Virus record (IMG/VR): IMGVR_UViG_3300046011_010503
Coordinates: 1-54,007 of that record
Source: a virus
Taxonomy: Duplodnaviria; Caudoviricetes
Length of the DNA stretch: 54,007 nt
Direction: 5' to 3' (one strand)
Shown: positions 1 to 54,007 of the stretch, one piece after another
Position numbering within the stretch: the first letter of the stretch is position 1
How the letters are laid out: each line of letters begins with the position of its first letter
Position numbers and translations under genes: made by a program
The notes under the pieces: generated by a model
Told to the model about the DNA's origin: nothing
Database searches by the model: none
Seen by the model: only the letters and a program-made list of their open reading frames with translations

Positions 1-1
1 A

Positions 2-3000
2 GCTGGGCATTGTGCCAGTGGTAAAGCTGCTCTTGCCGTTGCCCTGTGCCCATGCGCCAAACGGAAAGCATAATTCAAGGTCATTTATTGGAAGCCCGCC
101 AATTGAATCTTGGCTTGCCCCTGCATAAGGCGTAAACGATAGAGTGTCATATCTCTGTGGAAAGAACAAACCATTTGCATCAGTGTTCACATTATTGATA
201 TTCGGCATGTTTCCAAATCCGTAAATAAGCCTACCATTCGTACCTTTGAGAGTGTCAGAAGTATTGATCCTAAAAGAACTACCCTCACCAGTGGCCGAAA
301 CAATCCGTTTCTCAACCCCGTCAACGAAAATCTTTGCAGCCGACAGAGCGGTTGCGCTGCTGCTTGCGGTTCCGGTAGTGGTCAGAGAAACACCCCGTAG
401 CGTCGTTGTTCCTACTCCAGTAATCACTGGATAAGGCTGTATTGATCCATCAAACCATTTTATTACCCTACGTGCGGCAACCTGTCCGAGAGTGTCCTGC
501 CCGTACCAATCTACGTGTATAAGGTCCACTTTTTGTCCGTATCCCCAGCAGGCCGCAACCATATACCGCTGTTTGGTAAAATCCTCTAGCTCATAATGCG
601 CATCCTGTATAACCTGCAAATCATCATTTGGAATACCGTCCATGCGGGCAATCTGGCAAATAAACATCGGCATGGTGCCATATCCAACGTCCTCTTTAAA
701 CCAGCGGTGCAATGTGTCAAACTGCGCCTTATAATTTGCTTTGGTTACGCTGCGGCCAGCATCATTTTCTCCCTGGTACCATATCATCCCAATAAAATTA
801 GAGTCAACCCCTACCGCCTGCCGTATGTAATTGACTGACCGAGGGTATGCTCCATTTGTGCTATCAAAATGATCTGTATTGCCCCGATAATCCCAATTCG
901 ACGTTGTAGGAGATGGTTCCCAAAGTCCGGTTGATCCAACCGCCACGTTGATAATACCAATTGGCATTTTATACGTGTCAACCATCCTGCGGATAAACTG
1001 AGGTGCCATAGATGCCCCGTAGGACACACGACAAGGGTCGATATATCTAGTACTGGTCCAAGTCCCGTTTGTCCCGTTGCTGCTGCTATCTGAGGCTGTA
1101 TCACGTTCCGGTACGATGCTACCATACCCCGCAGCGTTGCTCTGTCCTGCAATCACCCATACATCGCCAATACCCCAGCGGTTTGTCTGTGCGGCCACCG
1201 TACCGTCTGACAGCCTCACAGAGCCAGTATACCAACATCCCATCGGTACGGTCAGGGTACAGGTATAAGCGCCGTCAGTCGGATTAGTTTTGATCGTTGT
1301 CCAGTCGGTCACAACATCGCCTGCGAGGTGTTTGATTTGCGCCTGTAAATATGTGGATTGGTTGGCGCTGCTGTCTTTACCAGTGAATACGATTTTCCGA
1401 GACGTGCCGCCAGGGATACCATTCGACTGTTTTCGCTGATAGATTGTGCGGACCGGAAAATCAGTAACAGTCACAGTCCATGGTTTAACCGTCAGCACCG
1501 CCGCACTGCTCGTCGTAGTCCCGTTATCATCCGTCACGGCGCAGGTGTAACTCCCGCCATTATCCCCGCTCACGAGCGCCACGGTAGTGTAGCTCGTGCC
1601 TGTTGCGCCTGTGATATTAGAGCCGCCAAGTTTCCACTGATACCCGAGCGTCCCGGTCCCCGTAGCCGCCACCGAGAACGTTGCCGTCTGCCCGACGTAG
1701 CGAGTTAGGCTCTGGGGCTGGGTGGTGATTGTGGGGCCTGATGAACCTTTAACATATAATCCGTTTAAAATCGTATCAGACGTTACGCCATCACCTATAA
1801 TAAAATCTACTAACCCAACATCCAATTTTGGCAGTAAAATTTTTATCAGCTTGTTTGTCCAGCTCGTAATTGTCGGTGTAGAGTCTCCTACTGTAATTGT
1901 TGATGAGCCTTGAGTATTGCCGAAAGCCCTACCGTAAAATTTTACTGTATCAAGATATGATGCAGAATCAGGCGCAACAGAATCAGCGTATACTATCCCG
2001 AAAGTTGAGGAAATAGTATCATAGGTTGAATCTGATTTAGTCTGTTTATACCATGCGATTATTTTTACTCCTGTTTTTGATACAACGCTTGTAGGAGTCC
2101 ACGAAATTACTCCAGTGGTTTTGCTGCCAGTTGCGCCGCTTGGTAAATTTGAAAATGTAAACGAATCAGCAGCAACAACACTACTTGGCGAATGAGTAGC
2201 TGCAACGTCAACAGTGTCAACTACTGGCGATGTATACGTGCCTGTCCACCCAACCACCGTTATTGTATCGTATGCGTCAGCGGTATTTGCACCAGCGCAG
2301 CTATACGCTCTAATTTGGTAACCTGCTTTTGCAGATTTAATTTTCCAATGATAGGAAACAGTATCTTTTGTCAACTTAGCGAGCATTACAGAGCTGTCAG
2401 GCCATGATCCAATCAGATTAATTGAGTCGTATGCGTTTGCTGTGGCATGCCCAAAGCGCCCGACATTACCTACCGTGTCAATTATTGTGGCGTGTCTGGT
2501 TATTGTTGATGGGGTGCATGTTACTAAATTACCACCCTCCCAATCGTCACAAACAGCAGATTCTCGCAATCTCAACCCGACCATTCCACTGTTAATAGGA
2601 GACGTTGCATCTTTGTATGTACCAATTAATGTCCCGTTGTAATAAGATCTAAGGGTGTCGTTTGATGCTGTTAATTTAATTACATCTCCACCTACGATCT
2701 CTGTCATTCCATAACTTTCCTTTTGATCATACGAACCACCAGTTACCTTGTACAAAATGAGATTGTATGCGTTAGGCTGATACAGCATATAATATGTACT
2801 GGCTGATGTGCTCATTCTTACTGCAACTGCGGCGGTTGTTCCTGATACTATTTTTATCTGAGAATATTGTGCATTATCTGGTGTGTTTGCGTTCCAATAC
2901 GCCTGATATGATCCAGAAGATGATTGCCCTCTAACAGTATTGGATACAATTCGTAAATCTCCATCGCTTCCGCTTTGAGTTGACCAGTTCCCGCCAATAG

Positions 3001-3085
3001 GATTAGCATCGGTTCTGTTAAAATCATCAGTCCACGAATAAGCATTCACACTAAATAGCAACAAAAACAAAATTAACTTTTTCAT
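2..3085 (-). CDS. Large (>1028 aa, 3'-truncated by window edge) signal-peptide protein with IPT/Ig-like domains and an SGNH sialate O-acetylesterase (SASA)-like domain; putative receptor-binding or surface protein
   Basis: Absent from the ORF track because no stop lies in the window. Hand translation from ATG 3085 gives MKKLILFLLLFSVNAYSWTDDFNR..., an Ig I-set-like segment (PTITTQPQS...YQWK...YTCAVT) and SGNH motifs IAGQSN, WYQGENDA, DLIH; the frame stays open to base 2. Confidence 0.85.
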   Translation of the reverse strand, partial: MKKLILFLLLFSVNAYSWTDDFNRTDANPIGGNWSTQSGSDGDLRIVSNTVRGQSSSGSYQAYWNANTPDNAQYSQIKIVSGTTAAVAVRMSTSASTYYMLYQPNAYNLILYKVTGGSYDQKESYGMTEIVGGDVIKLTASNDTLRSYYNGTLIGTYKDATSPINSGMVGLRLRESAVCDDWEGGNLVTCTPSTITRHATIIDTVGNVGRFGHATANAYDSINLIGSWPDSSVMLAKLTKDTVSYHWKIKSAKAGYQIRAYSCAGANTADAYDTITVVGWTGTYTSPVVDTVDVAATHSPSSVVAADSFTFSNLPSGATGSKTTGVISWTPTSVVSKTGVKIIAWYKQTKSDSTYDTISSTFGIVYADSVAPDSASYLDTVKFYGRAFGNTQGSSTITVGDSTPTITSWTNKLIKILLPKLDVGLVDFIIGDGVTSDTILNGLYVKGSSGPTITTQPQSLTRYVGQTATFSVAATGTGTLGYQWKLGGSNITGATGTSYTTVALVSGDNGGSYTCAVTDDNGTTTSSAAVLTVKPWTVTVTDFPVRTIYQRKQSNGIPGGTSRKIVFTGKDSSANQSTYLQAQIKHLAGDVVTDWTTIKTNPTDGAYTCTLTVPMGCWYTGSVRLSDGTVAAQTNRWGIGDVWVIAGQSNAAGYGSIVPERDTASDSSSNGTNGTWTSTRYIDPCRVSYGASMAPQFIRRMVDTYKMPIGIINVAVGSTGLWEPSPTTSNWDYRGNTDHFDSTNGAYPRSVNYIRQAVGVDSNFIGMIWYQGENDAGRSVTKANYKAQFDTLHRWFKEDVGYGTMPMFICQIARMDGIPNDDLQVIQDAHYELEDFTKQRYMVAACWGYGQKVDLIHVDWYGQDTLGQVAARRVIKWFDGSIQPYPVITGVGTTTLRGVSLTTTGTASSSATALSAAKIFVDGVEKRIVSATGEGSSFRINTSDTLKGTNGRLIYGFGNMPNINNVNTDANGLFFPQRYDTLSFTPYAGASQDSIGGLPINDLELCFPFGAWAQGNGKSSFTTGTMPS

Positions 3086-3093
3086 ATTTTAAC

Positions 3094-4521
3094 TTACCTT
3101 ACGATTGTTATTAGTGCGCGTTTATTTGTATATGTGTAATAATTATATGGGCCTAAATCCCATTTAACGGTTGCAGATCTTTCATTGCCAAAAAAATCAT
3201 AATTGAATGTTTTTTCCTCTTTGGCTGTTATTATTAATCCGGTGTCCCTACACGGTGAGGTAGATTGCAATTTAAAATCATGCGCACCAGTATCTGCAAA
3301 AACAGGATACGCATAAAAGCCATTTTCCTCATTTTCTGGATGTTCGGATTTATAGTCAGTTAAATTTGTAAACCCCGGCAAATACCAAGATCGGTTTGCG
3401 TTATAATAATTATTATAATCAAAAACAAGTTTTGATTTAATTACTGTGTTGTAAATAGTAACAATTGAATTATAAAAAATATTATTGTTTATGTAGGCTG
3501 TGTCTATTCCGTTGGGGGCGGAATTAGATAAACTCAATCCACCAGCTCCACCATTCATGTTGCAAAAAACATTATTAAAAACATACACTGATCGTATTGA
3601 TTGATCGAATGGTGTAAAAATTACCCCATTGTACCATCCACCTAAACCATCAGACCCCGGTATTGGATTGTAAATTACGTTGTTATAAAAAAATATTGAC
3701 CCGCCACCCAAAACTCCTGGAAGTGGTTCAAAGTACACATTCTGTGTGTTGTTATAAAAAATGCAATTTTTGACTATAAACGTGTCAGGAAACGACATTA
3801 TTTGCATGCCGTCACCATGATTTTCAGTGCTGGTGTGGTTGTATATTCGGCAATTGCTAATTGTTATATTGTATCCACCATCTTTAATTCCATCGGTTTC
3901 ATTGTCGTGGATCGTACAACTGTCAACTAAAACAGTTCTAGCGGCATTTAATCGCAATCCATCAGCAGTGCATTTTGTTATTTCAGTTTTTTTTATAATT
4001 GTGTTTGTATCAGTCCCTAAGTACACACCTGCCTCTGACGCATCATTATACGCACAATAAAAACATTTGCAGTTTCTTATTGTAATATTTTTGCAATTTG
4101 TTATTAAAACACCGCTATTCAAGCAACTATCAAATTCCATTTTATCTATTATGATATTTTGTTTATTTTGAATTTTAACATTATTTGTAACTGTCCCTGA
4201 GTTTGACTGCGTTATAATTGCTAAACCATTATGGTTAGCGGTTTTACCAGTAGTAATTATTATGTTGCTATTGGTTGTCCCAGAAACACCAACTTCAAGC
4301 ATTCCAGAATATCGTTTTACAGTTGTTCCTCCAGAGATAAGCAGTGAATCACCAGCAACAACACCAGCACCACCCCAGACAATAGCAGAAAAACTCTGCC
4401 AAGCATTTGCCCATGACGTTCCATTGTTCGATCCTGAGGCGGCATTATCTACATACCAATTTGCCCCCCACCCGTTCACCACGCACAGTGCCAGCAACAA
4501 CCCTGCAATTATTTTCTTCAT
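3094..4521 (-). CDS. Right-handed parallel beta-helix (pectate-lyase-like) protein with Sec-type signal peptide; putative polysaccharide depolymerase
   Basis: MKKIIAGLLLALCVVNGWGA leader, YVDNAASGSNNGTSWANAW start, repeated I-x-N-C-x-I/F-x-x-N rungs, DFKLQSTSPCRDTG...WDLGPY C-terminal cap. Confidence 0.8.
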   Translation of the reverse strand: MKKIIAGLLLALCVVNGWGANWYVDNAASGSNNGTSWANAWQSFSAIVWGGAGVVAGDSLLISGGTTVKRYSGMLEVGVSGTTNSNIIITTGKTANHNGLAIITQSNSGTVTNNVKIQNKQNIIIDKMEFDSCLNSGVLITNCKNITIRNCKCFYCAYNDASEAGVYLGTDTNTIIKKTEITKCTADGLRLNAARTVLVDSCTIHDNETDGIKDGGYNITISNCRIYNHTSTENHGDGMQIMSFPDTFIVKNCIFYNNTQNVYFEPLPGVLGGGSIFFYNNVIYNPIPGSDGLGGWYNGVIFTPFDQSIRSVYVFNNVFCNMNGGAGGLSLSNSAPNGIDTAYINNNIFYNSIVTIYNTVIKSKLVFDYNNYYNANRSWYLPGFTNLTDYKSEHPENEENGFYAYPVFADTGAHDFKLQSTSPCRDTGLIITAKEEKTFNYDFFGNERSATVKWDLGPYNYYTYTNKRALITIVR

Positions 4522-4627
4522 TTATCTACCATCCTTTTTATTCCAAAAAACGCCAGTACTCCCACATTCACCACGGAGAGCGGTCAAGAAATCCGTTCCG
4601 CTGGGTATTGGCTCTTCGTCAACTGGC

Positions 4628-4876
4628 TTATAGTTTCACAACGTCAAAAGCTGCCTGCGCAGCTGTTACGATAATTTCAAGCGATGCCGATTCGATTTTG
4701 CGCACAGTGCTGTTTTTTATTCCCACACGAGCATTTACGCCATCGATCAGTTCTTGTCTGTCTGCTGCGGTAATCCCGTCAATTTTAGTGTGCAACTGCG
4801 CAAACATCATGCGTAGAATGTACTGCCGTAGTCCCTGCGGGATTGCTTTTGCTAGTGTTTTGTAGATTGCGTCCAT
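4628..4876 (-). CDS. Hypothetical protein (82 aa)
   Basis: ATG with AGGAG RBS, same strand as operon. Confidence 0.6.
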   Translation of the reverse strand: MDAIYKTLAKAIPQGLRQYILRMMFAQLHTKIDGITAADRQELIDGVNARVGIKNSTVRKIESASLEIIVTAAQAAFDVVKL

Positions 4877-5136
4877 TGTCGTGCTCCTTTGTTATTTTGT
4901 CCATCATTTTGCCGACATCAGCAATATGATCAGTTTGTAAAAGTTGGCAAGCTCGGAATTTCACCGCATTGTTTTCCATTTCACTATGCTTTCGCATCCG
5001 CAAAGCCCTGCGGAGGAGGCTATAACTGTTTGCCAATATCTGTAAAACCCCACCCGATCCCGTTTGTGACCCTTTTTACTATCACTGGCCGACATAGACC
5101 CGTGCACGGGTGCCGGTATGGTGCGGTCGGGCCGGG

Positions 5137-5460
5137 TTATTTTTCTTTTTTAACCGTTGCTTTTCCGGGCAGCATCCCTATGTGATTAAGAGTCAAAACA
5201 CCTTCACACGCCATATTGTGAGCCGTTACACTCTGCTTTACCCTGTTGCACTTACATCCCCAATCTTTGTGAAAATTCATAGGTTCAAGGAATGCACGAT
5301 ACAACTGTTGCCAAACTTCTTTTTGCTTCGGTGTAAATTTATTCCATATTAGCGGTGCGCATTCTGATTTTGTGGCCATAACTGATAAATTCTCCTTTAT
5401 TGTGTCGTCAAAACATTTCATGCAAGGACCGGTTGTTTTGTGCTTTATGCAGCGGTACAT
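5137..5460 (-). CDS. Hypothetical Cys-containing protein
   Basis: TAATG overlap with upstream gene stop at 5460. Confidence 0.55.
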   Translation of the reverse strand: MYRCIKHKTTGPCMKCFDDTIKENLSVMATKSECAPLIWNKFTPKQKEVWQQLYRAFLEPMNFHKDWGCKCNRVKQSVTAHNMACEGVLTLNHIGMLPGKATVKKEK

Positions 5461-5834
5461 TATTTTGAGCTAACCTGTAAAGCTGCCCCGATTATACTTT
5501 TACCTGCTGGACTGCACCAAAATGCCCATATCAACCCGTACCCGCCAGAAATTGCCGCAAAAATGGCTGCCATTAATCCGGCGATTATCTTGCTGAATTT
5601 AACAACTGTATCAAGTTTATCTGTTGCATTTTTGACAATTTCCCTATCGACAGCATGGTCTCTTTTAATGTCGGTTAACTCTGTCTTAACCTCAAATATC
5701 TCGTGCTCGTTAGCCTCACAAAGTCGCTTCGAAGCCGCTGCGTATCCAACAGCATTTTCAAGTTTTGCCCCAAACTTATTTTGGCAAGCCTCTTGACTTT
5801 TTTGAAAATATTCAATGGTTAAGACTTGTGACAT
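5460..5834 (-). CDS. Coiled-coil plus single-TM membrane protein (possible holin/lysis accessory)
   Basis: Heptad-like middle followed by hydrophobic IIAGLMAAIFAAISGGYGLIWAFW; function inferred from position only. Confidence 0.55.
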   Translation of the reverse strand: MSQVLTIEYFQKSQEACQNKFGAKLENAVGYAAASKRLCEANEHEIFEVKTELTDIKRDHAVDREIVKNATDKLDTVVKFSKIIAGLMAAIFAAISGGYGLIWAFWCSPAGKSIIGAALQVSSK

Positions 5835-5997
5835 TCTCGAATACCTCTGTTGTTATGTGCAAGGTGTCGTTAGGCTTTAGGTATTGCAGTATTTCAGATA
5901 CCGGAGTTTCTGTTGATCCGTGGCTCAAAAGGTTGCCCTCATCCTCGAACGTGTCAAAGAGCGAGTATCTGTTGTGCATTATCAACAAGGTAGCCAC
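5812..5997 (-). CDS. Hypothetical protein (61 aa)
   Basis: Fills the gap between neighbouring minus-strand genes; GAGG upstream. Confidence 0.4.
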   Translation of the reverse strand: MATLLIMHNRYSLFDTFEDEGNLLSHGSTETPVSEILQYLKPNDTLHITTEVFENVTSLNH

Positions 5998-6000
5998 GGT

Positions 6001-6411
6001 TTACCTCTCGACTATTTTTGTGTCGGCAGTCAGTACCTCAAGCGCCTCGGATGCTGCTTTCAAAACTTCCGACTCTCCAACAACCTTCTTTACAATCTTG
6101 GCGTCGAGAACAGGCTGCATTACCTCATCGGCTGCTACTGCGTTGTAATACAGGGCAGATTTGCCAAAGAATGTTGCTGCCAGCTGCCAGTACCATTTGA
6201 CAATGAATTTCTTTGTGACGGGGTTCCAGTACCAGGTTGTCGGGGCCTTATTAAGCGCCCATTTCATAAAGCGGGTGAGAGCGTAGCCGATCAGCATTGA
6301 TACGCCGGACCACAGCGCCACAACGATCTGCGAAAGTATTGCGTCAGCTGGCAGGGCGCCAGTTATGGCGTTGATTATTGCGATTCCGGCTGTTCCGATA
6401 GTGTCGATCAT
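6001..6411 (-). CDS. Membrane protein (possible holin-like)
   Basis: GGAGG RBS; hydrophobic N-terminal half (AILSQIVVALWSGVSMLIGYAL). Confidence 0.6.
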   Translation of the reverse strand: MIDTIGTAGIAIINAITGALPADAILSQIVVALWSGVSMLIGYALTRFMKWALNKAPTTWYWNPVTKKFIVKWYWQLAATFFGKSALYYNAVAADEVMQPVLDAKIVKKVVGESEVLKAASEALEVLTADTKIVER

Positions 6412-6468
6412 GTGAGCCTCCCTTAATACTATAAATAATTTACATTAAAATCAAATTAATTTGTGTTT

Positions 6469-9400
6469 TTATTCACGGGAATATTTCAATTCGTCCAAGC
6501 GCTCCTTTTTCTCAATTATTTTTTGAATCTTCTGATCAACAATTTCTCGTTGCGCATCGGACATTTCCCCGTACTGCTCTGCGGAAATTTCTTTGTTTCC
6601 AAGGATCCCGCGGGCAACCCCGCCCGATATACTCATATCTTTCAAAGATCCGGCAGAGTAGAGGAGCCGGCGCCAATCGTCTTCTGTGCCAGTTATCAAT
6701 CCATACGCAGCTTGCGCGGTGTTTATCGGTTGCCTGGGCAGTAATCCGGTAAGCATTCCAGCGGCACCAACCGAAGCCTTAACAGCTTTTCCAACAGCCT
6801 CCCCGACATCGTCACCCTCTTTGGTGCCAATCGCCTTTTTAACGGCACCAGCAGCGCTGTAGAGTTCATCAGCAATATCCATCCATGGAATTTTAATGGA
6901 GGAACTGCCCTGGAATAGCGGTTTTGTTGGAGCGCCGCGCAATTTCCGGATCGGATCCGCCACCAGGTTTTTATATAGCCCATCCCCAATTTGATTGAAC
7001 AGCGGGAACGCTCCGTATATTTGCGACAAAATATAGCCGAGAAACCCTTCTGGATCATCCTTGAATTTCTCCGGATCAAAGGTGTCAACTGTAAATATCA
7101 GCGCTGCAGGAATAAGGCTGGTCATCATCACTGCAATGGCGGTTTTACTCAACCCGTTTTGCCGGGCGGTTCTCATAGTCTCGTACTGGGTGTTCATCGC
7201 TTTTGCCAAGTCAGAGGTAAACATTGTCAGATACCGTGTGAGCCCCTGGGAAGTTTGTCCGCGTGTCAGGTAGGCAAGCCCACCACCAGCAAAGCTCTTT
7301 TCGATGGCCTCGTCTGCGTTGCGTACCGCCTGCTCCTGGGGAATACCCTTGTTAATTTCCTCAGTGTATTTTGCATCCCACAATATTGAGCTCGATATCA
7401 TGTCGCTCGTAGAAATGCCCCACATTGAAACCTGGCGGATTTTATTCATAACTTCAGCTGTGGTGTTCAAGAACATGGTTGACTCATGCTTGTCGAACAT
7501 TTCCTGAATCTCTCGCTCAAAACGGGAATTGCGGTTTTTCATGAACAAGGATTTACTTTTAATGTCCTCAATCATATTCCCGCGCTGAGCCATCATTTTA
7601 AGCGCAGACTGAGCGAGCCGGGCTTTGTTTTCAACATACTTGCCACCAACGAAAAGAGAGCTCCACTGCTTTACCCAAGTTTTCGGATTCCAGCCCAGGG
7701 CATAGCACGAATAGTAATACCGCAGTGCATCCGCTGTTTTTGCAACAGCATCAGACCGTATTGCTTCAACCTTGCCATACGCCATTCTTTTGAGAAAATC
7801 ATTGGACCATGCTTTTGCGTCAAAATCCTTGTCGCGGTTGGCGAGAGCCTGGGCGACATCGTCGTAATTGAGAAATTTCCGAACATCCCTCACTGCCTCT
7901 GCATTGGCAACAAAATGTTCTGACTGGCGCAGGTTGGCGAACACCACACCCATATAATCCATTTCCCTGAAGGGCGCAGCGCTGCCCTGGCGGGCTTTGG
8001 TCATGCCCTTTTGAACGCTGGATTTATTTGAGAAGCGGGCAAGCATCTCAGAGAGCATAGAGTCTTCAACCTTCGCACTAAGAAGATTGCGGATCGGGAA
8101 ATAATTTTCTATCCTTGGCATATCAATCCCAAACAAACGACGGAAAACACCGTTCATTTTAGGGTACTGCACAACATCATAATACCGGTGCATTTTATCT
8201 ACAACATCTTTGGCTACCTCTGGTATAGTGTTCTCAACCTGCAACATCCCCTCCCGGGTCCATCCGGATCCGAACAAGTGTAGAATGTTTCCCTCATTTT
8301 TACTATTTGCATACACGAACATCATTTCGTTGAGCGTCAGTTCGTGAGTTTCGACACGCCCAGGTAGTGGTATTTTTCTGTCGTTTACCCCATCGGTAAA
8401 TTCTGCTTTGATTGCATACTTTAATGGTAAGCTCTTCATCGCATCTACTAGGGGTTTGTGAATTTCTCTAATGTGCTTAGTTGCCTTTATCATACTATCG
8501 ACGCTTTTGACCGACGCATCCCGAAGTTTATTCCAGGTATTTTGTTTAAATACCGACGCTTCCCGCCGGCCCGCTTCAGTGAAATTACCAGTAATCCACT
8601 CAATTACACGTTGTGGATCCATGGTGTCCATGAAGAATTCTTTTGCGTTTCTGGCAAGTCCCCGCTCTTTTCTTCCTAGCGATCGTTCGGCCAAAGACTT
8701 TTCGCTGTTTTTGGTAACTCTCCGGATCTCTACTCCAGCAAAGAAACCGTCACTCGCCAACTTTGCTGCAGCTTGGGCATCTGCCAGCATCTTGGCAGTT
8801 TTCCCAGTCCGCTCAATTTGTGTTAGCTCTGCCATTACATTTAATAAATCAGAGCTACTCATGCCGAGAAGATTTTTCTTGACCATCTCAGTAAGTGCCG
8901 CAAGTTCCTTGGAGTCGTATCCTAAAGCGTCTTCCGGATCAAAATTTTCTTTGTTTTGTTCCAGGGACGCCATCGCCTCCTCGTAGGCTTTTTCCTCTTT
9001 GGCGCTCATAAACATAAACTGGTCCAGATACTTTTCAACCGCCTCAGTGTGCTCCGCTGTCCAGGGCGCAGGCTGTCTTCCTGCCCGGGCTGCAGCAATG
9101 CGCTTGCGGGTGGCGTCAAATTTAAGCCGGACCTCTTCCAGGGCTTTGGCCTGCAGGCGCTTTTCCATTACAGTATCCATAATGTTGAGCGCTTTGAAGA
9201 AGTTCCTTGAAGTGCCAGTAGTGCGCAGCATGAGGGTGTCAACCTGGTTGCGGGGCTCTCCGACCAAGTTGATTTTGCGGGCATAGTCGTATATTTTCTG
9301 CTGAATCTCTTTGCGCTTGAGCTCTTTTTTAATTAAACCCTCGTGATGATATTTGAAATTCACCGCATCGCTATACATCTCATACTGCATCAGTTCTTTT

Positions 9401-12400
9401 TCAAGTTCGGCCCGGGTTGCAATATTGTCCCAGTGCTTTTCAAATAAAGGCCGGCGCTCTTCAGTTACCCCTTCAATATCTGGCACCTTAAAGCGGTCTT
9501 TAATGTACTGCGTGAGATCCTCGATCTGCTCCTGGGCGGCAATCTGTTCTGCCTTGGGGCGACGGAGTTTTGTGGAGACGTACTTTTTCTTGGGCACCGA
9601 TCCGTCGGGAAGGAGCTCTTGTTTTCTGCGGGCGAAGAGGGGTTGACCCTCGTGCATGACGGAATCGCGCATTTCGTCGGTGATGGTGATGGACTGCTGG
9701 GTTGGAGAATTTTTAATACTCCACTCTCTGGCCTCTTCTATGGTGTCAAAATGCGGTCCATCTTGCGTAATAAAATATCCACCACGGTATTTGTCCTGCG
9801 TTGGCATGGGCATGGCGTCACGACCAAGGGAGACTGGCTCAACCTTGGTTCCCCATTTTTTCCCGTACTTCTCGAAAAACTTGGGGATCTGCACGTCGTA
9901 GAGATTGTGGGCCCACTCTCCGCCGATTTTAAGATCTGTTCCTTTTAATATTTTTGGGCGATTATGCTCTGGTGACAGTACATAGTTTCGTGTGACATGG
10001 TCGGCCTCTCGTGCCGCATCCTCTTTTGATAAATATGTTCCTGACTCGGATCCATCCTGCCATTTAATGTACCATCTTCCATCTTTAAACACCTCACCAA
10101 CAGCGCTTCCTCTATTTGTGAAAAAGGAATAATCTCTTCTTTTATCAAACTCACCATCTCTATTGACAATTTTATTTGCCACATCTTTTCCAAAAATACC
10201 TGCCAATTCACTTTCAGGAACATTCATTCTATCAAGAATGTCCCTCCCTATTTTATCGGTAACATGAAAGTTGTATGTTCCGTCTGCATTTTTACTATGA
10301 TTTATAGATTCAGCAACTTTTGCGAGGTTATACCGGTCCGCAGTCTGCTCCCCATTAATCCACGCAACCCGGTTGTATCCCTCTTCTGCTGCCATGCGGA
10401 GAATGCGCTTGAGGGTGAGCTCTTGCCAGTTTTTGAGGAAGGGCTGGTTGGGAACACCCTTTAATTTCATGTTGTGGTTTAGGTCTATGAGAGCATTTTT
10501 TTTGGCAGACTCAATTGTGCCATTATATTCTTTCCAAACAATATTTCCACTTCCATCTTTAACGTCAATCCTTGTGTCCGACCATCCGTTTGGAGCCTCC
10601 TTGACAACAACTTCATTGAAGGTATAGTCAGAGGGCAATTCATTAACAGGATTTTGACGCACACCCTTATCTCTCACATCCCTCGCCCAGTCGCTCTGGA
10701 TCTCTTCGACAAAAAGAACCTTCTCGCCATTTGGACCGGTGCGATCGTCAAGGCGGGTGTGGGCAATGACGTTGGGTTCTTCCCAGTGGGAGGATTTGTA
10801 GCCATTCTCAACAACCTTAAAACTTTTTTCAGTGGCAGGGCGAACAACTTTTAATGGTAATGTCAGCAGCACTTCCCGGTAATTCTCTCCACCAGGGAGG
10901 GTGTATTGCTGGTACTTTGTTTCCACTTCTGCGCGCTCTCCACCCATGTCATTTTCGTTCGCTTCGACCATCTCATCAATCAGCTCTTGCCTTGTTGCGC
11001 CTAAAGGGATCTCCTGGTCCATATAGTTTTCATAATGCTCAGCAACCTCTTCATCGGACAGCCCTTCAAAGGGTATTTTTTTATCACCTTGTTTGTTATA
11101 TTTTTCCTGCACCGTTACCTGGTTCTGCCGAACAAAATCTTCAATCTCTTTTTTCGTGACGCTCTGCTTCCCCTTCAGGAAATCATCCAACCCCATCCAC
11201 TTCCACTCCGACTCTTTCACCCCTGGCGCTTTTGAGATCATAGCAAAGAACTGGTCACCGGTTCCGCGGTCCTGCTTGAGTGCTTGCACGGCTTTGAGGG
11301 TTGGAGAATAGAAGGTATCTGCGATCGGGCGCTGGAACAGAACGCCGTCAGTCATTTCAGATACCCGAGACTCAAGCTCTGACTCGGTGCGGGCTGCGAA
11401 GGTGTTGCCGTTTTTGTCGTTGAATAGTGCGGTGCCTGGGTATCCGGGTACCCCTTCCTGCATGCCGACAAAACTTAACCCGTATTCAGCGGCCAGGGTG
11501 CGGGCGTTTTGATCGTTGAGGGTGTTGTTGTTGCGCTGATAGCGGATATCCGGATTTGACGGATCGAATGCTCCAGTGTTGCCGGTGGCGGATTTGATTT
11601 GGGTTGTGGAAAATACTTTATACTCAATATCGTCCATGCTTTCGCCATTGCCCATGTGTATTGCACCATCATAGCCAGCATCTTTAAAATATCTAACTGC
11701 GTCAATATCATCAAAAACAAAATAAGCGTCAAGATATAATTCTTTTATTCTTTTCGGTGACTTCCTTAAAAGCTCTTCAACGCTACTATATTTTTCTGAA
11801 AAGTTTTCATCCCAATTGTTGGTAAGCTCTATTTGGTAACTATGTTTAATTGCGATTTTAATTGCCTTGTCAATACCAATCGCCTTTACAATGTCACCCA
11901 TCTCAACAAAGGGATCGTCTAAATTTTGGATAACAGGGTTTCTAATTGATAGGTATGCCGGGATTACCCTTGGTTGTTCAGCGGTTTTAGACAACTCCCT
12001 GTTATTAGGGCTTTCAGCATAGGTCGCTGCAGTTTCTGGATTATTAACAAAAGACACCGACCCCAGAGCGGTTTGAATAAGTGAGCTGGGCACATCTCCG
12101 ATTTCTTCAAGCAACGATTTTTCATCAGTTGTCGGTACTAAGTGCGTAGTGCGAACCTTAGTTCTTACTTTGCCATGCTCACCTCTATAAACCACAAGTG
12201 GTTTTCCGTTCTCATCTACCACCTTACTTGCATTCTCCGGATCGTTCTCCCAGTCGCCAAACCATCGCTTAAACTCGGCGGTACGTGTTTGATCCTGCTG
12301 CTGTCCAGAGCCATCCCTCATGAACAGAGCTTCCCTAACAGCCCCATAAAACTCTTCCCGGCTCGCTCCACGCACCGCTGCAGCCATCATCTTTACCATT

Positions 12401-15400
12401 TCACCCCGCACGGCCTGAGCGTCTTTAAACCACCCCTCTGACGTTCTACGGTAGACCTTTGCAGCGCGCAGTATCCGGTCAATCACTTCCGCGATTTTTT
12501 GCAGCAGCCGGCGTGCCAGTGGCTGAGAATACGCATGCACCGCATCCCAGAATTTCGGATCGGTCGAGCTGTCCGCCAGGTAGTTCGCAATCACCTCTTC
12601 AACGCCAATATCCTTCATGCCTTGGGTCAGCTCTTTTGATTTCATCAGGGAGCGGTACCACTCTGCCTCGCGCAGTGCAGCTGCGTTTCCGGAATCGGTA
12701 AACTGCTTCTGGAAAAAATCCATCAGGCGCGTTTTAAGGTATGGCTGCTTTGCGAAAATATCGTGCAGGACTTCATGCATTACCACGTAGACAGAGGGGT
12801 CAGTGCTGCTATCGTTGAGATAGACAACCCCGTTGTGGCGGAACCCGTTGAACATGTCGGAGAGCTTTTGCGCTTCTCTGGTCAGCTTAATGGTTTTGAT
12901 CGGGACATCAAAGACTCGTTGAGCCAGCCCAATAAAACCCGCGCTTTGTGGTGCTGCATCGACCACCTGAATATTTTCAGGTCCAATTGAAACGCCCTGG
13001 TTCGCAGCGGCTTTGGCAAGCGCAGAGATTGCGCCAAACTGGAAAGGATCTGCAGTTTTGCCCGGCTGCTCAGTTGAAAGTGTGGGGCGTCCTGATCGGT
13101 GGAATTGGGTGTCATTGGGGGATTGTTCTCCTCGTTGAAATCGAATGTCGGGATTGGATGGATTGAACACTCCAGTGTTGCCGGTTGCGCTTTTTATTTG
13201 GTTTGGGGAGAAAACCACATATTGGTCTTGAACTCCCCCGGCATCGTAATGATTTTTTAGTAAAATGCCATCAAAGCCCTCTTCTTTTGCTTTATTTATT
13301 ATTTCTGCACGCCCATATTTTCCACCCTTTAAATCAACAGTTTTTAATTTTTCTATGTTTAAATAAACTGGTTTTACCGATCCGATATTTTTAGATGGAA
13401 AAAGTTCATCATACCCAGAATATTTAGAAGCTATCTCTGGGTTTGTGGAAAAAAACATCCCTTGTTCACCCTTTACTTTATTTAATCCAGTTCTAAATTC
13501 TGTAAAATTCTTATCTGTCCCATGATACACCACCAACGGCTTCCCGCTCTCATCCACAACCTTGCTCGCATTTTCCGAATCGTTCTCCCAATCGCCAAAC
13601 CAGGCTTTAAATTCTGTGGTATAGATTTGAGATTGTTCCTTGCGCTGGAAGAGGGCGGAGGACTCGGGTTTTGTTATATTAACAATCCGAGCGTTCACCC
13701 CGGTCGTGTTCATCAATGTTTTGTCTTGAAAGGTGTTTTGCGGCAACTTCTCTTCGCTACCATTTACCTCTTCAAGCCAATCTCTAAAATCAGAGGCTTT
13801 TCTGTCTGACCGGAAAAAAGCTCCCTCTCCCATAATTGCAACGATTTTTCCGCCTGGCTTTAAAAGATCGTATGCGTGCCTTACGTGCTCGATGTCGGCA
13901 CCACCGCCAAAAGGAGGATTCATAACAATGGCGTCGTATCCTCCCTCGTTGTAATCCATAAAATTATGTTCGACAACATTATATCCTTTTGCTTGCAGAA
14001 GCTCCCTTAGGCTGCTGCTTATTTCGACAACGTCCGGCTTAACCCCTGCAGCCCTTATCGCATCGGCAATGTTTCCGTTACCCGCACTCGGCTCAAGAAC
14101 CTTCATCCCTTCGGTAATTCCAGCATCCCGAACCATTTGCTCTGCAACTGGTTTTGGTGTTGGGAAAAAATCTACCCCAACATTTTTACCGATAAGACTA
14201 CGCTCAAGCTCTTTTATTTTATCAACAACAGGAGCCTTACCCCGGTATTTTACATATTCTCTCAAAGCGGAAGAAAGCATTATTGGATTTTCAAAACCCA
14301 TTGTCTTTAAGCGCCTGTGGCGTTCAAGCGCATCAACAATCTGGTTGTATTTGGCATCATTTTCACTCAACAGACTGGTAAGTTTTTCCAGCGCATCTAT
14401 TTCCGACTGATCTTTAATTACCTGAATTCCGCTGTCCTTTCCAACTAATCTAAAATACAATTTTTTTATTGCCGCTTTAGACCCGGGCCTGCTCTCCACT
14501 TTCTTAAAGAGGTCACTCAAGTTTTCTGCCCACAAATTTGGATAATAAGCCTTTGACGCATTTAACTTATCAATTGTTTCTTCTGTGGCAGGTTCCCCTT
14601 CGTGCTTCTCTCGCTCGGAATATGTCGGGTATTTTAGATTAACCTCATTGCGTTTCGCTTCGTTAACTAATCCGTCAAGTTGCTCAATATGGGTTTTTGC
14701 GCTGACTCCATCAAGAAATTTAACCTCTCCAGCATCAATGGCAGCGGCGATGTTCAGCATCGTCTTGCCTATTCTCTTCTGTTTGTTAAGAGCGGCATCA
14801 GCGCTACTCGCCATTGCTGCCCGGCGGGCGGTGTTTGTTTGCCGGTCCTGGTTTAAGCCCTCGTCCGCTTTGGCAATTATTTTTTCGGCATTGGTCCTTA
14901 GCTTGTCGGCACGCTTTACTGTTTTAACAGTTTCCTTCTCGACAACAGCGTCGGCATTAGAAACGTCTCCAGACTTCAAAGCCATAAACTTTTCAGCTTG
15001 CGCCTTTTCCGTAAACTGAAATCCAGGGGTTGCACCATTGCCTTTGTAAGAAGAGTAATACCCGCCAAGCTTTTTAGCTTTGACGTTCAGGTCATTATAT
15101 ATTTCTCTGTCAACACGGTTATTTAGGCGCACGACAAACAAGTCGTGACCCTTCTGGGTGTGCTTTGTTTCTATGAGCTGCATGCCGGTGTCGCCAATGT
15201 CAACTTTCTCAACAGTTGAATCGTCAATCTTTTCCTCTTTTCGTTTTTCCTTTATATTTGTAGAGGTAAGATCTTCGTATGTCCGGCGCTGCTCTGGAGT
15301 TAAATCCTCAACTTTTTTATATTGAAGGAATGTTTTGAATTCTGCAAGTGTTTCAGGATTTTTAATGGCTTTTATTGTCGCCTGGCGCCGGGCAATGTAT

Positions 15401-18400
15401 TCTTTAGTGTTTTTGTCAACCTCCTCTGCAAAAGCATCAAGATCCTTTTGTGTTGTATTATCAACAATCTTTTTGACCGAATCAGCATAGGTCCCATTAA
15501 AATCATGCACAATTCCCCGGGATAACCCATAAGTACTAAGCATGCTGTGATAGATAGACGAAATCAATTCACTTTTATTTTCCCCTGGGCGCATGTACGA
15601 GGTGTAATTCGAATAAATTTTCTGAAGAGCATCTTTTTTATTGGTGGACAACTCTGCCTTAATGTTGTTTTCCGAATCAACCAGTTTACTAAAAGTCATT
15701 TTAAAATCATCTATTGACAATTTTCCGTTATAGAGTTTTTTCTTAGTTTCTGTAAATGCACTATAAGTCATCTTGCCTGGGACAATAACCGGATCAAATG
15801 CTTTTTCTTCTGTCTTTTCAGATTTCTGAGCTTGGACCGCTAAAGGTTCAACAATCGCCTCTTTTTTTGGTACTTCTTTCTCTTTTACAGTAGGAACATT
15901 TTTAAACAAATCCTCCTGCTTCGTAATCATCGCTTCCCGCTCGTTCGCATCAAACATCGGCAACCCCTGGAGCGAGACTGCAGGGCGGACAGCATCTTTC
16001 TCTCTCTGTTGAGCTTCGATCTTCTTTTCTTCTTGCGTCCTGGTGTCAGCAGCCTTTGTTCCTTCAAACAAATCCCCAGTCACCAGAGGACCTTTTTTCT
16101 GCTGAGGTGGAGCAACATTCTCTCCATTAAAAAGAGGCAGCCCAGCCAGGCTTGGACCTGTTCCGGAAAACATATCGGCCTGATTTGGATCATACCCGGT
16201 CTTGCGCTGAAAAAGAGTCGGCTCCTCGGATGTAGATTTAGAATACCGCTTTTCATATTCTCCAGCTTGGCGCGACATCTCGGCATAGGCTTTGTGCGCT
16301 GCCTCGTATTCGTTTTTTGCGGCTTTTATTTTAGAGCGGACTTCCGGAGTGGTTGGAAACTCCTTGACGAAAGCCACAAAGTCACTCGGGGTATTAAAGT
16401 CTTCAAGGGTAATTCCTGTTTTTGCAGTGAAATCTTTGTTTTCTACAAAGAAATCATGCATTGTCACATCAGCGCTCTGGGCACCTTTGCCACGATAATC
16501 AGAGGAATTTCCACCAGTTGCGAGATTTACGTCTTTTTGAGAAAAAGCATTGCGGTATTTCGATATTATTTTCGAGGCTTCGAGCTGTCCGGATAGTTCG
16601 TCAATGCGAGACGACAAAGAAACTACTGCTCCAGCTGCGGAGTCTCTTCTCTCAACAATCGATTTAAAGTGAGTCGCATCTTCAGCATGGACTCTCCCAT
16701 CTGTCGATCCAGATTTGACGAGCTGTTCAAGAGGTAGTGCAGATCCGGATCCTTTTCCTCTTTTGATAGGGGTTTTACTTTTGGTTTGTTCTGCGGTACC
16801 GGCTGTTGTTGCTTCTGCGGGGACTGCTGCGGAAGGCTCGGTTGCTGTCGGCTCTGCAGATGCGCTTCCACCATCTTTTTGTTCTGTTCCAACCGCTGCT
16901 GTGCTGCTTGCGGGTCCTTGGGCGGCACCGGGTCCAGGTACTGCATTTTGTACTGGTTCATACTTCTTATCCCCTTCAAAAGTTTGGGCTCTTCCGGCAT
17001 CCTTTGCTTTGTAAAGCTGATCGTCAGCAGCCTTTACACCTTCACCAAATCCAGCGGAGAACGAAACGCCGGTCAGTTTGCCATCATTAAACGGAATACT
17101 GCTTAAATCACTGCGGGCAGACTCGACACGTTGTAATATATCATCTTTCGAAACTCCTTGCTTGGGAATTATTAAAAATTCCTCGCCGCCATGCCGACCA
17201 ACGAATGCAATATCATTGAGTCTGTTTGACAAAACAAGTCCAGCGCTCTGCAAAACGTCATCTCCAACCTGGTGACCGTGAGAGTCGTTGACGTTTTTAA
17301 ATTTGTCCAGATCAAGCAGAACGACGGGAGGAGGGTTTTTATCCCCTTCCCGCATTGAGTATCCCATTTCGTACGCTGCACGATCAATCCCGGTTCTATT
17401 CATGAGTCCGGTGAGTTGGTCCGTCTCACTTGCTTTGTGAAGTTTTGCGTATTCAGCGTCTTTTTCTTCAGGTGTTAACGCTTTAAATTTGTCAGGAACA
17501 ATTATTGCCCGGTCAACTTTTTTGGCAGGCACGGCTTCAGCGGCACCCTCTTGAACTGCGGTAGGCGCAAACTCATCGGTGGGCGCCGGCGCATTATCCA
17601 CAACCGGCTCACCGATCGGACTTAACAAAGCTTGGGTTTCTTGACCTTTTTCATTGGCAACCCCTTCTGGTTGAGGTGTAGTAATAATTCCCGACTCCTC
17701 GGGGCTTGGTTCGTATGCCTGGATGATTCTGTCGGCTTCACTGTCTGAAAGCTGGGACTGTATCTTTCCCCTATCTTCCTGTGGAAGTGAATAAAAGGCT
17801 TCTGGTGATTCAATATCAAAATCACTTAATAACTTCTGTCCGCTAGGTCTCTGGGTCTGCGATTGTTGCGATGGAGATTTTGCGAGTTCGGCACCATCAG
17901 GAGTAAATTCAACTTTTGGCGCGGTCTCTCCCATCGTTGTGTATGGGCTTGTGTTTTGTTGAACCTGTGAACCATCTGACGGTTTTGTTTTTGGTAATGC
18001 CTTTTTAGTTAGGCGTGTTACTCCACCAATTCCAATATGCAGGGCCATGCTTGGGAGAGCTGCCAAAACAAAAGTCTGCAGGTTCTGCCCGCCGTTTTTG
18101 ACCAGGTCATCAACAATGGGTTGGTACTTCTCCGCCTTGCTAGGGTTGCTCTTTATTGCGTCCCTGACAGCCAACACGGAAAGATAGTCCTGGAGGTTCT
18201 GCTGAGTGACTTCGGTTGTACCTTCAACGAGACCAGCCTCTGCAGTTCCGGCAACCGCTCCGATCGCTTTAACCAAAACCTTTTTTGCCACACTGTTCGC
18301 AACATTCTTTGTGGCTAGTGCGGTAATTTTTTCAACGGTGGGTATTTTCTTAACCAGCTTTGAGGCGCTTGCCGCCCCTACGGTGACTAGTTCGCTCACA

Positions 18401-19494
18401 GACTCAAGAACTGTGGCAGGTATTGAATAATAGGTCCCGTACTTATTGAGTATCTCTGGTTCGTCAAAACCTTTTTTTATTAGCGGATCTGCAAAGTTTC
18501 CTTTTTCTATCATCTGCCCGCCGACTACCGGGAGCGCTGCGCTTGCAACAAGTTGGGGCAACATGTCTGCGGCAAGTATGGAAACTGCCTTGGCTGTCTT
18601 AAGCGTATTTGGCAGGGTCCAGGCTTCTTTCTTCATAGCCCACTCTTGCGCCCAACCAGTAGAAGGGGCGGAGTCTGTCGCCTGGTTTTTTACTACATCA
18701 GACATAACTCCTTTGGCATATTTGACATAGTCATCGCCGATACCCTCGTCATAAATAGGACCGCCTTTAGCGTCAGCCTTTGCTCTTTTGTCGAGGATAT
18801 TAATGGCATTAGCCTCTTCCATGAACTGGACATTTTTCTTATAGCTTTTCTTAATGGCGTCAACGAATCCGGCACCCCACGACGGCTCTTCCAATTCTGT
18901 TGAAACAGCTTCTTTTGGCATATACTGCTTAACATTAATCCCCATACTTGCCAGGGTAATTGGCTCCACATTAGGTTGCGACTCAGCCGCTGACTTCTGC
19001 CCTAACGAATCAGAGAGCTTTCCAACAACCCGGTCCACATAATCTGCAGTATAGGAAATGCCATCATAAAACCGAGGTGTGCGCGGCACCTCAAATACTC
19101 CGGTTTTCTGCATGTTATTCCAGACCTCTTGCGCTCCACTGGGTCCGGCGTGGTAATATATGGCAGCAAAGCGCGGGTCTCCACCGTATTTTCTTAAACC
19201 GTCCTCCAGGTACTTTTGAGCGTACCGGCGCGACACCTCTGGTTTGCGCTCGTAGTCGGGATCAAACGGCTCCCCGAGGCTCGCTGCAATCTCTGGGGCC
19301 GTGTCCGGCATGATTTGATACTGTCCGCGCGCGCCTTTTGGAGACCGGGAAGAGTTGGGGTTATTTCCACTCTCAACACCCCCGATAACGTCCACCAACT
19401 GATCGGCGTAGGCTATGGGAGCAATCTGAGAGGCATTCTGCTTTGGATAGTATACAGAGGGATCATAACCAAGGAGCTCTTTGAGAGTCGGCAT
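6469..19494 (-). CDS. Giant polyvalent virion/ejection protein (4341 aa): SLT lytic transglycosylase, GGDEF, N6-adenine methyltransferase, two ADP-ribosyltransferase-like domains, HExxH zincin, EEIQSD-motif domain, helical C-terminus
   Basis: VESG...GARGQYQIMP...YHAGP (SLT); DLDKFKNVNDSHGHQVGD and GGEEF; FFPTP/VLEPSAGNG/NPPF; two WFGDWEND...SKVVD.NGKPLVVY(H/R)G modules; HEVLH; located after tail/ejection genes. Confidence 0.9.
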   Translation of the reverse strand: MPTLKELLGYDPSVYYPKQNASQIAPIAYADQLVDVIGGVESGNNPNSSRSPKGARGQYQIMPDTAPEIAASLGEPFDPDYERKPEVSRRYAQKYLEDGLRKYGGDPRFAAIYYHAGPSGAQEVWNNMQKTGVFEVPRTPRFYDGISYTADYVDRVVGKLSDSLGQKSAAESQPNVEPITLASMGINVKQYMPKEAVSTELEEPSWGAGFVDAIKKSYKKNVQFMEEANAINILDKRAKADAKGGPIYDEGIGDDYVKYAKGVMSDVVKNQATDSAPSTGWAQEWAMKKEAWTLPNTLKTAKAVSILAADMLPQLVASAALPVVGGQMIEKGNFADPLIKKGFDEPEILNKYGTYYSIPATVLESVSELVTVGAASASKLVKKIPTVEKITALATKNVANSVAKKVLVKAIGAVAGTAEAGLVEGTTEVTQQNLQDYLSVLAVRDAIKSNPSKAEKYQPIVDDLVKNGGQNLQTFVLAALPSMALHIGIGGVTRLTKKALPKTKPSDGSQVQQNTSPYTTMGETAPKVEFTPDGAELAKSPSQQSQTQRPSGQKLLSDFDIESPEAFYSLPQEDRGKIQSQLSDSEADRIIQAYEPSPEESGIITTPQPEGVANEKGQETQALLSPIGEPVVDNAPAPTDEFAPTAVQEGAAEAVPAKKVDRAIIVPDKFKALTPEEKDAEYAKLHKASETDQLTGLMNRTGIDRAAYEMGYSMREGDKNPPPVVLLDLDKFKNVNDSHGHQVGDDVLQSAGLVLSNRLNDIAFVGRHGGEEFLIIPKQGVSKDDILQRVESARSDLSSIPFNDGKLTGVSFSAGFGEGVKAADDQLYKAKDAGRAQTFEGDKKYEPVQNAVPGPGAAQGPASSTAAVGTEQKDGGSASAEPTATEPSAAVPAEATTAGTAEQTKSKTPIKRGKGSGSALPLEQLVKSGSTDGRVHAEDATHFKSIVERRDSAAGAVVSLSSRIDELSGQLEASKIISKYRNAFSQKDVNLATGGNSSDYRGKGAQSADVTMHDFFVENKDFTAKTGITLEDFNTPSDFVAFVKEFPTTPEVRSKIKAAKNEYEAAHKAYAEMSRQAGEYEKRYSKSTSEEPTLFQRKTGYDPNQADMFSGTGPSLAGLPLFNGENVAPPQQKKGPLVTGDLFEGTKAADTRTQEEKKIEAQQREKDAVRPAVSLQGLPMFDANEREAMITKQEDLFKNVPTVKEKEVPKKEAIVEPLAVQAQKSEKTEEKAFDPVIVPGKMTYSAFTETKKKLYNGKLSIDDFKMTFSKLVDSENNIKAELSTNKKDALQKIYSNYTSYMRPGENKSELISSIYHSMLSTYGLSRGIVHDFNGTYADSVKKIVDNTTQKDLDAFAEEVDKNTKEYIARRQATIKAIKNPETLAEFKTFLQYKKVEDLTPEQRRTYEDLTSTNIKEKRKEEKIDDSTVEKVDIGDTGMQLIETKHTQKGHDLFVVRLNNRVDREIYNDLNVKAKKLGGYYSSYKGNGATPGFQFTEKAQAEKFMALKSGDVSNADAVVEKETVKTVKRADKLRTNAEKIIAKADEGLNQDRQTNTARRAAMASSADAALNKQKRIGKTMLNIAAAIDAGEVKFLDGVSAKTHIEQLDGLVNEAKRNEVNLKYPTYSEREKHEGEPATEETIDKLNASKAYYPNLWAENLSDLFKKVESRPGSKAAIKKLYFRLVGKDSGIQVIKDQSEIDALEKLTSLLSENDAKYNQIVDALERHRRLKTMGFENPIMLSSALREYVKYRGKAPVVDKIKELERSLIGKNVGVDFFPTPKPVAEQMVRDAGITEGMKVLEPSAGNGNIADAIRAAGVKPDVVEISSSLRELLQAKGYNVVEHNFMDYNEGGYDAIVMNPPFGGGADIEHVRHAYDLLKPGGKIVAIMGEGAFFRSDRKASDFRDWLEEVNGSEEKLPQNTFQDKTLMNTTGVNARIVNITKPESSALFQRKEQSQIYTTEFKAWFGDWENDSENASKVVDESGKPLVVYHGTDKNFTEFRTGLNKVKGEQGMFFSTNPEIASKYSGYDELFPSKNIGSVKPVYLNIEKLKTVDLKGGKYGRAEIINKAKEEGFDGILLKNHYDAGGVQDQYVVFSPNQIKSATGNTGVFNPSNPDIRFQRGEQSPNDTQFHRSGRPTLSTEQPGKTADPFQFGAISALAKAAANQGVSIGPENIQVVDAAPQSAGFIGLAQRVFDVPIKTIKLTREAQKLSDMFNGFRHNGVVYLNDSSTDPSVYVVMHEVLHDIFAKQPYLKTRLMDFFQKQFTDSGNAAALREAEWYRSLMKSKELTQGMKDIGVEEVIANYLADSSTDPKFWDAVHAYSQPLARRLLQKIAEVIDRILRAAKVYRRTSEGWFKDAQAVRGEMVKMMAAAVRGASREEFYGAVREALFMRDGSGQQQDQTRTAEFKRWFGDWENDPENASKVVDENGKPLVVYRGEHGKVRTKVRTTHLVPTTDEKSLLEEIGDVPSSLIQTALGSVSFVNNPETAATYAESPNNRELSKTAEQPRVIPAYLSIRNPVIQNLDDPFVEMGDIVKAIGIDKAIKIAIKHSYQIELTNNWDENFSEKYSSVEELLRKSPKRIKELYLDAYFVFDDIDAVRYFKDAGYDGAIHMGNGESMDDIEYKVFSTTQIKSATGNTGAFDPSNPDIRYQRNNNTLNDQNARTLAAEYGLSFVGMQEGVPGYPGTALFNDKNGNTFAARTESELESRVSEMTDGVLFQRPIADTFYSPTLKAVQALKQDRGTGDQFFAMISKAPGVKESEWKWMGLDDFLKGKQSVTKKEIEDFVRQNQVTVQEKYNKQGDKKIPFEGLSDEEVAEHYENYMDQEIPLGATRQELIDEMVEANENDMGGERAEVETKYQQYTLPGGENYREVLLTLPLKVVRPATEKSFKVVENGYKSSHWEEPNVIAHTRLDDRTGPNGEKVLFVEEIQSDWARDVRDKGVRQNPVNELPSDYTFNEVVVKEAPNGWSDTRIDVKDGSGNIVWKEYNGTIESAKKNALIDLNHNMKLKGVPNQPFLKNWQELTLKRILRMAAEEGYNRVAWINGEQTADRYNLAKVAESINHSKNADGTYNFHVTDKIGRDILDRMNVPESELAGIFGKDVANKIVNRDGEFDKRRDYSFFTNRGSAVGEVFKDGRWYIKWQDGSESGTYLSKEDAAREADHVTRNYVLSPEHNRPKILKGTDLKIGGEWAHNLYDVQIPKFFEKYGKKWGTKVEPVSLGRDAMPMPTQDKYRGGYFITQDGPHFDTIEEAREWSIKNSPTQQSITITDEMRDSVMHEGQPLFARRKQELLPDGSVPKKKYVSTKLRRPKAEQIAAQEQIEDLTQYIKDRFKVPDIEGVTEERRPLFEKHWDNIATRAELEKELMQYEMYSDAVNFKYHHEGLIKKELKRKEIQQKIYDYARKINLVGEPRNQVDTLMLRTTGTSRNFFKALNIMDTVMEKRLQAKALEEVRLKFDATRKRIAAARAGRQPAPWTAEHTEAVEKYLDQFMFMSAKEEKAYEEAMASLEQNKENFDPEDALGYDSKELAALTEMVKKNLLGMSSSDLLNVMAELTQIERTGKTAKMLADAQAAAKLASDGFFAGVEIRRVTKNSEKSLAERSLGRKERGLARNAKEFFMDTMDPQRVIEWITGNFTEAGRREASVFKQNTWNKLRDASVKSVDSMIKATKHIREIHKPLVDAMKSLPLKYAIKAEFTDGVNDRKIPLPGRVETHELTLNEMMFVYANSKNEGNILHLFGSGWTREGMLQVENTIPEVAKDVVDKMHRYYDVVQYPKMNGVFRRLFGIDMPRIENYFPIRNLLSAKVEDSMLSEMLARFSNKSSVQKGMTKARQGSAAPFREMDYMGVVFANLRQSEHFVANAEAVRDVRKFLNYDDVAQALANRDKDFDAKAWSNDFLKRMAYGKVEAIRSDAVAKTADALRYYYSCYALGWNPKTWVKQWSSLFVGGKYVENKARLAQSALKMMAQRGNMIEDIKSKSLFMKNRNSRFEREIQEMFDKHESTMFLNTTAEVMNKIRQVSMWGISTSDMISSSILWDAKYTEEINKGIPQEQAVRNADEAIEKSFAGGGLAYLTRGQTSQGLTRYLTMFTSDLAKAMNTQYETMRTARQNGLSKTAIAVMMTSLIPAALIFTVDTFDPEKFKDDPEGFLGYILSQIYGAFPLFNQIGDGLYKNLVADPIRKLRGAPTKPLFQGSSSIKIPWMDIADELYSAAGAVKKAIGTKEGDDVGEAVGKAVKASVGAAGMLTGLLPRQPINTAQAAYGLITGTEDDWRRLLYSAGSLKDMSISGGVARGILGNKEISAEQYGEMSDAQREIVDQKIQKIIEKKERLDELKYSRE
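11535..12295 (-). repeat. ADP-ribosyltransferase-like module, copy 2
   Basis: EFKRWFGDWENDPENASKVVDENGKPLVVYRGE...EYKVF...QIKSATGNTGAFDPSNPDIRYQ. Confidence 0.7.
13135..13625 (-). repeat. ADP-ribosyltransferase-like module, copy 1 (conserved flanks shared with copy 2)
   Basis: EFKAWFGDWENDSENASKVVDESGKPLVVYHGT...FFS...QIKSATGNTGVFNPSNPDIRFQ. Confidence 0.7.
13670..14180 (-). other. N6-adenine DNA methyltransferase domain of the giant protein
   Basis: DFFPTP, VLEPSAGNG (motif I), VMNPPF (motif IV, NPPF at 13909-13920). Confidence 0.85.
16980..17430 (-). other. GGDEF diguanylate cyclase domain of the giant protein
   Basis: DQLTGLMNR, DLDKFKNVND.HGHQVGD, RHGGEEF (GGEEF at 17176-17190), SFSAG, ADDQLYKAK..GR. 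Confidence 0.92.
19010..19390 (-). other. SLT (lytic transglycosylase) domain of the giant protein; boundaries approximate
   Basis: Catalytic ES motif (GVESGN), GQYQIMPDTA, YHAGP. Confidence 0.85.
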
Positions 19495-19512
19495 TTTAAA
19501 CCCTTTATTTGT

Positions 19513-21045
19513 TTACTGAGGCATATTCATTATTGCGCTATCAAGACCTTGCTGGCTTTGACTCTGTGTTGCCGGTGGAGTAGGCATCCTGGATTGTGCG
19601 TATTTTTCACGCACTTTCTTTTTTATCTCTTCGGGCAGGTATTTCCACCCGGCCTTATCTGTAGGATCGGACAGAAAATTATTAACAAGATCGGCGTCAG
19701 GATCATTCAAAGAGGCAGCAGGTGCTGCGGCACCACTCTCAGTGCTGGCTCCAAAAAGCGAACCTTTCTTAAATCCTGCATCAGGAGAGTTTCCGTACTG
19801 CATCAATTCAGAGAGTGTGGCTGTTGGGTTGTCTAAGAGATATTGTTTTTGCTTTTTGATTTTTCCAAGCTCGATCTTGAGCCGATTAATATTGTCCGCT
19901 ATTGGATCTCCCTTTGCCGGGGTCGGACCTTGGTCGGACCCTATCCAATTTTTATGCGTCATTCCTTCCTTCGATCCTCCACTAACCACACTGCCCGGAT
20001 CTGTAGAAGAAGACATGGAGACATATGGCGAAGCTGCAGCCGGGTTTTTTGTTCCACCGGTTTTTACATTCGAATTTTCCTTAACGGCATCCTCAAGCGC
20101 TTTATACAGTGATTTTTCTTGACCATTAATCCACTTGATGTTTGTGTCAAAAGTTTTCTGGCGCTCTTTAGGAGTTTCGGTTTTAAGTTTTTGGAGTTCC
20201 AGCTCAAGCTTATCGAGTTCCAGTTTTTCTTTTTTAACTTCGTGAAGAGTCGGGAGTTCCTTGACTATCTTGGAAGTTGTTTCGGTTGGGACAATTCCCT
20301 GTTTGTTCATGGTTGCGTAAGCGGTGTTCCTATCCGGAGCGTCACCAATGGTCTGTAGCTGCGAAGAGGTTTCGTTGCGGTCGGCGGTGGCATAGCTCTG
20401 CTTCATTGTGCCAGGAGGAATTGCATATTTATTTTCTACAGCCGCAACGTCAGACGCCTTCGCGCCTTCAGGGTAAGCAGGAATACTGCGCTGCTCAGTA
20501 CCAAAGAACGGATTATTTCCCGTATCCGCCATAGTGCTAAACGCTGAAACTTCAGATCCATTCGCTCCTTGCGTAGCTATTCCAACAGATGAGTCAGCAC
20601 CGCTCACCGGCACACTCCCACTTAGCTCGCCAGTTGCTTTAGTCACATTCTTCTCAGTAGCGCTTTTCTTTGTAGCCTCAACAATATTCGCAAAAGAATC
20701 GATGGTCGTGTTCGGATCAGGCACAATCCGCACACCCATTTTCTTAAGGGTATCACCCTCTCTATTAAGCAAATCCCTTTGAGCCTTGTAGTTTGCTCCT
20801 ACAATGGCAATCGACCGGGGGTCGTCCATAAGATCAACCTGGGCAGCAAACCCCTTAGCCTGCTCCGGCGTCCAATCGTTGCCCATATCCTGAAGGATTT
20901 CGGTCTTAACGGACTCCCGAAAATCCTTAACATTCTGAGCTCTCTTTTTAAGCTCGATCTGTGCGGGAATCTGCGAGGCAACAGTCAGCGCTTCTGTGAC
21001 TCCATCAGAAATATTCTTTAATCTTGATTGCCAATTGAAGTTCAT
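19513..21045 (-). CDS. Putative internal virion/ejection protein
   Basis: Helical and low-complexity 510 aa ORF between tail genes and the giant SLT protein, the usual podovirus ejection-protein position. Confidence 0.65.
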   Translation of the reverse strand: MNFNWQSRLKNISDGVTEALTVASQIPAQIELKKRAQNVKDFRESVKTEILQDMGNDWTPEQAKGFAAQVDLMDDPRSIAIVGANYKAQRDLLNREGDTLKKMGVRIVPDPNTTIDSFANIVEATKKSATEKNVTKATGELSGSVPVSGADSSVGIATQGANGSEVSAFSTMADTGNNPFFGTEQRSIPAYPEGAKASDVAAVENKYAIPPGTMKQSYATADRNETSSQLQTIGDAPDRNTAYATMNKQGIVPTETTSKIVKELPTLHEVKKEKLELDKLELELQKLKTETPKERQKTFDTNIKWINGQEKSLYKALEDAVKENSNVKTGGTKNPAAASPYVSMSSSTDPGSVVSGGSKEGMTHKNWIGSDQGPTPAKGDPIADNINRLKIELGKIKKQKQYLLDNPTATLSELMQYGNSPDAGFKKGSLFGASTESGAAAPAASLNDPDADLVNNFLSDPTDKAGWKYLPEEIKKKVREKYAQSRMPTPPATQSQSQQGLDSAIMNMPQ

Positions 21046-21596
21046 GCGTAGAGCCTCGAATAGGGTAATTTTTTTGCATAGGCGTTTTTAAATGCGGCGG
21101 CGTACTCTTTGCCGGAAGCCAGGAGCCCGGTAATTCGATTAAGGGTATTTGTGTTGCGGGTGTAGTTTTTGTCGTCCTCTTTCCACGCCCATCCCTTTAC
21201 GTCCTGTTCTCTGGTATAAGCGGTGTTGTCGGCAGCGGTTGCACGGTCATAGGCGGTCTGGTCCTCTAATCTGGCACGGGTATATGTTCGACTCTCCGTA
21301 TCCCAATCGAGCTTTACGGCGTCCTGAGAGCGATTATAGGCAGTGTTGTCCGCAGCAATTTTTCTGTCAGCCTCGAGGTTTGACTGGTTTATGCTCCTAT
21401 TGATGGAGTTCTCTTTCATAGTGTCATATTGGTTTTGCTTGGCTGCCTGCAGCGCAGTGGCATCGGCATCCTTCTGAGCCTTGTAGTCGAGGTACATTCC
21501 CACACCACTAGAGATTACGCTAAGTACTGGACCAACGAGTGGAATGAAGGCTGACGCTCCCGATGCAGCATCTGTTACGTCTGAGGCTTTTGCCAT
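21042..21596 (-). CDS. Putative small ejection protein
   Basis: Gly/Ala-rich hydrophobic N-terminus (IPLVGPVLSVISSGVG) then short D-x-T-A-Y-x-R repeats. Confidence 0.65.
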   Translation of the reverse strand: MAKASDVTDAASGASAFIPLVGPVLSVISSGVGMYLDYKAQKDADATALQAAKQNQYDTMKENSINRSINQSNLEADRKIAADNTAYNRSQDAVKLDWDTESRTYTRARLEDQTAYDRATAADNTAYTREQDVKGWAWKEDDKNYTRNTNTLNRITGLLASGKEYAAAFKNAYAKKLPYSRLYA

Positions 21597-21630
21597 ATAT
21601 TTCTCCGTGTCACATTAATCAAACGAGTAA

Positions 21631-24600
21631 TTATTTAGTTATAGGTATTCCTTGTAACCTTTTAGTAACCTCTGATGCAGGGTATGTTTTTTTTGTTTTT
21701 GGATCGTAGAAATTTATTCCTGATATGTATTTACTAGAGTCCCTGGCCCCACGCCCGCTCGTGGGGTTGGCTATTATTAATGGGTCTCCATTGACATCCA
21801 GAATTACCTTTCCTACCAATGGATCTATAAAATTTCTAAACTCTCCGTTTTGTGCATTGTCAAGAGTCGATAAAGAATTATATCGGTTGGTGCCGGTATA
21901 CATGGCGCTTAACAGAGTGTTTCTGTCTGCGCTAAACGCTGGCTGCGTAGAAAGGGATTTGTAGTCGTCCGGAGTTACCCCAGCATACTCAGTCCCCTTC
22001 CACCACTCGGGGCGAAACACGTCTGTATTACCAGGATCGTAAGGCCCAGGGTTAACAACCTTGTCTATTGAAACCCCGCCAAACGCAGCCGAAGCCGTTG
22101 CACTCAAAGGCTTCACATACTTGTCTTTTCCTTCATACGCACCCTTAATACTGCTCTGCCAATCAGGAAGCCCCTTGTTATTCTCAAGGTAGGCTTGGAA
22201 TGTCAGGAACTTTCCGTCTTTGTCCTTCTTCTGTGCCATCGGAATAGCCTGATAGGCGGCCATTACGGTTGGGTTCTCTTTCACATACTGCTCAAGGGCT
22301 AGGTTCACTGTGGCGTTGATATCATTCGTAGTGTTAGTAGAAAGGTTTGCCCCTGCCACATTTGACGCAGCAACAGGAGTAGTGGCCTTTTTATACGTGC
22401 TCTTCCCGTCAGCTCCGGTCACAACTGAGTCTTTCCAGTTTGGAGTCTTGCCAGTGCTTTCAAGCCACCCCTGAAACGTCAAATATCCTCCGGTTGCAGT
22501 TTTTCTTTGCGCCATTGGGATGGCGGTATATTTTGCAAGAAGTTCTGGGTTTGCGTCAGAGAAAGCCTCTATGGGAGTTGCAAATGCTTTGCCATTAGTA
22601 TTGACTGTTGTTGAGCCCGTACTTCCTGCTGAGCCACTTGAGGTTTGTGCGTTGGATCCTACGGGGAGGCCGTTGGTTCCGAGAACCACTGGAGGCGTTG
22701 TAGTTGTAGCTGCAGTAGGAGTATTGTTTGCCGGCTTAACCACAACCATTCCATCCTCCACAGCCCACGTTCCATTGTTCAAATATCTCTGCAGCTCATT
22801 TCTTCCCTCTTCTGCTGAAACTCCCGGGAATAAATTATTGATTGTCGAATCGGTGTAAGAGTGCGAGAGCACGTACATCGGATCAGATTGGTTCTTTACA
22901 TTCTTAAACATGTTCTCCACATTAACAGCTCCTCCGCTGACCTTGTCAATTGGGGTTCCTTTGCGGATAATAAACTCGGCCAACGTCTCATCTCTAGTGG
23001 TTCCGTCAGGATTTTCAATGCCACGAATCTTACTGGCATTATACCGATCCCGAATAATTGGAGTGGCGTTCGCCATGGTTTCAGCAGCCGCATCCAACTC
23101 CGGACCTGATATGGTTCTGTCAGTAACAAGGAGTGCCGCAAGATCGTCTTTTTGCTGCTGAGGCACATCATCCCACGAGGTGAATGTATCAGAGAGCGTC
23201 GAGAGCATGGTCTGAGCATTGCTGAAATTCGCCCAGTTTTCTTCCTGCAGCCATGCGGAAATATCCACGTCAATGCCGTAGGTGTCTTTAATGATCTTTG
23301 CGGCCTGCTCAAGATTTTTTGTCCCGCCGGCAGCCCGCAGTGTTGCGATATTGTTCACTGCGTCGCCACGAGCAACTGTGCGGTTATATATTTCGTCCAC
23401 AGCGGCGGCAGCGGTCTCCTGGGTGTATTTTCCGGATGCCACAAGAACAGCAATGGCTCCCACTTTATCCCCCGCAAGGATTTTGTTTTTCGCCTGGTCA
23501 AAGGAGGCTATGTCAAGATTAAGCCCAGATGCAGTGACTTTATCTTCTTGGAGCTTAACTCCGCGGTCCCGCTCTTTTACCATACTGTCATAGGCAACTT
23601 GCGCCTCTGGCTCAGTAGCGCCTCCAGACATAAGGTCATCTTTAACTTCTGCAAACGAGGCGAAGTGGTCAACGATCGCAGTCTTAACGGTAGTTCTTCT
23701 TGCATCGTCCAGCTTTAGATTGTTAAACTTCTGGTTAGTATCCAGCTCTTTTCGCTTATATTCCTGCTGATCTTTGAGCCATGTTTGGTCAGGAGCAACA
23801 CCATACAGCTCTTTATAAGTTGTAGAGGCTTCAGCCCAATCTCCGTTGGTTAGTGCGGTATTATACCGGTTATTCAAATCATTTTTTCGGGTCACTTCTG
23901 AAGACTTAAAGTTGTCTGTGTTTTTGAATATACTGTCAAACTGCTTCTGGTCAATTGTGCCTTGGCCAAACTCATTATTAATGTCATCCACAGAGCTACC
24001 CGCATTAATCCGCTCTTCAATCGATTTAAACCGTGCGTCCCCAAGAGTGTTTTTCAAAATAGAAAGGTTGGTATCATTAAAATCATTATGAGACTTCTGA
24101 TCTTTTAACATTTGAGTCATGTCGGGCTTTGTGCCGTACATAGTCTCATATTTGCTGGCTGCACCTTCATAGTCGCCTACATTAAGAAGCTTTGCATATT
24201 CGTTTTCGTTTGCGCTGTCAACATAAGCTCTGTTTCCGGAGGCTTTGCTATATTGAAATTGCTGACCAGCCAAACTTTGAGACGCAAGAGCCCCTGTAGC
24301 CTGGTCTGCCCTATTCATATTATCAATCGCAAGATTACCCTGAAGCGTTGCCGCTGAAGAATTACTGTCTCTCGCAAGAGTAGAGGATAAAGCATTTTTT
24401 GCCCCAGTGGTGAGATTGGGGTTTCCTGCGGCGCTCATTGCTGCCTTTTGATTATTCGAGCTGGACATGGTTCCAAAATCCTGCACTGCCTTATTATTTA
24501 TGGCAGCCGCAACAGGCGACTTACCTGCCGCAATATCAGAAAGCCCCTGCATGCCCTGAGTTCTGTACCCATCCTCAGCACTCGCCCCAAAATTTGTTGC

Positions 24601-25116
24601 TCCAGTATTCCGGTTATAGCTGCCAGATGCTGAGCTCACAATATTACTGCCAGTCATGGTGTCATAGGTATTTGGCTGCACGTCCGGGGTTCCAGCCTCA
24701 TATCCTCCAACACTCCCCTGCTTCTCCATAGCCTGAAGCGCTTCTTGGGGCAGCATTTTTGCCGGGATAACAGTCATCTTCCCGTTTGGCAAAACAATCC
24801 TAACTTCACCCTCGTGAATCATTTTAGGGCCCTGGTCGGTCTGAACCATGTCAACAGGCTTACTGGGGTTAAGCACTCCGTCTTCACCGGTGCCAGTGTA
24901 GGATACTGACCCCCTCCCGGCACCCATTCCCCCTTGCATGCCAGGTATGTTTTTCATTGCATCCATACCTGGTCCAGCCGAGGGTTGTGCCATAGTTCCG
25001 TAGCTTGGGCGTATATTTGTCGGCAAAGACTGCTGTGTGCCGCCAATTTTTCCAATAATGGTAGATATTATCTGGGGATTTTTCTTGAGCTCTTTCGCCC
25101 AGGCTGGTTGATTCAT
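21631..25116 (-). CDS. Putative large ejection/internal virion protein with internal repeats
   Basis: 1161 aa; IHEGEV...VIP motif; duplicated GD(Y/W)..A...Y...YG..PD and AIPMAQ.K...G.(Y/F)LTFQ.(W/Y)LE units. Confidence 0.7.
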   Translation of the reverse strand: MNQPAWAKELKKNPQIISTIIGKIGGTQQSLPTNIRPSYGTMAQPSAGPGMDAMKNIPGMQGGMGAGRGSVSYTGTGEDGVLNPSKPVDMVQTDQGPKMIHEGEVRIVLPNGKMTVIPAKMLPQEALQAMEKQGSVGGYEAGTPDVQPNTYDTMTGSNIVSSASGSYNRNTGATNFGASAEDGYRTQGMQGLSDIAAGKSPVAAAINNKAVQDFGTMSSSNNQKAAMSAAGNPNLTTGAKNALSSTLARDSNSSAATLQGNLAIDNMNRADQATGALASQSLAGQQFQYSKASGNRAYVDSANENEYAKLLNVGDYEGAASKYETMYGTKPDMTQMLKDQKSHNDFNDTNLSILKNTLGDARFKSIEERINAGSSVDDINNEFGQGTIDQKQFDSIFKNTDNFKSSEVTRKNDLNNRYNTALTNGDWAEASTTYKELYGVAPDQTWLKDQQEYKRKELDTNQKFNNLKLDDARRTTVKTAIVDHFASFAEVKDDLMSGGATEPEAQVAYDSMVKERDRGVKLQEDKVTASGLNLDIASFDQAKNKILAGDKVGAIAVLVASGKYTQETAAAAVDEIYNRTVARGDAVNNIATLRAAGGTKNLEQAAKIIKDTYGIDVDISAWLQEENWANFSNAQTMLSTLSDTFTSWDDVPQQQKDDLAALLVTDRTISGPELDAAAETMANATPIIRDRYNASKIRGIENPDGTTRDETLAEFIIRKGTPIDKVSGGAVNVENMFKNVKNQSDPMYVLSHSYTDSTINNLFPGVSAEEGRNELQRYLNNGTWAVEDGMVVVKPANNTPTAATTTTPPVVLGTNGLPVGSNAQTSSGSAGSTGSTTVNTNGKAFATPIEAFSDANPELLAKYTAIPMAQRKTATGGYLTFQGWLESTGKTPNWKDSVVTGADGKSTYKKATTPVAASNVAGANLSTNTTNDINATVNLALEQYVKENPTVMAAYQAIPMAQKKDKDGKFLTFQAYLENNKGLPDWQSSIKGAYEGKDKYVKPLSATASAAFGGVSIDKVVNPGPYDPGNTDVFRPEWWKGTEYAGVTPDDYKSLSTQPAFSADRNTLLSAMYTGTNRYNSLSTLDNAQNGEFRNFIDPLVGKVILDVNGDPLIIANPTSGRGARDSSKYISGINFYDPKTKKTYPASEVTKRLQGIPITK

Positions 25117-25179
25117 TTTTTTCTACCCTGCCAATTTTAATAAACGTGGTTGCAAAGTATCGATTTGTAGATACGCCTG

Positions 25180-25584
25180 TTATCTTCGCAGCTTTATTCC
25201 ATTTACCTGGGCGCCGGCGGCAGAGTACGCCTTGCACGTAGTGGCGGTTGTTCCGGTGTAATAGCGGAATACTTTTGTCACGTTTCTAACGGGATAGAAA
25301 GTAGCGTCGTTAAGAGCAATAACCTCTGTCATCGTATCTCCCTGAGGAGCGACATAGCTGATTTTTACAATACCTCCTACATCGGCGTAGATACATCGGC
25401 AATTCGTAATAGCCGGAACAACGTCCGCAGAAGTGACGTCCACAACTTCATGCTGCATTGTACCTACCATTAAGCGGTCTCCTTCCCCAGTTTTCAATTC
25501 AGGAAGCCCAGACATGGGGCTTGCCGCATATTTTACCGACGCCAACCCGACACACAACACGATAATCATTGCACTTTTCAGCAT
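25180..25584 (-). CDS. Small beta-rich virion-region protein with signal-peptide-like N-terminus
   Basis: ATG 25584 follows GGAGG; MLKSAMIIVLCVGLASVKYAA leader; RCIYADVGG...YPVRNVTKV resembles small phage structural proteins. Confidence 0.65.
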   Translation of the reverse strand: MLKSAMIIVLCVGLASVKYAASPMSGLPELKTGEGDRLMVGTMQHEVVDVTSADVVPAITNCRCIYADVGGIVKISYVAPQGDTMTEVIALNDATFYPVRNVTKVFRYYTGTTATTCKAYSAAGAQVNGIKLRR

Positions 25585-25641
25585 AATATCCTCCACTGTT
25601 AATCAATATAATTATAGTTTAAGTAAAATTATTTATCATTT

Positions 25642-26271
25642 TTAATTAAAATGAGTAATTAATAGAGCCAGAACCCCATTTCCACTTCCATTTTCCGTCC
25701 AGTGGCCGCACTCTCTCCAATGCTGTGCCGTGCCTATCCCGGTTGTTTGTGCCAACCTTCCAGCCGTAGTGGATCCCATATAGGCAACACTGCCCTTAGC
25801 AGCCGTAATAGCCAAATCCGGAAGAGCCTGAACTATGCCTGTTGCTGCCATCCATATCTCTGATCCCGCAGATCCATCAGAAAGCGCAATCCCAACTGGC
25901 ATGTCTTGAGTATTTCCACTTATAGGGCAAATGTCAACCTGGCGGGCAGTGCCACCTTGTCCATAGCAAAGCACCGCCCCTTTTGTTGTCGTAGCAGCAC
26001 AGACTACTTTAACGCAAAAACATCGCTCACTGGTTTGTGGATTATTATAAAAACCAACGCTGTTTCCTAAAACAAACATTTGCCCTGTTTTGATTAAATT
26101 TCCACTATCGAGCTTACTGGAAATATCGGTTGTATTGGTATCAATTAAAGTCTGTAGATAATTAATTCTATTGCTCTGCTGCTGGAGCATATAATAAACG
26201 GACTGAATCTGGTCCCCTAATGGGGCAGCGAAGTTAAGTGACGGGATTGAACTAACTGTTTTTATGGGCAT
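25642..26271 (-). CDS. Putative minor virion protein (coiled coil plus decoration/cement-like beta domain)
   Basis: N-terminal heptads; PVGIALSDGSAGSEIWMAATGIV pattern. Confidence 0.55.
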   Translation of the reverse strand: MPIKTVSSIPSLNFAAPLGDQIQSVYYMLQQQSNRINYLQTLIDTNTTDISSKLDSGNLIKTGQMFVLGNSVGFYNNPQTSERCFCVKVVCAATTTKGAVLCYGQGGTARQVDICPISGNTQDMPVGIALSDGSAGSEIWMAATGIVQALPDLAITAAKGSVAYMGSTTAGRLAQTTGIGTAQHWRECGHWTENGSGNGVLALLITHFN

Positions 26272-26274
26272 GGT

Positions 26275-29200
26275 TTAATCCGGAAGCGTATTTTGTCCGT
26301 TGTTATTTACAAAATCTCTATAAAGATATTCTGCTATTGATGGCGCCCCTCCAACTACATTTGCAATATCAGCGCTCTCAATCGCTCTAACATCAAAATA
26401 TGTAGTGTCATAGTTTTGAATATTGCAAAATTGCAGAGTTAAAGTCTCTTGTGAAGCATAGGTGTAGTACAAATTCCACTGACTGTAACCAGATCCAAAC
26501 GTAGAGCCTACTTTGGTTATTGTCTCAGAAGTAAGTAGGCCATAACCAGTATACGAAGTTGCTGGGCGGCGAGTTCCGACTTTCCCCCAGAAAAAAACAG
26601 CCCACGAACTACTTCCACCACTTTGCATCATACTAAGAGTAGCGTCTGATATAAACGCTACAGCGGCATCGTTTTCATCGTTAGGACCTTCAGCCATAAA
26701 TGAGCTTTGAATAGTCGATCCGTCAGCACGATTTCGCCCTCCAGTCCCCCTCGACAACCATACCTTAGCGTTCGCTAAAGCCTCTTGAATTAAATTCTGG
26801 TTTGATTCGTCGTTGTCCGGATCATCCGGTACATCAGACGCCTTAAAGTGCTGCTCTCTACCCAATAGCTTAACCGCTGCCTTGTCGAAGGTAATTTTCG
26901 TGCGTATCCGGCTTGATGGTCCGATTTTCTTATCAAGGCGCCATTCGTGTTTTGGAAGAGAGATTTTATCAACTGTCCAGCTTGAAGTTGTGTTTTTATC
27001 GAGATAGAAATCCATCTTTGCGGTAATGCCGGTCGGGTATCCATTTATGTCGTATCCGGTTTTAGAAATTAATTTTTCAGAATATGGCCCGGTGGTAATG
27101 TGGCATTCCATTAAATCAATGAAGAACGAATCACTGTTGCCTCTGTCGTCTCCGAACTCTGCAGACACCCCATAATCATGCCCTCCGGACCCATCCGTTT
27201 CGCAGCGATCTTTAAATATCAAAGCGTCTCCACCTGCCTCGTTTACCGCACTCTCACACAGAGTAATCATTTGCTGGGTTTTAAAATCGAAAACCACCAG
27301 GCGCCCGGTTCCCTCGTGGTCGAAAACATACATAGAACGGGTTTTTAGCTCAATCATTGGGAAGTAGTCGCCAGACACCTTTCGCCACCCAATGCCCATA
27401 TCTTTTTTCAAAGAAAATATGTAGCAGGTGTTTGCAACATGAGTCCGATGCAGGGATGAAATATTATCATCAAGATCGTATGCCCCAACGAAAACTATCA
27501 GTCCAAAGTTTTTATTGTAGCTGATCGAAACGCTCTTCTCGGACCGTTTCAGTTCGCGAGAAATAGAACCGTATGCAATGTCGTCAGACAGGGTGGTTCC
27601 GCTGATTATTTTTATCGCCGGTTCCGAAGTGATTACCGCATGAGAGCTGTTGTCTATTTTACAAACAGAGTTTTGATTGTAGCACCCAACTGTAGGGTCT
27701 AAGTCCTCAAGATTCGCGACAACCGGGATTGACTCGCCCAAAGACTGATTCCCAGCCTCAGCTAAGTTGCTGGCTGAAAAAGTATATGAGCTGGATTTGC
27801 AGAATACATAAAATCTATTTCCGTCAGAAAATATGGCAGATAACGAGTCTTTTAAATCCATGAACTGAAAGGCCGGGTGATACGTCCCGATAAACTGAGC
27901 GTTCTCAGAATCAACATTCGAATAGTAAACGGTTTTTTCTCCGAACACCCCGCACGCAATAAGCCCAGAAGACGCAGCCCCCACATTACAGTTAGGGATG
28001 GAATCAAATATGGGGCCCCGCAGCATTAAATTTGCAGACGTTCTAGACAAAAGAGTTTCGTCCGTCACAGAATCAGTGTAATAAAATGCCAAATTCAATA
28101 ATCGCGCATTAGCTGTGCTGTACCTCCACAAGGAATTCTCAGCATCCCACCCTAAAGAGTAGTCAGGTATCCAGCTGATCATGTATTGAGTGTCTGGTAA
28201 GTCCGTTTTGACTTTAAGAGAAGTCCCGTTGTCGTTAACTGACACGACTAGCATTTCCAAAACGCCAGAAGTCGCCAGTATTTTTCCTGTCATGTTTTGC
28301 GGAAACGTACTGACTTCGTTGCCTTGACTTCCGCTCTTTTCAAAGAATAGCCGATTGGGCTGTCCCGTTGTTATTCTATAGAGCTGGTTACCGCTTTTTT
28401 GGCACCACATTGTAATCTGTCCTCTAGCAGAATCTGTCGAGGACCCCCAGCCATTTAGACTGGTGTATAGTGGATTTGGACCAAGATAAAAATATTCCGT
28501 TCCGTTTGCAATGGGATTGGATGTATAAAGTGCGCTGGTTGCAGCCAGATACTTTCCGGCATATGTGATAGTAATTATTTGTGTGGCTATATTTCCAGCA
28601 CTGTCATATGTGTACGTTATAGCTATCGCAGTAATTATGGTGAAGAAGTGATAGGGGTCGCCCTGTTCTATAGCTGGATATGGAACGGTAAAATAAAGCC
28701 TGGTTCCAATATCGCAATTTCTTAGAAATGGATTTTTAAACGCCCCAATAGTTACAACTATCGTGTTTCCAGTGACAACTCCGACAAATACCCGCATTAC
28801 CGGAACTTCATCAAGCAATGTGTAAATTTCTGGATTGTTTGCCTTCCCACTCGTGGGGTTTACGCCCTGCGTTCCGCAGTCCTTTGTGGCCCATATACTG
28901 ACTCTGTTGTGCTTATTTTCCCCTCCGTACACAATTGGGCCGACAGAAATAGTGTTAGAGCTCTCTCCAATAGAAACCTTGGCATCAGGGCCTATAGGAG
29001 ACGACTTTGTTGCGTACGAATAATCTTTGTTTGGAAGCCCACTTCTTTCTATAATGCCGCCATTGAGACGGTTGTTGGTCGCATCTAAAGAGGAATCTAT
29101 TGTGAGGGACATCAGATATCGCCTAATGTATACCGGCTTATCTCCATCGGTGAGAGGCCCCTGGTTGGACATGGCTTTATTTATTCTAGAAACTACCGCC

Positions 29201-29991
29201 CCAGATATCATAAAAAATTTTCTGGAATCCCCATAAACGCTCTCGGAGGAGGCCACTTTCAGCCCTTCAGAGGTAAACAGAAACGTCTTATTCCCTACGA
29301 TTTCGTAACCATAGCACGTAATTCCTGGGACCACAGGAATTGACTCTCTGATTTCCGTCCACAACATGCCACTGTAATCGAATTGATAGAAATACCAATC
29401 CCCTTTTTTAGAAAGTCTGAGGGCATAATTGTTGGACGATAATTTAATGGGAAAAACGTTTTCTGTTAATGGACAAATTCTCATATCAGCAGTCGTCGAT
29501 CCACTGTTTCCGCTCATAGGAATTGGGTAACAAAAAACAAAGGCAGTCTTATTAGTTCCGCTATTATACGTTGCGGAGACAATAATGCAGGAGTTGTACA
29601 AATAGCTATCTAACGACGTGTATTCGAACCAAAATACCCCAGCATAATCCCCTCCACCGTAAAGGTGGTAATCCCCCGTGGCATACGCCGTCTTGCGGTC
29701 AGAAGAAAAGTCGGCGAGGGTTACGGTAGAAGCGGCTGGATAAATTTGCCAGTCGCCACTATACTCTGAGGCAAATTTCTTCGTCCCATTCCTCCCAATC
29801 AACACCTTCCCATAATTAATCATATTATCAATAGATTTGAGCCCGTTCTGCGGAACAGGGATAATATCATCACTGACCATTCCTCCCTCAAAGCCTGGGG
29901 CCCCTGGGATATCCCCTTGCTTCTGCGTAAAAAGCCACTGCGACTGCTGCTTTGATCGGGGTTGAAATAACCTACGGTTTCCCATCAGCAT
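26275..29991 (-). CDS. Tail nozzle / tail tubular protein B-like (P22 gp10/T7 gp12 position)
   Basis: 1238 aa, beta-rich; GGM...NMINYG..LIGRNGT N-terminal pattern; follows the adaptor gene. Confidence 0.6.
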   Translation of the reverse strand: MLMGNRRLFQPRSKQQSQWLFTQKQGDIPGAPGFEGGMVSDDIIPVPQNGLKSIDNMINYGKVLIGRNGTKKFASEYSGDWQIYPAASTVTLADFSSDRKTAYATGDYHLYGGGDYAGVFWFEYTSLDSYLYNSCIIVSATYNSGTNKTAFVFCYPIPMSGNSGSTTADMRICPLTENVFPIKLSSNNYALRLSKKGDWYFYQFDYSGMLWTEIRESIPVVPGITCYGYEIVGNKTFLFTSEGLKVASSESVYGDSRKFFMISGAVVSRINKAMSNQGPLTDGDKPVYIRRYLMSLTIDSSLDATNNRLNGGIIERSGLPNKDYSYATKSSPIGPDAKVSIGESSNTISVGPIVYGGENKHNRVSIWATKDCGTQGVNPTSGKANNPEIYTLLDEVPVMRVFVGVVTGNTIVVTIGAFKNPFLRNCDIGTRLYFTVPYPAIEQGDPYHFFTIITAIAITYTYDSAGNIATQIITITYAGKYLAATSALYTSNPIANGTEYFYLGPNPLYTSLNGWGSSTDSARGQITMWCQKSGNQLYRITTGQPNRLFFEKSGSQGNEVSTFPQNMTGKILATSGVLEMLVVSVNDNGTSLKVKTDLPDTQYMISWIPDYSLGWDAENSLWRYSTANARLLNLAFYYTDSVTDETLLSRTSANLMLRGPIFDSIPNCNVGAASSGLIACGVFGEKTVYYSNVDSENAQFIGTYHPAFQFMDLKDSLSAIFSDGNRFYVFCKSSSYTFSASNLAEAGNQSLGESIPVVANLEDLDPTVGCYNQNSVCKIDNSSHAVITSEPAIKIISGTTLSDDIAYGSISRELKRSEKSVSISYNKNFGLIVFVGAYDLDDNISSLHRTHVANTCYIFSLKKDMGIGWRKVSGDYFPMIELKTRSMYVFDHEGTGRLVVFDFKTQQMITLCESAVNEAGGDALIFKDRCETDGSGGHDYGVSAEFGDDRGNSDSFFIDLMECHITTGPYSEKLISKTGYDINGYPTGITAKMDFYLDKNTTSSWTVDKISLPKHEWRLDKKIGPSSRIRTKITFDKAAVKLLGREQHFKASDVPDDPDNDESNQNLIQEALANAKVWLSRGTGGRNRADGSTIQSSFMAEGPNDENDAAVAFISDATLSMMQSGGSSSWAVFFWGKVGTRRPATSYTGYGLLTSETITKVGSTFGSGYSQWNLYYTYASQETLTLQFCNIQNYDTTYFDVRAIESADIANVVGGAPSIAEYLYRDFVNNNGQNTLPD

Positions 29992-30701
29992 GCCCTCAGT
30001 TCGGTTTTAGTCGGAAATATGCTGGACCCAATCATAAGTTCTCTCGCAAACTCAGGTTTCCAATAATCATTGAAGTACTGCAGCTGCTGCCCGATAACAC
30101 CGTTTTCCCGCTTTGCGATTATCCCACACACATAATCCTCAATTGCTTCTTCGTATCGATACGGCACCACAAGAGGAATGCTTTCGCTTAAAAGCCTTGG
30201 AGCATAGGTTGTGAATACAACAAAGTATTTGGTCAACTCAGTTCCAGGGTCTTCTTTAAAAGTTATTGTCGGGTAGTCATTTCCATTTCCGTCAGCAGCA
30301 TCAATTGGAATATCCGCAACCTGGAGACGGGTAGTCTTATTTGTATATGGATTGTAGTAGTTTACAGAATACGGTACGCCAAGATATGCATTTCCGTATC
30401 CGCTCGTGGGGTGAGTCATGTCAATGAAAACACGAAGAATCTTACGGGGATAAACGTCGTACGATGCGTTTTTAATCTCTCCAGAAGAAATATTTTCAGC
30501 ATTGAGCGTATAGCGATACGTTCCAGCCGCTGTTTTTAAGTATGGAGGAAAACCCTGGTTGTCGGTCCCTATGTACCACATTTTTGGGTGAGTGCTATCG
30601 CGCAGCGCATTTTGTCCCTTTTCAATAAGGGATAGAATTTTTAAGCGCGACTGTATCACTCCTAAGCCAACAATATCATCAACCAGGGTTTTTGTGCTCA
30701 T
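29985..30701 (-). CDS. Head-tail adaptor / tail tubular protein A-like
   Basis: 238 aa; AGTYRYTL and PLVVPYRYEEAIEDYV patterns; position after capsid genes. Confidence 0.6.
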   Translation of the reverse strand: MSTKTLVDDIVGLGVIQSRLKILSLIEKGQNALRDSTHPKMWYIGTDNQGFPPYLKTAAGTYRYTLNAENISSGEIKNASYDVYPRKILRVFIDMTHPTSGYGNAYLGVPYSVNYYNPYTNKTTRLQVADIPIDAADGNGNDYPTITFKEDPGTELTKYFVVFTTYAPRLLSESIPLVVPYRYEEAIEDYVCGIIAKRENGVIGQQLQYFNDYWKPEFARELMIGSSIFPTKTELRAC

Positions 30702-30703
30702 AC

Positions 30704-31762
30704 TTAGCTGACCACCACTTCGTCTTCAGGTGTTTTGACTGCTGGGACATCGGTCGCAAATTCCTCAATAACCTTGATGATCTGGTCCCTATCCCAACTC
30801 TTTTCAATCGGAATTTTCTGCTCTTTCGCAATACGTCGCAGCTGACCCAAGCTCATATCTGCAAGAGACTGCTCCACCTCTTTTGTGGGAGTATCCTGGG
30901 TTATGGAGTCCGGAGCTTGAGCGCCTTGCGTCTCTTCTTCCCCAACCGAAATATCATTTGGAACATTGCGCGGGCCGTCTCCTGAGCGTATGGCGTCAAG
31001 AAGAGCGCTGGCTATTGCAGCAATTTCCGACTTACCCATAGTAAGAGCTGCGTCCTGAATGAGGCTTCTGAGGTTTTCGGTTTGTGGGCTTTTTATTTTC
31101 GACGCAATAAGAAGAGAGATTTCCTGCTTAATCTCGTTTTGGAACTTGTTTGATCGGATCCACCCACCTCCGTGGAGCTTATACAAATTTTCAATAAGCT
31201 GGTTGCGGCCTCGATTAATAGCATGCGTCTTATGGGTAATGCCGTTTTTTTCCATCCATATTTCACACGCCTCCCGGGTCTTGGCTGTGTGCGCCACAGT
31301 TCGGCCATCCCACACAATCCAGTCGTAGATATAGTCTCGAACAATTTCAATTTCCGAGAGTATGGTGGCTCCAGAGAGAATGCCGTCTTTTGTATGCGAC
31401 CGCATAATTGTTATCGCCATATCAGGACGCTTTTCATCAATCCTGCCGGCCAGGTGAACACGATTAATCCATGTAGGATCGTCAGGAATAAAACCAGTGC
31501 AAATACCGGTCTTTCGGTTTGCTTCAAACTGTATATAGTTGCTCCCGTTATCGTGCCAGTTAACGGTTGTTTTGTTAATAGACCGCACCCGGTCCCAATA
31601 TGATTTTACATCGACATCAATCATTCCGTAAAATGACGGGCCAATAGTGTGCGTTCGCTGCAGCTGCACCTCGATCATGTTAATACCGACGTCAACAATC
31701 CGCTGAATGCGATCGGGGAGCTCAATAGAGCGGTGGCTGTTGTAATTTGACGCGAGAGACAT
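30704..31762 (-). CDS. Hypothetical protein with C-terminal Rho-N/HeH-like domain
   Basis: LADMSLGQLRRIAKEQKIP...DRDQIIKVI. Confidence 0.65.
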   Translation of the reverse strand: MSLASNYNSHRSIELPDRIQRIVDVGINMIEVQLQRTHTIGPSFYGMIDVDVKSYWDRVRSINKTTVNWHDNGSNYIQFEANRKTGICTGFIPDDPTWINRVHLAGRIDEKRPDMAITIMRSHTKDGILSGATILSEIEIVRDYIYDWIVWDGRTVAHTAKTREACEIWMEKNGITHKTHAINRGRNQLIENLYKLHGGGWIRSNKFQNEIKQEISLLIASKIKSPQTENLRSLIQDAALTMGKSEIAAIASALLDAIRSGDGPRNVPNDISVGEEETQGAQAPDSITQDTPTKEVEQSLADMSLGQLRRIAKEQKIPIEKSWDRDQIIKVIEEFATDVPAVKTPEDEVVVS

Positions 31763-31806
31763 GTTTCTGTCCTTTTGTTGATTGTACTTAGGTTTGTACT
31801 TGAGAT

Positions 31807-31835
31807 AAAAAGTCGGGGCATTTTACCCCGACTTT
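31807..31835 (-). terminator. Intrinsic terminator after the major capsid gene
   Basis: Minus strand AAAGTCGGGG-taaaatg-CCCCGACTTTTT. Confidence 0.85.
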
Positions 31836-31846
31836 CAGTGTTTTAA

Positions 31847-31879
31847 ACAAATAATTTGAGTATTAGTCAAATTATTTGT
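31847..31879. repeat. 13-bp perfect inverted repeat just after the capsid stop codon
   Basis: ACAAATAATTTGA-gtattag-TCAAATTATTTGT. Confidence 0.8.
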
Positions 31880-31884
31880 ATTGT

Positions 31885-33300
31885 TTACACAATTTCTGCA
31901 ATCGATTTGCGGCTAGTGAGAACCAGGCACGATCCCTTATTAATGATAGTGCGAGTACCAACGGCACCATCAGTTGGGCTATCCAGATCGTAGTACACGG
32001 CACGGATACCACTCAGTGACAGCGATGCCTTGCCCTGTATCTGGCCGTATTCGGTCGATTCCTTGGCATAGGAGAGATCACGCACATTCCACTCGGCAAG
32101 TGCGCCGGCGCCCAAAATACGGTTTACATTAAACACGTAGTTTGGTGAACCAGTTGTATTGCTCCATGCTCCACGGTTGCGGTCATCGTTATTTCCAGGC
32201 TGCATAAACCCAGGCTTAAGGGTATGCGTACCGGAGACGGTTACCGTAAGGGTTGGTGAGCGGTTGTCCTGCACAAACCAGAATGCTCCATACCGGCCCA
32301 GAAGCCCAGGAATGGACATCTGCTCTTCTTTGCTCAGGTCGGCACCATTCGCAAAAAAGGAGGCGATAGATCCAGTCTGCGAGGGATCACGCAGGCGGGC
32401 AGCATCTTCATTACTAATCATGAAAATGTAACCGGAGTTTCCACCAATGGTGATCGGATTAAGCTGAAGAACAGTGACAACATAGTTTTCCAACTCAGTA
32501 AGCCAATCCACATTAAGAAGAGCCTTGGAGGTAGTACCGACTCCCGATGCGCTAAGCATTGCGGCACCAATCTGCTCTACAAAGTCGCCAGCAAATGTAC
32601 GTGCAGAATAGAAGCCCTTTGTGTCAGCGGCACCAGCAGTAGTCGTCAGATCAGTTTTATCCCAAACTGGCTGAGTGAGCAAGTTGGGAATAAAAACGTT
32701 GGGGTTAAACTGCTGTTTTTTACCAACAGGATCCTTGGTCAGTTCACTGGAAAAGGTGAGCATTTCAGCTTCACGAATACGCCGGCCGCGAAGCTCCTTG
32801 TGGAAGAGAGCAAACTTTGCATTTTCCATCGCATACTGGTTTGTCCATGCTTGGTCTTCAAAGTTAATGCCAGGGCCCCAGGATTTTACACCTTTCTTGA
32901 TTTCATTGTAGAATAGCTCGGTGTATACCAGGCGGCTCTCTTCTTCATTTCCAAGAACCGGCTCCGCATTACCTTCCTGCGGGGCTTCACTCAAAGGCAG
33001 GGTCATAGGAACAACGATTGAGCGAGAGCTGCGTTCAACGGCACCAATGCTCATAAAAATCTTGTCGTTTGGAACCTGCATTGCAGTTGAGGTGACATCC
33101 ACAGATCCGGCGAGACGATTATAGACATCGTCAAGAACCGAGTCCAGTTTGAGTTTAGAATCCCAAGCCTTGCGCTGCAGGCCAGCGCTTACGCCAAGCC
33201 CGGCCAGAGTACTTGGAGTTCCGGGAACTGCCGAGGCAAACACCCTGTATACGAACAGGGACAACATGGCACTTATGAAAGCAAACTTGTTGCGAAACAT
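31885..33300 (-). CDS. Major capsid protein (N4-gp56/DUF4043-like) with hydrophobic N-terminal extension
   Basis: KAWDSKL and PLSEAPQEG...LGNEE match this family pattern; follows portal and scaffold; followed by a terminator. Confidence 0.8.
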   Translation of the reverse strand: MFRNKFAFISAMLSLFVYRVFASAVPGTPSTLAGLGVSAGLQRKAWDSKLKLDSVLDDVYNRLAGSVDVTSTAMQVPNDKIFMSIGAVERSSRSIVVPMTLPLSEAPQEGNAEPVLGNEEESRLVYTELFYNEIKKGVKSWGPGINFEDQAWTNQYAMENAKFALFHKELRGRRIREAEMLTFSSELTKDPVGKKQQFNPNVFIPNLLTQPVWDKTDLTTTAGAADTKGFYSARTFAGDFVEQIGAAMLSASGVGTTSKALLNVDWLTELENYVVTVLQLNPITIGGNSGYIFMISNEDAARLRDPSQTGSIASFFANGADLSKEEQMSIPGLLGRYGAFWFVQDNRSPTLTVTVSGTHTLKPGFMQPGNNDDRNRGAWSNTTGSPNYVFNVNRILGAGALAEWNVRDLSYAKESTEYGQIQGKASLSLSGIRAVYYDLDSPTDGAVGTRTIINKGSCLVLTSRKSIAEIV

Positions 33301-33334
33301 AGTGTGAATTTCCTTTGATAGATCGATTGATTAC

Positions 33335-34717
33335 TTACCGGGACTTCTGCCTTCGCGCTTCGTAATGTTGCGCTGAGGCGGCGCCCGTTACTTTTTCCAA
33401 AACCTGAATGACCGCATTGAGTTGATCAAGGTTCATTTCTGTTGGATGCATTTCCAAAAGCTGAGACATCTGATCCTCATTGAGATCAACCCCGTTTTGA
33501 ACACCGGACCCACTAACAGGTGGCTCCGCTGCAACAACCCTTGAAGATCCCGCACTGCTTGCATGCGCACCTTTGCGGAGTGCGTCTAGCAGTGCAGCGT
33601 CATTGTTGGGTTGTTTCATGGTTATGCGCTTTGTTGCGAGTATGTGCTGGTATGAGGGTATTTTATCCTCGAGCTTCCATGCATTCATATTAGTAACACC
33701 CGCTTCGCGCATTTCATCCATGATAGATCGTCGATATTGTTCACGCTCTCGGTCCAAACTCATAATCTGCTGGTGGCGTTCGAGATCAACAGGTTTTGCT
33801 ATTTTTGCTTCTGCTACTTTTGCACGCAGCAAATCCCCTTGTGGCCCATTATCTTCAAAAAACGTTTGCAGAGCAATGCCTCTTGCATTTGGGTCGGTCA
33901 CCCCTGCAATTTTGGCAACTGAATCGTAAAACTGGTCGACCTCATTGTCAACAAGCGCCCATGGCTTTGTGAGCTTTAGGGATGGATCCAGTTCCGCAAG
34001 ACTCTCAATCATTTGGTGGCGAATAGTTGTCGCCGCTTTTGAGAGCCGCACTTCTCCCTCTGCTGCTGCAGACTCGGCAACCTGGTCTGCTGCGAGTCGC
34101 TGATGTTCATTCGTTTTTTTAAGTGCCAGTTCGAGTTTTTTGTTTTTCGCCAGAAGGCCGCGAGCTACATCAATGATTTTGCTGGCGTTTTCAGACTCAA
34201 ACAAATTATCCCCTGACAAGCCGCTAAGATCAAAATCAGTGTCACCACCAAGATCAATCTCAGGAGGAGCGACAATCGCCGGGCGAATCGGATCAGTCTT
34301 AAATTGCTCGAGAGCTTTTTTAAGAGACCCAACACCTGAAGATTGTTTTAAAAAGTCAATCGTCCTGTCTTTCTCCGGAACTCCCTTTAACAACTCAATC
34401 ATAGCCTCTTGTGGAGTGCGACCGTTGATGTAGGTTCCCAGCAAATCCTTTTTAACCTTAAACGCTGGAATTTCAATTTCATCATCCGACTTCGGCTCTG
34501 CTGCTGCTGTTCCTTGTGGGGTAGCGGCATTGGGATTTTGTGAATCCCCGGGTTTCTCGATAATCCTGACTTGACCAGATTGCAACTTATCCGCAAAAAG
34601 CGGATCAGTATCAAGGCGCGCGCTTGCCTCGGATTCGGTCATTTCAATCATACCGGGCGTTGCCGGATCGGTTGTCCCATTAATGTTGGGATCTGAGATA
34701 GTAGGGGGCTGGTTCAT
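33335..34717 (-). CDS. Putative capsid scaffolding protein
   Basis: Acidic, helical, between portal and capsid; basic C-terminal YEARRQKSR. Confidence 0.65.
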   Translation of the reverse strand: MNQPPTISDPNINGTTDPATPGMIEMTESEASARLDTDPLFADKLQSGQVRIIEKPGDSQNPNAATPQGTAAAEPKSDDEIEIPAFKVKKDLLGTYINGRTPQEAMIELLKGVPEKDRTIDFLKQSSGVGSLKKALEQFKTDPIRPAIVAPPEIDLGGDTDFDLSGLSGDNLFESENASKIIDVARGLLAKNKKLELALKKTNEHQRLAADQVAESAAAEGEVRLSKAATTIRHQMIESLAELDPSLKLTKPWALVDNEVDQFYDSVAKIAGVTDPNARGIALQTFFEDNGPQGDLLRAKVAEAKIAKPVDLERHQQIMSLDREREQYRRSIMDEMREAGVTNMNAWKLEDKIPSYQHILATKRITMKQPNNDAALLDALRKGAHASSAGSSRVVAAEPPVSGSGVQNGVDLNEDQMSQLLEMHPTEMNLDQLNAVIQVLEKVTGAASAQHYEARRQKSR

Positions 34718-34771
34718 CGTAACTCCTGCCTTGTGGGCATTTTGTTTATTGGAAATTGCGCTTGTGGCGCG

Positions 34772-36874
34772 TTAAGTCACTGCTATTTCGTTTTGTAACT
34801 TTGTCGGACTCACTTGCTGCACATCTGGAGGCGGAAGGTTTGGGTTTGGACCTTGACCTTGCCCTTGTCCTCCAGGAACTCCACCGCCCTGCCCTCCTGC
34901 GACACCGGGCTCTGCTGCAGAGAGGGCATTTTCTGCTTGCATTGCCTTAAGTTTGAGGTTTGCTATGGACGCTCTCATATTCCACTCTGCCAGTTCGAGC
35001 TCGATTTTATTAAACCCTTTGAGCTCTTCTTTGTCGTCCGGAGGAATATTTGGCATTGCCCCGACAATCAAAGAACCAAGCTTTGTTATGGTTAACTGCT
35101 GCGTTGGAGGAAGCGCTCTCATTAAATCTGAGGCAACTGCCATTGTTTCCATCTGGCGAGTAGGGCTGTCATCAGACTCGGTGATTATGACTTTGTGCCG
35201 AAACTCTTTAAGCCGGCGCATGTCATTTTCAATCGACAAAACCCCATCGCTGATTTTGTATTCATTGATTTTGAATGACTTTTTATTTCTGGGGTCGTAG
35301 AACTCTCTTTCCACACCGTCACCATATGTGGTTTGAGCCTGCATGAGGTAGGCTTCACCAATTTCATTCCACCAGTTTTTGAGTGATTCGTATATGGTGT
35401 ATTGCTCAATGTCGCTCTGCATTTTTTTCTGGCGAAATAGCACGCCACTCTCGGAGCTGCTCTCTACCTGTCCTCGGGACGCCGGAGAAACTTTTGATAT
35501 CCTGGGCCACATAACATCAATAATGTGCTGGAGCTGATTGGCTATGTCGGAATTGAAGCTGCTTTTTGACACCGGCACCGCAGGACCATTTGGATATCTC
35601 TGAAGCATCCCAGGTTTCATGCGGAAAACAGCCTGTGGATTATTGCGCTCGCTTATATAGCGTGCAGCCTCCTCGGGAGACTCAAACGCATCTGCATCAA
35701 TGAGCTGCGCTCCCCCTCCACCCTCAGTCTGGATTTTGTGAATGACCATGGCAGAGAGGTAATTGACGTTGAGCTGAGCGTCTATAAGGGACTCAATGAC
35801 TCCTTTAGACTCTCCGTTGAGTCGGTGAGCGGCCCACGGGAAAAACTGCAGTCTTCCGCACTGTATCTCTGTTGGTGCCTCTTCGAGAATAAGCTGCATT
35901 GAAAGAGAGGGACACAGAGCGGTCATATACTGAATCTTTTCGCAATCCTCTTCCTCAAAAATTGACTCGGGAGACCAGTCGGAAACATTCTCGTTGAGCC
36001 ACAAAACCTTTTCTGTAAGATCTTTGAGATCAGACGGAATGTCTACTCGACCTTTATCGTTGGTATTGGTCAGGCAATACTCAGTCTTTGTGTAAACTTT
36101 ACGGACCTCATACTGCAAAATCACACGATACGATTGTCCCCAGGCTGGATGAGAGAGATCAAAAGGGAATATTCCAGCATTGTCGCCGTACTCGTCACCC
36201 ATTTCATTCTGACGCTTTATCTCGGTCTCTATGGTTGCGCGAATGCCATCATCGAGCTTTCCGAGTGTGGCAAAAGCTATTTCGTTGCGTTTCTTCACAA
36301 AGGTTTCCATCATCTCCAAAGGAGTCATCCAGCGTACTGCCCAGCATTTTTTACAATCCCTCTGGCGGGAAGACTTCCAAGTTGGGTCAAAAACAACTGT
36401 CCCTGGCATGCAGGACCGAAACCCGATGTTTCCGGATTTTGAATAATCCCGATCGATATACATTTCCATAATAGATTTGCCAACAAGCCCTCGAATCACA
36501 TGCTCGTAGTAGGCTTGATTGCTGTCCAGAAGCTCCCAATCAGCCATAAACATTGATTTTGTTTTATAGGTGAGGGAATTGGCTTCACTGTTTACAGGTG
36601 AAAAATCAACAGAGAACGGCGTCTTCATGATTCCACCGGCAATATTGTCGAGAGTAGGGCCGCACAGATTATATGTGGCAATATGTCTGCCCTCTCTGGT
36701 CATTTTATCGATTGCGATGTCAGGCCACTGGCCCTTATCAATTCCCCAGTAAAAGCGAAATGCGGTCTGTAGGCGGGCGAGCTCTTTTTCATCGTGAATA
36801 ACAGCACGTGAAAACTCCGAGTTGAGCTTCATGGCTTTTTCTGATGATGATAACTCTCTGAGGGTAAATTTCAT
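34772..36874 (-). CDS. Portal protein (P22-like)
   Basis: 700 aa; FYWG...QW, GVIESLIDAQ..VN, SRGQ...ESG; C-terminal helical barrel and G/Q/P-rich tail. Confidence 0.85.
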   Translation of the reverse strand: MKFTLRELSSSEKAMKLNSEFSRAVIHDEKELARLQTAFRFYWGIDKGQWPDIAIDKMTREGRHIATYNLCGPTLDNIAGGIMKTPFSVDFSPVNSEANSLTYKTKSMFMADWELLDSNQAYYEHVIRGLVGKSIMEMYIDRDYSKSGNIGFRSCMPGTVVFDPTWKSSRQRDCKKCWAVRWMTPLEMMETFVKKRNEIAFATLGKLDDGIRATIETEIKRQNEMGDEYGDNAGIFPFDLSHPAWGQSYRVILQYEVRKVYTKTEYCLTNTNDKGRVDIPSDLKDLTEKVLWLNENVSDWSPESIFEEEDCEKIQYMTALCPSLSMQLILEEAPTEIQCGRLQFFPWAAHRLNGESKGVIESLIDAQLNVNYLSAMVIHKIQTEGGGGAQLIDADAFESPEEAARYISERNNPQAVFRMKPGMLQRYPNGPAVPVSKSSFNSDIANQLQHIIDVMWPRISKVSPASRGQVESSSESGVLFRQKKMQSDIEQYTIYESLKNWWNEIGEAYLMQAQTTYGDGVEREFYDPRNKKSFKINEYKISDGVLSIENDMRRLKEFRHKVIITESDDSPTRQMETMAVASDLMRALPPTQQLTITKLGSLIVGAMPNIPPDDKEELKGFNKIELELAEWNMRASIANLKLKAMQAENALSAAEPGVAGGQGGGVPGGQGQGQGPNPNLPPPDVQQVSPTKLQNEIAVT

Positions 36875-36875
36875 T

Positions 36876-37136
36876 TTATAGGACCGCCCTTACATTGTCG
36901 TCAAGATAATCGGCATCGTCGTGATGTTGACCTACCTGTATGACATTACCGAGATCTGTTTGCGCAACCTCGATCATCCGAACGTCGTGGCGATCGTGAT
37001 CTTTATAGTTGCGGCACAGGAATTGAACAGCCCCTAGCATATCGCATGCTATGTTGCCCAAAAAAGCTCCACATGGCCCTCGGTGCGTCTGCTCCAGGCA
37101 GCGGATCTGTTTGTATTTTGGTTTGTCTTGTGGCAT
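36876..37136 (-). CDS. Com-like zinc-ribbon protein
   Basis: IRC...CGAFLG...FLCR...H resembles Mu Com-family spacing; first gene of the portal operon. Confidence 0.55.
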   Translation of the reverse strand: MPQDKPKYKQIRCLEQTHRGPCGAFLGNIACDMLGAVQFLCRNYKDHDRHDVRMIEVAQTDLGNVIQVGQHHDDADYLDDNVRAVL

Positions 37137-37150
37137 ATAGTTTTGCCCAT

Positions 37151-37187
37151 AAAAAAAGGCATAGCAGTCTTGCGGCTGCTATACCTT
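37151..37187 (-). terminator. Intrinsic terminator/attenuator about 15 nt upstream of the Com-like/portal operon
   Basis: AAGGTATAGCAGCC-GCAA-GACTGCTATGCC-TTTTTTT (GNRA loop, 7 U). Confidence 0.85.
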
Positions 37188-37289
37188 ATCAGGAAACCCC
37201 GATACACGGCGATGCGTCAGGGACATGGGATCACTCACATTATTGTTTGATTATTGTAAAATTCCCTCCCTGACATTAAGATCGCCGTT
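37151..37289 (-). ncRNA. Putative ~140-nt structured leader or small RNA
   Basis: Nested stems ACGGCGAT/ATCGCCGT (37281-37288 with 37206-37213), TGTCAGGGA/TCCCTGACG, GGGA/TCCC; hairpin TATCGGG/CCTGATA; then terminator; lies directly behind a sigma70-type promoter. Confidence 0.65.
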
Positions 37290-37295
37290 ATTGAA

Positions 37296-37324
37296 ATAAT
37301 AGTTTATGTGATGCGTTTTTGCAA
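37296..37324 (-). promoter_or_regulatory. Sigma70-type promoter
   Basis: TTGCAA-17 nt-TATTAT. Confidence 0.7.
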
Positions 37325-37337
37325 CAAATAATTATAG

Positions 37338-37537
37338 TTTTGCACAAAATAATTTTAGTTCGTTGCGAATTTGCAACAGAATATCGGTGGGTTTTTGATG
37401 GTTTATACAGCTATAGAGCCATGTTGATAACGTGTTGATAATTGATTTTTGCTGTTTTTATGGGGTTTTAAGTGGGTGTTTTTGTGGGTTATTATAGAAA
37501 TATGAATAAAATAAGTGGTTTTCCTGATTGTGGAAAA
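37338..37537. promoter_or_regulatory. DnaA-box-like cluster in AT-rich intergenic DNA
   Basis: TTTTGCACA 37338, TGTTGATAA 37422 and 37433, TGTGGAAAA 37529. Confidence 0.4.
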
Positions 37538-37567
37538 CTAAAGTATTTAACATAAAATTAACAATGC

Positions 37568-37729
37568 TTAACTGCTGAGCGCTTCACCACATTTTGGGCA
37601 GCGATCGTATTTGACGTCGGGTGGAGCCGACATGACAGGGGTGCCAGTTTGACTCAAGCGAACCTCGTAGGTAACATTGGAATTTGCGGGATGGACATCA
37701 TGTCCGAGAACATGGTCACAATTTTTCAT
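37568..37729 (-). CDS. 53-aa Zn-ribbon-like protein (below ORF-track cutoff)
   Basis: Hand translation MKNCDH...RCPKCGEALSS; GAGG RBS. Confidence 0.6.
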   Translation of the reverse strand: MKNCDHVLGHDVHPANSNVTYEVRLSQTGTPVMSAPPDVKYDRCPKCGEALSS

Positions 37730-37830
37730 AAAAACCTCGCTTGCTGGTCTATGGGTAGGGTAATGAGTACACCCTCGCAGTATTTGGAGGAGAAAGAAGA
37801 GGGGTTGTTTCTAGCCCCTCTGTGTGATTG

Positions 37831-38181
37831 TTAGACAGACCCTTTTACTGTAGATAAAAACTCTACCCAAGTGCGCCCTAGGAGTTTTACTGAGTGTTGA
37901 TCAGGCCATCGGTGTAGCGACACTTCACTGAGTAACTCGTGGTTCTCCCACAAATCTTCTTCGTCGCAGTTAGTAAAATACTGTCCGCCAGCCTCATCCT
38001 TCCAATACAGTTTTGGTCCATGCATGAGATAACATCCGGGTTTATCTGACCGGTAAATATGCAGCTCCTGGCGAGGCCCCTTTATTGGGGGATAACTGGA
38101 TGAACGATCTTCTTGCCTCTCAATCCACCCCTGGACCAGCGCCCAGATGAGGGATGGTTGATAATCTCGTTGTGTTGCCAT
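37831..38181 (-). CDS. Hypothetical protein
   Basis: Start re-set to MATQRDY (AGGAG RBS). Confidence 0.6.
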   Translation of the reverse strand: MATQRDYQPSLIWALVQGWIERQEDRSSSYPPIKGPRQELHIYRSDKPGCYLMHGPKLYWKDEAGGQYFTNCDEEDLWENHELLSEVSLHRWPDQHSVKLLGRTWVEFLSTVKGSV

Positions 38182-38224
38182 GTTTGTACTCCTGTAGGTT
38201 AAAAAATGAAAAGCATTGCCAACC

Positions 38225-38395
38225 TTATGCGATCTCATGCGATGCAGGATACACAATTGTGGTATAATCTCTATCCTCGATTAGTCCGTCCTCAGGAAGG
38301 GTATAGCCACAATCTACGATCGCTTTTACCATTTCAACAACGGTATTAAAAAGTACCGGCTCTCCAAACTGTTCATTGATATTTTTTACTGACAT
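38225..38395 (-). CDS. Hypothetical protein
   Basis: Start re-set to MSVKNINEQF (GGAGG RBS). Confidence 0.55.
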   Translation of the reverse strand: MSVKNINEQFGEPVLFNTVVEMVKAIVDCGYTLPEDGLIEDRDYTTIVYPASHEIA

Positions 38396-38396
38396 T

Positions 38397-38675
38397 TTAA
38401 ACCTCCAGCCACTTGACGTTGTGACTTCCGAGTCCGCCACACTGGCAGTCAGACATGCCGCACAAATTACGCTCAACTTTGGCGTACTGATAATCGGACA
38501 GCAAGTCGTACCATGACACTAAAAAACCTGCTCCATAAGGCTCGCAGCAGGCGTCAAAGCGGGCCTTGCTTACACGTACAGTTACGGAGTTTAGGGCGTT
38601 GTGAAACCCACCCCATATTTCTATTTTTGTTGTTTTTTGAGTAACTGAAGTTGAAGGGGATTTTGAGAGGCTCAT
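38397..38675 (-). CDS. Hypothetical Cys-rich protein
   Basis: LCGMSDCQCG; first gene behind the 38.8 kb promoter. Confidence 0.6.
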   Translation of the reverse strand: MSLSKSPSTSVTQKTTKIEIWGGFHNALNSVTVRVSKARFDACCEPYGAGFLVSWYDLLSDYQYAKVERNLCGMSDCQCGGLGSHNVKWLEV

Positions 38676-38782
38676 ACATTATCCAGTCTGCCATTACCGG
38701 TTGGCGCCGTTGCGTGTTGTACAGTCCCGCTCTGCTGCCTGTATCGGTCAGGCTCCGTGGTTCATCGTGTGAACGTTGTGAT

Positions 38783-38811
38783 AATATAACACCATCTCAA
38801 TTAAAAGTCAA
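38783..38811 (-). promoter_or_regulatory. Sigma70-type promoter for a moron-like block of small genes
   Basis: TTGACT-17 nt-TATATT. Confidence 0.7.
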
Positions 38812-38849
38812 TAGCTAATTGCGTCAATTTACTAAATAAATTAAGTCCT

Positions 38850-40544
38850 CTACCTGAAAAGCGTTGGCAAATACTTCTTAATTGTCAATATGTCCTGGTT
38901 GTACTTCCCGCAAATTTCCATCATGCGCTGTAGCTCTTTATCGCGCATCATGTCTGCTAATAAAATTGAATCCTCTGCAGACATGCTTCCCCATGCCTGT
39001 TTTGCTTTTGCGCAGTGGCGCACAGTGCCCAGGTGCGTGCCGTGGTTGCGCCATAGTTTCGAAACTCCGTGCGGAGGAAGTGTCAAACCCGACATAACCA
39101 CAACATCTCCAAGCGTCCACTCGTCATGTCCGTACTGCAGCAGAAATTCTGGATGCATGGTTATTCGCATAATTTCCATATCACGGGCTTCTTTCGTGAT
39201 TTTCCACCATGCCTTATTAACAAAGTGTATGGCTGCCATGCGAACATGGCAACTTAATTGCTTATCTCCATACTTGAAAAATTCTCCCTGACGGTCATCA
39301 ATTATCCAATTTTCGTAGAATCTGGTCCGGTCGCGCTCCAGGTGGGTTGCATGCTGGTCAACAATGCTGTATTCTTCCTTGCGCATCATCATATCAATGT
39401 CGGCAATGTAGGTGTAGTCTTGTCCCTCATCCCAATCATACAGAAGACGCATTGATGCAGCCTGCAGGCCGGTTAAAATTACGGGGAGCTCTACAATCTC
39501 GATCCCGGGCGGCGTAATAGCCCGCAGCTCATCAGGGTACTTTCCGGACACAGCTACTTTAATCTTCTGTGCAATAGGCTGCAGGGTGGCGTAGTGTGCG
39601 AATAGCGGGATGTATGCAGCGTACTTCTCGTCAACCATGGTTGCGATTAAGAGTGAGCCATCGTGCCGGTCGAATGGCGGGCGCTTTTTCTTGGGAGGCT
39701 CGACCAGCTCCACACTCGGCACGCGCTTGGGCTGGGCTGCATGATAGAGCTCCCATGCGCAGACAATTGGCAACCCCTGCACGTCGGGAGGCAGATCGCT
39801 TATTCCAACCTGTTTTACCCGCTTCCATGCAGTTCTGGCCTGGTTAACCCAATGTAAGTCAAAACCGGATGGCAATGCGTTCCATACATCCTCAACCCAA
39901 TCCCGGGTTCCTCGCATTGGCTCACCATCAGTTTGTGTTGATGATGTAACTTTTCCAATTACATCACCCAAGGAATTTCTCACGCCAGTGAAATGGTCCA
40001 TTTTGACACCAGGAATAAAGAGCTTATTGATTATTTTTGACCCTCGAGGTCCGGACATAGCAACACCAGGACGGACCAGCACGGTTGGGCGGCATGGTTC
40101 GGGTGGGAATACCTGGTAGAATGGTGATTTGAGGTAGGTGTTAATTTCGCAGCAGTATGCGTCTGCAGGGTGCTCTTCAGCGTATCTTAGTAGCTGTGTG
40201 AGATCCATGTGCCGCCATACCTCGTCAGTATCAACAATTAGATAGAGAACTGCTTGCGGGTAGCGCGCTGCAGCTATTTCCAGTGCCTTTAAATATTGCA
40301 GGTCTTGGTCAGGGCAGTCGAAATTCTCCTCATAGATTTTAGACAGATAATCAGCTGGCCCCCAATCAGTGCGCTTTTCGAAGTACTTCTCCACTGCTGC
40401 TTTAACGGTGTTTCCGCACTCACCGTTCCAACCCAACTCTGAGTGCAGCAGTATAACGCCTGAAACGTGAGGGAGAACAGAGTCAAGCATCGCCTGAACA
40501 AATTCGTGCCCGCGGAATGTTTTGCAAATTGCTATGACTTCCAT
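38850..40544 (-). CDS. Two-domain glycosyltransferase (GT-A folds)
   Basis: N-terminal LIVDTDE (GT2-like DxD); C-terminal YIADIDM...HDE (second DxD domain). Confidence 0.7.
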   Translation of the reverse strand: MEVIAICKTFRGHEFVQAMLDSVLPHVSGVILLHSELGWNGECGNTVKAAVEKYFEKRTDWGPADYLSKIYEENFDCPDQDLQYLKALEIAAARYPQAVLYLIVDTDEVWRHMDLTQLLRYAEEHPADAYCCEINTYLKSPFYQVFPPEPCRPTVLVRPGVAMSGPRGSKIINKLFIPGVKMDHFTGVRNSLGDVIGKVTSSTQTDGEPMRGTRDWVEDVWNALPSGFDLHWVNQARTAWKRVKQVGISDLPPDVQGLPIVCAWELYHAAQPKRVPSVELVEPPKKKRPPFDRHDGSLLIATMVDEKYAAYIPLFAHYATLQPIAQKIKVAVSGKYPDELRAITPPGIEIVELPVILTGLQAASMRLLYDWDEGQDYTYIADIDMMMRKEEYSIVDQHATHLERDRTRFYENWIIDDRQGEFFKYGDKQLSCHVRMAAIHFVNKAWWKITKEARDMEIMRITMHPEFLLQYGHDEWTLGDVVVMSGLTLPPHGVSKLWRNHGTHLGTVRHCAKAKQAWGSMSAEDSILLADMMRDKELQRMMEICGKYNQDILTIKKYLPTLFR

Positions 40545-41060
40545 TTAACTCCCCAATATGTTAAATAATACAGCAAACCAAAATCCAACGATACAACCCA
40601 AGGTAATTCCAGCTGTAAACAATTCTTTCCTCGACCACGATGAGGGTGTTGTGAAGCGACTCAAAATCTTTTTCATAAATAGCGATAGCTTTTCAGGTAA
40701 ATTTTCTGTTTGCGGCACCTTTGAAGCGTATGGACCATCAACAGCAACATATGAGGAGCTGGGAGGTTGAGCAAAATATTTCTCTTTTGTTCGTAACCTA
40801 TAATTATCAAGAGCGATTGCAACAGTTAGAGAATCGTCTGATCTGCAGTAACAATTTTTACAATAAACACTATATGTAAATCCTTTGCCATATTCACTTG
40901 GGTTTTTTACAAATGTTAGCTTTCCTACTGCGCCACATAAACACCGATCTGACAGTGTTTTAAAAAAATTACTAACATGATCATATGTAAAAAAACGATT
41001 CTGTGTAACCTCAAAATCTACTAAGGTGTTTTCATAATAATAAGCTTTACTGCTATTCAT
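40545..41060 (-). CDS. Zn-ribbon protein with C-terminal TM segment
   Basis: CLCG...YCKNC; LFTAGITLGCIVGFWFAVLF. Confidence 0.55.
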   Translation of the reverse strand: MNSSKAYYYENTLVDFEVTQNRFFTYDHVSNFFKTLSDRCLCGAVGKLTFVKNPSEYGKGFTYSVYCKNCYCRSDDSLTVAIALDNYRLRTKEKYFAQPPSSSYVAVDGPYASKVPQTENLPEKLSLFMKKILSRFTTPSSWSRKELFTAGITLGCIVGFWFAVLFNILGS

Positions 41061-41430
41061 AATTCACCGCCTTTTTTGTGTGTTCCCCATCATCAATAGA
41101 ATGAAAATGTCTGTTCGGGTGCTCCCCCTCAACAAATTCCAGCAATGCAGTATTTGCCACATCGACCAGGTGTTCAAGATTGCCGGTCTGCACGTATTTG
41201 TCCAGGCGTCTCCGGATTGATGCAACCCTATCATATCTTGGCTTTGCCGGGTCGCCAAGCAGCCCATACCGAAAAGCGCCCATCACCAGCCGATTGCGCA
41301 TGAGCGTTTCGAATTTTGGGCTCCACTCGGATTGCTGCAGAGATTCCAGCGCAGGAACCTGGCGCGGCTTTTCCTCATCCATACCGGCCAGCACTCGCCA
41401 GGCATTGCGCAAAAAATCAGCACCGGTCAT
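41053..41430 (-). CDS. Conserved phage protein, possibly all-alpha NTP-pyrophosphatase-like
   Basis: GAFRYG...GNLEHLVDVAN..LLEF. Confidence 0.5.
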   Translation of the reverse strand: MTGADFLRNAWRVLAGMDEEKPRQVPALESLQQSEWSPKFETLMRNRLVMGAFRYGLLGDPAKPRYDRVASIRRRLDKYVQTGNLEHLVDVANTALLEFVEGEHPNRHFHSIDDGEHTKKAVNYE

Positions 41431-42050
41431 TGCGGCACCACCAAATCATCAAACACCACCGGCAGCAGCTGTTTGAATCTCTCCAACATCGGCACCGTTA
41501 TCTCAAGCATCTGCGGGTGAGGCTTCCCACTAGTACCAACGGTACGCAATCTGAAGAAATGCCGCCACTGCCGGAGGTTGTAGGTGCAGACAATTTCTGT
41601 TTTGAGCGAGTTAGGTAGCACCGCCCGGGCCTGTTGCGGGGAGGCTCCACCAGCCAACAGGTCCAGGTATGACGTCTCGGCAATTGCCATGGCTGCATAC
41701 CACAGAACAAAATTGGGGTGGCTATCATCCCAGAAACAGGGCTTAATAAATTCAACCCCGCCACTATAATTGCAGTACCTCGTTGACTCCTGGGAGTATG
41801 ATCCTATCCGGTGCCGAACCAGCTCGTGGGACACCCCGCGATCACAGATTATTTTGACAGAGATAGATTGGTGCTCCAGCACTGACTCGTGACCTCGGGA
41901 GATCAGGTTTTTGACAAATTTTAAACTGCCATCTGCAGTATGCCTATCTTCAGACTTGTAGCACACTCGACCAGCAACTTCAATATCCCTCAACATTTGC
42001 TCGTGATTGATCCATGTCAGTATCTCAAATCCTGCATTTACAATTTTCAC
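41427..42050 (-). CDS. thyX: FAD-dependent thymidylate synthase
   Basis: GHESVLEH, RGVSHELVRHRIGSYSQESTRY, ARAVLPN, NLRQWRHFFRLR, HPQM. Confidence 0.95.
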   Translation of the reverse strand: MKIVNAGFEILTWINHEQMLRDIEVAGRVCYKSEDRHTADGSLKFVKNLISRGHESVLEHQSISVKIICDRGVSHELVRHRIGSYSQESTRYCNYSGGVEFIKPCFWDDSHPNFVLWYAAMAIAETSYLDLLAGGASPQQARAVLPNSLKTEIVCTYNLRQWRHFFRLRTVGTSGKPHPQMLEITVPMLERFKQLLPVVFDDLVVPQ

Positions 42051-42065
42051 AACTCTCCGCCTTTG

Positions 42066-42689
42066 TTAGAATTTTTTTCCGCCGTGTTTGTGGCCTCTGT
42101 TTTTATTGAACTCGTTTTTTGCAATGATAGCTTCAGCCACTCGCAAGTGCTCCTTTTCTGCGTAATCCATAATTCTGATTACCACATCTGCAAGCTCTTC
42201 CTCAATTCCTAAAAAATCAGGGATATGGTCAGAGTGCAAAAGAGTGCCATTGCGTGCCCACTCCAAAGCCTCGCTCAATTCAGAATGACACAACGCAATA
42301 AAGGCTGGAAAGTTGATTGTGCTTTCGTGCCATCCGTTGTCTACAGATGTTAGGTAGCACTGGAATTGCTTTTTGTTCCAAACCTCCAGAAAGGCGTCTG
42401 CTGATTTTGAAAGGTTAATGCCGGCAGCTTCTAATATTTCCTTTTTTCTCTTCTCAAGCGCCGACTTAACCCATTCATTCCAGGCAAGCACCAGGTCGGC
42501 TGGTTTTGTGCCAGAAAACTCTTTGCCACATTGTGAGCATTTTATTATATACGCTACGCTTCCCACTTGAGGGTAAACACGAGCAGAGCACTTTAGGGAT
42601 TCTCCGCTGCAATAGCATTTTTTTGCAGTGTTTTGAATTTCGCTAATAATGTCAAGAACATCGCGATAACCTTCTGTGTGTTTGTTCAC
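42066..42689 (-). CDS. Zn-ribbon plus MazG-like nucleotide pyrophosphohydrolase
   Basis: CYC...CSQC...AWN; IALCHSELSEALE...EEELADVVIRIMD...KNEFNKNRGHKHG. Confidence 0.8.
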   Translation of the reverse strand: MNKHTEGYRDVLDIISEIQNTAKKCYCSGESLKCSARVYPQVGSVAYIIKCSQCGKEFSGTKPADLVLAWNEWVKSALEKRKKEILEAAGINLSKSADAFLEVWNKKQFQCYLTSVDNGWHESTINFPAFIALCHSELSEALEWARNGTLLHSDHIPDFLGIEEELADVVIRIMDYAEKEHLRVAEAIIAKNEFNKNRGHKHGGKKF

Positions 42690-43714
42690 ACATACCCCCT
42701 CGTAGCATTAAACGGATTCTGGTCAAACAAATATCCGGGATCAAAAAACTCTCTTCCTAAATCAAGAATCGACGCAATAGAAATATCAAGAGGTGTTAAC
42801 CCGGCACCATCAAACCCCGAAGCGTAAATTTTATTCCAGCCGCCGCAATGTATTCTGAGAGCGCAACTCAAACACGGACTGGTTGTAATAGCAACCCCGT
42901 CACCCAGCTCGCACGCAGAACGCCATAGTTTAGCTAGTTGTTCCCCGCAATGCCCGTTGTCCCATTCGCCCGGGTCGTAGAGCACATACCGCGCATTGGT
43001 CACGTACGGCCAGTATTTGGGCTTTAAATGGCACATCGGGAAATAGCGCAGCGTCACAAACCGCCCGGCGTCCAGAATCATGTCAATGCACTGCTCCATG
43101 AGTGGTGCCAAAACCCTCGGATCCACCGCAACCTGGCGCAGCTTCTCCGGATCCGACCACTCGTAGTGCGGCAGAAAATTGAGCAACACGACGTGATACG
43201 CACCATGGTCAATAATGGTTTGGACAATTTCAGGTAGCTGTTTGTAGTTGTCCTGCTGCAGCGTAGTGTTGGATCGCCAGGGGAGTTTTGTCTCTTTGAG
43301 ATACTCCATGATCGCCATTTGTTTTCCGGCTGCAGCGCTGGATCCGGATATTTTATTTATCACCGATCCTATTCCATGAATTGACAAGTGCAGATGGTTA
43401 ATGCCAGCATCAAATAAGTCTTGATAGTACTCGGGGTCTGCGGTGCCGTTGGTAATTATTGAGCTAGTCATACCCTCATTTTTTACCGCCTCGACCCACG
43501 GCACCAGGTGAGGCCAGAGTGTCGGCTCTCCCCAGCCAACAATAACTGAATGGTCACACCCACGGTCCTTACCCTCTCTGACTTGCTGCATTATGGTTTC
43601 CAGGGGAATGTCTATTGCCTGGTTGAACCCTGGGGAGTGCCGGTAAAAGCACTGTTGACATTTCCAGTTGCAGCGCTTTGTAACTTCAACGCCTATCCGC
43701 CTGCATTGATTCAT
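42686..43714 (-). CDS. Radical SAM protein with C-terminal Cys cluster
   Basis: CNWKCQQC, GWGEPTL, ITNG, CLSC...HCGG. Confidence 0.9.
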   Translation of the reverse strand: MNQCRRIGVEVTKRCNWKCQQCFYRHSPGFNQAIDIPLETIMQQVREGKDRGCDHSVIVGWGEPTLWPHLVPWVEAVKNEGMTSSIITNGTADPEYYQDLFDAGINHLHLSIHGIGSVINKISGSSAAAGKQMAIMEYLKETKLPWRSNTTLQQDNYKQLPEIVQTIIDHGAYHVVLLNFLPHYEWSDPEKLRQVAVDPRVLAPLMEQCIDMILDAGRFVTLRYFPMCHLKPKYWPYVTNARYVLYDPGEWDNGHCGEQLAKLWRSACELGDGVAITTSPCLSCALRIHCGGWNKIYASGFDGAGLTPLDISIASILDLGREFFDPGYLFDQNPFNATRGYV

Positions 43715-44307
43715 TTCTCAACCCCTTTAGTCACAATTTTCATCCAACTCGAGTCCATGAAAAGCAGATCAGGAACACCGATTGTATCGTTCACAGCATT
43801 AACAACCTCGATGTGGTCTTCTAAATGCGTCGCCGTTGCATCGTAATCGTGCCCACCAATAACACTTACGCCTAAATGAAGAAGTGGGTGCCATGAGTTT
43901 ATGTCTGACACCACATTCTTGTAATCGTGGGCGGCATCGATATAGATAGTTCCGAAATTTTTTCCTGAATTTACAAAGCCTTGAGCGGCCTCCGCACTTG
44001 AAAGCTTTACTTTTGTAAAACTCCCTTCAAAACGAGCCATTCTATCGTCAAAGATTTCTTCTGGGCCCTTCTCTCCTTCTTTCAAGCTGAAATACGTTCT
44101 GTCCCAAATATCAACGAAATATTTTGGGCCAGTAAAAATCTGTGCAAACACCTCTGAGGCTTCGCCAGAAAAACAACCAATCTCCACAAAAGGGCACTCT
44201 CTTAAATATTCTGGAACGTGAATACAAAAGTCAATCAGCCCAGTTAGATAAAGCGGACCTGTCCGGTGAAACCTCGGCTTTGTCGTATCAATAAACGGTT
44301 TAAGCAT
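43711..44307 (-). CDS. Class I SAM-dependent methyltransferase (Methyltransf_24-like)
   Basis: VEIGCFSGEAS, IYIDAAHDYKNV..D, GGHDY; start re-set to MLKPF. Confidence 0.85.
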   Translation of the reverse strand: MLKPFIDTTKPRFHRTGPLYLTGLIDFCIHVPEYLRECPFVEIGCFSGEASEVFAQIFTGPKYFVDIWDRTYFSLKEGEKGPEEIFDDRMARFEGSFTKVKLSSAEAAQGFVNSGKNFGTIYIDAAHDYKNVVSDINSWHPLLHLGVSVIGGHDYDATATHLEDHIEVVNAVNDTIGVPDLLFMDSSWMKIVTKGVEK

Positions 44308-44902
44308 GAATCCCCCATTTCTGTTCAAATGTTGCCTTGTTTTTATCCCAGAACTCTCCGGTCTGGTTTTTCATTTCGTTGATATGCACAACCCGGCACC
44401 CCTCCACAATCGCAAATCTACCGCCCGGGTGCCGCCGACGCAGCTGCATCAGAAAGTCGTCATCCTCAAACCCACTCCCCACAAACGCCTCATCAAACCG
44501 CAAGTCCTCATTTCGGAACGCGACACATGCTGTCGGGAGTTTCGGAACGATTGTTATTCCAGTGGTGCCAGGTACCCCTTGATCGGCACCCATCATAAGC
44601 GCTGGGGACCAATCGGTTTTAATAAGTCGTGCGGATACCATCAGCAGTGTGTCATCAGCCAGTAGGGCATCAACCAGGGCATTGTGCCACTTTGGATAAA
44701 ACCCGCACAGATCATCGTCACACATCACCACAATATCGGCCGCCGATCGGTTTAGGCAGCAGTTGCGGTTATGGGCGGCACTCCCCTTACTCGAGTGGAC
44801 AATAACCCTATCCGGCCAGCAGAATCCCTCCAGGTCGCAAATAACCGGGGAAACATCCTCTGCGCTTTTGATGGTCGGCACTAGAATTTCAACAGTGAGC
44901 AT
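44300..44902 (-). CDS. GT2 family glycosyltransferase
   Basis: ILVPT, AHNRN, MCDDD, FDEAFVGSGFEDDDF; start re-set to MLTVE. Confidence 0.85.
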   Translation of the reverse strand: MLTVEILVPTIKSAEDVSPVICDLEGFCWPDRVIVHSSKGSAAHNRNCCLNRSAADIVVMCDDDLCGFYPKWHNALVDALLADDTLLMVSARLIKTDWSPALMMGADQGVPGTTGITIVPKLPTACVAFRNEDLRFDEAFVGSGFEDDDFLMQLRRRHPGGRFAIVEGCRVVHINEMKNQTGEFWDKNKATFEQKWGIHA

Positions 44903-44903
44903 A

Positions 44904-45314
44904 TTACACATACCTCTTTTTCTTTTTATCCCACCGGTACCCGCAGGCAGGCCCAAGAATTGAATTGCGAGAAAAACCTTCATACTCTTTGTCCATACAA
45001 TATGGGTATGCCTCGCAAGCCATCGGTTTTTTATTGGTGTCGTGCAACTGGCATTGGCGGATCAGCATCAGATCGTCACCGCCCACACACACTTTAGTCT
45101 CTTTTACAACCGGGCCAACAAACGAATGGCACAACTGCTTGCAGTCATGCGGCACCGCAACTAGCTGCATTTTTCCATCCACCGACACAGCGTGAGACCG
45201 CAGCCCTCTAGCCTCAATCCATCGATTACTGATCATGTCGGAGCCCATGAGCATTAAAATGTTCTCGCAGCACCACCCACACTGGTTACACGGCACTGGA
45301 ATACCCCTTCTCAA
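44904..45314 (-). CDS. YkgJ/CxxCxxCC Fe-S or Zn cluster protein
   Basis: CNQCGWCC...C...CQLH...KPMACEAYP. Confidence 0.75.
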   Translation of the reverse strand: MRRGIPVPCNQCGWCCENILMLMGSDMISNRWIEARGLRSHAVSVDGKMQLVAVPHDCKQLCHSFVGPVVKETKVCVGGDDLMLIRQCQLHDTNKKPMACEAYPYCMDKEYEGFSRNSILGPACGYRWDKKKKRYV

Positions 45315-45618
45315 AAACCTTCCACCAAAACTTATATATCACAAGTAAAGCCGTTGTATCGCTGGTCCTAATGCGCTTTGTGGTGATTGAGAATTTTTTG
45401 AGCCAATCCTGCTTGAACATAATGCCTAGGCGCAGCGCCCAAGTAGGAACATGTTGCTGCAGTTCTCGGACCCAATCCGGCCCCATCTGCATTACCAGAT
45501 TGTTCCAGTGACGACTCCTGACTTGCTCTTTTTTCATTGCGTTGTACATTTCAATGGACCACTCTTTATTGTCCTTCATCGCTTTACGCCGCATTGCACG
45601 ATTACTCATACCATCCAC
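45286..45618 (-). CDS. Hypothetical basic protein
   Basis: Overlaps the TerL stop; NRAMRR start. Confidence 0.55.
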   Translation of the reverse strand: MDGMSNRAMRRKAMKDNKEWSIEMYNAMKKEQVRSRHWNNLVMQMGPDWVRELQQHVPTWALRLGIMFKQDWLKKFSITTKRIRTSDTTALLVIYKFWWKVFEKGYSSAV

Positions 45619-47744
45619 CCACCTTCTGCTTTGGTTTGCGTTACTGACTCAGGTGCGTTTAATTTATTCAAAACATTTGTTTTTCTTATTGAGTATGACT
45701 CAAGCTTCAAATCAGTTTTTTCCATATGCCCTCGCTCTTTTAAATACCCAACCGCATTGCAAAGTGCCCTGCAAAGCCCAAACCCTTTTGCTGCAGGTCG
45801 CCCAGCCTCAATAATCCACGACGACATTTGTCGGGCAGTCTCCCCGCAGCGAGAATTAATGATGACCAGCTTATTGAAGATCATTTGAGAAATCAACGTT
45901 ATTGAGCCTGGCTCGTCATATCCAATATTGTCTACAATATTTATCTTTTTTTTCAGATATCCATTTGACATACTGTCTTTGGTGTAGTTGCCACTAGAGC
46001 TGTTTGTTTTGGCAGCAAACATCAGCGGGCTGCCAAGCCAAGTGTGCTTTTGCATTGTTTTTAAATGACCCTTAGACACCGATCTCACGTTTGCCTCAAC
46101 AACAGGGACCACAATATCGGGCATAGACGTCGGGTTTACCACTTCACAATAAACCCACAATTGTCCGGCGTTTGCGTTCCACATTGCCAGTATTATTGAT
46201 GTTGTGAAATCATCCTCAACCCATTGACTGCATATCAGCTTTGAATGAGAGGAGAGGTTTGCGAAATTAACCGCAAAACTCATCGTTTCCCCGTTATAAA
46301 TAGACCACACATGAGCAATATTTGGAGCGTGCGTTTCGTAGGCTACAACCATGGCGTCCGCAATATCGTCGTGAGCGGCACCAGGGACAAGACCAACCTC
46401 TTCTAAAAAATCAGTGTTCCACGACGCTCTTTTTAGGTAAACGTTCCCAGCCTCAAAAGCAGCCTGCAAAACTTCCCACTTCGATCTTTTATCCCCTGGC
46501 AACTGCAATTTTTTGACGACTCGCAGTCCGTGCAGGGCGTTTGACAGTGTGGTGTAGCAGTCTTTGTATCCTCCAAAAGCTTCAACTCCGATTGTTATCG
46601 CACCATCAGCAATGGCGGTAGCCTTGATTGTTTTGTCTCTTTGCGGTGCATCCCACCGGCCACGGACCATGTCATCGATATAAACGGTTGGTATTTTTTC
46701 CCCGTTAGGCAGCTGCTGCCACCGGACACCAAGTTTGATTCCGACCGTATAATCCGGATCCTCTTTGTCTACGGTCTTTTTCGTGCTAGCCAAATCCCAT
46801 CCTCGGCAATACACAATATCCCTAGGCATCTGAGCCGGCTGGATATATTCAATCCGGTCCGTTTTGAAAAATGCCCCTTCACGTCCGATCGGCTCACACT
46901 GCAGCAATCCGGCAACCGAGTACGCCGGACGAGCAAACTGCCCCCGGTACCACTCGAGAGAATACCGCTCTGGAAACAAATACCCGCTAGGATAAACGTC
47001 AGATCTTGCTGGGAATTTTAGCTCTTCGAATTTTGGGAAATCTGGATTTTCTTTCATATTTCGGGCAATTCGCCCGAACGGATCATCGATATGCCATGGG
47101 GTTGCTAGAATAATCATTATGTGGACCGGAGCCAGACGGGAGCGAATATCATCCTCAATGCTCTCCCACACCTTATCACGGATCCGAGAGCTCTCAGCCT
47201 CTTCACGACCCTTGAAAAAATCGTCTACAATGGCCAGGGAGCCACCTTTACCGGTAATCGATCCACGGATACCAACCCAGCGAGCCTGCCCCTGGCGCCC
47301 CTCGACGCCCCAATTTTTAACACTAGCATCAGTGCTTGATAGTTTTACTCCCGGGAACACCGCGCGATACCGCTCATCGAGCATTATGTTGCGGGCAAAG
47401 CGAGAGAATCCCTCAACCAGCGAGCTCGTGTATGCAGCAACAATTATCTCCTCGTCGGGAAACAGCCCGAGAAACCTCGGGGGAAAATAGCGGGAAATAA
47501 TATCACTCTTACCGTGGCGAAATGGAACCTTGACAATTAGGTAGGTGCTCTTCCCATTGCGAAAATCTTCTATCGCCTTGTCCAGTCTATCGCATATTTT
47601 TTGCGTATGGTATCCGACAACCATCGGGCGAGAGCGAACCTGCCAGAGATATTGCATAAAGTAGAGCTGTGTCCGGCGGGCGAGCTCACCTTTAATGGCT
47701 TGCGTAGTAGGCATTGTGATATTTGGGTTGATTTTCTGCATCAC
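45606..47744 (-). CDS. terL: Terminase large subunit with extra C-terminal domain
   Basis: PFRHGKS (Walker A), IVDD (Walker B), ATPWH.DD, GWDLA, DYTVG, HDDIADA. Confidence 0.92.
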   Translation of the reverse strand: MMQKINPNITMPTTQAIKGELARRTQLYFMQYLWQVRSRPMVVGYHTQKICDRLDKAIEDFRNGKSTYLIVKVPFRHGKSDIISRYFPPRFLGLFPDEEIIVAAYTSSLVEGFSRFARNIMLDERYRAVFPGVKLSSTDASVKNWGVEGRQGQARWVGIRGSITGKGGSLAIVDDFFKGREEAESSRIRDKVWESIEDDIRSRLAPVHIMIILATPWHIDDPFGRIARNMKENPDFPKFEELKFPARSDVYPSGYLFPERYSLEWYRGQFARPAYSVAGLLQCEPIGREGAFFKTDRIEYIQPAQMPRDIVYCRGWDLASTKKTVDKEDPDYTVGIKLGVRWQQLPNGEKIPTVYIDDMVRGRWDAPQRDKTIKATAIADGAITIGVEAFGGYKDCYTTLSNALHGLRVVKKLQLPGDKRSKWEVLQAAFEAGNVYLKRASWNTDFLEEVGLVPGAAHDDIADAMVVAYETHAPNIAHVWSIYNGETMSFAVNFANLSSHSKLICSQWVEDDFTTSIILAMWNANAGQLWVYCEVVNPTSMPDIVVPVVEANVRSVSKGHLKTMQKHTWLGSPLMFAAKTNSSSGNYTKDSMSNGYLKKKINIVDNIGYDEPGSITLISQMIFNKLVIINSRCGETARQMSSWIIEAGRPAAKGFGLCRALCNAVGYLKERGHMEKTDLKLESYSIRKTNVLNKLNAPESVTQTKAEGGWMV

Positions 47745-48436
47745 CCAGATACCTTTTCTGCCAAAGCAAGAAATACTTTCAGCTCTTCCGAAGACAGCTT
47801 TGACAAATCCATATTATTGAGTCCGACCCCTGCAGCTGCAACAGGGGCAGCATCTTCTTTAAACATACCCAAGTGTTTTCCCATCAGCTCAAGCGGTCCT
47901 TTTTTGTCGTGCAGCTCAAGCTTAATTGTTTGCCCGCATATTTGGCCAAGTGGGTTTATATCCTGTTTTACTTCAACTTTTTTAATTGCCCGGGTTGCAG
48001 TTCCCAGCATCTGTGTCGGCACAACTTTTACAGCATACAAGTCAGCCGAGTCAGTTGTCTCATCTCCATTTTCGCTGGGTGCGGCGGGCCCCCAACTCAA
48101 ATAGTTGCCCATATCTGAAAATCCGCAGGCTGCCAGGTGCGCTAGAACTTTGTCCGTCGTTGGAGTCATCTCTTCTATATTGCTCTTTCTCCAACTATCT
48201 ATTCTGTGAATAAGCTCAGTATTTACGCTTTGAGTATGCAGCATAGATTGAGCTTTATCATAAGCTGACCTGAAAATCTCGTTTGGCCACATTCTACGAG
48301 CAACCTCCGAGAGGTTTCCTTTTGCCTGGATGTAAAACTCAACGAATTGTTTTTTTTCAGCTATAGCAAGAAGTGCCTTTGGTCCACACACAAAGGGCTT
48401 GCTTTTTGTTTTTTTTGATGCGGGCTTTTTAATCAT
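47741..48436 (-). CDS. terS: Terminase small subunit
   Basis: FVEFY...NLSEVARR HTH, VLAHLAACGFSD, IKLELHDKKGPLELMGKHLGMF; ATGA overlap with terL; start at 48436 preferred (48517 possible). Confidence 0.85.
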   Translation of the reverse strand: MIKKPASKKTKSKPFVCGPKALLAIAEKKQFVEFYIQAKGNLSEVARRMWPNEIFRSAYDKAQSMLHTQSVNTELIHRIDSWRKSNIEEMTPTTDKVLAHLAACGFSDMGNYLSWGPAAPSENGDETTDSADLYAVKVVPTQMLGTATRAIKKVEVKQDINPLGQICGQTIKLELHDKKGPLELMGKHLGMFKEDAAPVAAAGVGLNNMDLSKLSSEELKVFLALAEKVSG

Positions 48437-48573
48437 CTGCGCTTCCTGCGCTTTAGTTAAAACGGATACTCGAAGGTGGCAAGGGGTTGATAAAAAAGTA
48501 CCACCTCCGAGGTCCATGAGTTCTTAATATACTAAATAATTTTATAAAAGCTATAATTATTTTTATTTTTTCA

Positions 48574-48602
48574 TTGCAAAACCATATCTTTATCGCTATA
48601 TT
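48574..48602 (+). promoter_or_regulatory. Sigma70-type promoter of the divergent plus-strand operon
   Basis: TTGCAA-17 nt-TATATT, followed by AGGAGG and ATG 48633. Confidence 0.7.
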
Positions 48603-48632
48603 AACATTAATCAATCACACTCAGGAGGGCAC

Positions 48633-48773
48633 ATGCTTTACATGCTCATAACAAACACAGCGACTGACAAGTTCTTTTTTATTCCATGGAATGGATTGTC
48701 ATCAATTTCAGACAAGATTGCTGAGAGGCAACCAAAGTACATAACCTTTGAAGAAGTGGTGGTATCCTTTTGA
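48633..48773 (+). CDS. 46-aa hypothetical protein
   Basis: Strong AGGAGG RBS; MLYMLITNTATDKFF... Confidence 0.55.
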   Translation: MLYMLITNTATDKFFFIPWNGLSSISDKIAERQPKYITFEEVVVSF

Positions 48774-48880
48774 TTTCGAAAAACAATAACGCTGACTGCC
48801 TCATTGTCGGGCTTTTCTTTCTCTTGCTTGCGGGAGCCGTTGCTGTAGGATACGCAATTGGGACCATATTGCCCTTATGA
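48770..48880 (+). CDS. 36-aa single-TM peptide
   Basis: TTGA overlap; LIVGLFFLLLAGAVAVGYAIGTILPL. Confidence 0.4.
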   Translation: MISKNNNADCLIVGLFFLLLAGAVAVGYAIGTILPL

Positions 48881-48991
48881 AATCTAATAAGGGAATTACC
48901 AGCTGTTGGTATTGCGGGACTCGTGTTGGGTTACAGCAGGGGTTTAGACATAAGTATAAAGTTTGCGCATATCACGCAAGAGAGGAGGAGA

Positions 48992-49162
48992 ATGAAAATA
49001 TTGAGCTGCAAAGAATTTGCGGAACGATTGGGAGTCAGTGCAGTGAGGGCTCGCCAGCTGTGTGCAGCGGGTAGAGTTAAAGGTGCAGAAAAAAAAGCGC
49101 ATGACTGGATTATTCCAGCCGGCGCTAAAGACCCAAGACGAAAGGTAAAGTGTGCAAAATAA
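48992..49162 (+). CDS. Excisionase/HTH_17-like DNA-binding protein
   Basis: GGAGGAG RBS; LSCKEFAERLGVSAVRARQLCAAGRVKGAEK...WIIP. Confidence 0.8.
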   Translation: MKILSCKEFAERLGVSAVRARQLCAAGRVKGAEKKAHDWIIPAGAKDPRRKVKCAK

Positions 49163-49355
49163 AAACAATCTATCCGAATGCGCTTCATGTTTAGATAAAA
49201 CTAACTGTGAACTAAATTCTGGTTACTGCAAAAAACCAAAATACTTCAATGAAACTTTACTGATTGAAGACGAGCACACCGGCATACAAACAACAACGCA
49301 GTACCTGGTAAAATTCAATGGCGGACCAATGGGCTTAAGGAGGGGAGGTGATTAG
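49152..49355 (+). CDS. Hypothetical protein
   Basis: Overlaps HTH gene stop; CxxC...C...C. Confidence 0.45.
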   Translation: MQNKNNLSECASCLDKTNCELNSGYCKKPKYFNETLLIEDEHTGIQTTTQYLVKFNGGPMGLRRGGD

Positions 49356-49791
49356 CCCAGGCGTTACATACTTTTTTTCCAGAAACGTCACTCATCATAG
49401 AAGCTGAAACCCCCATTAGGTGACACTTTTTGTATTTATTTACCTTACATCCAAAAAAACAATTTCCGCAATTTTCATGTCCATCAGCTGTTCGATAATT
49501 CTTTTCCTGCTTAAACCGAGTGTATGGGCTTTTTGCCGGATCCACTATTTTAGTGTCTCCGCCAAACAAGTCTGGACCAGTAACTTCATCCTTTTTTTTA
49601 TAACTCTTTTTTATTTCACGACGCATCTGCAATGATCCGTCTTGATTGTCCCATACCGATCCACACGGAGAATCGTCAAAACCCGAGATAACAAACCAGT
49701 TAGGCACAACTACTTTTCCTGACTGAGTTACCAACTCTATTGAGTGTTGATTTTTTTTAACTATGTGATAAACGGTGTTTTTAAGAACCAT
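49315..49791 (-). CDS. Hypothetical protein with C-terminal 4-Cys cluster
   Basis: YR...CGNC...KCHL...VCNAW. Confidence 0.6.
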   Translation of the reverse strand: MVLKNTVYHIVKKNQHSIELVTQSGKVVVPNWFVISGFDDSPCGSVWDNQDGSLQMRREIKKSYKKKDEVTGPDLFGGDTKIVDPAKSPYTRFKQEKNYRTADGHENCGNCFFGCKVNKYKKCHLMGVSASMMSDVSGKKVCNAWANHLPSLSPLVRH

Positions 49792-49981
49792 GATTAACGC
49801 TGCGCTCGCTCAAATCAGTAAAATCATATTTTTCACGATGTAAAACACTTAACTTTGGTCGCATCTGCAACCCTTTTTTATTGTAATCAACCAGCTCCAT
49901 ATGAGAGTCAGGTTTTGGCGCTTTGCTAACTGGCATGAACCTTCCAGCAACAACCTCTTCCTCGTATTTTAGAGTCACCAT
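49781..49981 (-). CDS. Hypothetical protein
   Basis: Overlapping start/stop coupling with neighbours. Confidence 0.5.
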   Translation of the reverse strand: MVTLKYEEEVVAGRFMPVSKAPKPDSHMELVDYNKKGLQMRPKLSVLHREKYDFTDLSERSVNHGS

Positions 49982-50400
49982 TTAACCGAATCCCCATCCT
50001 TACAAAACCCAGGCACCGGCCACTTCATAAATTTAACCTTGCCACCCTTTACCCATGCCAAGTACGTTTCAGTGCCTTGTATTTTTGAGTGACACGTCAA
50101 TGTTGCAGCTTGCCCAATGCCTCCCATGGTGGGTTTTCGAAGGCAGGACCACGGGAGATTTCCGGAATCATGTTTTTTAACTTCAACGAGAACGGATCCA
50201 CCTTTCGAGTTGATTGCTCGGATATCTCCGGATACTGTTTTTTTTGCGTAGTATTTTACACCTTCAGTTGTAAGCTTGGCTCTCAAGGCGGTATTTACTT
50301 GCTCAATAAACAAATATCCAGCAACTCTCATTTGAGCTGCAACAATCTCCTCTCCAACCGATCCACTTTTTTGACGAAGTTTTTGAAAATTAATAGCCAC
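49975..50400 (-). CDS. PD-(D/E)xK nuclease, Holliday-junction-resolvase-like
   Basis: G..GEE, SGDIRA...VLVEVKK, Q...L. Confidence 0.7.
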   Translation of the reverse strand: MAINFQKLRQKSGSVGEEIVAAQMRVAGYLFIEQVNTALRAKLTTEGVKYYAKKTVSGDIRAINSKGGSVLVEVKKHDSGNLPWSCLRKPTMGGIGQAATLTCHSKIQGTETYLAWVKGGKVKFMKWPVPGFCKDGDSVKW

Positions 50401-50674
50401 AATCTGACCACACCTTATCCATTCGAATGTTTTTGTGTGATAGCATCACATCATAAGTATCGCCTTTTTTCCAAAACATTTCCTTTACAATCCACCCTCG
50501 CTGCAATAACAAGCGCTCTTCTCGCCGCATTAATCTAGCCTTTGCGTATGATTTTATTTTAGTACCGGGTTCTGGTCGAAACCCTTTTACTAATTTAATG
50601 AACAACCGTTTTTTCATATTACCTCTTACTACTTTCATATTTACGCTCATTATCGATACCCCTGACATCCGCAA
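50390..50674 (-). CDS. Hypothetical basic protein
   Basis: In operon; start uncertain. Confidence 0.45.
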   Translation of the reverse strand: MRMSGVSIMSVNMKVVRGNMKKRLFIKLVKGFRPEPGTKIKSYAKARLMRREERLLLQRGWIVKEMFWKKGDTYDVMLSHKNIRMDKVWSDCGY

Positions 50675-50943
50675 TAAAAATCGTCATGGGACTGCAGCGG
50701 CATTGCCCGGAACATGTGTAATATTTTTGTGGACTTTTTTGCGTTATTACAGCTTGTGCATTTTGCCATTCTAGGAGTCGCTCTTATGTTTACAATTCTA
50801 GTGTGCTTTGGCGGGTTTAAACATGACGGACACACGCTTCTTCTAAACCCATTAACGCTTTTTCGCTCACACTCATTCATTAATCCAAACCAACCACAAG
50901 AGCATTTTACAACAAGGGTTTGCGTTTTCCAGTCTATGCTCAT
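50650..50943 (-). CDS. Zn-finger protein
   Basis: CSCGW, CPSC, CTSC, DDFYCGCQGY; ATGA overlap. Confidence 0.6.
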   Translation of the reverse strand: MSIDWKTQTLVVKCSCGWFGLMNECERKSVNGFRRSVCPSCLNPPKHTRIVNIRATPRMAKCTSCNNAKKSTKILHMFRAMPLQSHDDFYCGCQGYR

Positions 50944-51506
50944 AAAACACTACTTTCTGGAAAAATTATTTTTCTTAACGCATCACCGTAGACTCTGAGC
51001 GCTCCTAATGCAGTATTGAATTTATCAATATCCCTTATCTCACACACAGACGTTTTACGTCCCCACCGGCGCTGACCCTGGGAAAGCTTGCCGCCACCAG
51101 TTTTAACGTCCCCCTGGTATGTTAGTGAGAATCCATTGCCTATTGGATAGTAGACAATGAGATCTGGTTTGTTCTTGAACGCCTCGGCAATCTCCTGTTT
51201 GATTTTTAACCCCTGGGCAGTCCCCATTGCCCGGTCAATTGCGATAGATAATTTGTCATCTGGGTTGTAAAACTGAATTAACCGGTAGATTAAATCTGGG
51301 ATATGCAGATAGTCCATACCGGGCTCAGACTGAATCAGCTCGACGCATTTGGAGAGCAAGTCGTTGTGGTCTGGTATTGCGACTGCGTTTCCCTCACAAT
51401 CTGTTTCAGCTGCTTCACGCCTTATTTTAGTAGGAGACTTTTTTAACCGAATTGGTTTTGGGAATGCGACAAATGATGATGGTTTGGGCTGTTCGTATTT
51501 TTTCAT
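50940..51506 (-). CDS. VRR-NUC-like nuclease
   Basis: HIPD, PDLIV, DVKTGGGKLSQGQRRW (D in place of the usual E of ExK). Confidence 0.6.
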   Translation of the reverse strand: MKKYEQPKPSSFVAFPKPIRLKKSPTKIRREAAETDCEGNAVAIPDHNDLLSKCVELIQSEPGMDYLHIPDLIYRLIQFYNPDDKLSIAIDRAMGTAQGLKIKQEIAEAFKNKPDLIVYYPIGNGFSLTYQGDVKTGGGKLSQGQRRWGRKTSVCEIRDIDKFNTALGALRVYGDALRKIIFPESSVL

Positions 51507-51706
51507 TTTGGCTTTTTTCTTAACTCAAGTTCGAATTTAGCAATCTTACTGATAGTTACAGTTTGTTTTACTCTTCCAGCTCCGTCGCACACGCCGCAGC
51601 GATCGTCCCACACGTCCCACTCTCTATGGTGATAATTGGTCAGCTCTCTATTTTCAACCTTACCAGTACCTTTACAATGTTCACAAAGTATTATTTTGAC
51701 TTCCAT
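51503..51706 (-). CDS. DnaJ-type CxxCxGxG zinc-finger protein
   Basis: CEHCKGTG...CGVCDGAG; start re-set to MEVKII. Confidence 0.7.
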   Translation of the reverse strand: MEVKIILCEHCKGTGKVENRELTNYHHREWDVWDDRCGVCDGAGRVKQTVTISKIAKFELELRKKPK

Positions 51707-51936
51707 TTTTTTATTTCTTTCAGAATAATGTTTGTGCAATAAGCCATCATGTGCAATATTTCTCTCTGATCGTAGCAGTGTGGGGCCCTGTGTGCATTTC
51801 CAGAAAAGGTGCATGCACAAATTTTACAAATCCAATGCCCTTTATCTTTTGGATATCCAAGCCCATGTTCATAAAATTCAAGATCGTGCGTTTCAAATTT
51901 GCACGCTTCGCATTCTTCTGGTTTTTCGTTATACAT
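51691..51936 (-). CDS. Small Zn-binding hypothetical protein
   Basis: CEAC...CKIC. Confidence 0.55.
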   Translation of the reverse strand: MYNEKPEECEACKFETHDLEFYEHGLGYPKDKGHWICKICACTFSGNAHRAPHCYDQREILHMMAYCTNIILKEIKKWKSK

Positions 51937-51979
51937 TTTATTATTCCATCAACGACCGATAAATGTTTGAAGTGGAGCG

Positions 51980-52072
51980 CTACATATTGTAAAGGTAAAT
52001 AAACCCTAACACTATAGGAGCTATTAATAGAGCAATAACCATTATTTGAGGCCAACCGTGTAAATCTTCCAT
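51980..52072 (-). CDS. 30-aa single-TM peptide
   Basis: GGAG RBS; MEDLHGWPQIMVIALLIAPIVLGFIYLYNM. Confidence 0.4.
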   Translation of the reverse strand: MEDLHGWPQIMVIALLIAPIVLGFIYLYNM

Positions 52073-52146
52073 AAAATTTAGCTCCATTTTAAACCTTATT
52101 TGTTGGTTGATGTATGCCGAACTTCCATTTGAAGCGGTACCCCGTT

Positions 52147-52464
52147 TTAAGCTGCGCCAGTTGTACGAAGTGCGCTGGCTTCTGCTGTTTCCTGCGGCGC
52201 GTCTTCGTATTTATGTATTTCTTTTTCCCCGTTTGCCCATCCGTCTTCAAAATCAACAACAGGCGAAGAAACCATTTTTGCAAACGGCAAAACATCGCTC
52301 CAGTTCATGTTGTTTTGCGCCCAATCAATAAAGTCAAAATCATCGTAATTATCAAGGTATTCATCATCAATTCCGTTTTCTTTCATATTATCTTCAACAA
52401 TTTTTAATGGAATTTCCCATTTTGAATTGTCTGGCATTTCTACGATCATTTTTCTTTTAAACAT
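52147..52464 (-). CDS. Cassette A gene: acidic hypothetical protein
   Basis: GAGG RBS; MPDNSKWEIP...DWAQNNMNWSDV; flanked by inverted repeats. Confidence 0.75.
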   Translation of the reverse strand: MFKRKMIVEMPDNSKWEIPLKIVEDNMKENGIDDEYLDNYDDFDFIDWAQNNMNWSDVLPFAKMVSSPVVDFEDGWANGEKEIHKYEDAPQETAEASALRTTGAA

Positions 52465-52531
52465 TTAATTCCTCGCTTTTGAATTTGTATTCGCGCCGCC
52501 TCAAAGTTTCCAAAGCCAGCGCATTTTGTAC

Positions 52532-52578
52532 AACGTGGGCCGTACGCACCATCGTTTTAATGTGGTGCTACGGCAGTT
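52532..52578. repeat. attC-like site 2
   Basis: AAC gtgg GCCGTA c GCACCA-11 nt-TGGTGC TACGGC a GTT. Confidence 0.8.
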
Positions 52579-52754
52579 GGTTGATGTTCCGGTTTTGCTT
52601 CCACAGCATTCCGTGGCGCATGGTCGGAACAAATTGTGACTTTAAAACTCCCACCTGCAATTTTTCTTTTAATACAATCGAGAGACGCCGCACACGTTGG
52701 GCACAAATCTTCACCGCCTAAAAAAGCCTTGAGATCCTCCATGTTTTTTCGCAT
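52557..52754 (-). CDS. Cassette B gene: small Cys-containing protein
   Basis: GAGG RBS; CPTC...C...C; flanked by inverted repeats. Confidence 0.6.
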   Translation of the reverse strand: MRKNMEDLKAFLGGEDLCPTCAASLDCIKRKIAGGSFKVTICSDHAPRNAVEAKPEHQPTAVAPH

Positions 52755-52801
52755 TTAGCGCCACCTCAAAGTAAATGGTTTTCAAAACCGGAATTGCAAC
52801 C

Positions 52802-52881
52802 AACGGTTTGCGCAACGCATGCTGATTGCGCCTATAATATTTTTACTACAAATCAAGCGCAATTTGCATGCTTGCGCTGTT
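52802..52881. repeat. attC-like site 3
   Basis: AAC ggttt GCGCAA c GCATGC tg ATTGCGC-loop-GCGCAAT tt GCATGC TTGCGC t GTT. Confidence 0.8.
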
Positions 52882-53595
52882 AGGTGCTGTATGGCAAATT
52901 TCCATAGTGTTCTGCGCGGGGCTGTATTGCGCCCAGGACGGGCGCTCTTTGAATTGCTTTATGAACAGCCACTTGCGAGACCTATTAACCCATACGCCAC
53001 CCATGCCTTTTGTCTTTCCGCGCTGCTTGACTACGCCATCGACAACGTAGTCTTTCTTTGCCGCAGTCATTCCGAGTGCCGTGAATCCACTGGCCTTGTA
53101 TATCGTACCGCAATGACCGTCGCTATCGTCAGCGTATGTCACGATTCCCTTTACGTATGCCATTTTCTGCAACAACCGAATAGTAACTCCGATCATTCTG
53201 CTTTCTGAATTTCTTGGGCACTCGTCTTTCAACACCAACCTCTTGATTTCCCACCACAGAGCTTGAGTGTTTCGATTCCAGTACCCTTTCAAGTCGGTCG
53301 CGTTTGGCGTGCCGTAAGAAATAGCGCCGACAAGGTGGCCATCGAAAAAAGCTCCAAACGACAGAGTGGCGAGAAATCCTTGGTCGCCAAGATAGTGCCA
53401 CTTACGATACGCAAGCGCGGCACAGGAAGAATTAACAACCTTAAAAACAAGGTGGAGCGGAGAGGTCGGAGTCAAACCGCCATCTGTCTCTTGGAATAGA
53501 GACTGTGCTATCGCTGCACCATCTCCGCATGTATTTGTTTTCGGCGCACGACGCTCCGTGTCTTGCCCCGCGCCTATAATTTCATAATTTGCCAT
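52846..53595 (-). CDS. Cassette C gene: Mom-like GNAT-fold DNA modification protein
   Basis: GG.TPTSPL, WHYLG, EIKRL...PRNSES, VTYAD...H.GTIYKASGF; start re-set to 53595, inside the cassette boundary. Confidence 0.8.
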   Translation of the reverse strand: MANYEIIGAGQDTERRAPKTNTCGDGAAIAQSLFQETDGGLTPTSPLHLVFKVVNSSCAALAYRKWHYLGDQGFLATLSFGAFFDGHLVGAISYGTPNATDLKGYWNRNTQALWWEIKRLVLKDECPRNSESRMIGVTIRLLQKMAYVKGIVTYADDSDGHCGTIYKASGFTALGMTAAKKDYVVDGVVKQRGKTKGMGGVWVNRSRKWLFIKQFKERPSWAQYSPAQNTMEICHTAPNSASMQIALDL

Positions 53596-53604
53596 ATTGC
53601 ACCT

Positions 53605-53652
53605 AACGTCCGGCACACGCCGGATGCCTACTGGTTTACGGCTGTGCCTGTT
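53605..53652. repeat. attC-like site 4
   Basis: AAC gtcc GGCACA c GCCG-16 nt-CGGC TGTGCC t GTT. Confidence 0.8.
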
Positions 53653-53870
53653 GTTTGCAGTTGGCAGCGACTCCGCAGCTTCCTTTCCGCAGCCCAACCA
53701 CGGCAACATTCCGCACTACAGAATGAGTTTGAGTGTGTGTGCGGCTTGCCACAACGAAGGCACTTCCGCTCTGATTTTATATAATCCATAGACCGGTCTC
53801 TTGGCCCGCTGCCCCAAGGAAAGCTACCCAACATTGACGCTAAGAAAGCCGCCCCTATTAAACCACGCAT
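53628..53870 (-). CDS. Cassette D gene: small protein with CxxC...FCSxxC zinc finger
   Basis: CLRCGK...FCSAEC; AAGGA RBS. Confidence 0.6.
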   Translation of the reverse strand: MRGLIGAAFLASMLGSFPWGSGPRDRSMDYIKSERKCLRCGKPHTHSNSFCSAECCRGWAAERKLRSRCQLQTTGTAVNQ

Positions 53871-54007
53871 CAGAACTTCCTTTCTTGGCTGCGGAACTAT
53901 AATGGCGCTCTCGCTGCCAATTGAAAACAACGTTTGATAAACTGGTGCTGTAAAATGAGGCGTCCAGCCGGAGAGCCGAAGCTCTGGTCCGTGTAAACTC
54001 CCTCGTT

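What the first reader, a model, noticed from the sequence alone, without database searches (positions are those of the whole stretch)
9628..16215. Recurrent (L/R)-(F/Y)-x-R motif at domain boundaries of the 4341-aa protein, with an embedded zincin: a possible self-processing polyprotein
Seen: LFQR (16204-16215), LFQR (13642-13653, end of MTase), RFQR (13132-13143, end of ART1), LFMR (12316-12327, end of zincin region), RYQR (11533-11544, end of ART2), LFQR (11329-11340) and LFAR (9628-9639, end of EEIQSD domain). HEVLH lies at 12763-12777 with a downstream EE. Known: phage polyvalent proteins often contain zincin metallopeptidases proposed to release their domains. Inference: this motif is the cleavage or handling signal that frees individual effectors after injection.
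Basis: partly seen in the sequence, partly recalled or inferred. Interest (0 to 1): 0.72.

Follow-up and report, generated by a model that had tools for sequence, protein, structure and literature searches.

The report
Junction peptide in giant phage protein
A 4341-residue protein that this phage packs into its head and probably injects carries the same short Phe-Gln-Arg tag at the seams between its enzyme modules, and relatives change their version of the tag at all seams together, so it looks like a signal read by one partner, perhaps a "cut here" mark, although no cutting has been shown.

Summary
All seven sites and HEVLH lie where stated. The pattern exceeds chance: [LR][FY]xR 9 seen against 1.8 expected, [LR][FY]QR 5 against 0.08.

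The motif runs through the family. In 121 giant relatives, hydrophobic-[FY]-[SQ]-R sits at homology breakpoints in 60% of 202 cases, against 9% of random positions. It follows at least eight unrelated module types.

It lies in low-complexity linkers with consensus P-[AML]-F-S-R. Codons differ between the sites here. Fused ART tails carry [SQ]R in 49 of 90 cases; free-standing ARTs do so in 1 of 67.

Variants (FQR, ESR, FSK, LRT, NFG) recur at two non-homologous seams of the same protein: 16 of 34 lineages against 5.8 expected, 0 of 20,000 permutations. This points to one common reader.

The zincin link is not supported. The domain is a conserved HExxH...E family (102 of 106 homologues). Yet 35 of 66 motif-bearing giants have no HExxH, and motif enrichment is the same in zincin-chosen proteins.

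Cleavage remains untested. Earlier notes of this scan report other junction peptides in other phage lineages.

The parts
6469..19494 (-). Giant ORF of 4341 aa (P0001): a polyvalent internal virion (ejection) protein. It lies between unannotated structural ORFs downstream of a P22-type portal and the tail-spike genes.
   Evidence: Relatives include H66 gp60, whose record says it was verified by mass spectrometry as part of the virion. Hardies et al. assign H66 gp60 to the T7 IVP-D family (PMC4819975, passages).
19120..19401 (-). N-terminal SLT lytic transglycosylase domain (aa 32-125)
   Evidence: Pfam PF01464, E 8.6e-10
16987..17427 (-). GGDEF diguanylate cyclase domain (aa 690-836), with GGEEF at aa 769-773
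   Evidence: Pfam PF00990, E 4e-24; NCBIfam TIGR00254; sequence
16204..16215 (-). LFQR site 1 (aa 1094-1097), before a long low-complexity linker. No comparative support.
15895..16203 (-). Low-complexity linker (aa 1098-1200) holding five [DP][LM]F repeats (aa 1107, 1120, 1141, 1179, 1195)
   Evidence: relatives have DLF/ELF/DIF words in the same zone
13654..15960 (-). Methyltransferase module (aa 1179-1947; SAM-binding core aa 1794-1906)
   Evidence: phrog_15406, E 9e-210, aa 1179-1959; Pfam Methyltransf_23
13642..13653 (-). LFQR site 2 (aa 1948-1951), in the linker after the MTase. It is a homology breakpoint.
   Evidence: 65 alignment ends at aa ~1950 and 123 starts at aa ~1955. Relatives have P-[AML]-F-[SQ]-R at the same place. 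pLDDT is about 53.
13138..13554 (-). ART-PolyVal domain 1 with its ordered tail ...FNPSNPDIRF (aa 1981-2119)
   Evidence: Pfam PF18760. In the AF2 model the tail block has pLDDT 91.
13132..13143 (-). RFQR site 3 (aa 2118-2121). R-F belong to the ART tail; Q-R begin the linker.
   Evidence: 151 alignment ends at aa ~2124; pLDDT falls from 91 to 53 after the Phe; aa 2122-2153 are below pLDDT 50
12328..13035 (-). Zincin-like domain (aa 2154-2389). HEVLH is at 12763-12777 and the invariant Glu 2300 at 12595-12597.
   Evidence: 107 representatives at E<=1e-3. HExxH is kept in 102 of 106. H119, E120 and E179 are invariant and H123 nearly so. Strands precede the HExxH helix in the AF2 model. There is no Pfam hit, and fold searches were inconclusive.
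12316..12327 (-). LFMR site 4 (aa 2390-2393), between the zincin domain and ART2
   Evidence: 35 alignments start at aa ~2401; zincin alignments end at query positions ~245-265 of 272
11539..12216 (-). ART-PolyVal domain 2 with an insert and the tail ...FDPSNPDIRY (aa 2427-2652)
   Evidence: Pfam PF18760, E 9e-12
11533..11544 (-). RYQR site 5 (aa 2651-2654), a paralogous ART tail
   Evidence: 32 alignment ends at aa ~2655
11329..11340 (-). LFQR site 6 (aa 2719-2722), after a 64-aa segment of unknown function
   Evidence: 8 alignment ends at aa ~2720 and 9 starts at aa ~2721. P0262 has RFQR before the same downstream sequence.
9640..11328 (-). Module of unknown function holding EEIQSD (aa 2723-3285)
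   Evidence: No Pfam or NCBIfam hit. The same module in relatives ends ...MR..hydrophobic..G.P-[LM]-F-[SQ]-R.
9628..9639 (-). LFAR site 7 (aa 3286-3289), end of the EEIQSD module
   Evidence: 7 alignment ends at aa ~3285. Homologous ends read PLFSR, PLFQR or PMFSR in the relatives P0028, P0048, P0107, P0110 and P0003 and in P0249, P0251, P0288, P0291, P0299 and P0313.
6472..9627 (-). C-terminal structural part (aa 3290-4341), probably the IVP-D-like ejection region
   Evidence: phrog_9880, aa 3481-4271; tblastn to large proteins of Vibrio and Caulobacter podophages; Hardies et al. on H66 gp60

Best explanation
The gene encodes a T7-gp16-type internal virion protein. An N-terminal lytic transglycosylase and a C-terminal ejection region enclose an inserted array of cargo modules: GGDEF, MTase, two ARTs, a zincin-like domain and unknown modules.

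Between the cargo modules lies a short linear peptide. The family consensus is P-[A/M/L]-[F/Y]-[S/Q]-R; in this phage it is mostly L/R-F/Y-Q-R. It sits in flexible linkers, or directly after the ordered ...NPDIRF tail of the ART domains.

Shown here:
- The peptide marks module ends.
- It is conserved at the protein level, not the DNA level.
- It is kept on modules that are followed by another module and is lacking on free-standing ones.
- Its variants change together at non-homologous seams of one protein.

Inferred: the peptide is a recognition signal read by a single reader that co-evolves with it. The most likely reading is a site where the chain is cut, or at least handled, so that the cargo modules are separated after packaging or ejection.

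For: Placement:
- 60% of 202 motif matches lie at homology breakpoints, against 8.7% of random positions and 9-17% for eight control motifs.
- 48 of 449 breakpoints in 78 lineage representatives carry the strict motif, against 1.1% of random windows.
- P-hydrophobic-[FY][SQ]R is enriched 11.8-fold (38 seen, 3.2 expected) in ART/MTase-chosen giants and 11.7-fold (18 seen, 1.5 expected) in an independently chosen set. The reversed motif is at 1.0-fold in both.

Generality:
- Upstream segments fall into 50 similarity groups, among them ART (82), MTase (31), a further group (21) and the group ending FYSR after LPD37 (9).
- Only 12 of 109 distinct junctions are followed by an ART start.

Linker context: low-complexity residues lie on both sides. 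pLDDT is about 53 at LFQR-1948 and after RFQR, and aa 2122-2153 are below 50.

Protein-level selection: codons differ among the seven sites.

Fused against free-standing: 49 of 90 aromatic ART tails in giants carry [SQ]R, against 1 of 67 in free-standing ARTs. Only 3 of 121 giants end near such a motif.

Change in step:
- Motif presence at the MTase end predicts presence at the ART tail (10/2/9/17, odds ratio 9.4, p 0.013).
- A protein's own ART-tail tripeptide recurs in its MTase-end linker in 16 of 34 lineages, against 5.8 by permutation (0 of 20,000).
- Without FSR the count is 8 of 34 against 0.77 (0 of 20,000). The variants are FQR, ESR, FSK, LRT and NFG.
Against: No cleavage product has been seen for any member.
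- The paper of Iyer et al. itself notes that N4 virion RNAP, ArdC and TraC1 travel uncut (PMC5512222, passages).
- The motif marks only about 11% of all breakpoints.
- Some relatives nearly lack it: H66 gp60 has one QFSR, and a 2668-aa Vibrio phage protein has none at the MTase end.
- The N-terminal 1093 residues of this protein have no such motif, although they hold at least two domains.
- Pro follows the Arg at aa 2723 and in several relatives. That would hinder a trypsin-like cut directly after Arg (recalled enzymology).
- R-F of the ART sites are part of the folded tail, so two of the seven sites are partly structural.
- The lineages compared are related, and the permutation tests do not correct for shared descent.
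Confidence: 0.55

Rival explanations
1. One reading: the embedded HExxH zincin (aa 2154-2389) cuts its own polypeptide at the [LR][FY]xR sites and frees the effectors.
For: - The zincin-like domain is real and conserved: 102 of 106 homologues keep HExxH, and H119, E120 and E179 are invariant.
- HExxH is 16-fold enriched in the family, 105 seen against 6.6 expected.
- No other protease was recognised in the 54-kb genome.
- In this protein the zincin is flanked by RFQR and LFMR.
- Iyer et al. 2017 proposed such processing in general terms.
Against: - 35 of 66 motif-bearing giants have no HExxH, and the association is negative (odds ratio 0.30, p 0.003; not corrected for descent).
- 5 of the 8 lineages with non-FSR in-step variants have no HExxH.
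- 12 motif-rich proteins show no peptidase in Pfam.
- 63 of 106 carriers of this zincin have no motif, and only 7 + 7 have one flanking the zincin.
- Motif enrichment is equal in both sets.
- The fold could not be confirmed as a peptidase.
Confidence: 0.13
2. The peptide is a docking or handling motif that is not cut. It would be a repeated anchor for a partner, for example during loading into the procapsid, threading through the tail, or refolding in the host.
For:
- The motif is exposed in linkers.
- Large relatives are found in virions as a single annotated gene product.
- N4 vRNAP is packaged uncut.
Against: - A per-module tag would be expected on free-standing ARTs too, yet only 1 of 67 has it.
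- It would also be expected on the last module, yet only 3 of 121 giants end near one.
- Restriction to seams that are followed by another module is what a separator predicts.
Confidence: 0.2
3. The motif is a passive trace of module shuffling: linkers inherited or copied together with cassettes, with no function of their own.
For: - Module insertions and deletions have end points at the motif. H66 gp60 reads ...PQFSR|SGLRE..., while P0072 has an ART ending ...DILFSR|SGLRE....
- The proteins are highly mosaic.
Against: - Flanking linker residues are not conserved, while F, S/Q and R are.
- Codons differ between the sites.
- Variants change in step at non-homologous seams.
- The reversed motif is not enriched.
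Confidence: 0.08

Closest known systems
Polyvalent proteins of phages and conjugative elements with zincin-like MPTase domains (Iyer, Burroughs, Anand, de Souza, Aravind 2017, PMC5512222; abstract and searched passages read)
   Same: Many effector domains sit in one polypeptide: ART-PolyVal, MTase, a zincin-like domain and lytic modules. The protein is delivered with the DNA. The authors propose processing by the metallopeptidase.
   Different: The paper names no cleavage or junction motif: 'linker', 'boundar' and 'conserved motif' give 0 hits in its text. Here a specific seam peptide is defined, and it does not track the zincin. The zincin here does not match Pfam MPTase-PolyVal.
T7 gp16-type internal virion protein D family, including Pseudomonas phage H66 gp60 and N4 gp50 (Hardies et al. 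2016, PMC4819975; searched passages read)
   Same: A very large virion protein with an IVP-D part fused to domains that must act inside the cell, here with an N-terminal transglycosylase as well. H66 gp60 shares the MTase module at 57% identity.
   Different: H66 gp60 has hardly any seam motif. IVP-D homology of the C-terminal part was not tested directly here.
Viral polyproteins and phage head cargo cut at a repeated site, such as T4 gp21 sites and phiKZ gp175 sites. These are recalled; Thomas et al. 2012 was seen only as a reference-list entry.
   Same: One short consensus recurs at every junction and is read by one protease.
   Different: No head protease was recognised in this genome. The consensus is different, and cutting is not shown.
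Demarcation motifs of polymorphic toxins, such as VENN before CdiA-CT (recalled; Zhang et al. 2012, PMC3482391, seen only in a search listing)
   Same: A short conserved peptide marks the point where variable cassettes are joined and exchanged.
   Different: Those motifs mark a single junction before the terminal toxin. Here the motif recurs at several internal seams and varies in step between them.
Other junction peptides noted earlier by this scan in giant phage proteins (e1-6096207, e1-6035444, e1-6078468, e1-5904528, e1-5917390; AI notes, unchecked)
   Same: Short lineage-specific peptides at module seams, proposed as cut sites.
   Different: Their sequences are different ((L/F)NMA(V/I)P, Phe-Met-Pro, and others) and come from other phage lineages. 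None of them was re-tested here.

Membership tests
Polyvalent protein (Iyer et al. 2017) | Two or more effector or enzyme domains of unrelated function in one polypeptide of a phage or conjugative element | tested here: met
   SLT, GGDEF, MTase and two ART-PolyVal domains by Pfam; phage context with terminase, portal and tail spike
Polyvalent protein (Iyer et al. 2017) | Signature domains of the class (ART-PolyVal, LPD domains, MPTase-PolyVal) | tested here: met
   ART-PolyVal PF18760, E 1e-30. No LPD or MPTase-PolyVal model matched this protein, but relatives carry LPD37, LPD38, LPD39 and MuF_C.
Zincin / gluzincin metallopeptidase | HExxH on a helix, plus a third ligand Glu downstream | tested here: met
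   HEVLH at aa 2240-2244 and Glu 2300. H119, E120 and E179 are invariant and H123 is at least 90% conserved in 21 sequences. HExxH is kept in 102 of 106 homologues. The motif lies on helix 112-128, after strands.
Zincin / gluzincin metallopeptidase | Zincin fold | tested here: inconclusive
   Foldseek against the PDB gave no hit at E<=1e-3. The weak top rows include anthrax lethal factor (E 0.11) and ZMPSTE24 (E 0.82). The VIA wide search was filled by helical bundles at Z<=8.5. Model pLDDT is 76.
Zincin / gluzincin metallopeptidase | Peptidase activity | not testable with these tools
   Needs an enzyme assay
Self-processing polyprotein | A repeated consensus at the seams between modules | tested here: met
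Self-processing polyprotein | The protease domain and its site occur together across relatives | tested here: not met
   35 of 66 motif-bearing giants lack HExxH. 63 of 106 zincin carriers lack the motif. No peptidase was found in 12 motif-rich proteins.
Self-processing polyprotein | The chain is cut at the sites | not testable with these tools
   No proteomic data on termini were found
T7 gp16-type internal virion protein D | N-terminal lytic transglycosylase and a large, mostly helical C-terminal ejection region; virion-borne | tested here: inconclusive
   SLT at aa 32-125. The C-terminal part matches phrog_9880 and large podophage proteins. IVP-D homology is taken from Hardies et al. for H66 gp60 and was not tested for this protein.

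The most novel reading that the evidence does not exclude
Giant injected phage proteins use a tunable junction code. One short peptide at every cargo seam (FSR in most lineages; FQR here; ESR, FSK, LRT or NFG in others) is read by a dedicated reader that has not yet been recognised and that is not the embedded HExxH domain. Its specificity would shift together with the code. This would give exact sites and mutants with which to test the 2017 idea that polyvalent proteins are taken apart after delivery.
Probability: 0.35. Interest if true: 0.8.

Novelty: new variant of a known kind. Interest (0 to 1): 0.62.

Why it matters
Polyvalent proteins are thought to be the first weapons a phage delivers. 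How a 480-kDa chain of enzymes becomes active inside the cell is unknown.

A defined seam peptide turns a general proposal into exact, mutable positions. It is supported by placement, by the contrast between fused and free-standing domains, and by change in step. The same data steer attention away from the obvious candidate, the built-in zincin, toward an unidentified reader.

If the cut falls after Arg, ordinary tryptic proteomics would not see it, because trypsin itself cuts after Arg (recalled enzymology). That may be one reason such processing has not been reported.

Tried and rejected
- **Complex prediction.** Zincin domain (alignment A2, residues 33-272) with a 32-residue linker piece around LFQR-1948: no verdict, score 0.00 in two runs, controls not run. 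This counts neither for nor against binding.
- **Fold searches for the zincin.** The Foldseek PDB and VIA wide searches gave nothing usable. A sequence search of the PDB with aa 1952-2722 gave no hit. Pfam and NCBIfam gave no family for the zincin, the EEIQSD module or the C-terminal part.
- **S against Q within a protein.** A first test of whether S and Q agree within a protein was not significant: 29 of 37 cross-family pairs alike against 26.2 expected, P 0.18. A later, broader test of tripeptide variants was significant.
- **C-terminal YSRE.** The idea that the protein's own end (...KYSRE) is an eighth site was dropped, because only 3 of 121 giants end near such a motif.
- **DNA-level repeat or gene conversion.** Rejected, because codons differ between the sites.
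- **Motif as the N-terminal leader of ART domains.** Rejected. Only 12 of 109 junctions precede an ART start, and 9 of 19 motif-rich proteins of the second set have no ART.
- **Other searches that found nothing.** Megablast of the region against phage records gave no match. No head protease was seen in the genome.
- **Literature.** No paper naming this motif was found. Supplements were not opened, and the external files of Iyer et al. (their File S2 and S4 alignments) could not be seen and might show the ART tail.

Full report
**The object.** The window is the whole held genome, a 54,007-bp phage contig. It carries small and large terminase genes, a P22-type portal, a beta-helix tail spike and a tail protein with an SASA esterase domain. 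The ORF at 6469..19494 on the minus strand encodes 4341 residues.

Domains found by Pfam, PHROGs and NCBIfam:
- an SLT transglycosylase (aa 32-125)
- a GGDEF cyclase (aa 690-836)
- a large methyltransferase module (aa 1179-1947)
- two ART-PolyVal domains (aa 1981-2110 and 2427-2643)

Three parts matched no family: the HExxH region (aa 2122-2393), the module holding EEIQSD (aa 2723-3285) and the last 1052 residues.

Among cultured phages the nearest MTase modules are in the F116/H66 group, at 57% identity. The record for H66 gp60 (3787 aa) says it was verified by mass spectrometry as part of the virion. Hardies et al. place H66 gp60 in the T7 IVP-D family, fused to domains that must work inside the cell (PMC4819975, passages). 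A 2026 preprint proposes that the 2811-aa polyvalent protein gp47 of phi24B is packed in the capsid and serves as an ejection protein (passages).

All seven sites and HEVLH are at the stated coordinates. The pattern [LR][FY]xR occurs 9 times against 1.8 expected, and [LR][FY]QR 5 times against 0.079. FQR is the most enriched tripeptide among those seen at least four times.

There are caveats. Two further matches, LYFR-1679 and RFER-3991, are not at seams. Four other tetrapeptides also occur three times. RFQR and RYQR are tails of paralogous ART domains.

**The motif runs through the family and sits at seams.** A search with aa 1740-2740 found 1129 giants at E<=1e-5 among 1730 scored candidates. 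The best 120 were taken; one of them, P0002, is a 2603-aa copy of this same protein.

In these proteins FSR, not FQR, is the enriched word: 184 seen against 64 expected. I ran all-against-all BLASTP and used pile-ups of alignment ends as markers of module ends.

- In P0001 the pile-ups fall at aa 1950, 2124, 2655, 2720 and 3285, with alignment starts at aa 1955, 2401 and 2721.
- Family-wide, 60% of 202 matches to hydrophobic-[FY]-[SQ]-R lie at such a point. The figure is 8.7% for random positions and 9-17% for eight control motifs.
- Among 449 breakpoints in 78 lineage representatives, 48 carry the strict motif, against 1.1% of random windows. The motif therefore marks a minority of breakpoints, many of which are only alignment gaps inside domains.
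- The segments upstream of the motif fall into 50 similarity groups. These include ART (82), MTase (31), a further group (21), a group whose members end FYSR about 30 residues after Pfam LPD37 (9), and the EEIQSD module (4).
- A second set of 106 proteins, chosen only for the zincin domain, shows the same picture with further upstream contexts.
- Enrichment is the same in both sets. P-hydrophobic-[FY][SQ]R is at 11.8-fold and 11.7-fold, while the reversed motif is at 1.0-fold in both.

**Anatomy of the seam.** At 49 distinct non-ART junctions the consensus is low-complexity A/G/D/E, then P (47%), [A/M/L], F (76%) or Y, S (86%) or Q, R, then small residues and a P/G/A/T-rich stretch. Only 12 of 109 distinct junctions are followed by an ART start.

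At ART ends the picture differs. The AF2 model of aa 1940-2135 has mean pLDDT 85. Its tail FNPSNPDIRF is ordered (block mean 91), and confidence drops to 53 from the Gln-Arg onward. The next 32 residues are below 50.

So R-F of RFQR and R-Y of RYQR belong to the ART fold, and only [SQ]R is linker. Free-standing ART proteins confirm this. They keep ...NPDIR[FY], and 15 of 103 tails end within three residues of it, although some of these may be cut by contig ends. Only 1 of 67 aromatic tails continues with [SQ]R, against 49 of 90 in giants. The giants themselves do not end in the motif (3 of 121).

The [SQ]R part is therefore tied to having another module downstream. The codons at the seven sites differ, which rules out a DNA repeat or gene conversion in this phage.

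**Change in step.** I located the MTase end by its conserved last strand and the ART tails by their anchor, without using the motif to find them.

- Motif presence at one seam predicts presence at the other: 10, 2, 9 and 17 lineages in the four classes, odds ratio 9.4, p 0.013.
- A protein's own ART-tail tripeptide recurs in its own MTase-end linker in 16 of 34 lineages, against 5.8 under permutation (0 of 20,000).
- Without the common FSR the count is 8 of 34 against 0.77 (0 of 20,000).
- The variants are FQR (this protein and P0033), ESR (P0013, P0039), FSK (P0026, P0103), LRT (P0057) and NFG (P0066).

The two seams follow unrelated folds, so the simplest reading is one reader whose specificity drifts with the lineage. 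The tests do not correct for shared descent, and an earlier, narrower S-against-Q test was not significant. An earlier AI note of this scan on another phage (e1-5917390) described the same kind of in-step change and prompted this broader test.

**The zincin.** The domain is a genuine conserved family.
- 107 representatives at E<=1e-3 among 1.84 billion proteins, mostly inside proteins of 1000-5000 aa.
- HExxH is kept in 102 of 106.
- H119, E120 and E179 are invariant and H123 nearly so.
- The HExxH lies on a helix that follows strands.

Fold searches did not confirm a peptidase fold. HExxH is 16-fold enriched across the giants, in several distinct sequence contexts.

Nothing ties it to the motif.
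- 35 of 66 proteins with a junction motif have no HExxH, and 24 of 33 with two or more have none. The association is negative (odds ratio 0.30, p 0.003; uncorrected for descent).
- Twelve such proteins have no peptidase in Pfam.
- Five of the eight variant lineages lack HExxH.
- Of 106 carriers of this zincin, 63 have no motif. Only 7 have one in the upstream flank and 7 in the downstream flank.
- ART domains are not required either: 9 of 19 motif-rich proteins of the second set have none.

**Verdict.** The seam peptide is real and is probably a recognition signal. A cut site is the most economical function, because the signal is confined to seams that have a module behind them. No cut is shown, and uncut precedents exist.

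The built-in zincin remains the only protease candidate in this genome.

The motif has not been described in any paper I could search. The external alignment files of Iyer et al. were not visible. Earlier notes of this scan report other junction peptides in other phage lineages. They are unchecked, but they suggest the phenomenon is general.

Noticed in passing
window 16987-17427 (- strand; aa 690-836): A GGDEF diguanylate cyclase domain with an intact GGEEF motif (aa 769-773) sits inside a virion/ejection protein. This suggests the phage delivers a c-di-GMP synthase with its DNA. Several relatives also carry PF00990 (P0026, P0069, P0101, P0109, P0115, P0116).
   Followed up: partly
window 15895-16203 (- strand; aa 1098-1200): Five [DP][LM]F words (DMF, PLF, DLF, PMF, DLF) lie in a 90-residue low-complexity linker right after LFQR-1094. 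Relatives have DLF/ELF/DIF words in the same zone, and some have ...LPMFENxD..EGSQQTL-[MA]F[QS]R. This may be a second linear motif that shares the hydrophobic-Phe core.
   Followed up: partly
window 12502-12528 (- strand; aa 2323-2331, SQPLARRLL): Inside the zincin domain, a conserved helix start reads P-L-A-R-R here and P-[LM]-F-Q-R in homologues (P0271, P0278, P0299, P0327, P0335). It resembles the seam motif. Whether this is chance or a built-in pseudo-substrate is unknown.
   Followed up: no
window 41427-44328 and 52846-53709 (- strand): ThyX (41427-42050), a radical SAM protein (42686-43714), a methyltransferase (43711-44328) and a Mom-family protein (52846-53709) lie in this genome. Together they hint at DNA base modification by this phage.
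   Followed up: no
window 2-3085 (- strand; runs off the contig end): A tail protein with Ig-like domains and an SASA sialate-O-acetylesterase domain. The phi24B preprint links the NanS-p esterase family of the phi24B decoration protein gp84 to SASA domains.
   Followed up: no
L001 (H66 gp60) against P0072: An ART module is present in the P. aeruginosa prophage protein P0072 (...DILFSR|SGLRE...) and absent in H66 gp60 (...PQFSR|SGLRE...). The insertion/deletion end point lies exactly at FSR, which is kept in both.
   Followed up: partly
P0006 and P0041 (relatives, 6240 and 5812 aa): These proteins carry 8 and 9 HExxH sites, mostly HE[ILV]QHxhQxxEGFaxGG. Their ART domains number at least seven each, with the tail variant ...SILSQ in most copies (ILHQ in one per protein). 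This looks like a different, internally uniform junction style.
   Followed up: no

Follow-up and report, generated by a model that had tools for sequence, protein, structure and literature searches.

Positions 52120-53931 (- strand) of the window, the whole 54,007-nt stretch of phage DNA analyzed here, likely represent the distal portion of an integron-like array with four mobile cassettes, served by an Xer-like enzyme. Each cassette carries one gene, and AAC...GTT-bounded hairpins lie in between. All genes in the array region are on the - strand, and the ORFs between the sites (53628-53870, the Mom-like 52846-53595, 52557-52754, and 52147-52464) are single and mutually unrelated. The original prediction of four unrelated single genes split by hairpins thus held, as did its complete hairpins at 52532-52578, 52802-52881, and 53605-53652, which are the top three of 253 scan candidates and are matched by R1, a covariance model built from 19 sites. 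Its partial sites at ~52120-52162 and from 53929 on held in part: the first is the 5' half of a site, and 53931 is a GTT junction only. The array is upstream of small ORFs and the terminase genes, and its placement in an "early region" is unsupported by any data. The window's contig is ~76% complete, and its end is the upstream side of the array, 76 nt past the junction designated A.

Junction A (53925-53931, - strand) is a GTT box, GTTGTTT, with its G at 53931, and marks where cassette 1 begins; AAACAAC at 53656-53650 is its exact reverse complement. R1 gave no match at junction A (53931), and no convincing hairpin was found upstream, while the cassette 1 start recurs in phage record G004 behind a different hairpin. 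Cassette 1 (53607-53930, - strand) opens with the TT after junction A and closes with the G of site B. The ORF in this cassette (53628-53870) encodes a small Cys-rich protein (80 aa from ATG) with a weak HNH-like match in PHROG (E 4.7e-4) and no match in Pfam, and the cassette has ~65 nt of its 5' end and ~30 nt of its 3' end in common with a G004 cassette carrying a different gene. Site B (53599-53658, - strand; AAC...GTT span 53605-53652; boxes GCAAACAAC and GTTAGGTGC) is a hairpin recombination site that scored 54.3 bits with R1 (E 9e-13) and ranked third of 253 in the hairpin scan.

Cassette 2 (52804-53606, - strand) carries ORF 52846-53595, which encodes a Mom-like DNA-modification protein of 249 aa (Pfam PF25680 Mom at 104 bits, cut-off 27, with E 1.1e-29; also PHROG 1384). 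The first ~80 nt and last ~40 nt of this cassette have 85-100% DNA identity with cassettes bearing unrelated methyltransferases. The last 14 codons of the Mom-like ORF are overlapped by hairpin recombination site C (52796-52887, - strand; AAC...GTT span 52802-52881; boxes GCACCTAAC and GTTGGTTGC). Site C is the best R1 match in the window (75 bits, E 2e-18), and its homologues in L004, L017, L002, G003, and G004 have compensatory changes in the hairpin.

Cassette 3 (52534-52803, - strand) carries ORF 52557-52754 (65 aa), which has no family match in PHROG or Pfam; the cassette starts with GTTGGTTG and has the reverse complement, CAACCAAC, at its end. Hairpin recombination site D (52526-52584, - strand; AAC...GTT span 52532-52578; boxes TCAACCAAC and GTTGTACAA) scored 38.1 bits with R1 (E 2.6e-8) and ranked second of 253. 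Cassette 4 (52122-52533, - strand) carries ORF 52147-52464 (105 aa; PHROG 17928, unknown function); its start, GTTGTAC, has its reverse complement (GTACAAC) at 52166-52160, and the cassette ends form a long inverted repeat. Site E (52114-52168, - strand) is a decayed last site that retains the AAC box and 5' arm but no longer has a 3' arm. Its 5' half resembles a site in L008 (79.5% over 44 nt), R1 does not match it, and its fold is no better than those of shuffled sequences; it is likely the distal end of the array. A weak R1 match beyond it (51945-52110, - strand; 16.6 bits, E 0.021) covers a 35-aa ORF and a 32-nt imperfect inverted repeat (75% complementary), and could be either a degenerate site or a chance match.

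The hairpins belong to one family of sites that share structure with little shared sequence; this claim of the original prediction held in the 19-site alignment. A scan of the whole - strand for AAC-hairpin-GTT arrangements gave 253 candidates, and sites C, D, and B were the top three by energy density. Each hairpin was also compared with 200 shuffles using RNA parameters. Site C (52790-52895) folded at -40.8 kcal/mol (z -4.6, 0/200 shuffles as good), followed by site D (52520-52590; z -2.7, 2/200), the junction A region (53915-54007; z -1.5, 16/200), site B (53595-53665; z -1.2, 23/200), and site E (52110-52175; z -0.3, 68/200). Therefore, only the hairpins of sites C and D are exceptional by folding energy alone. 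Searching the 54-kb window with R1 returned sites B, C, and D as strong matches, plus the weak match at 51945-52110, and nothing further.

In the alignment, AAC and GTT are invariant (19/19 sites), and the basal 12-bp stem is 90.5% paired, with 10 of 12 pairs changed on both sides. This pairing is partly by construction because the 19 sites came from a hairpin scan; more generally, the pairing and architecture statistics lean toward the architecture, as sites came partly from the hairpin scan or R1. Of 72 sites, 69 have a single outer hairpin and were used to count architecture. Among these, 60/69 have a 5' spacer of 1 nt and 65/69 a 3' spacer of 4-5 nt, and in 49/69 the first interruption is a 3'-arm bulge after 5-6 pairs (the bulged base is G in 37). 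Site length ranges from 47 to 175 nt across the hairpins found. The strict RYYYAAC/GTTRRRY consensus is fitted by only some boxes (GTTAGGT fits; GTTGTAC and GTTGTTT do not). Counts of G:T versus A:C pairs were too few and were dominated by the fixed mismatch described below, and the folding strand cannot be inferred from them.

Complementarity between the two ends of a cassette is shown directly. The four variable nucleotides after GTT are the reverse complement of the four before the next AAC in 36/52 adjacent site pairs, and three of four are complementary in 8 more; the controls were 268/4160 (6.4%) for other pairings and 4/65 within one site. Undetected sites may intervene in some of the 16/52 pairs without a full 4/4 match. 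All four cassettes of the window have complementary ends (4/4, with sites A and E read directly from the sequence). Complementarity extends over the next ~10 nt, where at least 9/10 positions are complementary in 31/57 own-cassette pairs versus 48/4365 other pairs. Because the outer 10-mers differ between cassettes (58 distinct of 67), it is the pairing that is conserved, not the sequence.

The terminal repeat consists of GTT plus 6 variable nt, a fixed 2-nt mismatch, and ~10 variable nt that covary between the ends. In the window, all on the - strand, these repeats pair 53908-53931 with 53650-53673 (cassette 1), 53584-53607 with 52879-52902 (cassette 2), 52781-52804 with 52576-52599 (cassette 3), and 52511-52534 with 52160-52183 (cassette 4). 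When its ends are joined, each window cassette folds into one long hairpin (-26.9, -37.1, -29.0, and -20.9 kcal/mol with DNA parameters), compared with -17.9, -26.9, -14.8, and -10.8 kcal/mol for equal lengths in array context (also DNA parameters). Own-cassette complementarity is very probably the signature of crossover at G|TT, an inference drawn from sequence alone.

Similar arrays occur in other phages. The covariance-model search proposed with the original prediction, run with the 19-site model, found 61 more sites in 13 loci from unrelated phage contigs, and sites are co-directional within each array. The largest array has 23 sites in a 253-kb phage; it is 46% G+C versus 32-36% in its flanks, and R1 found no sites in the 28.7 kb flanking it. 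ORFs in the arrays commonly run through the AAC box into the hairpin. Cassettes and cassette ends recur in unrelated phage contigs, and homology stops at GTT. For example, the cassette 1 start follows a methyltransferase cassette in G004 and precedes the Mom cassette in the window, and L004 and L017 have a common flank and hairpin with 3 differing positions and cease to match immediately after GTT. The same cassette ends of ~80 and ~40 nt ("frames") enclose unrelated cargo, which simple integron logic does not predict. The core of the predicted attC-like AAC/GTT cassette exchange thus held (end complementarity, GTT breakpoints, and arrays elsewhere).

The GTT breakpoints, which the original prediction proposed to look for, are shown between contigs; gain or loss of cassettes on a single backbone could not be followed for want of a close relative. 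The window's large terminase had no match in G001-G005, a small-terminase search of IMG/VR found no relative of the window phage, and blastn found no GenBank phage match to 49000-54007. The array system has so far been found only on phage contigs; in one scan of prokaryote genomes, a 21-base cassette start was present only on a 168-kb contig of phage-like appearance. Eight public runs, all recorded as lake water or metagenome, contain the stretch or part of it; three of these runs are possible sources, and one contig from a possible source run extends 337 nt past the window end. Assembled contigs of four public runs, compared with 51800-54007, contained no joints, excision products, or deletion variants, with the caveat that assembled contigs drop rare variants. 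Short run contigs match only the shared ends (~52870-52944 and 53530-53612) and have unlike sequence on both sides; they may represent other cassettes with the same ends and are no evidence of excision.

Tyrosine recombinases are the expected enzymes for such exchange in the original prediction, which placed the recombinase outside the window. This held: the window encodes no tyrosine recombinase (with or without the IntI I2 insertion that the prediction proposed to look for), and a recombinase clade adjoins such arrays in 4/4 assessable loci. Among five array-bearing records, only G004 had a PF00589 match, which is encoded on the strand of the array, 157 nt upstream of its first site. No recombinase was detected in G001 or G002, which are complete jumbo-phage records with arrays; with none in the window either, many arrays therefore have no resident recombinase. 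All four loci of the G004 clade with at least 400 nt downstream (G004, L023, L034, and L032) have same-strand R1 sites downstream, versus 0/11 loci with distant recombinases. The clade members are 46-100% identical, and L033 was left out with only 221 nt downstream. As a lone IMG/VR query the G004 recombinase found only itself; the clade members in IMG/VR came from an alignment-based search.

The linkage between this clade and the arrays is shown. In the four clade loci, the recombinase gene is co-directional with the array and directly upstream, and the first GTT box is 26-30 nt past the recombinase stop, behind a 5-7-bp hairpin. Compared with the first site's AAC box, this GTT box agrees at 6, 8, 9, and 8 of 9 positions, respectively; no promoter was identified in the four loci. 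The clade alignment shows no variation at the R-K-H-R-H-Y catalytic positions. In family and structure comparisons, the G004 recombinase matched XerA/XerC-like proteins best, with all scores below NCBIfam cut-offs, and TIGR02249 gave 141.9 bits versus a cut-off of 265. Against VchIntIA (2a3v), the chain advances from 182 to 245 while the query advances from 182 to 203, and the clade lacks ~40 aa exactly at the VchIntIA extra domain. The linked recombinase is an Xer-like clade without the IntI-specific insertion, and its catalysis of cassette exchange is inferred.

In the mechanism that we propose, a cassette would start at the TT of a GTT box and comprise one gene, then an AAC box and a G+C-rich hairpin, up to and including the G of the following GTT. 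Cassettes would enter, leave, and reshuffle by site-specific recombination with crossover at G|TT. In an end-joined cassette, the two ends and the hairpin would form one long imperfect hairpin, which is the most likely substrate. Its predicted layers begin on the outside with a ~10-bp stem and the fixed 2-nt mismatch. Next come a 9-bp stem that ends in AAC/GTT, an internal loop (1 nt opposite 4-5 nt), and a 6-bp stem with a single bulged base after it; an inner stem and a variable loop complete the structure. The circular intermediate is inferred, as is the single-stranded folded substrate, because structure is conserved without conserved sequence; the ssDNA substrate of the original prediction remains an inference on this same basis. 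The enzyme would most likely be a dedicated Xer-like tyrosine recombinase of ~280 aa without the IntI-specific insertion, and the stop-codon hairpin and first GTT box in related phage elements would be an attI-like entry point followed by the same-strand array. Because the contig is incomplete and encodes no enzyme, the recombinase would be past the contig end or supplied in trans. The cargo (Mom-like here and several DNA methyltransferase classes in relatives) may form an anti-restriction and accessory pool shared among unrelated phages, an anti-restriction role that is also inferred.

Integrons are the closest known system. Canonical integrons and attC sites are described in terms of R', R'', and L boxes, extrahelical bases, and the I2 helix, and I2 is an IntI-specific feature (PMC7790495; PMC4792948). 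Phage arrays and integrons have in common one gene per cassette, co-directional arrays, hairpin sites with invariant AAC/GTT and conserved structure rather than sequence, a (here inferred) G|TT crossover with the cassette's first bases complementing its own inverse core, an Xer/IntI-branch recombinase next to the first cassette, and a recombinase-adjacent (here putative) entry site unlike the cassette sites. They differ in several respects. The phage clade recombinase has no IntI-specific insertion (I2 helix region), and its gene is co-directional and immediately upstream, whereas integron intI is divergent. Compared with class 1 sites (L021), phage sites bulge on the opposite arm and have spacers of 1/4-5 rather than ~5/6 nt. 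Cassette-end complementarity is ~22 nt with a fixed 2-nt mismatch versus ~7 nt in integrons, phage ORFs often continue past the AAC box into the hairpin, and the phage system is so far confined to phage contigs. The array is likely not a canonical integron, with recombinase insertion, site geometry, and divergent intI all unmet; a curated attC model was not applied. The predicted IntI/attC integron was thus met in part, for AAC/GTT and complementarity and not for the IntI insertion and attC geometry.

The alternative that survives best is an ordinary CALIN, in which canonical attC sites came from a bacterial integron and cassettes are moved by host IntI. CALINs are attC clusters without an integrase; no integrase is encoded alongside the window's three strong sites (spaced within 1.1 kb), but these depart from canonical attC, and the contig stops 76 nt past the array. 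Attributes in its favor are the invariant AAC/GTT cores, one gene per unit, and own-cassette complementarity. AttC-type sites and cassettes, DNA methyltransferase cassettes included, have been reported in virulent phages; 17 CALINs were found with canonical attC models, and IntI1 was active on five of the six phage attC sites assayed (Qi et al., 2023; PMC9892861). In one of these phages, Polaribacter phage P12002L, AAC...GTT hairpins enclose Mom-like and methyltransferase genes, and end complementarity follows the same logic. However, R1 had no matches at E<=1 in P12002L or TJE1, two published CALIN phages, and none at E<=10 in the class 1 integron array L021. The four class 1 attC sites in L021 have 5'-arm bulges (gene-sense strand), whereas the phage-array sites here have a 3'-arm bulge, and the spacer asymmetry of P12002L is the reverse of that in window-type sites. 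The linked recombinase is without the IntI extra domain and below integron-integrase cut-offs, and the 21-base cassette start was confined to the phage-like contig in the prokaryote scan. No dedicated phage recombinase is described in the sections of PMC9892861 bearing on it. We therefore regard an ordinary CALIN as unlikely.

Xer recombination offers a second comparison. Integration of CTX-type phages at dif is Xer recombination of folded single-stranded DNA, and Xer-bounded dif modules occur on plasmids. These systems resemble the phage arrays in having an Xer-family recombinase without the IntI insertion (an Xer-type tyrosine recombinase that, for our array, is known only from relatives) and a folded hairpin (CTX) or exchangeable modules (dif). 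They differ in using a 28-bp dif-like core and host XerCD, and they are not known to form arrays of AAC/GTT hairpin sites.

Regulatory or RNA-level hairpins (terminators, processing, stability, or com-mom-like control), combined with homologous recombination in the flanks, are a much weaker explanation. Stem-loop cassettes of T4-type phages consist of a conserved early promoter and a stem-loop, and module swapping by homologous recombination has been proposed for them; com-mom in Mu is an example of translational control. As in T4-type phages, repeated intergenic stem-loops flank small accessory genes with modular shuffling. The hairpins here are intergenic and on the sense strand, one is just 5' of the Mom-like start codon, and the ~80- and ~40-nt ends (85-100% identical around different cargo) could be used for homologous recombination. 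In contrast to the T4-type cassettes, the window sequences vary and the unit ends covary, and sigma-70-like promoters are not in excess (10 found versus 11.8 expected). No T-run follows any hairpin, the six terminator-like sites in 47000-54007 (shuffle expectation 7.6) include none at the hairpins, and Rfam gave no match at E<=1 on 48000-54007. Terminators leave the ~20-nt covariation of cassette ends unexplained, and neither the exact stop of inter-contig homology at GTT nor array starts 26-30 nt after the stop of one recombinase clade is explained. This reading is very unlikely.

A further alternative is that the cassettes are MITE-like non-autonomous transposons (terminal inverted repeats of ~22 bp) and that a transposase working on double-stranded DNA ends inserted them one after another. 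This would fit the ~22-nt inverted repeats at the ends of every cassette and the absence of an encoded recombinase from most arrays, but this is also very unlikely: the repeats are cassette-specific, and therefore leave no common protein-binding end beyond GTT and AAT, no target-site duplications were seen, units are strictly co-directional with one hairpin each, and no transposase family was found next to the arrays in ORF lists and a PF00589 search (no transposase models were used). An invertible segment around the Mom gene was also considered and was dropped because every cassette has such inverted repeats and the arrays are co-directional.

A bolder form of the cassette-array reading is that these phages have their own gene-capture platform, parallel to the integron and independent of IntI, with some arrays served in trans; we lean toward this view, by a narrow margin. 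The platform would consist of the ~280-aa Xer-like recombinase without I2 and an attI-like hairpin after its stop. Its site would be a folded palindrome of 100-200 nt that crossover splits unevenly, with ~22 nt staying at the 5' end. Through such a platform, unrelated phages, jumbo phages among them, may draw on one circulating pool of DNA-modification genes and small Cys-rich genes.

Integrons are the textbook gene-capture device of bacteria, and recent work has found their cassettes to be rich in anti-phage defences. An Xer-like enzyme without the IntI insertion, tied to arrays of folded hairpins, bears on the evolution of integrases from Xer; if this enzyme recombines folded single strands, the I2 insertion would not be the sole route to that chemistry. 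The long covarying ends and shared frames offer new ways to approach the origin of cassettes, a question still unsolved, and the system might serve as a compact tool for site-specific integration. If the proposed mechanism is true, it would explain the sharply bounded small accessory genes common to unrelated phages, including jumbo phages, and a phage-side counterpart trading DNA-modification genes would mirror the role of integrons in the arms race between bacteria and phages.

AAC...GTT hairpins separate four open reading frames on the minus strand of 52120-53931. In order of transcription, these encode a small Cys-rich protein whose sole PHROG match is weak and HNH-like (53628-53870), a Mom-like protein (52846-53595; Pfam PF25680, E 1e-29), a 65-aa protein of no family (52557-52754), and a 105-aa protein in a PHROG of unknown function (52147-52464). 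The original prediction read this stretch as an integron-like attC cassette array in a phage early region, with three complete and two partial sites. Scanning the whole minus strand of the window returned 253 AAC-hairpin-GTT candidates, and the three complete sites (53599-53658, 52796-52887, and 52526-52584) held, being exactly the top three by energy density. Against shuffled sequences, two of them stand out singly (z -4.6 and -2.7), but the third, at z -1.2, does not. Both partial sites are weak, and neither beats shuffles (z -0.3 and -1.5); the site at 52114-52168 keeps its 5' half alone, and this half resembles a site of another phage, and position 53931 has only a GTT junction. No T-run follows the hairpins, no terminator-like site that was detected coincides with them, and an Rfam search of the array region gave no match.

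The window is an entire IMG/VR record (54,007 bases, classed as linear, CheckV completeness estimate 76%), and all its large open reading frames, including those for the portal, both terminase subunits (large and small), and a polyvalent protein of 4341 aa, are on the minus strand. The array lies at the high-coordinate end of the contig, upstream in the direction of transcription of small open reading frames and the terminase genes. Nothing shows this to be an early region, and that part of the prediction is not supported. The 4341-aa frame (6469-19494, minus strand) has SLT transglycosylase, GGDEF, methyltransferase, and ART-PolyVal domains and is of the type injected by phages and conjugative elements. 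A radical SAM protein (42686-43714, minus strand; PF04055, E 1e-22) is encoded between the portal and terminase genes.

The cassette ends follow a complementarity rule. In all four window cassettes, the sequence that follows the upstream GTT is exactly reverse-complementary to the sequence that precedes the downstream AAC (GTTGTTT/AAACAAC, GTTAGGT/ACCTAAC, GTTGGTT/AACCAAC, and GTTGTAC/GTACAAC for cassettes 1 to 4), while the two boxes within one site agree only in part. Among 52 adjacent site pairs across arrays, the four variable bases match completely in 36 and at three positions in eight; complete matches occur in 268 of 4160 other pairings (6.4%) and in 4 of 65 comparisons within a site. 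In integron arrays, crossover at G|TT leaves the end of a cassette's own site at its 5' end. The complementarity is the pattern expected from such a crossover, which is inferred here by analogy, as recombination was not observed. The pairing outlasts the 9-nt boxes and extends across about 22 nt. GTT and six variable bases are followed in 48 of 67 sites by AA(T) facing (A)CA, a fixed 2-nt mismatch. Over the next ~10 bases, 31 of 57 own-cassette pairs match at nine or more of ten positions, compared with 48 of 4365 other pairs. These outer 10-base stretches almost all differ among cassettes (58 distinct of 67); therefore, what is conserved is the pairing of one cassette's two ends and not their sequence. 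When the ends of the four window cassettes were joined in silico, each folded into one long imperfect hairpin, 9-14 kcal/mol better than the same length in array context (DNA parameters).

A covariance model, R1, was built from an alignment of 19 sites, taken from the window and from other loci, and was used for searches. Running such a model on other phages had been proposed as a check, and it found 61 sites in 13 loci of other contigs, all in the same direction inside each array. Among them are 23 sites within a 7-kb segment of a 253-kb phage and 11 sites on a 46-kb contig. The inner part of the site is stereotyped: of 69 sites, 60 have a 5' spacer of 1 nt, 65 have a 3' spacer of 4-5 nt, and 49 have a single 3'-arm bulge, mostly G, that follows 5-6 pairs. 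These proportions are biased toward this shape because sites were chosen by folding or by a model of it. In the site alignment, 10 of 12 basal stem pairs are changed on both sides. The array of the 253-kb phage has 46% G+C compared with 32-36% in its flanks, and R1 found no sites in 28.7 kb flanking it. This 23-site array (L008:4723-11800) has ~290-nt cassettes encoding 74-115-aa Cys-rich frames that run through the AAC box into the hairpin. In the window, R1 found the three complete sites and otherwise only one weak match (51945-52110, minus strand), a 32-nt imperfect inverted repeat around a 35-aa hydrophobic frame just past the array.

In contigs found through the Mom-like protein, the initial ~80 nt and final ~40 nt of its cassette recur around unrelated genes, namely N6/N4, class I, and C5-like methyltransferases. 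Within the common start lie the ribosome-binding site, the ATG, and 22 codons. Such frames were seen in the window (53530-53609 and 52879-52923) and at loci L002, L003, L007, L008, L011, L012, L015, and L017. The 21-base start of the Mom cassette is exact in eight IMG/VR stretches (contigs of 4 to 264 kb) and in one 168-kb contig (L017, contig 2 of G006) binned with an archaeal (Thermoplasmatales) MAG. That contig has phage-like genes and holds every R1 match of its MAG, at both contig ends; it is likely a circular phage genome binned by mistake. The cassette 1 start precedes the Mom cassette in the window and follows a methyltransferase cassette in G004, a recombinase-bearing phage; the two cassettes have common ends only, and their genes differ. 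A flank and 78-nt hairpin common to loci L004 and L017 differ at three positions, and the two loci diverge directly after GTT, indicating that the hairpin stays with the upstream gene when it moves and that the breakpoint falls at GTT. Judged by large terminase, the array-bearing phages are unrelated. In seven sequences of the shared 5' end, substitutions number 5, 15, and 11 at codon positions 1, 2, and 3, and at least two reading frames run through the AAC box, which indicates constraint on DNA rather than peptide. An ATTATAG-like motif recurs ~30-40 nt after many cassette starts (window ~53895-53901 and 53570-53576; L002, L012, L015, and L032) and could be a cassette-borne promoter or binding site. 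No joints were found over the array region in contigs of four public runs, and recombination activity was not observed.

The recombinase was predicted to be encoded outside the window or by the host. A PF00589 search of the window gave no match, and all control genomes matched; among five other array-bearing records, only G004, which is complete at 53.6 kb and has terminal repeats, had one. Its 279-aa tyrosine recombinase is encoded on the same strand, 157 nt upstream of the first site. The enzyme is Xer-like, with top family and structure matches to XerA/XerC, all under curated cut-offs, and ~40 residues are missing at the extra domain of VchIntIA. Its homologues form a small clade (43-66% identity) with invariant catalytic residues; the next nearest are Patescibacteria Xer-like proteins (~35%) and integron integrases (~29%). 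Further clade loci came from alignment-based searches of viral and metagenome contigs. In all four clade loci with enough downstream sequence (G004, L023, L034, and L032), R1 sites follow the recombinase gene on its own strand; L033 was left out of the count with only 221 nt downstream. Loci of distant recombinases had no R1 sites (0 of 11). At the same four loci, a 5-7-bp hairpin follows the recombinase stop codon, the first GTT box lies 26-30 nt past the stop, and this box agrees with the first site's AAC box at 6, 8, 9, and 8 of 9 positions. By analogy, and as inferred from sequence alone, the hairpin and box form an attI-like entry point. Two complete jumbo-phage records with arrays yielded no recombinase; therefore, many arrays would need the enzyme in trans.

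Phage cassette arrays as such are already known. In phages, 17 CALINs and five methyltransferase cassettes have been reported, and of six phage attC sites assayed, five were recombined by IntI1 (Qi et al., 2023; PMC9892861). Polaribacter phage P12002L (29160-38935) also has AAC...GTT hairpins between Mom-like and methyltransferase genes and obeys the same own-cassette complementarity rule, but its spacer asymmetry is opposite and R1 does not detect its hairpins. The window array follows integron logic but most likely does not qualify as an integron, because the linked enzyme lacks the IntI insertion, class 1 geometry differs (in four attC sites of a P1 phage carrying class 1 integrons, the bulges lie on the opposite arm and the spacers measure about 5/6 nt), and R1 gave no match on the class 1 array of the P1 phage or on two phages published as CALIN carriers. 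This site class, the long covarying ends, and a dedicated Xer-like recombinase were not found in the full-text literature searched, which did not cover the supplements of PMC9892861.

Overall, the original observation was confirmed and its reading was largely right, as an integron-like cassette array but most likely not an IntI/attC member. The array of 52120-53931 is likely integron-like and distinct in its site class, its long covarying ends, and the Xer-like recombinase linked to related arrays; its recombination activity and single-stranded substrate are inferred. Across these phages, unrelated genes stand in frame within identical cassette ends, and the origin of these frames is unexplained.

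Follow-up and report, generated by a model that had tools for sequence, protein, structure and literature searches.

Among recombination sites recognised by shape and not by sequence, integron cassettes are the textbook example, and the origin of new cassettes is still an open question. Xer recombinases also use a folded single-strand site, the attP hairpin of CTX phage, by which the whole phage integrates at dif; in the pdif modules of Acinetobacter plasmids, genes lie between inversely oriented recombinase sites that resemble terminal inverted repeats, the sites being conserved 28-bp double-stranded XerC/XerD targets; and T4-type phages carry promoter-stem-loop regulatory cassettes, in which a sigma-70 early promoter and a stem-loop flank an ORF. 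For classical integrons, the attC account consulted here gives a match of only about 7 bp (the R box) between cassette ends and an attC hairpin measuring 57-141 bp, whose loop varies and whose central spacer leaves 5-6 nt unpaired on each arm, the extrahelical bases being carried by the L'' arm, which is the 3' arm of the recombined bottom strand (PMC5027507). A CALIN is defined by two or more attC sites, called with the IntegronFinder/HattCI models, and no neighbouring integrase. Clusters of attC sites without an integrase (CALINs), with methyltransferase cassettes, have been reported in virulent phages, and a cluster was reported in phage P12002L with one site recombined by IntI1, which is not equated here with the long-repeat cassettes described below (Qi et al., 2023; PMC9892861). 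The consulted sections of that report cover attC sites and motifs of the form GTTRRRY; they describe neither repeats that span the cassette nor second stems, and in the literature we found no description of cassette-wide repeats, second stems or an Xer-like recombinase for phage cassettes.

The window analysed here is a stretch of 54,007 nt from a virus (Duplodnaviria; Caudoviricetes; IMG/VR record IMGVR_UViG_3300046011_010503, positions 1 to 54,007) that ends in an array of four cassettes (Table 1). A repeat search located four inverted-repeat end pairs at 52160-53931, where an earlier note on this DNA had placed them; these are exactly the GTT...AAC pairs of the whole window (at least 18/22 matches, separation 100-1500 nt), and 30 dinucleotide shuffles of the window gave none by the same criteria. 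Mismatches are confined to positions 8-11 of the arms (A, 8 and 11; B, 9-11; C, 10-11; D, 8 and 11), position 11 reads G versus A in 4/4 cassettes, and a second stem lies further in in each of them, all as that note had read the sequence. In cassette D the repeat call runs to 45 nt (73%; 53650-53694 / 53887-53931) and covers both the outer 21-nt stem and the second stem. The window spacers, 41-74 nt long, were overlooked in the earlier note and are themselves the attC-like hairpins; that of cassette B is flanked by AAC and GTT and folds at about -12 kcal/mol on either strand.

At the far end of the array, the first 12 nt of a remnant (+ strand, 52102-52113) are a direct repeat of the left arm of cassette B (52576-52587), and the remnant is read as having neither a GTT partner nor a complete hairpin after it. 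At the other end the array may extend past the contig end, possibly with a recombinase gene, because the contig stops at 54007 within a spacer-like stretch. One public contig reaches 337 nt past the window end. The contigs of the public runs showed no circle, empty site or joint that would reflect excision. The stretch from 52100 to 54007 has no DNA similarity to cultured phages, and Rfam, which holds no attC family, returned no match for the region at E values up to 1. A promoter-stem-loop cassette was considered and rejected on finding 0 promoter-like sites on both strands of 51900-54007, although the host's promoter type may differ; the same interval has one terminator-like site, inside cassette C, and none on a spacer.

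Table 1. Features of the cassette array at the right end of the window (strand as given; a point marks spacers).
Feature	Position	Strand	Description
Remnant, far end of array	52102..52159	-	3'-module-like piece and half a spacer hairpin
Cassette A	52160..52534	-	arms 52160-52181 / 52513-52534, 22 nt, 91% complementary; second stem 52194-52201 / 52492-52499
Cassette A ORF	52147-52464	-	105 aa, PHROG 17928; crosses the 3' module, stop within remnant 52102-52159
Spacer hairpin of cassette B	52535..52575	.	41 nt; 6-bp stem, one bulged base, upper stem, 11-nt loop
Cassette B	52576..52804	-	arms 52576-52597 / 52783-52804, 22 nt, 86%; second stem 52613-52619 / 52758-52764
Cassette B ORF	52557-52754	-	65 aa, no family
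Spacer hairpin of cassette C	52805..52878	.	74 nt; inverted repeat; long imperfect stem, two interruptions 6 bp apart; -22 kcal/mol
Cassette C, C-type frame	52879..53607	-	arms 52879-52900 / 53586-53607, 22 nt, 91%; second stem 52914-52922 / 53565-53573
Cassette C ORF	52846-53598	-	Mom-family, PF25680 1.1e-29; ATG within stem 1
Spacer hairpin of cassette D	53608..53649	.	42 nt, one bulged base (folding)
Cassette D	53650..53931	-	arms 53650-53670 / 53911-53931; second stem 53685-53694 / 53887-53896; fold z -4.36
Cassette D ORF	53628-53870	-	80 aa; weak treble-clef zinc-finger match PF09889, E 0.02, below cut-off
Spacer-like stretch upstream of D	53932..54007	.	coding strand ends ..AAAC then GTT; contig terminates here

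The same design was found as 206 pairs in 94 of 145 loci (610,622 b), a sample reached mostly via one end type (C-type) and biased towards C-type neighbours; shuffled loci, a control named beforehand, gave 4 pairs, so that end matches as good as these are rare by chance. There are 136 distinct 5' arms and most frames are unique. Motif statistics are given for a non-redundant set of 124 cassettes from contigs other than the window. Units occur only in co-oriented arrays with a common hairpin design between them, and in each unit the ORF lies between a 5' and a 3' module and a hairpin spacer (38-141 nt) comes last. Read along the coding strand, the 5' module opens with GTT-RNNN-GMAAT and continues through stem 1 (10 nt) and a loop with ATTATAG at its end to a GC-rich stem 2; the 3' module begins at stem 2', passes through a loop with TAWGGA at its end and then stem 1', and closes with ACAKC-NNNY-AAC. 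The second stem lies about 34 nt from the cassette end. The interior-loop motifs are conserved between cassettes. Conservation in the arms is limited to positions 1-4 and 8-12, with no common sequence past 12 nt; position 4 is a purine in 123/124 and positions 5-7 do not fit the RRY of the classical boxes, which read RYYYAAC for R'' and GTTRRRY for R' (GTT and AAC were imposed by the detector).

Pairing between the two ends is selected, and it is specific to the cassette, as had been proposed. All four Watson-Crick pair types are seen at every one of positions 13-21, and stem 1 forms 9.2/10 pairs between a cassette's own arms versus 2.8 for swapped partners; the stem 1 detector demanded at least 9/10 pairs, and the weight rests on the swap control and the diversity. 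Changed columns in 75 related frame pairs comprise 109 compensatory and 60 one-sided changes (unpaired position 22 excluded from the compensatory count). The second stem covaries as well, with a median of -15.8 kcal/mol for own ends versus -9.35 for swapped ones, and in 75% of 101 cassettes (chance about 9%) the inner end regions pair better with their own partner than with any of 10 swapped ones. Over the 124 cassettes the mismatch at positions 10-11 keeps both its sequence and its polarity; with the A-bearing arm placed first, position 11 of the 3'-arm complement is G in 101 of them.

Non-Watson-Crick pairs read as G.T on the non-coding strand in 40 cases versus 3 at positions 4-9 and in 10 versus 2 in stem 1, and position 11 does so in 97/102. 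The folding strand is probably the non-coding one, because of this bias and because that strand is the better folder in silico in 81 of 86 circle junctions. When a cassette is circularised in silico, its ends and spacer fold into one long hairpin that runs about 45-55 nt past the AAC/GTT core on each side, in agreement with the roughly 45 nt predicted earlier; the circle junction has a median of -46.7 kcal/mol versus -29.1 in the array and is better in 85/86. Within the array context GTT and AAC are paired, and beyond them only 27-53% of R box positions 4-7. The suggestion that a linear cassette could fold end to end is also borne out, closing in both minimum-energy and centroid folds.

The spacer design is common to 86 distinct spacers (median fold z-score -3.95), with A after AAC conserved in 81/86 and C before GTT in 84/86, neither of which was imposed by the detector. 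The top fold class (23/86) combines a single unpaired A with a stem of 6 bp, a bulge of one nucleotide and an RRAC tail (4 nt), and close variants of it make up most other spacers; on the non-coding strand, which folds better, the bulged base belongs to the 5' arm. Set beside the classical system as far as the cited portion describes it, the units resemble integron cassettes in their co-oriented arrays and mostly single ORFs, in AAC and GTT triplets as imposed by the detector, in an ORF followed by its own hairpin, in exchange before GTT and in an R box that is completed by the cassette's own two ends. The spacer resembles attC in folding imperfectly into a hairpin that has an unpaired spacer and a bulged base, in its variable loop and in the better folding of the non-coding strand; including the 7-nt boxes it measures 52-155 nt here versus 57-141 bp. 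By the same partial comparison, end complementarity reaches about 45-55 nt in two stems (22 nt plus 8-10 bp) versus 7 bp, a conserved 2-nt mismatch stands 10-11 nt out from the core unlike in classical integrons, the bulge is on the opposite arm, and the unpaired spacer is 1 and 4 nt versus 5-6 nt per side. These features, with a recombinase that lacks the IntI insert (below), agree with the earlier expectation of a substrate different from standard attC. The published attC cluster of Tetrasphaera phage TJE1 differs in turn, yielding one pair at threshold without the arm motifs.

Comparison of loci shows the same upstream cassette and spacer followed by a different downstream cassette in 17 locus pairs, with the converse in 1; among cassettes with at least 90% identity, 5 pairs have a common downstream flank and different upstream flanks, and 0 pairs show the converse. 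These alignments place the cassette breakpoints at the boundary between spacer and GTT, as in integrons, at a resolution limited to the common C-GTT letters, and the integron pattern of an ORF with its own site and a crossover at G/TT of the next unit is thus found here. Spacers are sometimes exchanged too, because both flanks differ in 5 of 19 near-identical cassette pairs. One earlier proposal, that each unit evolved as an autonomous element, is not supported: the units have no recombinase or transposase of their own, lie only in co-oriented arrays, exchange at the boundary of spacer and GTT, and share end modules.

A gene for an Xer-like tyrosine recombinase adjoins the array upstream in 2/2 viral contigs that encode it, at 26 nt in L013 and 27 nt in L159 (51% identical), in the same orientation as the cassettes and on the array side that corresponds to the window's 54007 end. 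The protein matches PF00589 at 1.8e-35, its best solved relatives are archaeal XerA, and in alignment with VchIntIA (2a3v) a stretch of 62 residues in IntI4 (183-244) corresponds to 20 in this protein; TIGR02249 scores 141.9 bits in two stretches, below the integron-integrase cut-off of 265. The first cassette after the recombinase in L159 is paired only over the 8-bp R box. PF00589 has no match in the window, where the contig is 76% complete with the array at its end, and a tyrosine recombinase is absent from the record of a 95%-complete relative (G001) and from that of a 168-kb contig with 7 cassettes. A single-query recombinase search of viral contigs recovered only the query itself, an 11-member alignment search added L159 as one further array-linked copy, together with 7 distant recombinases that lack arrays, the genome collection held no close relative, and tblastn over all loci found no additional array-linked recombinase. 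The likely enzyme, linked to the arrays by the two viral contigs, is this Xer-like tyrosine recombinase without the integron-integrase insert; unlike integron integrases it is co-oriented with the cassettes and the carriers are phages. The cleaved strand is uncertain, because the bulge lies on the arm beside the inferred cleavage, opposite to classical attC.

For this enzyme class the nearest precedent would be CTX attP, where an Xer-family enzyme acts on a folded single strand with a mismatched centre, but CTX-type sites are single and lie at dif, whereas here there are arrays of exchangeable cassettes. Likewise pdif sites are conserved, whereas the arms here vary by cassette and complementarity alone is kept. 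No dif-like 11-6-11 site was found among the arms of the 124-cassette set. An assignment to Xer/dif-type elements (pdif, IMEX), whose conserved double-stranded sites have two ~11-bp arms and a 6-8-bp centre, was rejected, the arms being conserved only at positions 1-4 and 8-12 and the arm itself not being palindromic. Ends of IS200/IS605-type or other transposons were also rejected, as the units occur only in arrays and three viral records (G000-G002) have no resolvase, Y1 transposase (Y1_Tnp) or rve integrase.

Cargo across the cassettes includes DNA methylases, Mom and Lar among others, and counter-restriction genes are the majority of the family-matched cargo proteins. The C-type end modules bracket at least eight unrelated enzyme families and give them common first and last residues, and because one module pair encloses so many families, the end modules behave as a reusable frame and not as the private ends of one gene. 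Of the 79 C-type 3' ends with enough upstream sequence, 12 have no matching 5' arm. Codon-position entropy of the C-type 5' end was set aside because it is confounded by indels. None of the homologues of the cassette A protein (L005-L007) lies within a cassette.

The repeats are probably the outer part of an extended structure-specific site in an integron-like, phage-borne cassette system. Cassettes would be exchanged by crossover between a spacer and the next cassette's GTT. A cassette would leave as a circle, or the array would become single-stranded, and both modules and the spacer of one cassette would then form, on the non-coding strand, a single long imperfect hairpin with the AAC/GTT core at its middle and not at its base. 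The T.T/G.T pair at positions 10-11, present only in the folded form, and the spacer bulge could signal the folded state and its polarity to the recombinase, which may be supplied in trans or encoded past the contig end. In a phage, which lacks the single-stranded stage of conjugation, the long stems may stabilise the folded site, for example by letting a small double-stranded circle extrude a cruciform. Somewhat more tentatively, phages may possess a structure-specific cassette system of their own, distinct from integrons, with a hairpin of about 150-250 nt made of both ends and the spacer, a mid-hairpin crossover, a compact Xer-like recombinase without the domain thought essential for integron chemistry, and frames that are used repeatedly to capture unrelated anti-restriction genes, whose first and last residues they supply.

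Complementarity could instead be inherited, the ends being halves of an older, long palindromic empty frame into which genes were inserted; the pairing would then be kept by descent and by hairpin- or cruciform-templated repair and be dispensable for recombination, which would need only the AAC/GTT core and the spacer hairpin. The C-type frame with its many enzyme families and common terminal residues, contigs in other runs that match the frame ends only, and the R-box-only pairing of the first L159 cassette all fit this origin, but templated repair would erase the mismatch that is conserved at positions 10-11 in 124 cassettes, and the excess of compensatory changes and the conserved interior-loop motifs also speak against it, which leaves it unlikely. 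The near-identical C-type ends (about 70 and 45 nt) on contigs with different cargo might alternatively act as short homology arms when co-infecting phages undergo general recombination; yet most frames and arms are distinct, such linkers have no need to complement each other, and neighbours switch at the boundary of spacer and GTT, outside the shared modules, so we regard this as very unlikely.

Action in RNA, with cistron ends pairing in the mRNA for processing (e.g. as an RNase III stem), stability or translational control, would account for stems that enclose single ORFs whose starts and ends overlap the modules, and a 22-bp stem with a central internal loop is like the RNase III sites of phages. 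The chance of this is nonetheless slight: the wobble-compatible mismatches are on the non-coding strand (50 versus 5 in all, apart from position 11) and would be A.C and A.A on the mRNA, in P12002L the arms have the same polarity but the genes are encoded on the opposite strand, there is no Rfam match, the spacers have no terminator-like site, and the breakpoints indicate exchange of DNA. Terminal inverted repeats that begin with GTT and end with AAC also recall transposon-like units (MITE/IS style) with double-stranded repeats bound by a transposase, a reading that is most improbable with arms that share nothing past 12 nt, no transposase in G000-G002, co-oriented arrays only, structured spacers and no target duplications at the junctions examined.

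Under the preferred reading of an extended structure-specific site, what is unusual here is a folded site several times longer than the classical one, with the crossover in mid-stem and a mismatch that exists only in the folded state, together with an enzyme without the integron-specific domain and frames reused around unrelated enzymes. Such a system is a testable means for phages to shuffle anti-defence genes, would supply new structure-specific sites for engineering and, if the reading is true, would be a natural system in which cassette birth can be watched. The large terminase of this phage is at most 34.5% identical to that of any cultured phage. A scan of the genome collection with one 17-mer gave 17 matches, mostly chance ones inside unrelated genes, with a true array only in L137; more than 118 metagenome stretches, chance matches among them, were hit by the 17-mer. 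The system appears common across metagenomes, and the cultured Polaribacter phage P12002L has two cassettes with the same long repeat design.

The record is linear, with an estimated completeness of 76%, and its minus strand carries nearly all long ORFs, including every one with an assigned function, the small and large terminases among them. The cassette array forms the last 1.9 kb and reaches the contig end. The earlier note had read each cassette as bounded by its own long inverted repeats, with mismatches confined to positions 8-11 and position 11 always G versus A; the repeat finder gave the same positions for all four pairs (22 nt at 91%, 86% and 91% complementarity for A, B and C; 45 nt at 73% for D, where the pair takes in the second stem), and the mismatch pattern was seen in 4 of 4. 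GTT...AAC pairs matching at 18 or more of 22 positions were sought across the whole 54 kb; none lay beyond cassettes A-D, and 30 dinucleotide shuffles of the window yielded 0. All four ORFs run through their own 3' repeat arm, those of B, C and D to a stop codon within the hairpin that comes next, that of A to one in a remnant at the array's far end, after which no hairpin was found.

Positions of the cassettes and of other features in the window and in related records
Feature	Record	Positions	Strand	Remark
Cassette A	window	52160-52534	-	
Cassette B	window	52576-52804	-	
Cassette C	window	52879-53607	-	
Cassette D	window	53650-53931	-	
C-type ORF	window	52846-53598	-	aligned with 58 other loci
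Limits of likeness to cassette C	window	52863-52875, 52918-52944, 53530-53572, 53611-53612		other lake-water run contigs
Array remnant	window	52102-52159		3'-module-like piece, its first 12 nt the left arm of cassette B, plus half a spacer hairpin
Single 4341-aa ORF	window	6469-19494	-	phage structural region
Long spacer	window	52805-52878		
Long spacer	L013 (array locus of complete viral record G002)	221-295		
Long spacer	L008 (fetched locus)	10846-10919		
Recombinase stop to first GTT	L013	1889-1914		
Recombinase stop to first GTT	L159 (second contig with recombinase)	5856-5882		
Mom-like and methylase cassettes	P12002L (L170, NC_028924)	37263-38038, 38087-38882		
5' arm of C-type cassette	L115 (fetched locus)	1985 (oriented)	- as fetched	
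Seven cassettes	168-kb contig (L137)	G005:C2:1-8000		one end
Look-alike stretches	same 168-kb contig	G005:C2:166791-167848		other end

The product of cassette C belongs to the Mom family (PF25680, 1.1e-29), and a protein search with it led to a viral contig (L002) that shares the 22-nt arms, about 70 nt of the 5' end and 45 nt of the 3' end, and that encodes between these C-type ends not Mom but an N6/N4 DNA methylase (9.1e-39). Used as a search pattern, the 3' arm of the C-type frame matched 6 viral contigs, more than 118 metagenome stretches and 17 places in the genome collection, most of the latter being chance matches inside unrelated genes. A detector was set to accept GTT/AAC units with no fewer than 6 of 7 matches across the first box and 9 of 10 along the stem that follows; it picked up 206 pairs in 94 of 145 loci (610,622 bases), a sample skewed to neighbours of the C-type frame, versus 4 in shuffled loci. 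Units in both orientations were found in none of the surveyed loci, and gaps between neighbouring units are 160 nt or less in 93 of 100. Of 186 distinct cassettes, 148 have their longest ORF on the strand that begins with the AAT-type arm, and 32 have it on the opposite strand. Seven cassettes sit at one end of a 168-kb contig from a Thermoplasmatales MAG bin; this contig is probably no archaeal chromosome but a large virus or plasmid, either circular or with redundant termini.

Arm anatomy was described on the coding strand from 124 non-redundant cassettes. The 5' arm has the consensus GTT-G/A-K-N-N-G-M-A-A-T followed by 10 variable letters. In the complement of the 3' arm, GTT-G/A-K-N-N-G-M-T-G-T precedes these same 10 letters, and YTCC follows them; positions 10-11 are always mismatched because the former has A-A and the latter T-G. 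Past stem 1 lies an interior loop with conserved letters (5' side ...TGAAATTATAG, 3' side AGAA...TAWGGA), and after it a GC-rich second stem that begins a median of 34 nt from the cassette end; the AG letters beside stem 2 on both sides could form tandem G.A pairs.

Several results point to selection on the pairing of cassette ends. Every one of positions 13-21 shows all 4 Watson-Crick pair types, and stem 1 forms 9.2 of 10 pairs between own arms versus 2.8 with swapped partners, the own-arm value being imposed by the detector, so that the weight rests on the swap control and on the diversity. For stem 2, not used by the detector, own ends have a median of -15.8 kcal/mol versus -9.35 when swapped and in 75% of 101 cassettes no swap among the 10 did as well. 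A comparison of 75 pairs of related frames, which are phylogenetically non-independent, gave 109 compensatory versus 60 one-sided column changes in stem 1. The second stem that the earlier note described generalises to other cassettes, and covariation, which it proposed to look for, was seen. Its two proposed folds, a linear cassette closed end to end and a hairpin in an excised circle, are both predicted by modelling. As whole single-stranded DNA, cassettes B (z -1.92; 7 of 200 shuffles as good) and D (z -4.36; 0 of 200) close their ends, second stem included, in minimum-energy and centroid structures. In-silico circle junctions (last 55 nt, spacer and first 55 nt of the same cassette) have on the non-coding strand a median of -46.7 kcal/mol and 31 pairs between the flanks, versus -29.1 kcal/mol and 9.5 pairs in the natural array context, where the first box pairs at GTT/AAC and at only 27-53% of positions 4-7; the circle is favoured over the array in 85 of 86.

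The paired ends might instead act in the mRNA. Non-Watson-Crick pairs at positions 4-9 are G.T on the non-coding strand 40 times versus 3 on the coding strand, and in stem 1 10 times versus 2; position 11 is G.T on the non-coding strand in 97 of 102 cassettes, and the detector, which tallies matches only, is blind to this bias. Of 86 circle junctions, 81 fold more stably on the non-coding strand. The cultured Polaribacter phage P12002L has two cassettes with the same long-repeat arm design, their genes on the opposite strand, relative to arm polarity, from those of the window. Taken together, the G.T bias, the junction stability and the strand of the P12002L genes speak against an mRNA role.

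Among 59 distinct C-type ORFs, 22 encode N6_N4 methylases, 10 MT-A70, 3 C5 methylases, 2 Mom and 2 PAPS reductases, with one each of radical SAM, QueC and GNAT, and the 119 other cassette ORFs are mostly without a family, their matches including 5 N6_N4, 2 Dam and 2 Lar restriction-alleviation proteins. The C-type start codon lies inside stem 1, and the frame encodes a consensus for the first ~19 and last ~16 residues common to all C-type ORFs (MAN.EIIGAGQDTARRAPK and SPAQNT.EICHTAPNSA in the alignment), ends that are imposed on enzymes as unrelated as methylases of three families, Mom, PAPS reductase, radical SAM, QueC and GNAT. In other lake-water run contigs, likeness to cassette C is limited to its two end modules.

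Across loci, an identical upstream cassette and spacer adjoin a differing next cassette in 17 pairs and the reverse holds in 1, while both neighbours are alike in 7 and the spacer alone in 7. Where two cassettes share 90% identity or more (19 pairs), both flanks are the same in 9 and different in 5, the upstream flank alone differs in 5, and the reverse occurs in 0. Since these comparisons stand at 17 versus 1 and 5 versus 0, the usual unit is GTT...AAC plus the following hairpin, and the break falls immediately ahead of the next unit's GTT. From the 5 of 19 pairs in which neither flank is shared, the spacer, too, can be exchanged. Of the 79 C-type 3' ends whose upstream sequence was long enough, 12 had no matching 5' arm. 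One of these, in L115, retains stems 1 and 2 and has a first box of GTTGGGA versus ACCTAAC at its own 3' end, which suggests a hybrid cassette and occasional exchange within the first 9-12 nt.

Window gaps between units are 41, 74 and 42 nt, each with its own hairpin flanked by AAC and GTT. The 86 distinct spacers have one coding-strand design: AAC, an unpaired A (81/86), a 6-bp stem, an upper stem and loop, a 1-nt bulge on the 3' arm, the 6-bp stem, unpaired RRAC (its C in 84/86) and GTT. This exact geometry is the commonest fold class (23/86), with close variants making up most of the rest; the median fold z is -3.95 (83% below -2), and sites including the two 7-nt boxes measure 52-155 nt. 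Loops of longer spacers (74-76 nt) hold the same ATTATAG-plus-GC-rich motif as the one preceding stem 2 in 5' modules, an arrangement suggestive of a piece of a 5' module lodged within the hairpin.

A tyrosine recombinase was found in one of five viral records, the complete one (G002). This 279-aa protein has PF00589 (1.8e-35) and a SAM-like N-terminal domain, scores under the thresholds for XerA, XerC and integron integrase, and has archaeal XerA (4a8e, 5hxy) as its best solved relatives. Its alignment to the Vibrio integrase VchIntIA (2a3v) falls into two pieces, and a stretch of 62 residues in IntI4 is matched by 20 in the phage protein; the IntI-specific domain lies in this region. The phage protein groups with proteins of 43% identity or more in a subfamily of 11; beyond it, the closest relatives (~35%) carry Patescibacteria labels, which may hint at phage host range. 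No close relative was found in the genome collection, no tyrosine recombinase on the 168-kb contig, and no resolvase, Y1 transposase or rve integrase in three records. The link to the array comes from two contigs: in G002, 26 nt separate the end of the gene from the first cassette, which lies on the same strand; in L159, whose protein is the one other subfamily member found in viral contigs (51% identical), the gene ends 27 nt short of a 5' module, and co-oriented cassettes come after it.

Judged from sequence, the system is integron-like in its working and fell outside integrons in several membership tests. As in integrons, from the portion of PMC5027507 consulted, the unit is broken just before the next GTT; in contrast, the phage recombinase is without the integrase domain, and hairpin bulge position, unpaired spacer size and extent of end pairing differ. 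The sections of PMC9892861 drawn on here already report attC clusters with methylase cassettes in virulent phages and make no mention of cassette-wide repeats; of these phages, P12002L has the long repeats whereas TJE1 does not. No published account of cassette-wide repeats, second stems or an Xer-like recombinase for phage cassettes was found in the literature searched.

The 26-27-nt gaps between recombinase and array are a candidate docking (attI-like) site. Each contains a 4-5-bp palindrome and ends in TA before GTT, whereas in-array spacers end in AC.

Follow-up and report, generated by a model that had tools for sequence, protein, structure and literature searches.

The hairpins that separate small genes near one end of a lake-phage contig are very probably recombination sites that act as folded DNA, in the manner of attC, and belong to a phage family of sites bounding mobile, promoterless gene cassettes. 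The array is an orphan, in that we found no recombinase in the window (the whole stretch of 54,007 nt analyzed here; 76% complete), and the enzyme would likely be a short (~270 aa) Xer/IntI-like tyrosine recombinase without the extra domain of IntI. Five sites (A to D plus a degenerate one) are contained within 2.1 kb of the window, at the upstream end of the run of genes that the contig carries on one strand, and upstream of the terminase genes (Table 1).

Table 1. Sites and cassette genes of the array, with positions in the window; scores are from covariance model R1.
Feature	Position	Strand	Layout or product	Score or match
Site A	core 52532-52578; extent 52523..52584	-	+ strand: AAC-G-TGG-GCCGTA-C-GCACCA...TGGTGC-TACGGC-A-GTT; coding strand: TCAACCAAC-T-GCCGTA-GCACCA-CATTAAAACGA-TGGTGC-G-TACGGC-CCAC-GTTGTACAAAAT	45.1 bits (training member)
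Site B	core 52802-52881; extent 52793..52887	-	+ strand: AAC-G-GTTT-GCGCAA-C-GCATGC...GCATGC-TTGCGC-T-GTT; coding strand: GCACCTAAC-A-GCGCAA-GCATGC..GCATGC-G-TTGCGC-AAACC-GTTGGTTGCAAT	69.1 bits (training member)
Site C	core 53605-53652; extent 53596..53658	-	+ strand: AAC-G-TCC-GGCACA-C-GCCG...CGGC-TGTGCC-T-GTT; coding strand: GCAAACAAC-A-GGCACA-GCCG..CGGC-G-TGTGCC-GGAC-GTTAGGTGCAAT	61.9 bits (training member)
Site D, truncated by contig end	53925..54007 (visible motif 53925-53948)	-	+ strand: AAACAAC-G-TTT-GATAAA-C-TGGTGC; coding strand, GTT-side half only: GCACCA-G-TTTATC-AAAC-GTTGTTT; second arm past contig end	7.7 bits (53920-53958), low because half of the site is missing
Degenerate long site, last in array	51943..52110	-	TCAACCAAC-A-imperfect stem, A bulge on GTT-side arm...CGGTC-GTTGATGG	21.6 bits, E 6.6e-5, outside training set
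Hydrophobic ORF in loop of degenerate site	51980-52072		30 aa	
Cassette-end box TCGTACAAC	52160..52168	-	no recognisable hairpin behind it	
Cassette gene between sites D and C	53628..53930	-	at most 100 aa, Cys-rich zinc-ribbon-like C-terminus	weak only: DUF2116 (E 0.059), HNH phrog (E 5e-4)
Mom-like DNA modification protein gene	52846..53595	-	249 aa	Pfam PF25680 Mom (E 1.1e-29), phrog_1384 (E 3.5e-31)
Cassette gene	52557..52754	-	65 aa	no family match
Cassette gene	52147..52464	-	105 aa, function unknown	phrog_17928 (E 2.6e-13)

Inverted AAC and GTT core boxes close an imperfect hairpin in sites A, B and C, and the three share on the + strand the layout AAC-[4-5 nt]-6 bp-bulged C-stem...stem-6 bp-[1 nt]-GTT, which can be read directly in the sequence as described in the initial annotation. 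Since every gene in this array region is on the - strand, the bulged C of the + strand reads as an extrahelical G on the coding strand, also as first proposed. A strict scanner for this architecture, run over both strands of the 54,007 bases, returned sites A, B and C only, and found 10 stem anchors as opposed to 0-4 in 20 shuffled sequences (none in 14 of them); the DNA fold z-scores of the three sites were -2.5 to -3.6, whichever strand was folded. A relaxed scanner without the bulge requirement was unspecific (0-5 hits per 54 kb in shuffles, and three unrelated places in the window), and we therefore relied on junction complementarity and covariance models instead. The degenerate site coincides with an inverted repeat (I1) and its pairing was assigned by eye. 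The box TCGTACAAC pairs with GTTGTACAA, behind site A, at five of six variable bases, and might be the remnant of a former site. The Mom-like gene starts 12 nt past the GTT of site C and ends within site B, while the true start of the gene between sites D and C is probably an internal ATG. Compensatory changes occur in sites homologous to B that follow related genes in three other loci (L002, L003, and L004).

The ends of the cassettes in the window pair with one another, in that the bases following a GTT match, in exact reverse complement, those in front of the next AAC: GTTGTTT of site D pairs with AAACAAC of C, GTTAGGT of C with ACCTAAC of B, and GTTGGTT of B with AACCAAC of A. Among 57 non-redundant pairs of neighboring sites (81 sites), drawn from loci fished with one cassette family, 30 matched at 4/4 bases and 17 at 6/6, with 10 of the 30 perfect junctions being the GTTAGGT/ACCTAAC pair of that same family. 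By comparison, 4/4 matches within single sites occurred in just 7/123, and shuffling the partners gave at most 11/57 matching pairs in 1000 trials; an independent IMG/VR set gave 4/4 matches for 104 of its 154 pairs. The class 1 cassettes used as positive control show the same relation, with GTTGGGC from aadA2 pairing with GCCCAAC from cmlA1.

Alignments comprising upstream DNA plus the hairpin and ending at GTT numbered 49, as opposed to five beginning at AAC, and the same count in the IMG/VR set gave 27 versus two. Example pairs are similar through CGTT and diverge beyond it, and homology in other contigs breaks inside C-GTT. Of 19 otherwise near-identical pairs, 6 differ at spacer position -4 and 8 at position -3, so that the exchange point is narrowed to RRAC-GTT rather than fixed to one bond. 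As in integrons, exchange takes place at the GTT region, the site travels with the gene upstream of it, and the cassette ends are complementary. On the coding strand, the cassette unit would be TT(R)... gene ... NNNNNNAAC-hairpin-RRAC-G; strand exchange would occur inside RRAC-GTT, such that an excised circle would close a perfect AAC/GTT box of 7-9 bp. We saw no excised circle or deletion variant of the window array, and contigs of four public runs did not contain the joint, which is neutral with regard to excision because contigs drop rare variants. One public contig extends 337 bases beyond the end of the window.

Across the family, AAC and GTT were invariant in 54/54 aligned sites, and pairing reached 90% in one stem and 78% in the other; double changes numbered 238 versus 105 ± 8 in shuffles (0/500 as high), the pairing itself being partly by construction because the sites were picked by a scanner that requires stems. 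Sites are 46-166 nt long, with spacers of 1-3 nt towards the AAC and 4-6 nt towards the GTT; the combinations 1x4 (38 sites), 2x5 (22), and 1x5 (17) account for 77 of 83 sites. The bulge, when present, lies in the GTT-side arm, 6 bp (41 sites) or 5 bp (10 sites) in, and the bulged base is mostly G (31 sites) or A (21), with T in two sites and C in one. It was found in 55/81 sites whose genes run along the site reading, versus 6/133 of those with genes running against it.

Folded in the same way, two of three class 1 sites gave 5x6 spacers and Vibrio sites 3x3 (7x6 nominal), and the bulges of these classical sites lay in the AAC-side arm, at a distance from the crossover. The canonical values quoted in the initial annotation (about 5 and 6 nt) thus agree with our folds of the class 1 sites from aadA2 and cmlA1 (5x6), as does its placement of the canonical bulge: class 1 attC bulge on the 5' arm of the gene strand, and passages of Nivina et al. 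(2016; PMC5027507) concur, locating the extrahelical bases on the bottom strand, opposite the cleaved AAC. The family sites share with attC from class 1 and sedentary Vibrio integrons an imperfect hairpin closed by AAC/GTT boxes, whose structure is kept while its sequence varies, and their cassettes share the order of a single gene followed by its site, the exchange at GTT and the mutually pairing ends. They differ in their spacers (1-3 x 4-6, versus 5x6 or 7x6), which depart from the roughly 5 and 6 unpaired nt at the center of attC, in their end repeats (8-9 bp versus 7) and in the lack of IntI. In the window's subfamily they also differ in a single bulge, mostly G or A, 6 bp into the arm adjoining the exchange point, with the purine on the coding strand, whereas the extrahelical bases of attC face the cleaved AAC from the bottom, non-coding strand; this bulge is missing from most of the family. 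The non-canonical geometry noted at the outset consequently needs qualification, since only the unequal spacer is a family-wide trait. Likewise, the sites are inverted relative to their ORFs, as had been suggested, as far as the bulge-bearing strand and the comparison with most of the family are concerned, but gene-then-site order and exchange at the far GTT are classical. The initial interpretation is partly supported: spacer lengths and bulge arm are non-canonical, and the recombinase without the IntI insertion beside related arrays fits the proposed distinct recombinase specificity. The folded shape of the family sites mirrors that of classical attC.

Two covariance models were used. R1 was trained on family sites, including A, B, and C; R2 is our own canonical attC model, with a hand-written structure, restricted to Vibrio-type sites because MAFFT misaligned the class 1 arms in a mixed canonical alignment. 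R2 detected 16 Vibrio attC and four class 1 attC (19.4-21.0 bits) and, with this Vibrio-trained model at E<=10 on both strands, none of 22 family sites and nothing in loci L001, L089, and L031. Conversely, R1 found no class 1 attC (best score 9.4 bits, cmlA1) and matched one Vibrio attC marginally (13.4 bits), while its 80 matches in 14 loci were all on one strand.

The sites form a large, widespread and apparently undescribed phage family of integron-like sites. The 11-nt loop of site A recurs in at least 120 IMG/VR contigs and in Polaribacter phage P12002L, where R1 sites with this loop lie between methyltransferase and Mom-like genes; the cargo of the arrays includes Mom-like and methyltransferase genes as well as Lar and radical SAM proteins. 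Genes lie on the same strand as the site reading in 16 cases and on the opposite strand in 107 in the IMG/VR family, as opposed to 35 and four, respectively, in the window's group. An all-against-all blastp of the long loci for a common neighboring gene returned only the query family and its antisense frames. The large terminase of the window had no relative in IMG/VR, and a DNA search with the 6-kb region against 50,697 phage records gave no match. Phage P12002L appears, with two predicted attC, on the list of phage CALINs of Qi et al. (2023; PMC9892861), whose arrays resemble the one described here in occurring in virulent phages without an integrase and in carrying DNA methyltransferases. 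That work used standard attC models and took the sites as ordinary attC, remarking only on "divergent directions" in P12002L, and neither a variant geometry nor a dedicated recombinase is mentioned in its section 3.4 and other passages considered here. The window array packs five sites into 2.1 kb of a 54-kb stretch in which no recombinase was found, and would itself be a CALIN if the sites are counted as attC-like.

The window contains no match to PF00589, and searches for tyrosine recombinases, serine recombinases and Y1 transposases came up empty in it, in the other viral records and on contig G004:C2 (168 kb), where the array runs across both contig ends; a phmmer search of loci L005-L087 with two integrase seeds gave no recombinase. 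An IntI with its additional domain, attI and Pc, as in a complete integron, were not found beside the array. A tyrosine recombinase of 265-275 aa is, however, encoded in 6 of 120 IMG/VR loci, separated from the array by 269-1,614 nt and oriented divergently to the site reading. These proteins score below every NCBIfam cut-off (XerA/integron integrase, 170-195 bits versus 220; also under the TIGR02249 cut-off) and lack two IntI insertions, including the stretch that holds LPDALERKYP in IntI1. The arrays next to them share with the window array the boxes, the spacer asymmetry and the 11-nt loop motif, but their genes are on the opposite strand and their sites are mostly bulge-less, so that this recombinase may not be the enzyme of the window's subfamily. 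In principle, a short recombinase could act on folded hairpins: XerCD, which does not have the extra domain of IntI, recombines the folded hairpin of CTX phage attP by single-strand exchange. In that system, unlike here, the whole phage integrates at dif, and there are no arrays, cassettes or AAC/GTT boxes. For the window's array, which has at least five sites and lies in a lake phage with no recombinase of its own, the enzyme would have to act in trans, whether it came from the host, from a co-infecting phage or from the quarter of the genome that is missing.

Relatives of the short recombinases occur in cultured phages, as the integrases of Polaribacter phages Freya and Leef and Cellulophaga phage Ingeline (38-40% identity). 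Freya_10 carries 4,942 bp beyond Freya_1, inserted beside its short Xer/IntI-like recombinase gene. The sequences on either side are 100% and 99.8% identical, with breakpoints directly behind ...ACAAC and ...CTAAC; the additional block of genes sits exactly at an AAC/GTT box. The box region of the Freya (or L101-type) recombinase reads ...GTTATAGGGGT|GTT. The Freya sites are weak with R1 (best 11.1 bits) and belong to a different subfamily, with some boxes having no hairpin between them, so here the breakpoints, rather than R1, carry the evidence. Bartlau et al. (2021; ISME J, PMC8776804) read the three integrases as signs of a temperate lifestyle, list the Freya genome size range (44.0-48.9 kb) without explanation, and nowhere use the word "integron".

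Other origins for the hairpins were weighed against recombination sites of the attC kind. Repeats that spread in other ways (REP/MITE-like, homing, or copy-choice at hairpins), combined with homologous exchange of modules, have a precedent in T4-type phages, for which promoter/stem-loop cassettes have been proposed to be exchanged by homologous recombination. Such a process would suit the Mom and methyltransferase genes with near-identical ends and different middles, the occurrence of one hairpin body with different upstream boxes, and the spacer bases partly unlinked from the hairpin body; yet the stem sequences of neighboring sites differ, leaving little homology available, breakpoints are confined to the same 4-7 bases, and no Y1 transposase was found, so we consider it very improbable. 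Still less probable is a role as RNA, either as terminators or as processing hairpins of the RNase III type, as in the T7 early region. Although the sites fold on the coding strand and sit between small, co-directional upstream genes or at their ends, none has a T run behind it and a scan for intrinsic terminators flagged none, Rfam matches (47000-54007, E<=10) were at chance level and none fell at the sites, and the same sites are on the non-coding strand in most of the family. Moreover, an RNA function does not predict complementary cassette ends, breaks of homology at C-GTT between unrelated phages, or a neighboring recombinase.

It is also improbable, if slightly less so, that these are ordinary attC, with cassettes coming from a bacterial integron and served by a classical host IntI. 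The AAC/GTT boxes, the end complementarity and the gene-then-site order are those of integrons, R1 gives its two marginal matches to classical sites, and IntI1 recombined P12002L_attC2, one of the predicted attC of P12002L, which is a phage with family sites, according to the sections of Qi et al. (2023; PMC9892861) used here. Against this, spacers and bulge arm are unlike those of class 1 and Vibrio attC folded alike, R2 recognized no family site, the adjacent recombinases, where present, lack the defining insertion of IntI, and genes in most of the family are on the strand opposite to that of integron cassettes.

Integrons serve as the classic example of DNA recombination that is specific for structure, and the extra domain of IntI and the extrahelical bases are held to make it possible. 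The family described here combines the cassette logic of integrons with a different site shape and, in relatives, with an enzyme without that domain, and its comparison with attC/IntI could reveal which features are truly needed for strand choice and hairpin recognition. A bolder reading, which we put forward tentatively as possible rather than probable, is a second, phage-borne lineage of integron-like gene capture, in which a short Xer-type enzyme acts on sites mirroring attC and the purine bulge switches the strand used and, hence, the direction of the cassette genes. The arrays suggest that many phages shuffle small accessory genes via a dedicated site-specific system, and surveys built on IntI and standard attC models probably undercount them. 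Polaribacter phages Freya and P12002L provide cultured material for bench testing, and eight public lake-water or metagenome runs, three of them possible sources of the window, contain all or part of it.

The three hairpins reported in the initial annotation (sites A, B and C) are real: a scanner specific for their architecture retrieved these alone from both strands of the window, where it found 10 stem anchors; of 20 shuffles, 14 contained no anchor, and the range over all 20 was 0–4. The folding energies of the sites lie 2.5–3.6 sd under those of shuffles, on either strand.

Sites of the window (positions on the + strand; R1, covariance model of the site family)
Site	Position	+ strand sequence	Remarks
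A	52532-52578	AAC-G-TGG-GCCGTA-C-GCACCA...TGGTGC-TACGGC-A-GTT	direct reading
B	52802-52881	AAC-G-GTTT-GCGCAA-C-GCATGC...GCATGC-TTGCGC-T-GTT	direct reading
C	53605-53652	AAC-G-TCC-GGCACA-C-GCCG...CGGC-TGTGCC-T-GTT	direct reading
D	from 53925	AAACAAC-G-TTT-GATAAA-C-TGGTGC	cut by contig end; added to the earlier three
Degenerate long site	51943-52110		R1 21.6 bits, outside the R1 training set; added to the earlier three

The window is an entire IMG/VR viral contig, linear, of 54,007 bases and 76% complete (CheckV estimate), and all its long ORFs are on the - strand, including the genes for the small and large terminase subunits, the portal protein and the tail spike. Sites A–C lie in the last 1.5 kb, which is the upstream end for these genes, in a stretch of small genes that precede the terminase; sites C and B enclose a Mom-like gene (PF25680, E 1.1e-29). 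With the genes on the - strand, the coding strand carries a G as its bulged base, as had been claimed. Within the structural genes lies one ORF of 4,341 aa (6469-19494, - strand), and a hydrophobic 30-aa ORF (MEDLHGWPQIMVIALLIAPIVLGFIYLYNM; 51980-52072, - strand) lies entirely inside the variable loop of the degenerate long site. A contig from a public run (X1 record 1, 4,737 bases) matches 51400-54007 without difference and continues for 337 bases beyond the window end, so the rest of site D is present in public data.

The sites delimit cassettes. Along the coding strand, the heptamer that opens with the GTT of a site is exactly the reverse complement of the heptamer that closes with the AAC of the following site (GTTGTTT of D with AAACAAC of C, GTTAGGT of C with ACCTAAC of B, and GTTGGTT of B with AACCAAC of A); the two boxes of any single site are complementary only poorly. 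Our positive control, the class 1 array carried by a P1 phage, shows the same pairing (aadA2 GTTGGGC with cmlA1 GCCCAAC). Complementarity between neighbouring boxes is the signature of integron cassettes, in which the excised circle restores a perfect box. Using the Mom-like gene we retrieved three IMG/VR loci and 129 metagenome relatives, keeping 80 loci of the latter, and a relaxed scanner located in the retrieved loci 162 sites on the gene strand vs. 27 on the opposite strand. Neighbouring sites (57 non-redundant pairs) matched at 4/4 positions in 30 cases and at 6/6 in 17, while 1000 trials with shuffled partners gave at most 11 pairs with a 4/4 match; within single sites (n = 123) the boxes matched at 4/4 in 7 and at 6/6 in 2. 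Ten of the 30 perfect neighbour matches are the retrieved family's own box pair, and the other 20 span many different boxes. The separate IMG/VR set, collected with a pattern of the boxes and the site A loop (see below), gave 4/4 matches in 104 of 154 neighbouring pairs, among the matches listed. The sites are likely to be integron-like recombination sites.

An alignment of 54 sites has two stem segments that are 90% and 78% paired, and contains 238 double changes vs. 105 ± 8 in shuffles, with none of 500 shuffles as high; the sites came from a stem-requiring scanner, and hence the pairing is partly by construction, although the compensatory changes are not. Model R1, built from this alignment, produced 80 matches at E ≤ 0.01 in 14 long loci, all 80 on the gene strand. 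A canonical attC model trained on 11 Vibrio sites (R2) recovered 16/16 Vibrio sites, detected four class 1 attC in the correct orientation (19.4–21.0 bits), and gave no match at E ≤ 10 in three loci holding 22 sites of the family; R1 scored at most 9.4 bits on class 1 attC. Site lengths in the IMG/VR loci (L099-L218) cluster tightly around 46, 85 and 123 nt, successive clusters being ~38 nt apart.

Real attC and the new sites were folded with one script on the gene strand, with spacers expressed as AAC side x GTT side. The class 1 sites of aadA2 and cmlA1 have a 5x6 spacer and single-base bulges on the AAC-side arm, at 3 and 9 bp; that of aadA1 is 5x6 by sequence, with an MFE that partly pairs the spacer (2x2 then 1x2), and its bulges are on the AAC-side arm, as are those of the 6/11 Vibrio-type sites that fold as one hairpin (at 5 and 8 bp; spacer 3x3, nominally 7x6). 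Among the 83 new sites, by contrast, the spacer is 1x4 in 38, 2x5 in 22 and 1x5 in 17, and it is the GTT-side arm that bears the bulge, at 6 bp in 41 sites and at 5 bp in 10. The base that bulges out of the new sites is G in 31, A in 21, T in 2 and C in 1. Classical attC carry their extrahelical bases opposite the cleaved AAC, on the bottom strand, according to the available text of Nivina et al. (2016; PMC5027507). Unlike this rule, and for either strand, the bulge of the new sites is on the arm beside the exchange point, and their shape mirrors that of classical attC. The non-canonical geometry initially proposed is thus borne out, since both spacers and bulge arm differ from class 1 and Vibrio attC folded alike.

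To map the exchange point, the loci were compared all-against-all with blastn in the orientation of R1. Alignments comprising upstream DNA plus the hairpin and ending at GTT numbered 49 in the Mom/methyltransferase set and 27 in the IMG/VR set, and those beginning at AAC and then running downstream 5 and 2, respectively; example pairs match through ...CGTT and diverge within the next base or two. These results indicate that the hairpin moves with its upstream DNA and that exchange occurs at the GTT end; we infer which strand folds and is cut. Of 19 non-redundant pairs, 6 and 8 are unlike at the first and second purine position of the spacer, against about 1 at stem positions, so the exchange point can be narrowed no further than RRAC-GTT. 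The long-spacer purines (-4 and -3 before GTT) are unlike in about a third of the site pairs that are otherwise 88–97% identical, which reflects either fast mutation or an exchange that often starts upstream of them. Contigs from four public lake-water runs showed no joints when aligned to the window; such contigs are blind to rare variants.

The site family is large and extends to cultured phages: the loop of site A (CATTAAAACGA) is also found in Polaribacter phage P12002L, between methyltransferase and Mom-like genes, and the best matches there reach 19.5–20.9 bits with R1 and at most 12 bits with R2. P12002L is among the phages with an attC cluster in the available text of Qi et al. (2023; PMC9892861), where one of its predicted attC was recombined by IntI1 and "divergent directions" were remarked. 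Literature searches on phage attC clusters yielded this study alone and no account of a variant geometry or of a dedicated short recombinase, although such an account may exist. The present analysis contributes the geometry measured against real attC, the two polarity classes with their link to the bulge, and the exchange region.

A pattern of the boxes and the site A loop matches at least 120 IMG/VR contigs, with chance matches estimated at some tens; among the matches listed, R1 matched at E ≤ 0.001 in 46 of the first 100 loci, and 59/120 loci had at least two sites on one strand. The longest cassette ORF runs with the R1 reading in 16 cases and against it in 107 in the IMG/VR set (among the matches listed), and in 35 and 4, respectively, in the window and retrieved relatives (25 and 4 excluding the retrieved family). 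The bulge on the GTT-side arm appears in 6/133 sites of the former (among the matches listed) vs. 55/81 of the latter; it is thus a peculiarity of the polarity class with oppositely facing genes. Symmetric mismatches occur in 47/133 vs. 7/81 sites; 71/133 have no defect within 9 bp and 18/81 none in the stem (IMG/VR counts among the matches listed), and the unequal spacer is common to both sets. The proposal that the sites are inverted relative to their ORFs holds, then, also with respect to the rest of the family, but does not extend to gene order and exchange point, which in the window are as in classical cassettes. The array of the window is an orphan, and its subfamily is marked by the extra bulge and by a reversal of gene polarity.

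No match to PF00589, PF00239 or PF01797 was found in the window, in three other viral records or in the 168-kb contig G004:C2, whose array spans both contig ends. A tyrosine recombinase of 265–275 aa is present in 6/120 IMG/VR loci, among the matches listed. It lies 269–1,614 nt away from the array, where it runs in the same direction as the cassette genes and diverges from the site reading. Its best model is XerA/integron integrase (170–195 bits vs. a cut-off of 220), and TIGR02249 (integron-integrase) is matched in two pieces (151–159 bits vs. a cut-off of 265); aligned with IntIA and IntI1, these recombinases keep the catalytic motifs and lack two insertions, including the LPDALERKYP stretch of IntI1. 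Judging from sequence, this short recombinase is a candidate for the enzyme, in relatives only and found solely with the other polarity class. Homologues with 38–40% identity are annotated as integrases in Cellulophaga phage Ingeline and in Polaribacter phages Freya and Leef. Bartlau et al. (2021; PMC8776804) take this gene as a sign of temperate lifestyle, in a paper from which the word "integron" is absent. As for activity in cultured phages, Freya_10 exceeds Freya_1 by 4,942 bases, and the extra block, of ~12 small genes, is directly upstream of the recombinase gene, with flanks 100% and 99.8% identical and breakpoints immediately after ...TTTACAAC and ...TGCTAAC; on the other strand, the exchange is at GTT, beside a fixed ...GGGGT/GTT junction adjoining the recombinase gene.

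Near-identity over the first ~75 and the last ~45 bases links the Mom-like gene to two unrelated DNA methyltransferases (SPPY and DLPY motifs), with unlike middles (window, 52870-52920 and 53540-53612; loci retrieved with the Mom-like gene, L002, 905-985 and 1700-1770, and L003, 3170-3260 and 3975-4020). Forty bases of these constant ends, which encode MANxEIIGAGQDTERxAPKTNT and SPAQNTMEICHTAPN, are identical across the three contigs, and the ends were also seen in other contexts on lake-water contigs. The same ends around differing middles point to genes built, as far as their sequences tell, of constant ends and swappable catalytic cores.

Locus L095 (contig G004:C15) has R1 matches at 11852-11937 and 15412-15523 (29.9 and 16.6 bits) flanking DUF3024 and 833-aa GHL15-like genes, with a tyrosine recombinase 7.5 kb off. 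The contig is cellular-looking (FeoB, aminotransferase), from a MAG nominally labelled Thermoplasmatales, and thus sites of the family may also occur in cellular genomes. Positions 39696-39718 of P12002L form an "empty" site, ACACAAC-A/C-GTTAGCCACAAT, in which the boxes abut with no hairpin between, and Freya likewise has boxes ~20 nt apart without a stem; such pairs may be recombination products or targets.
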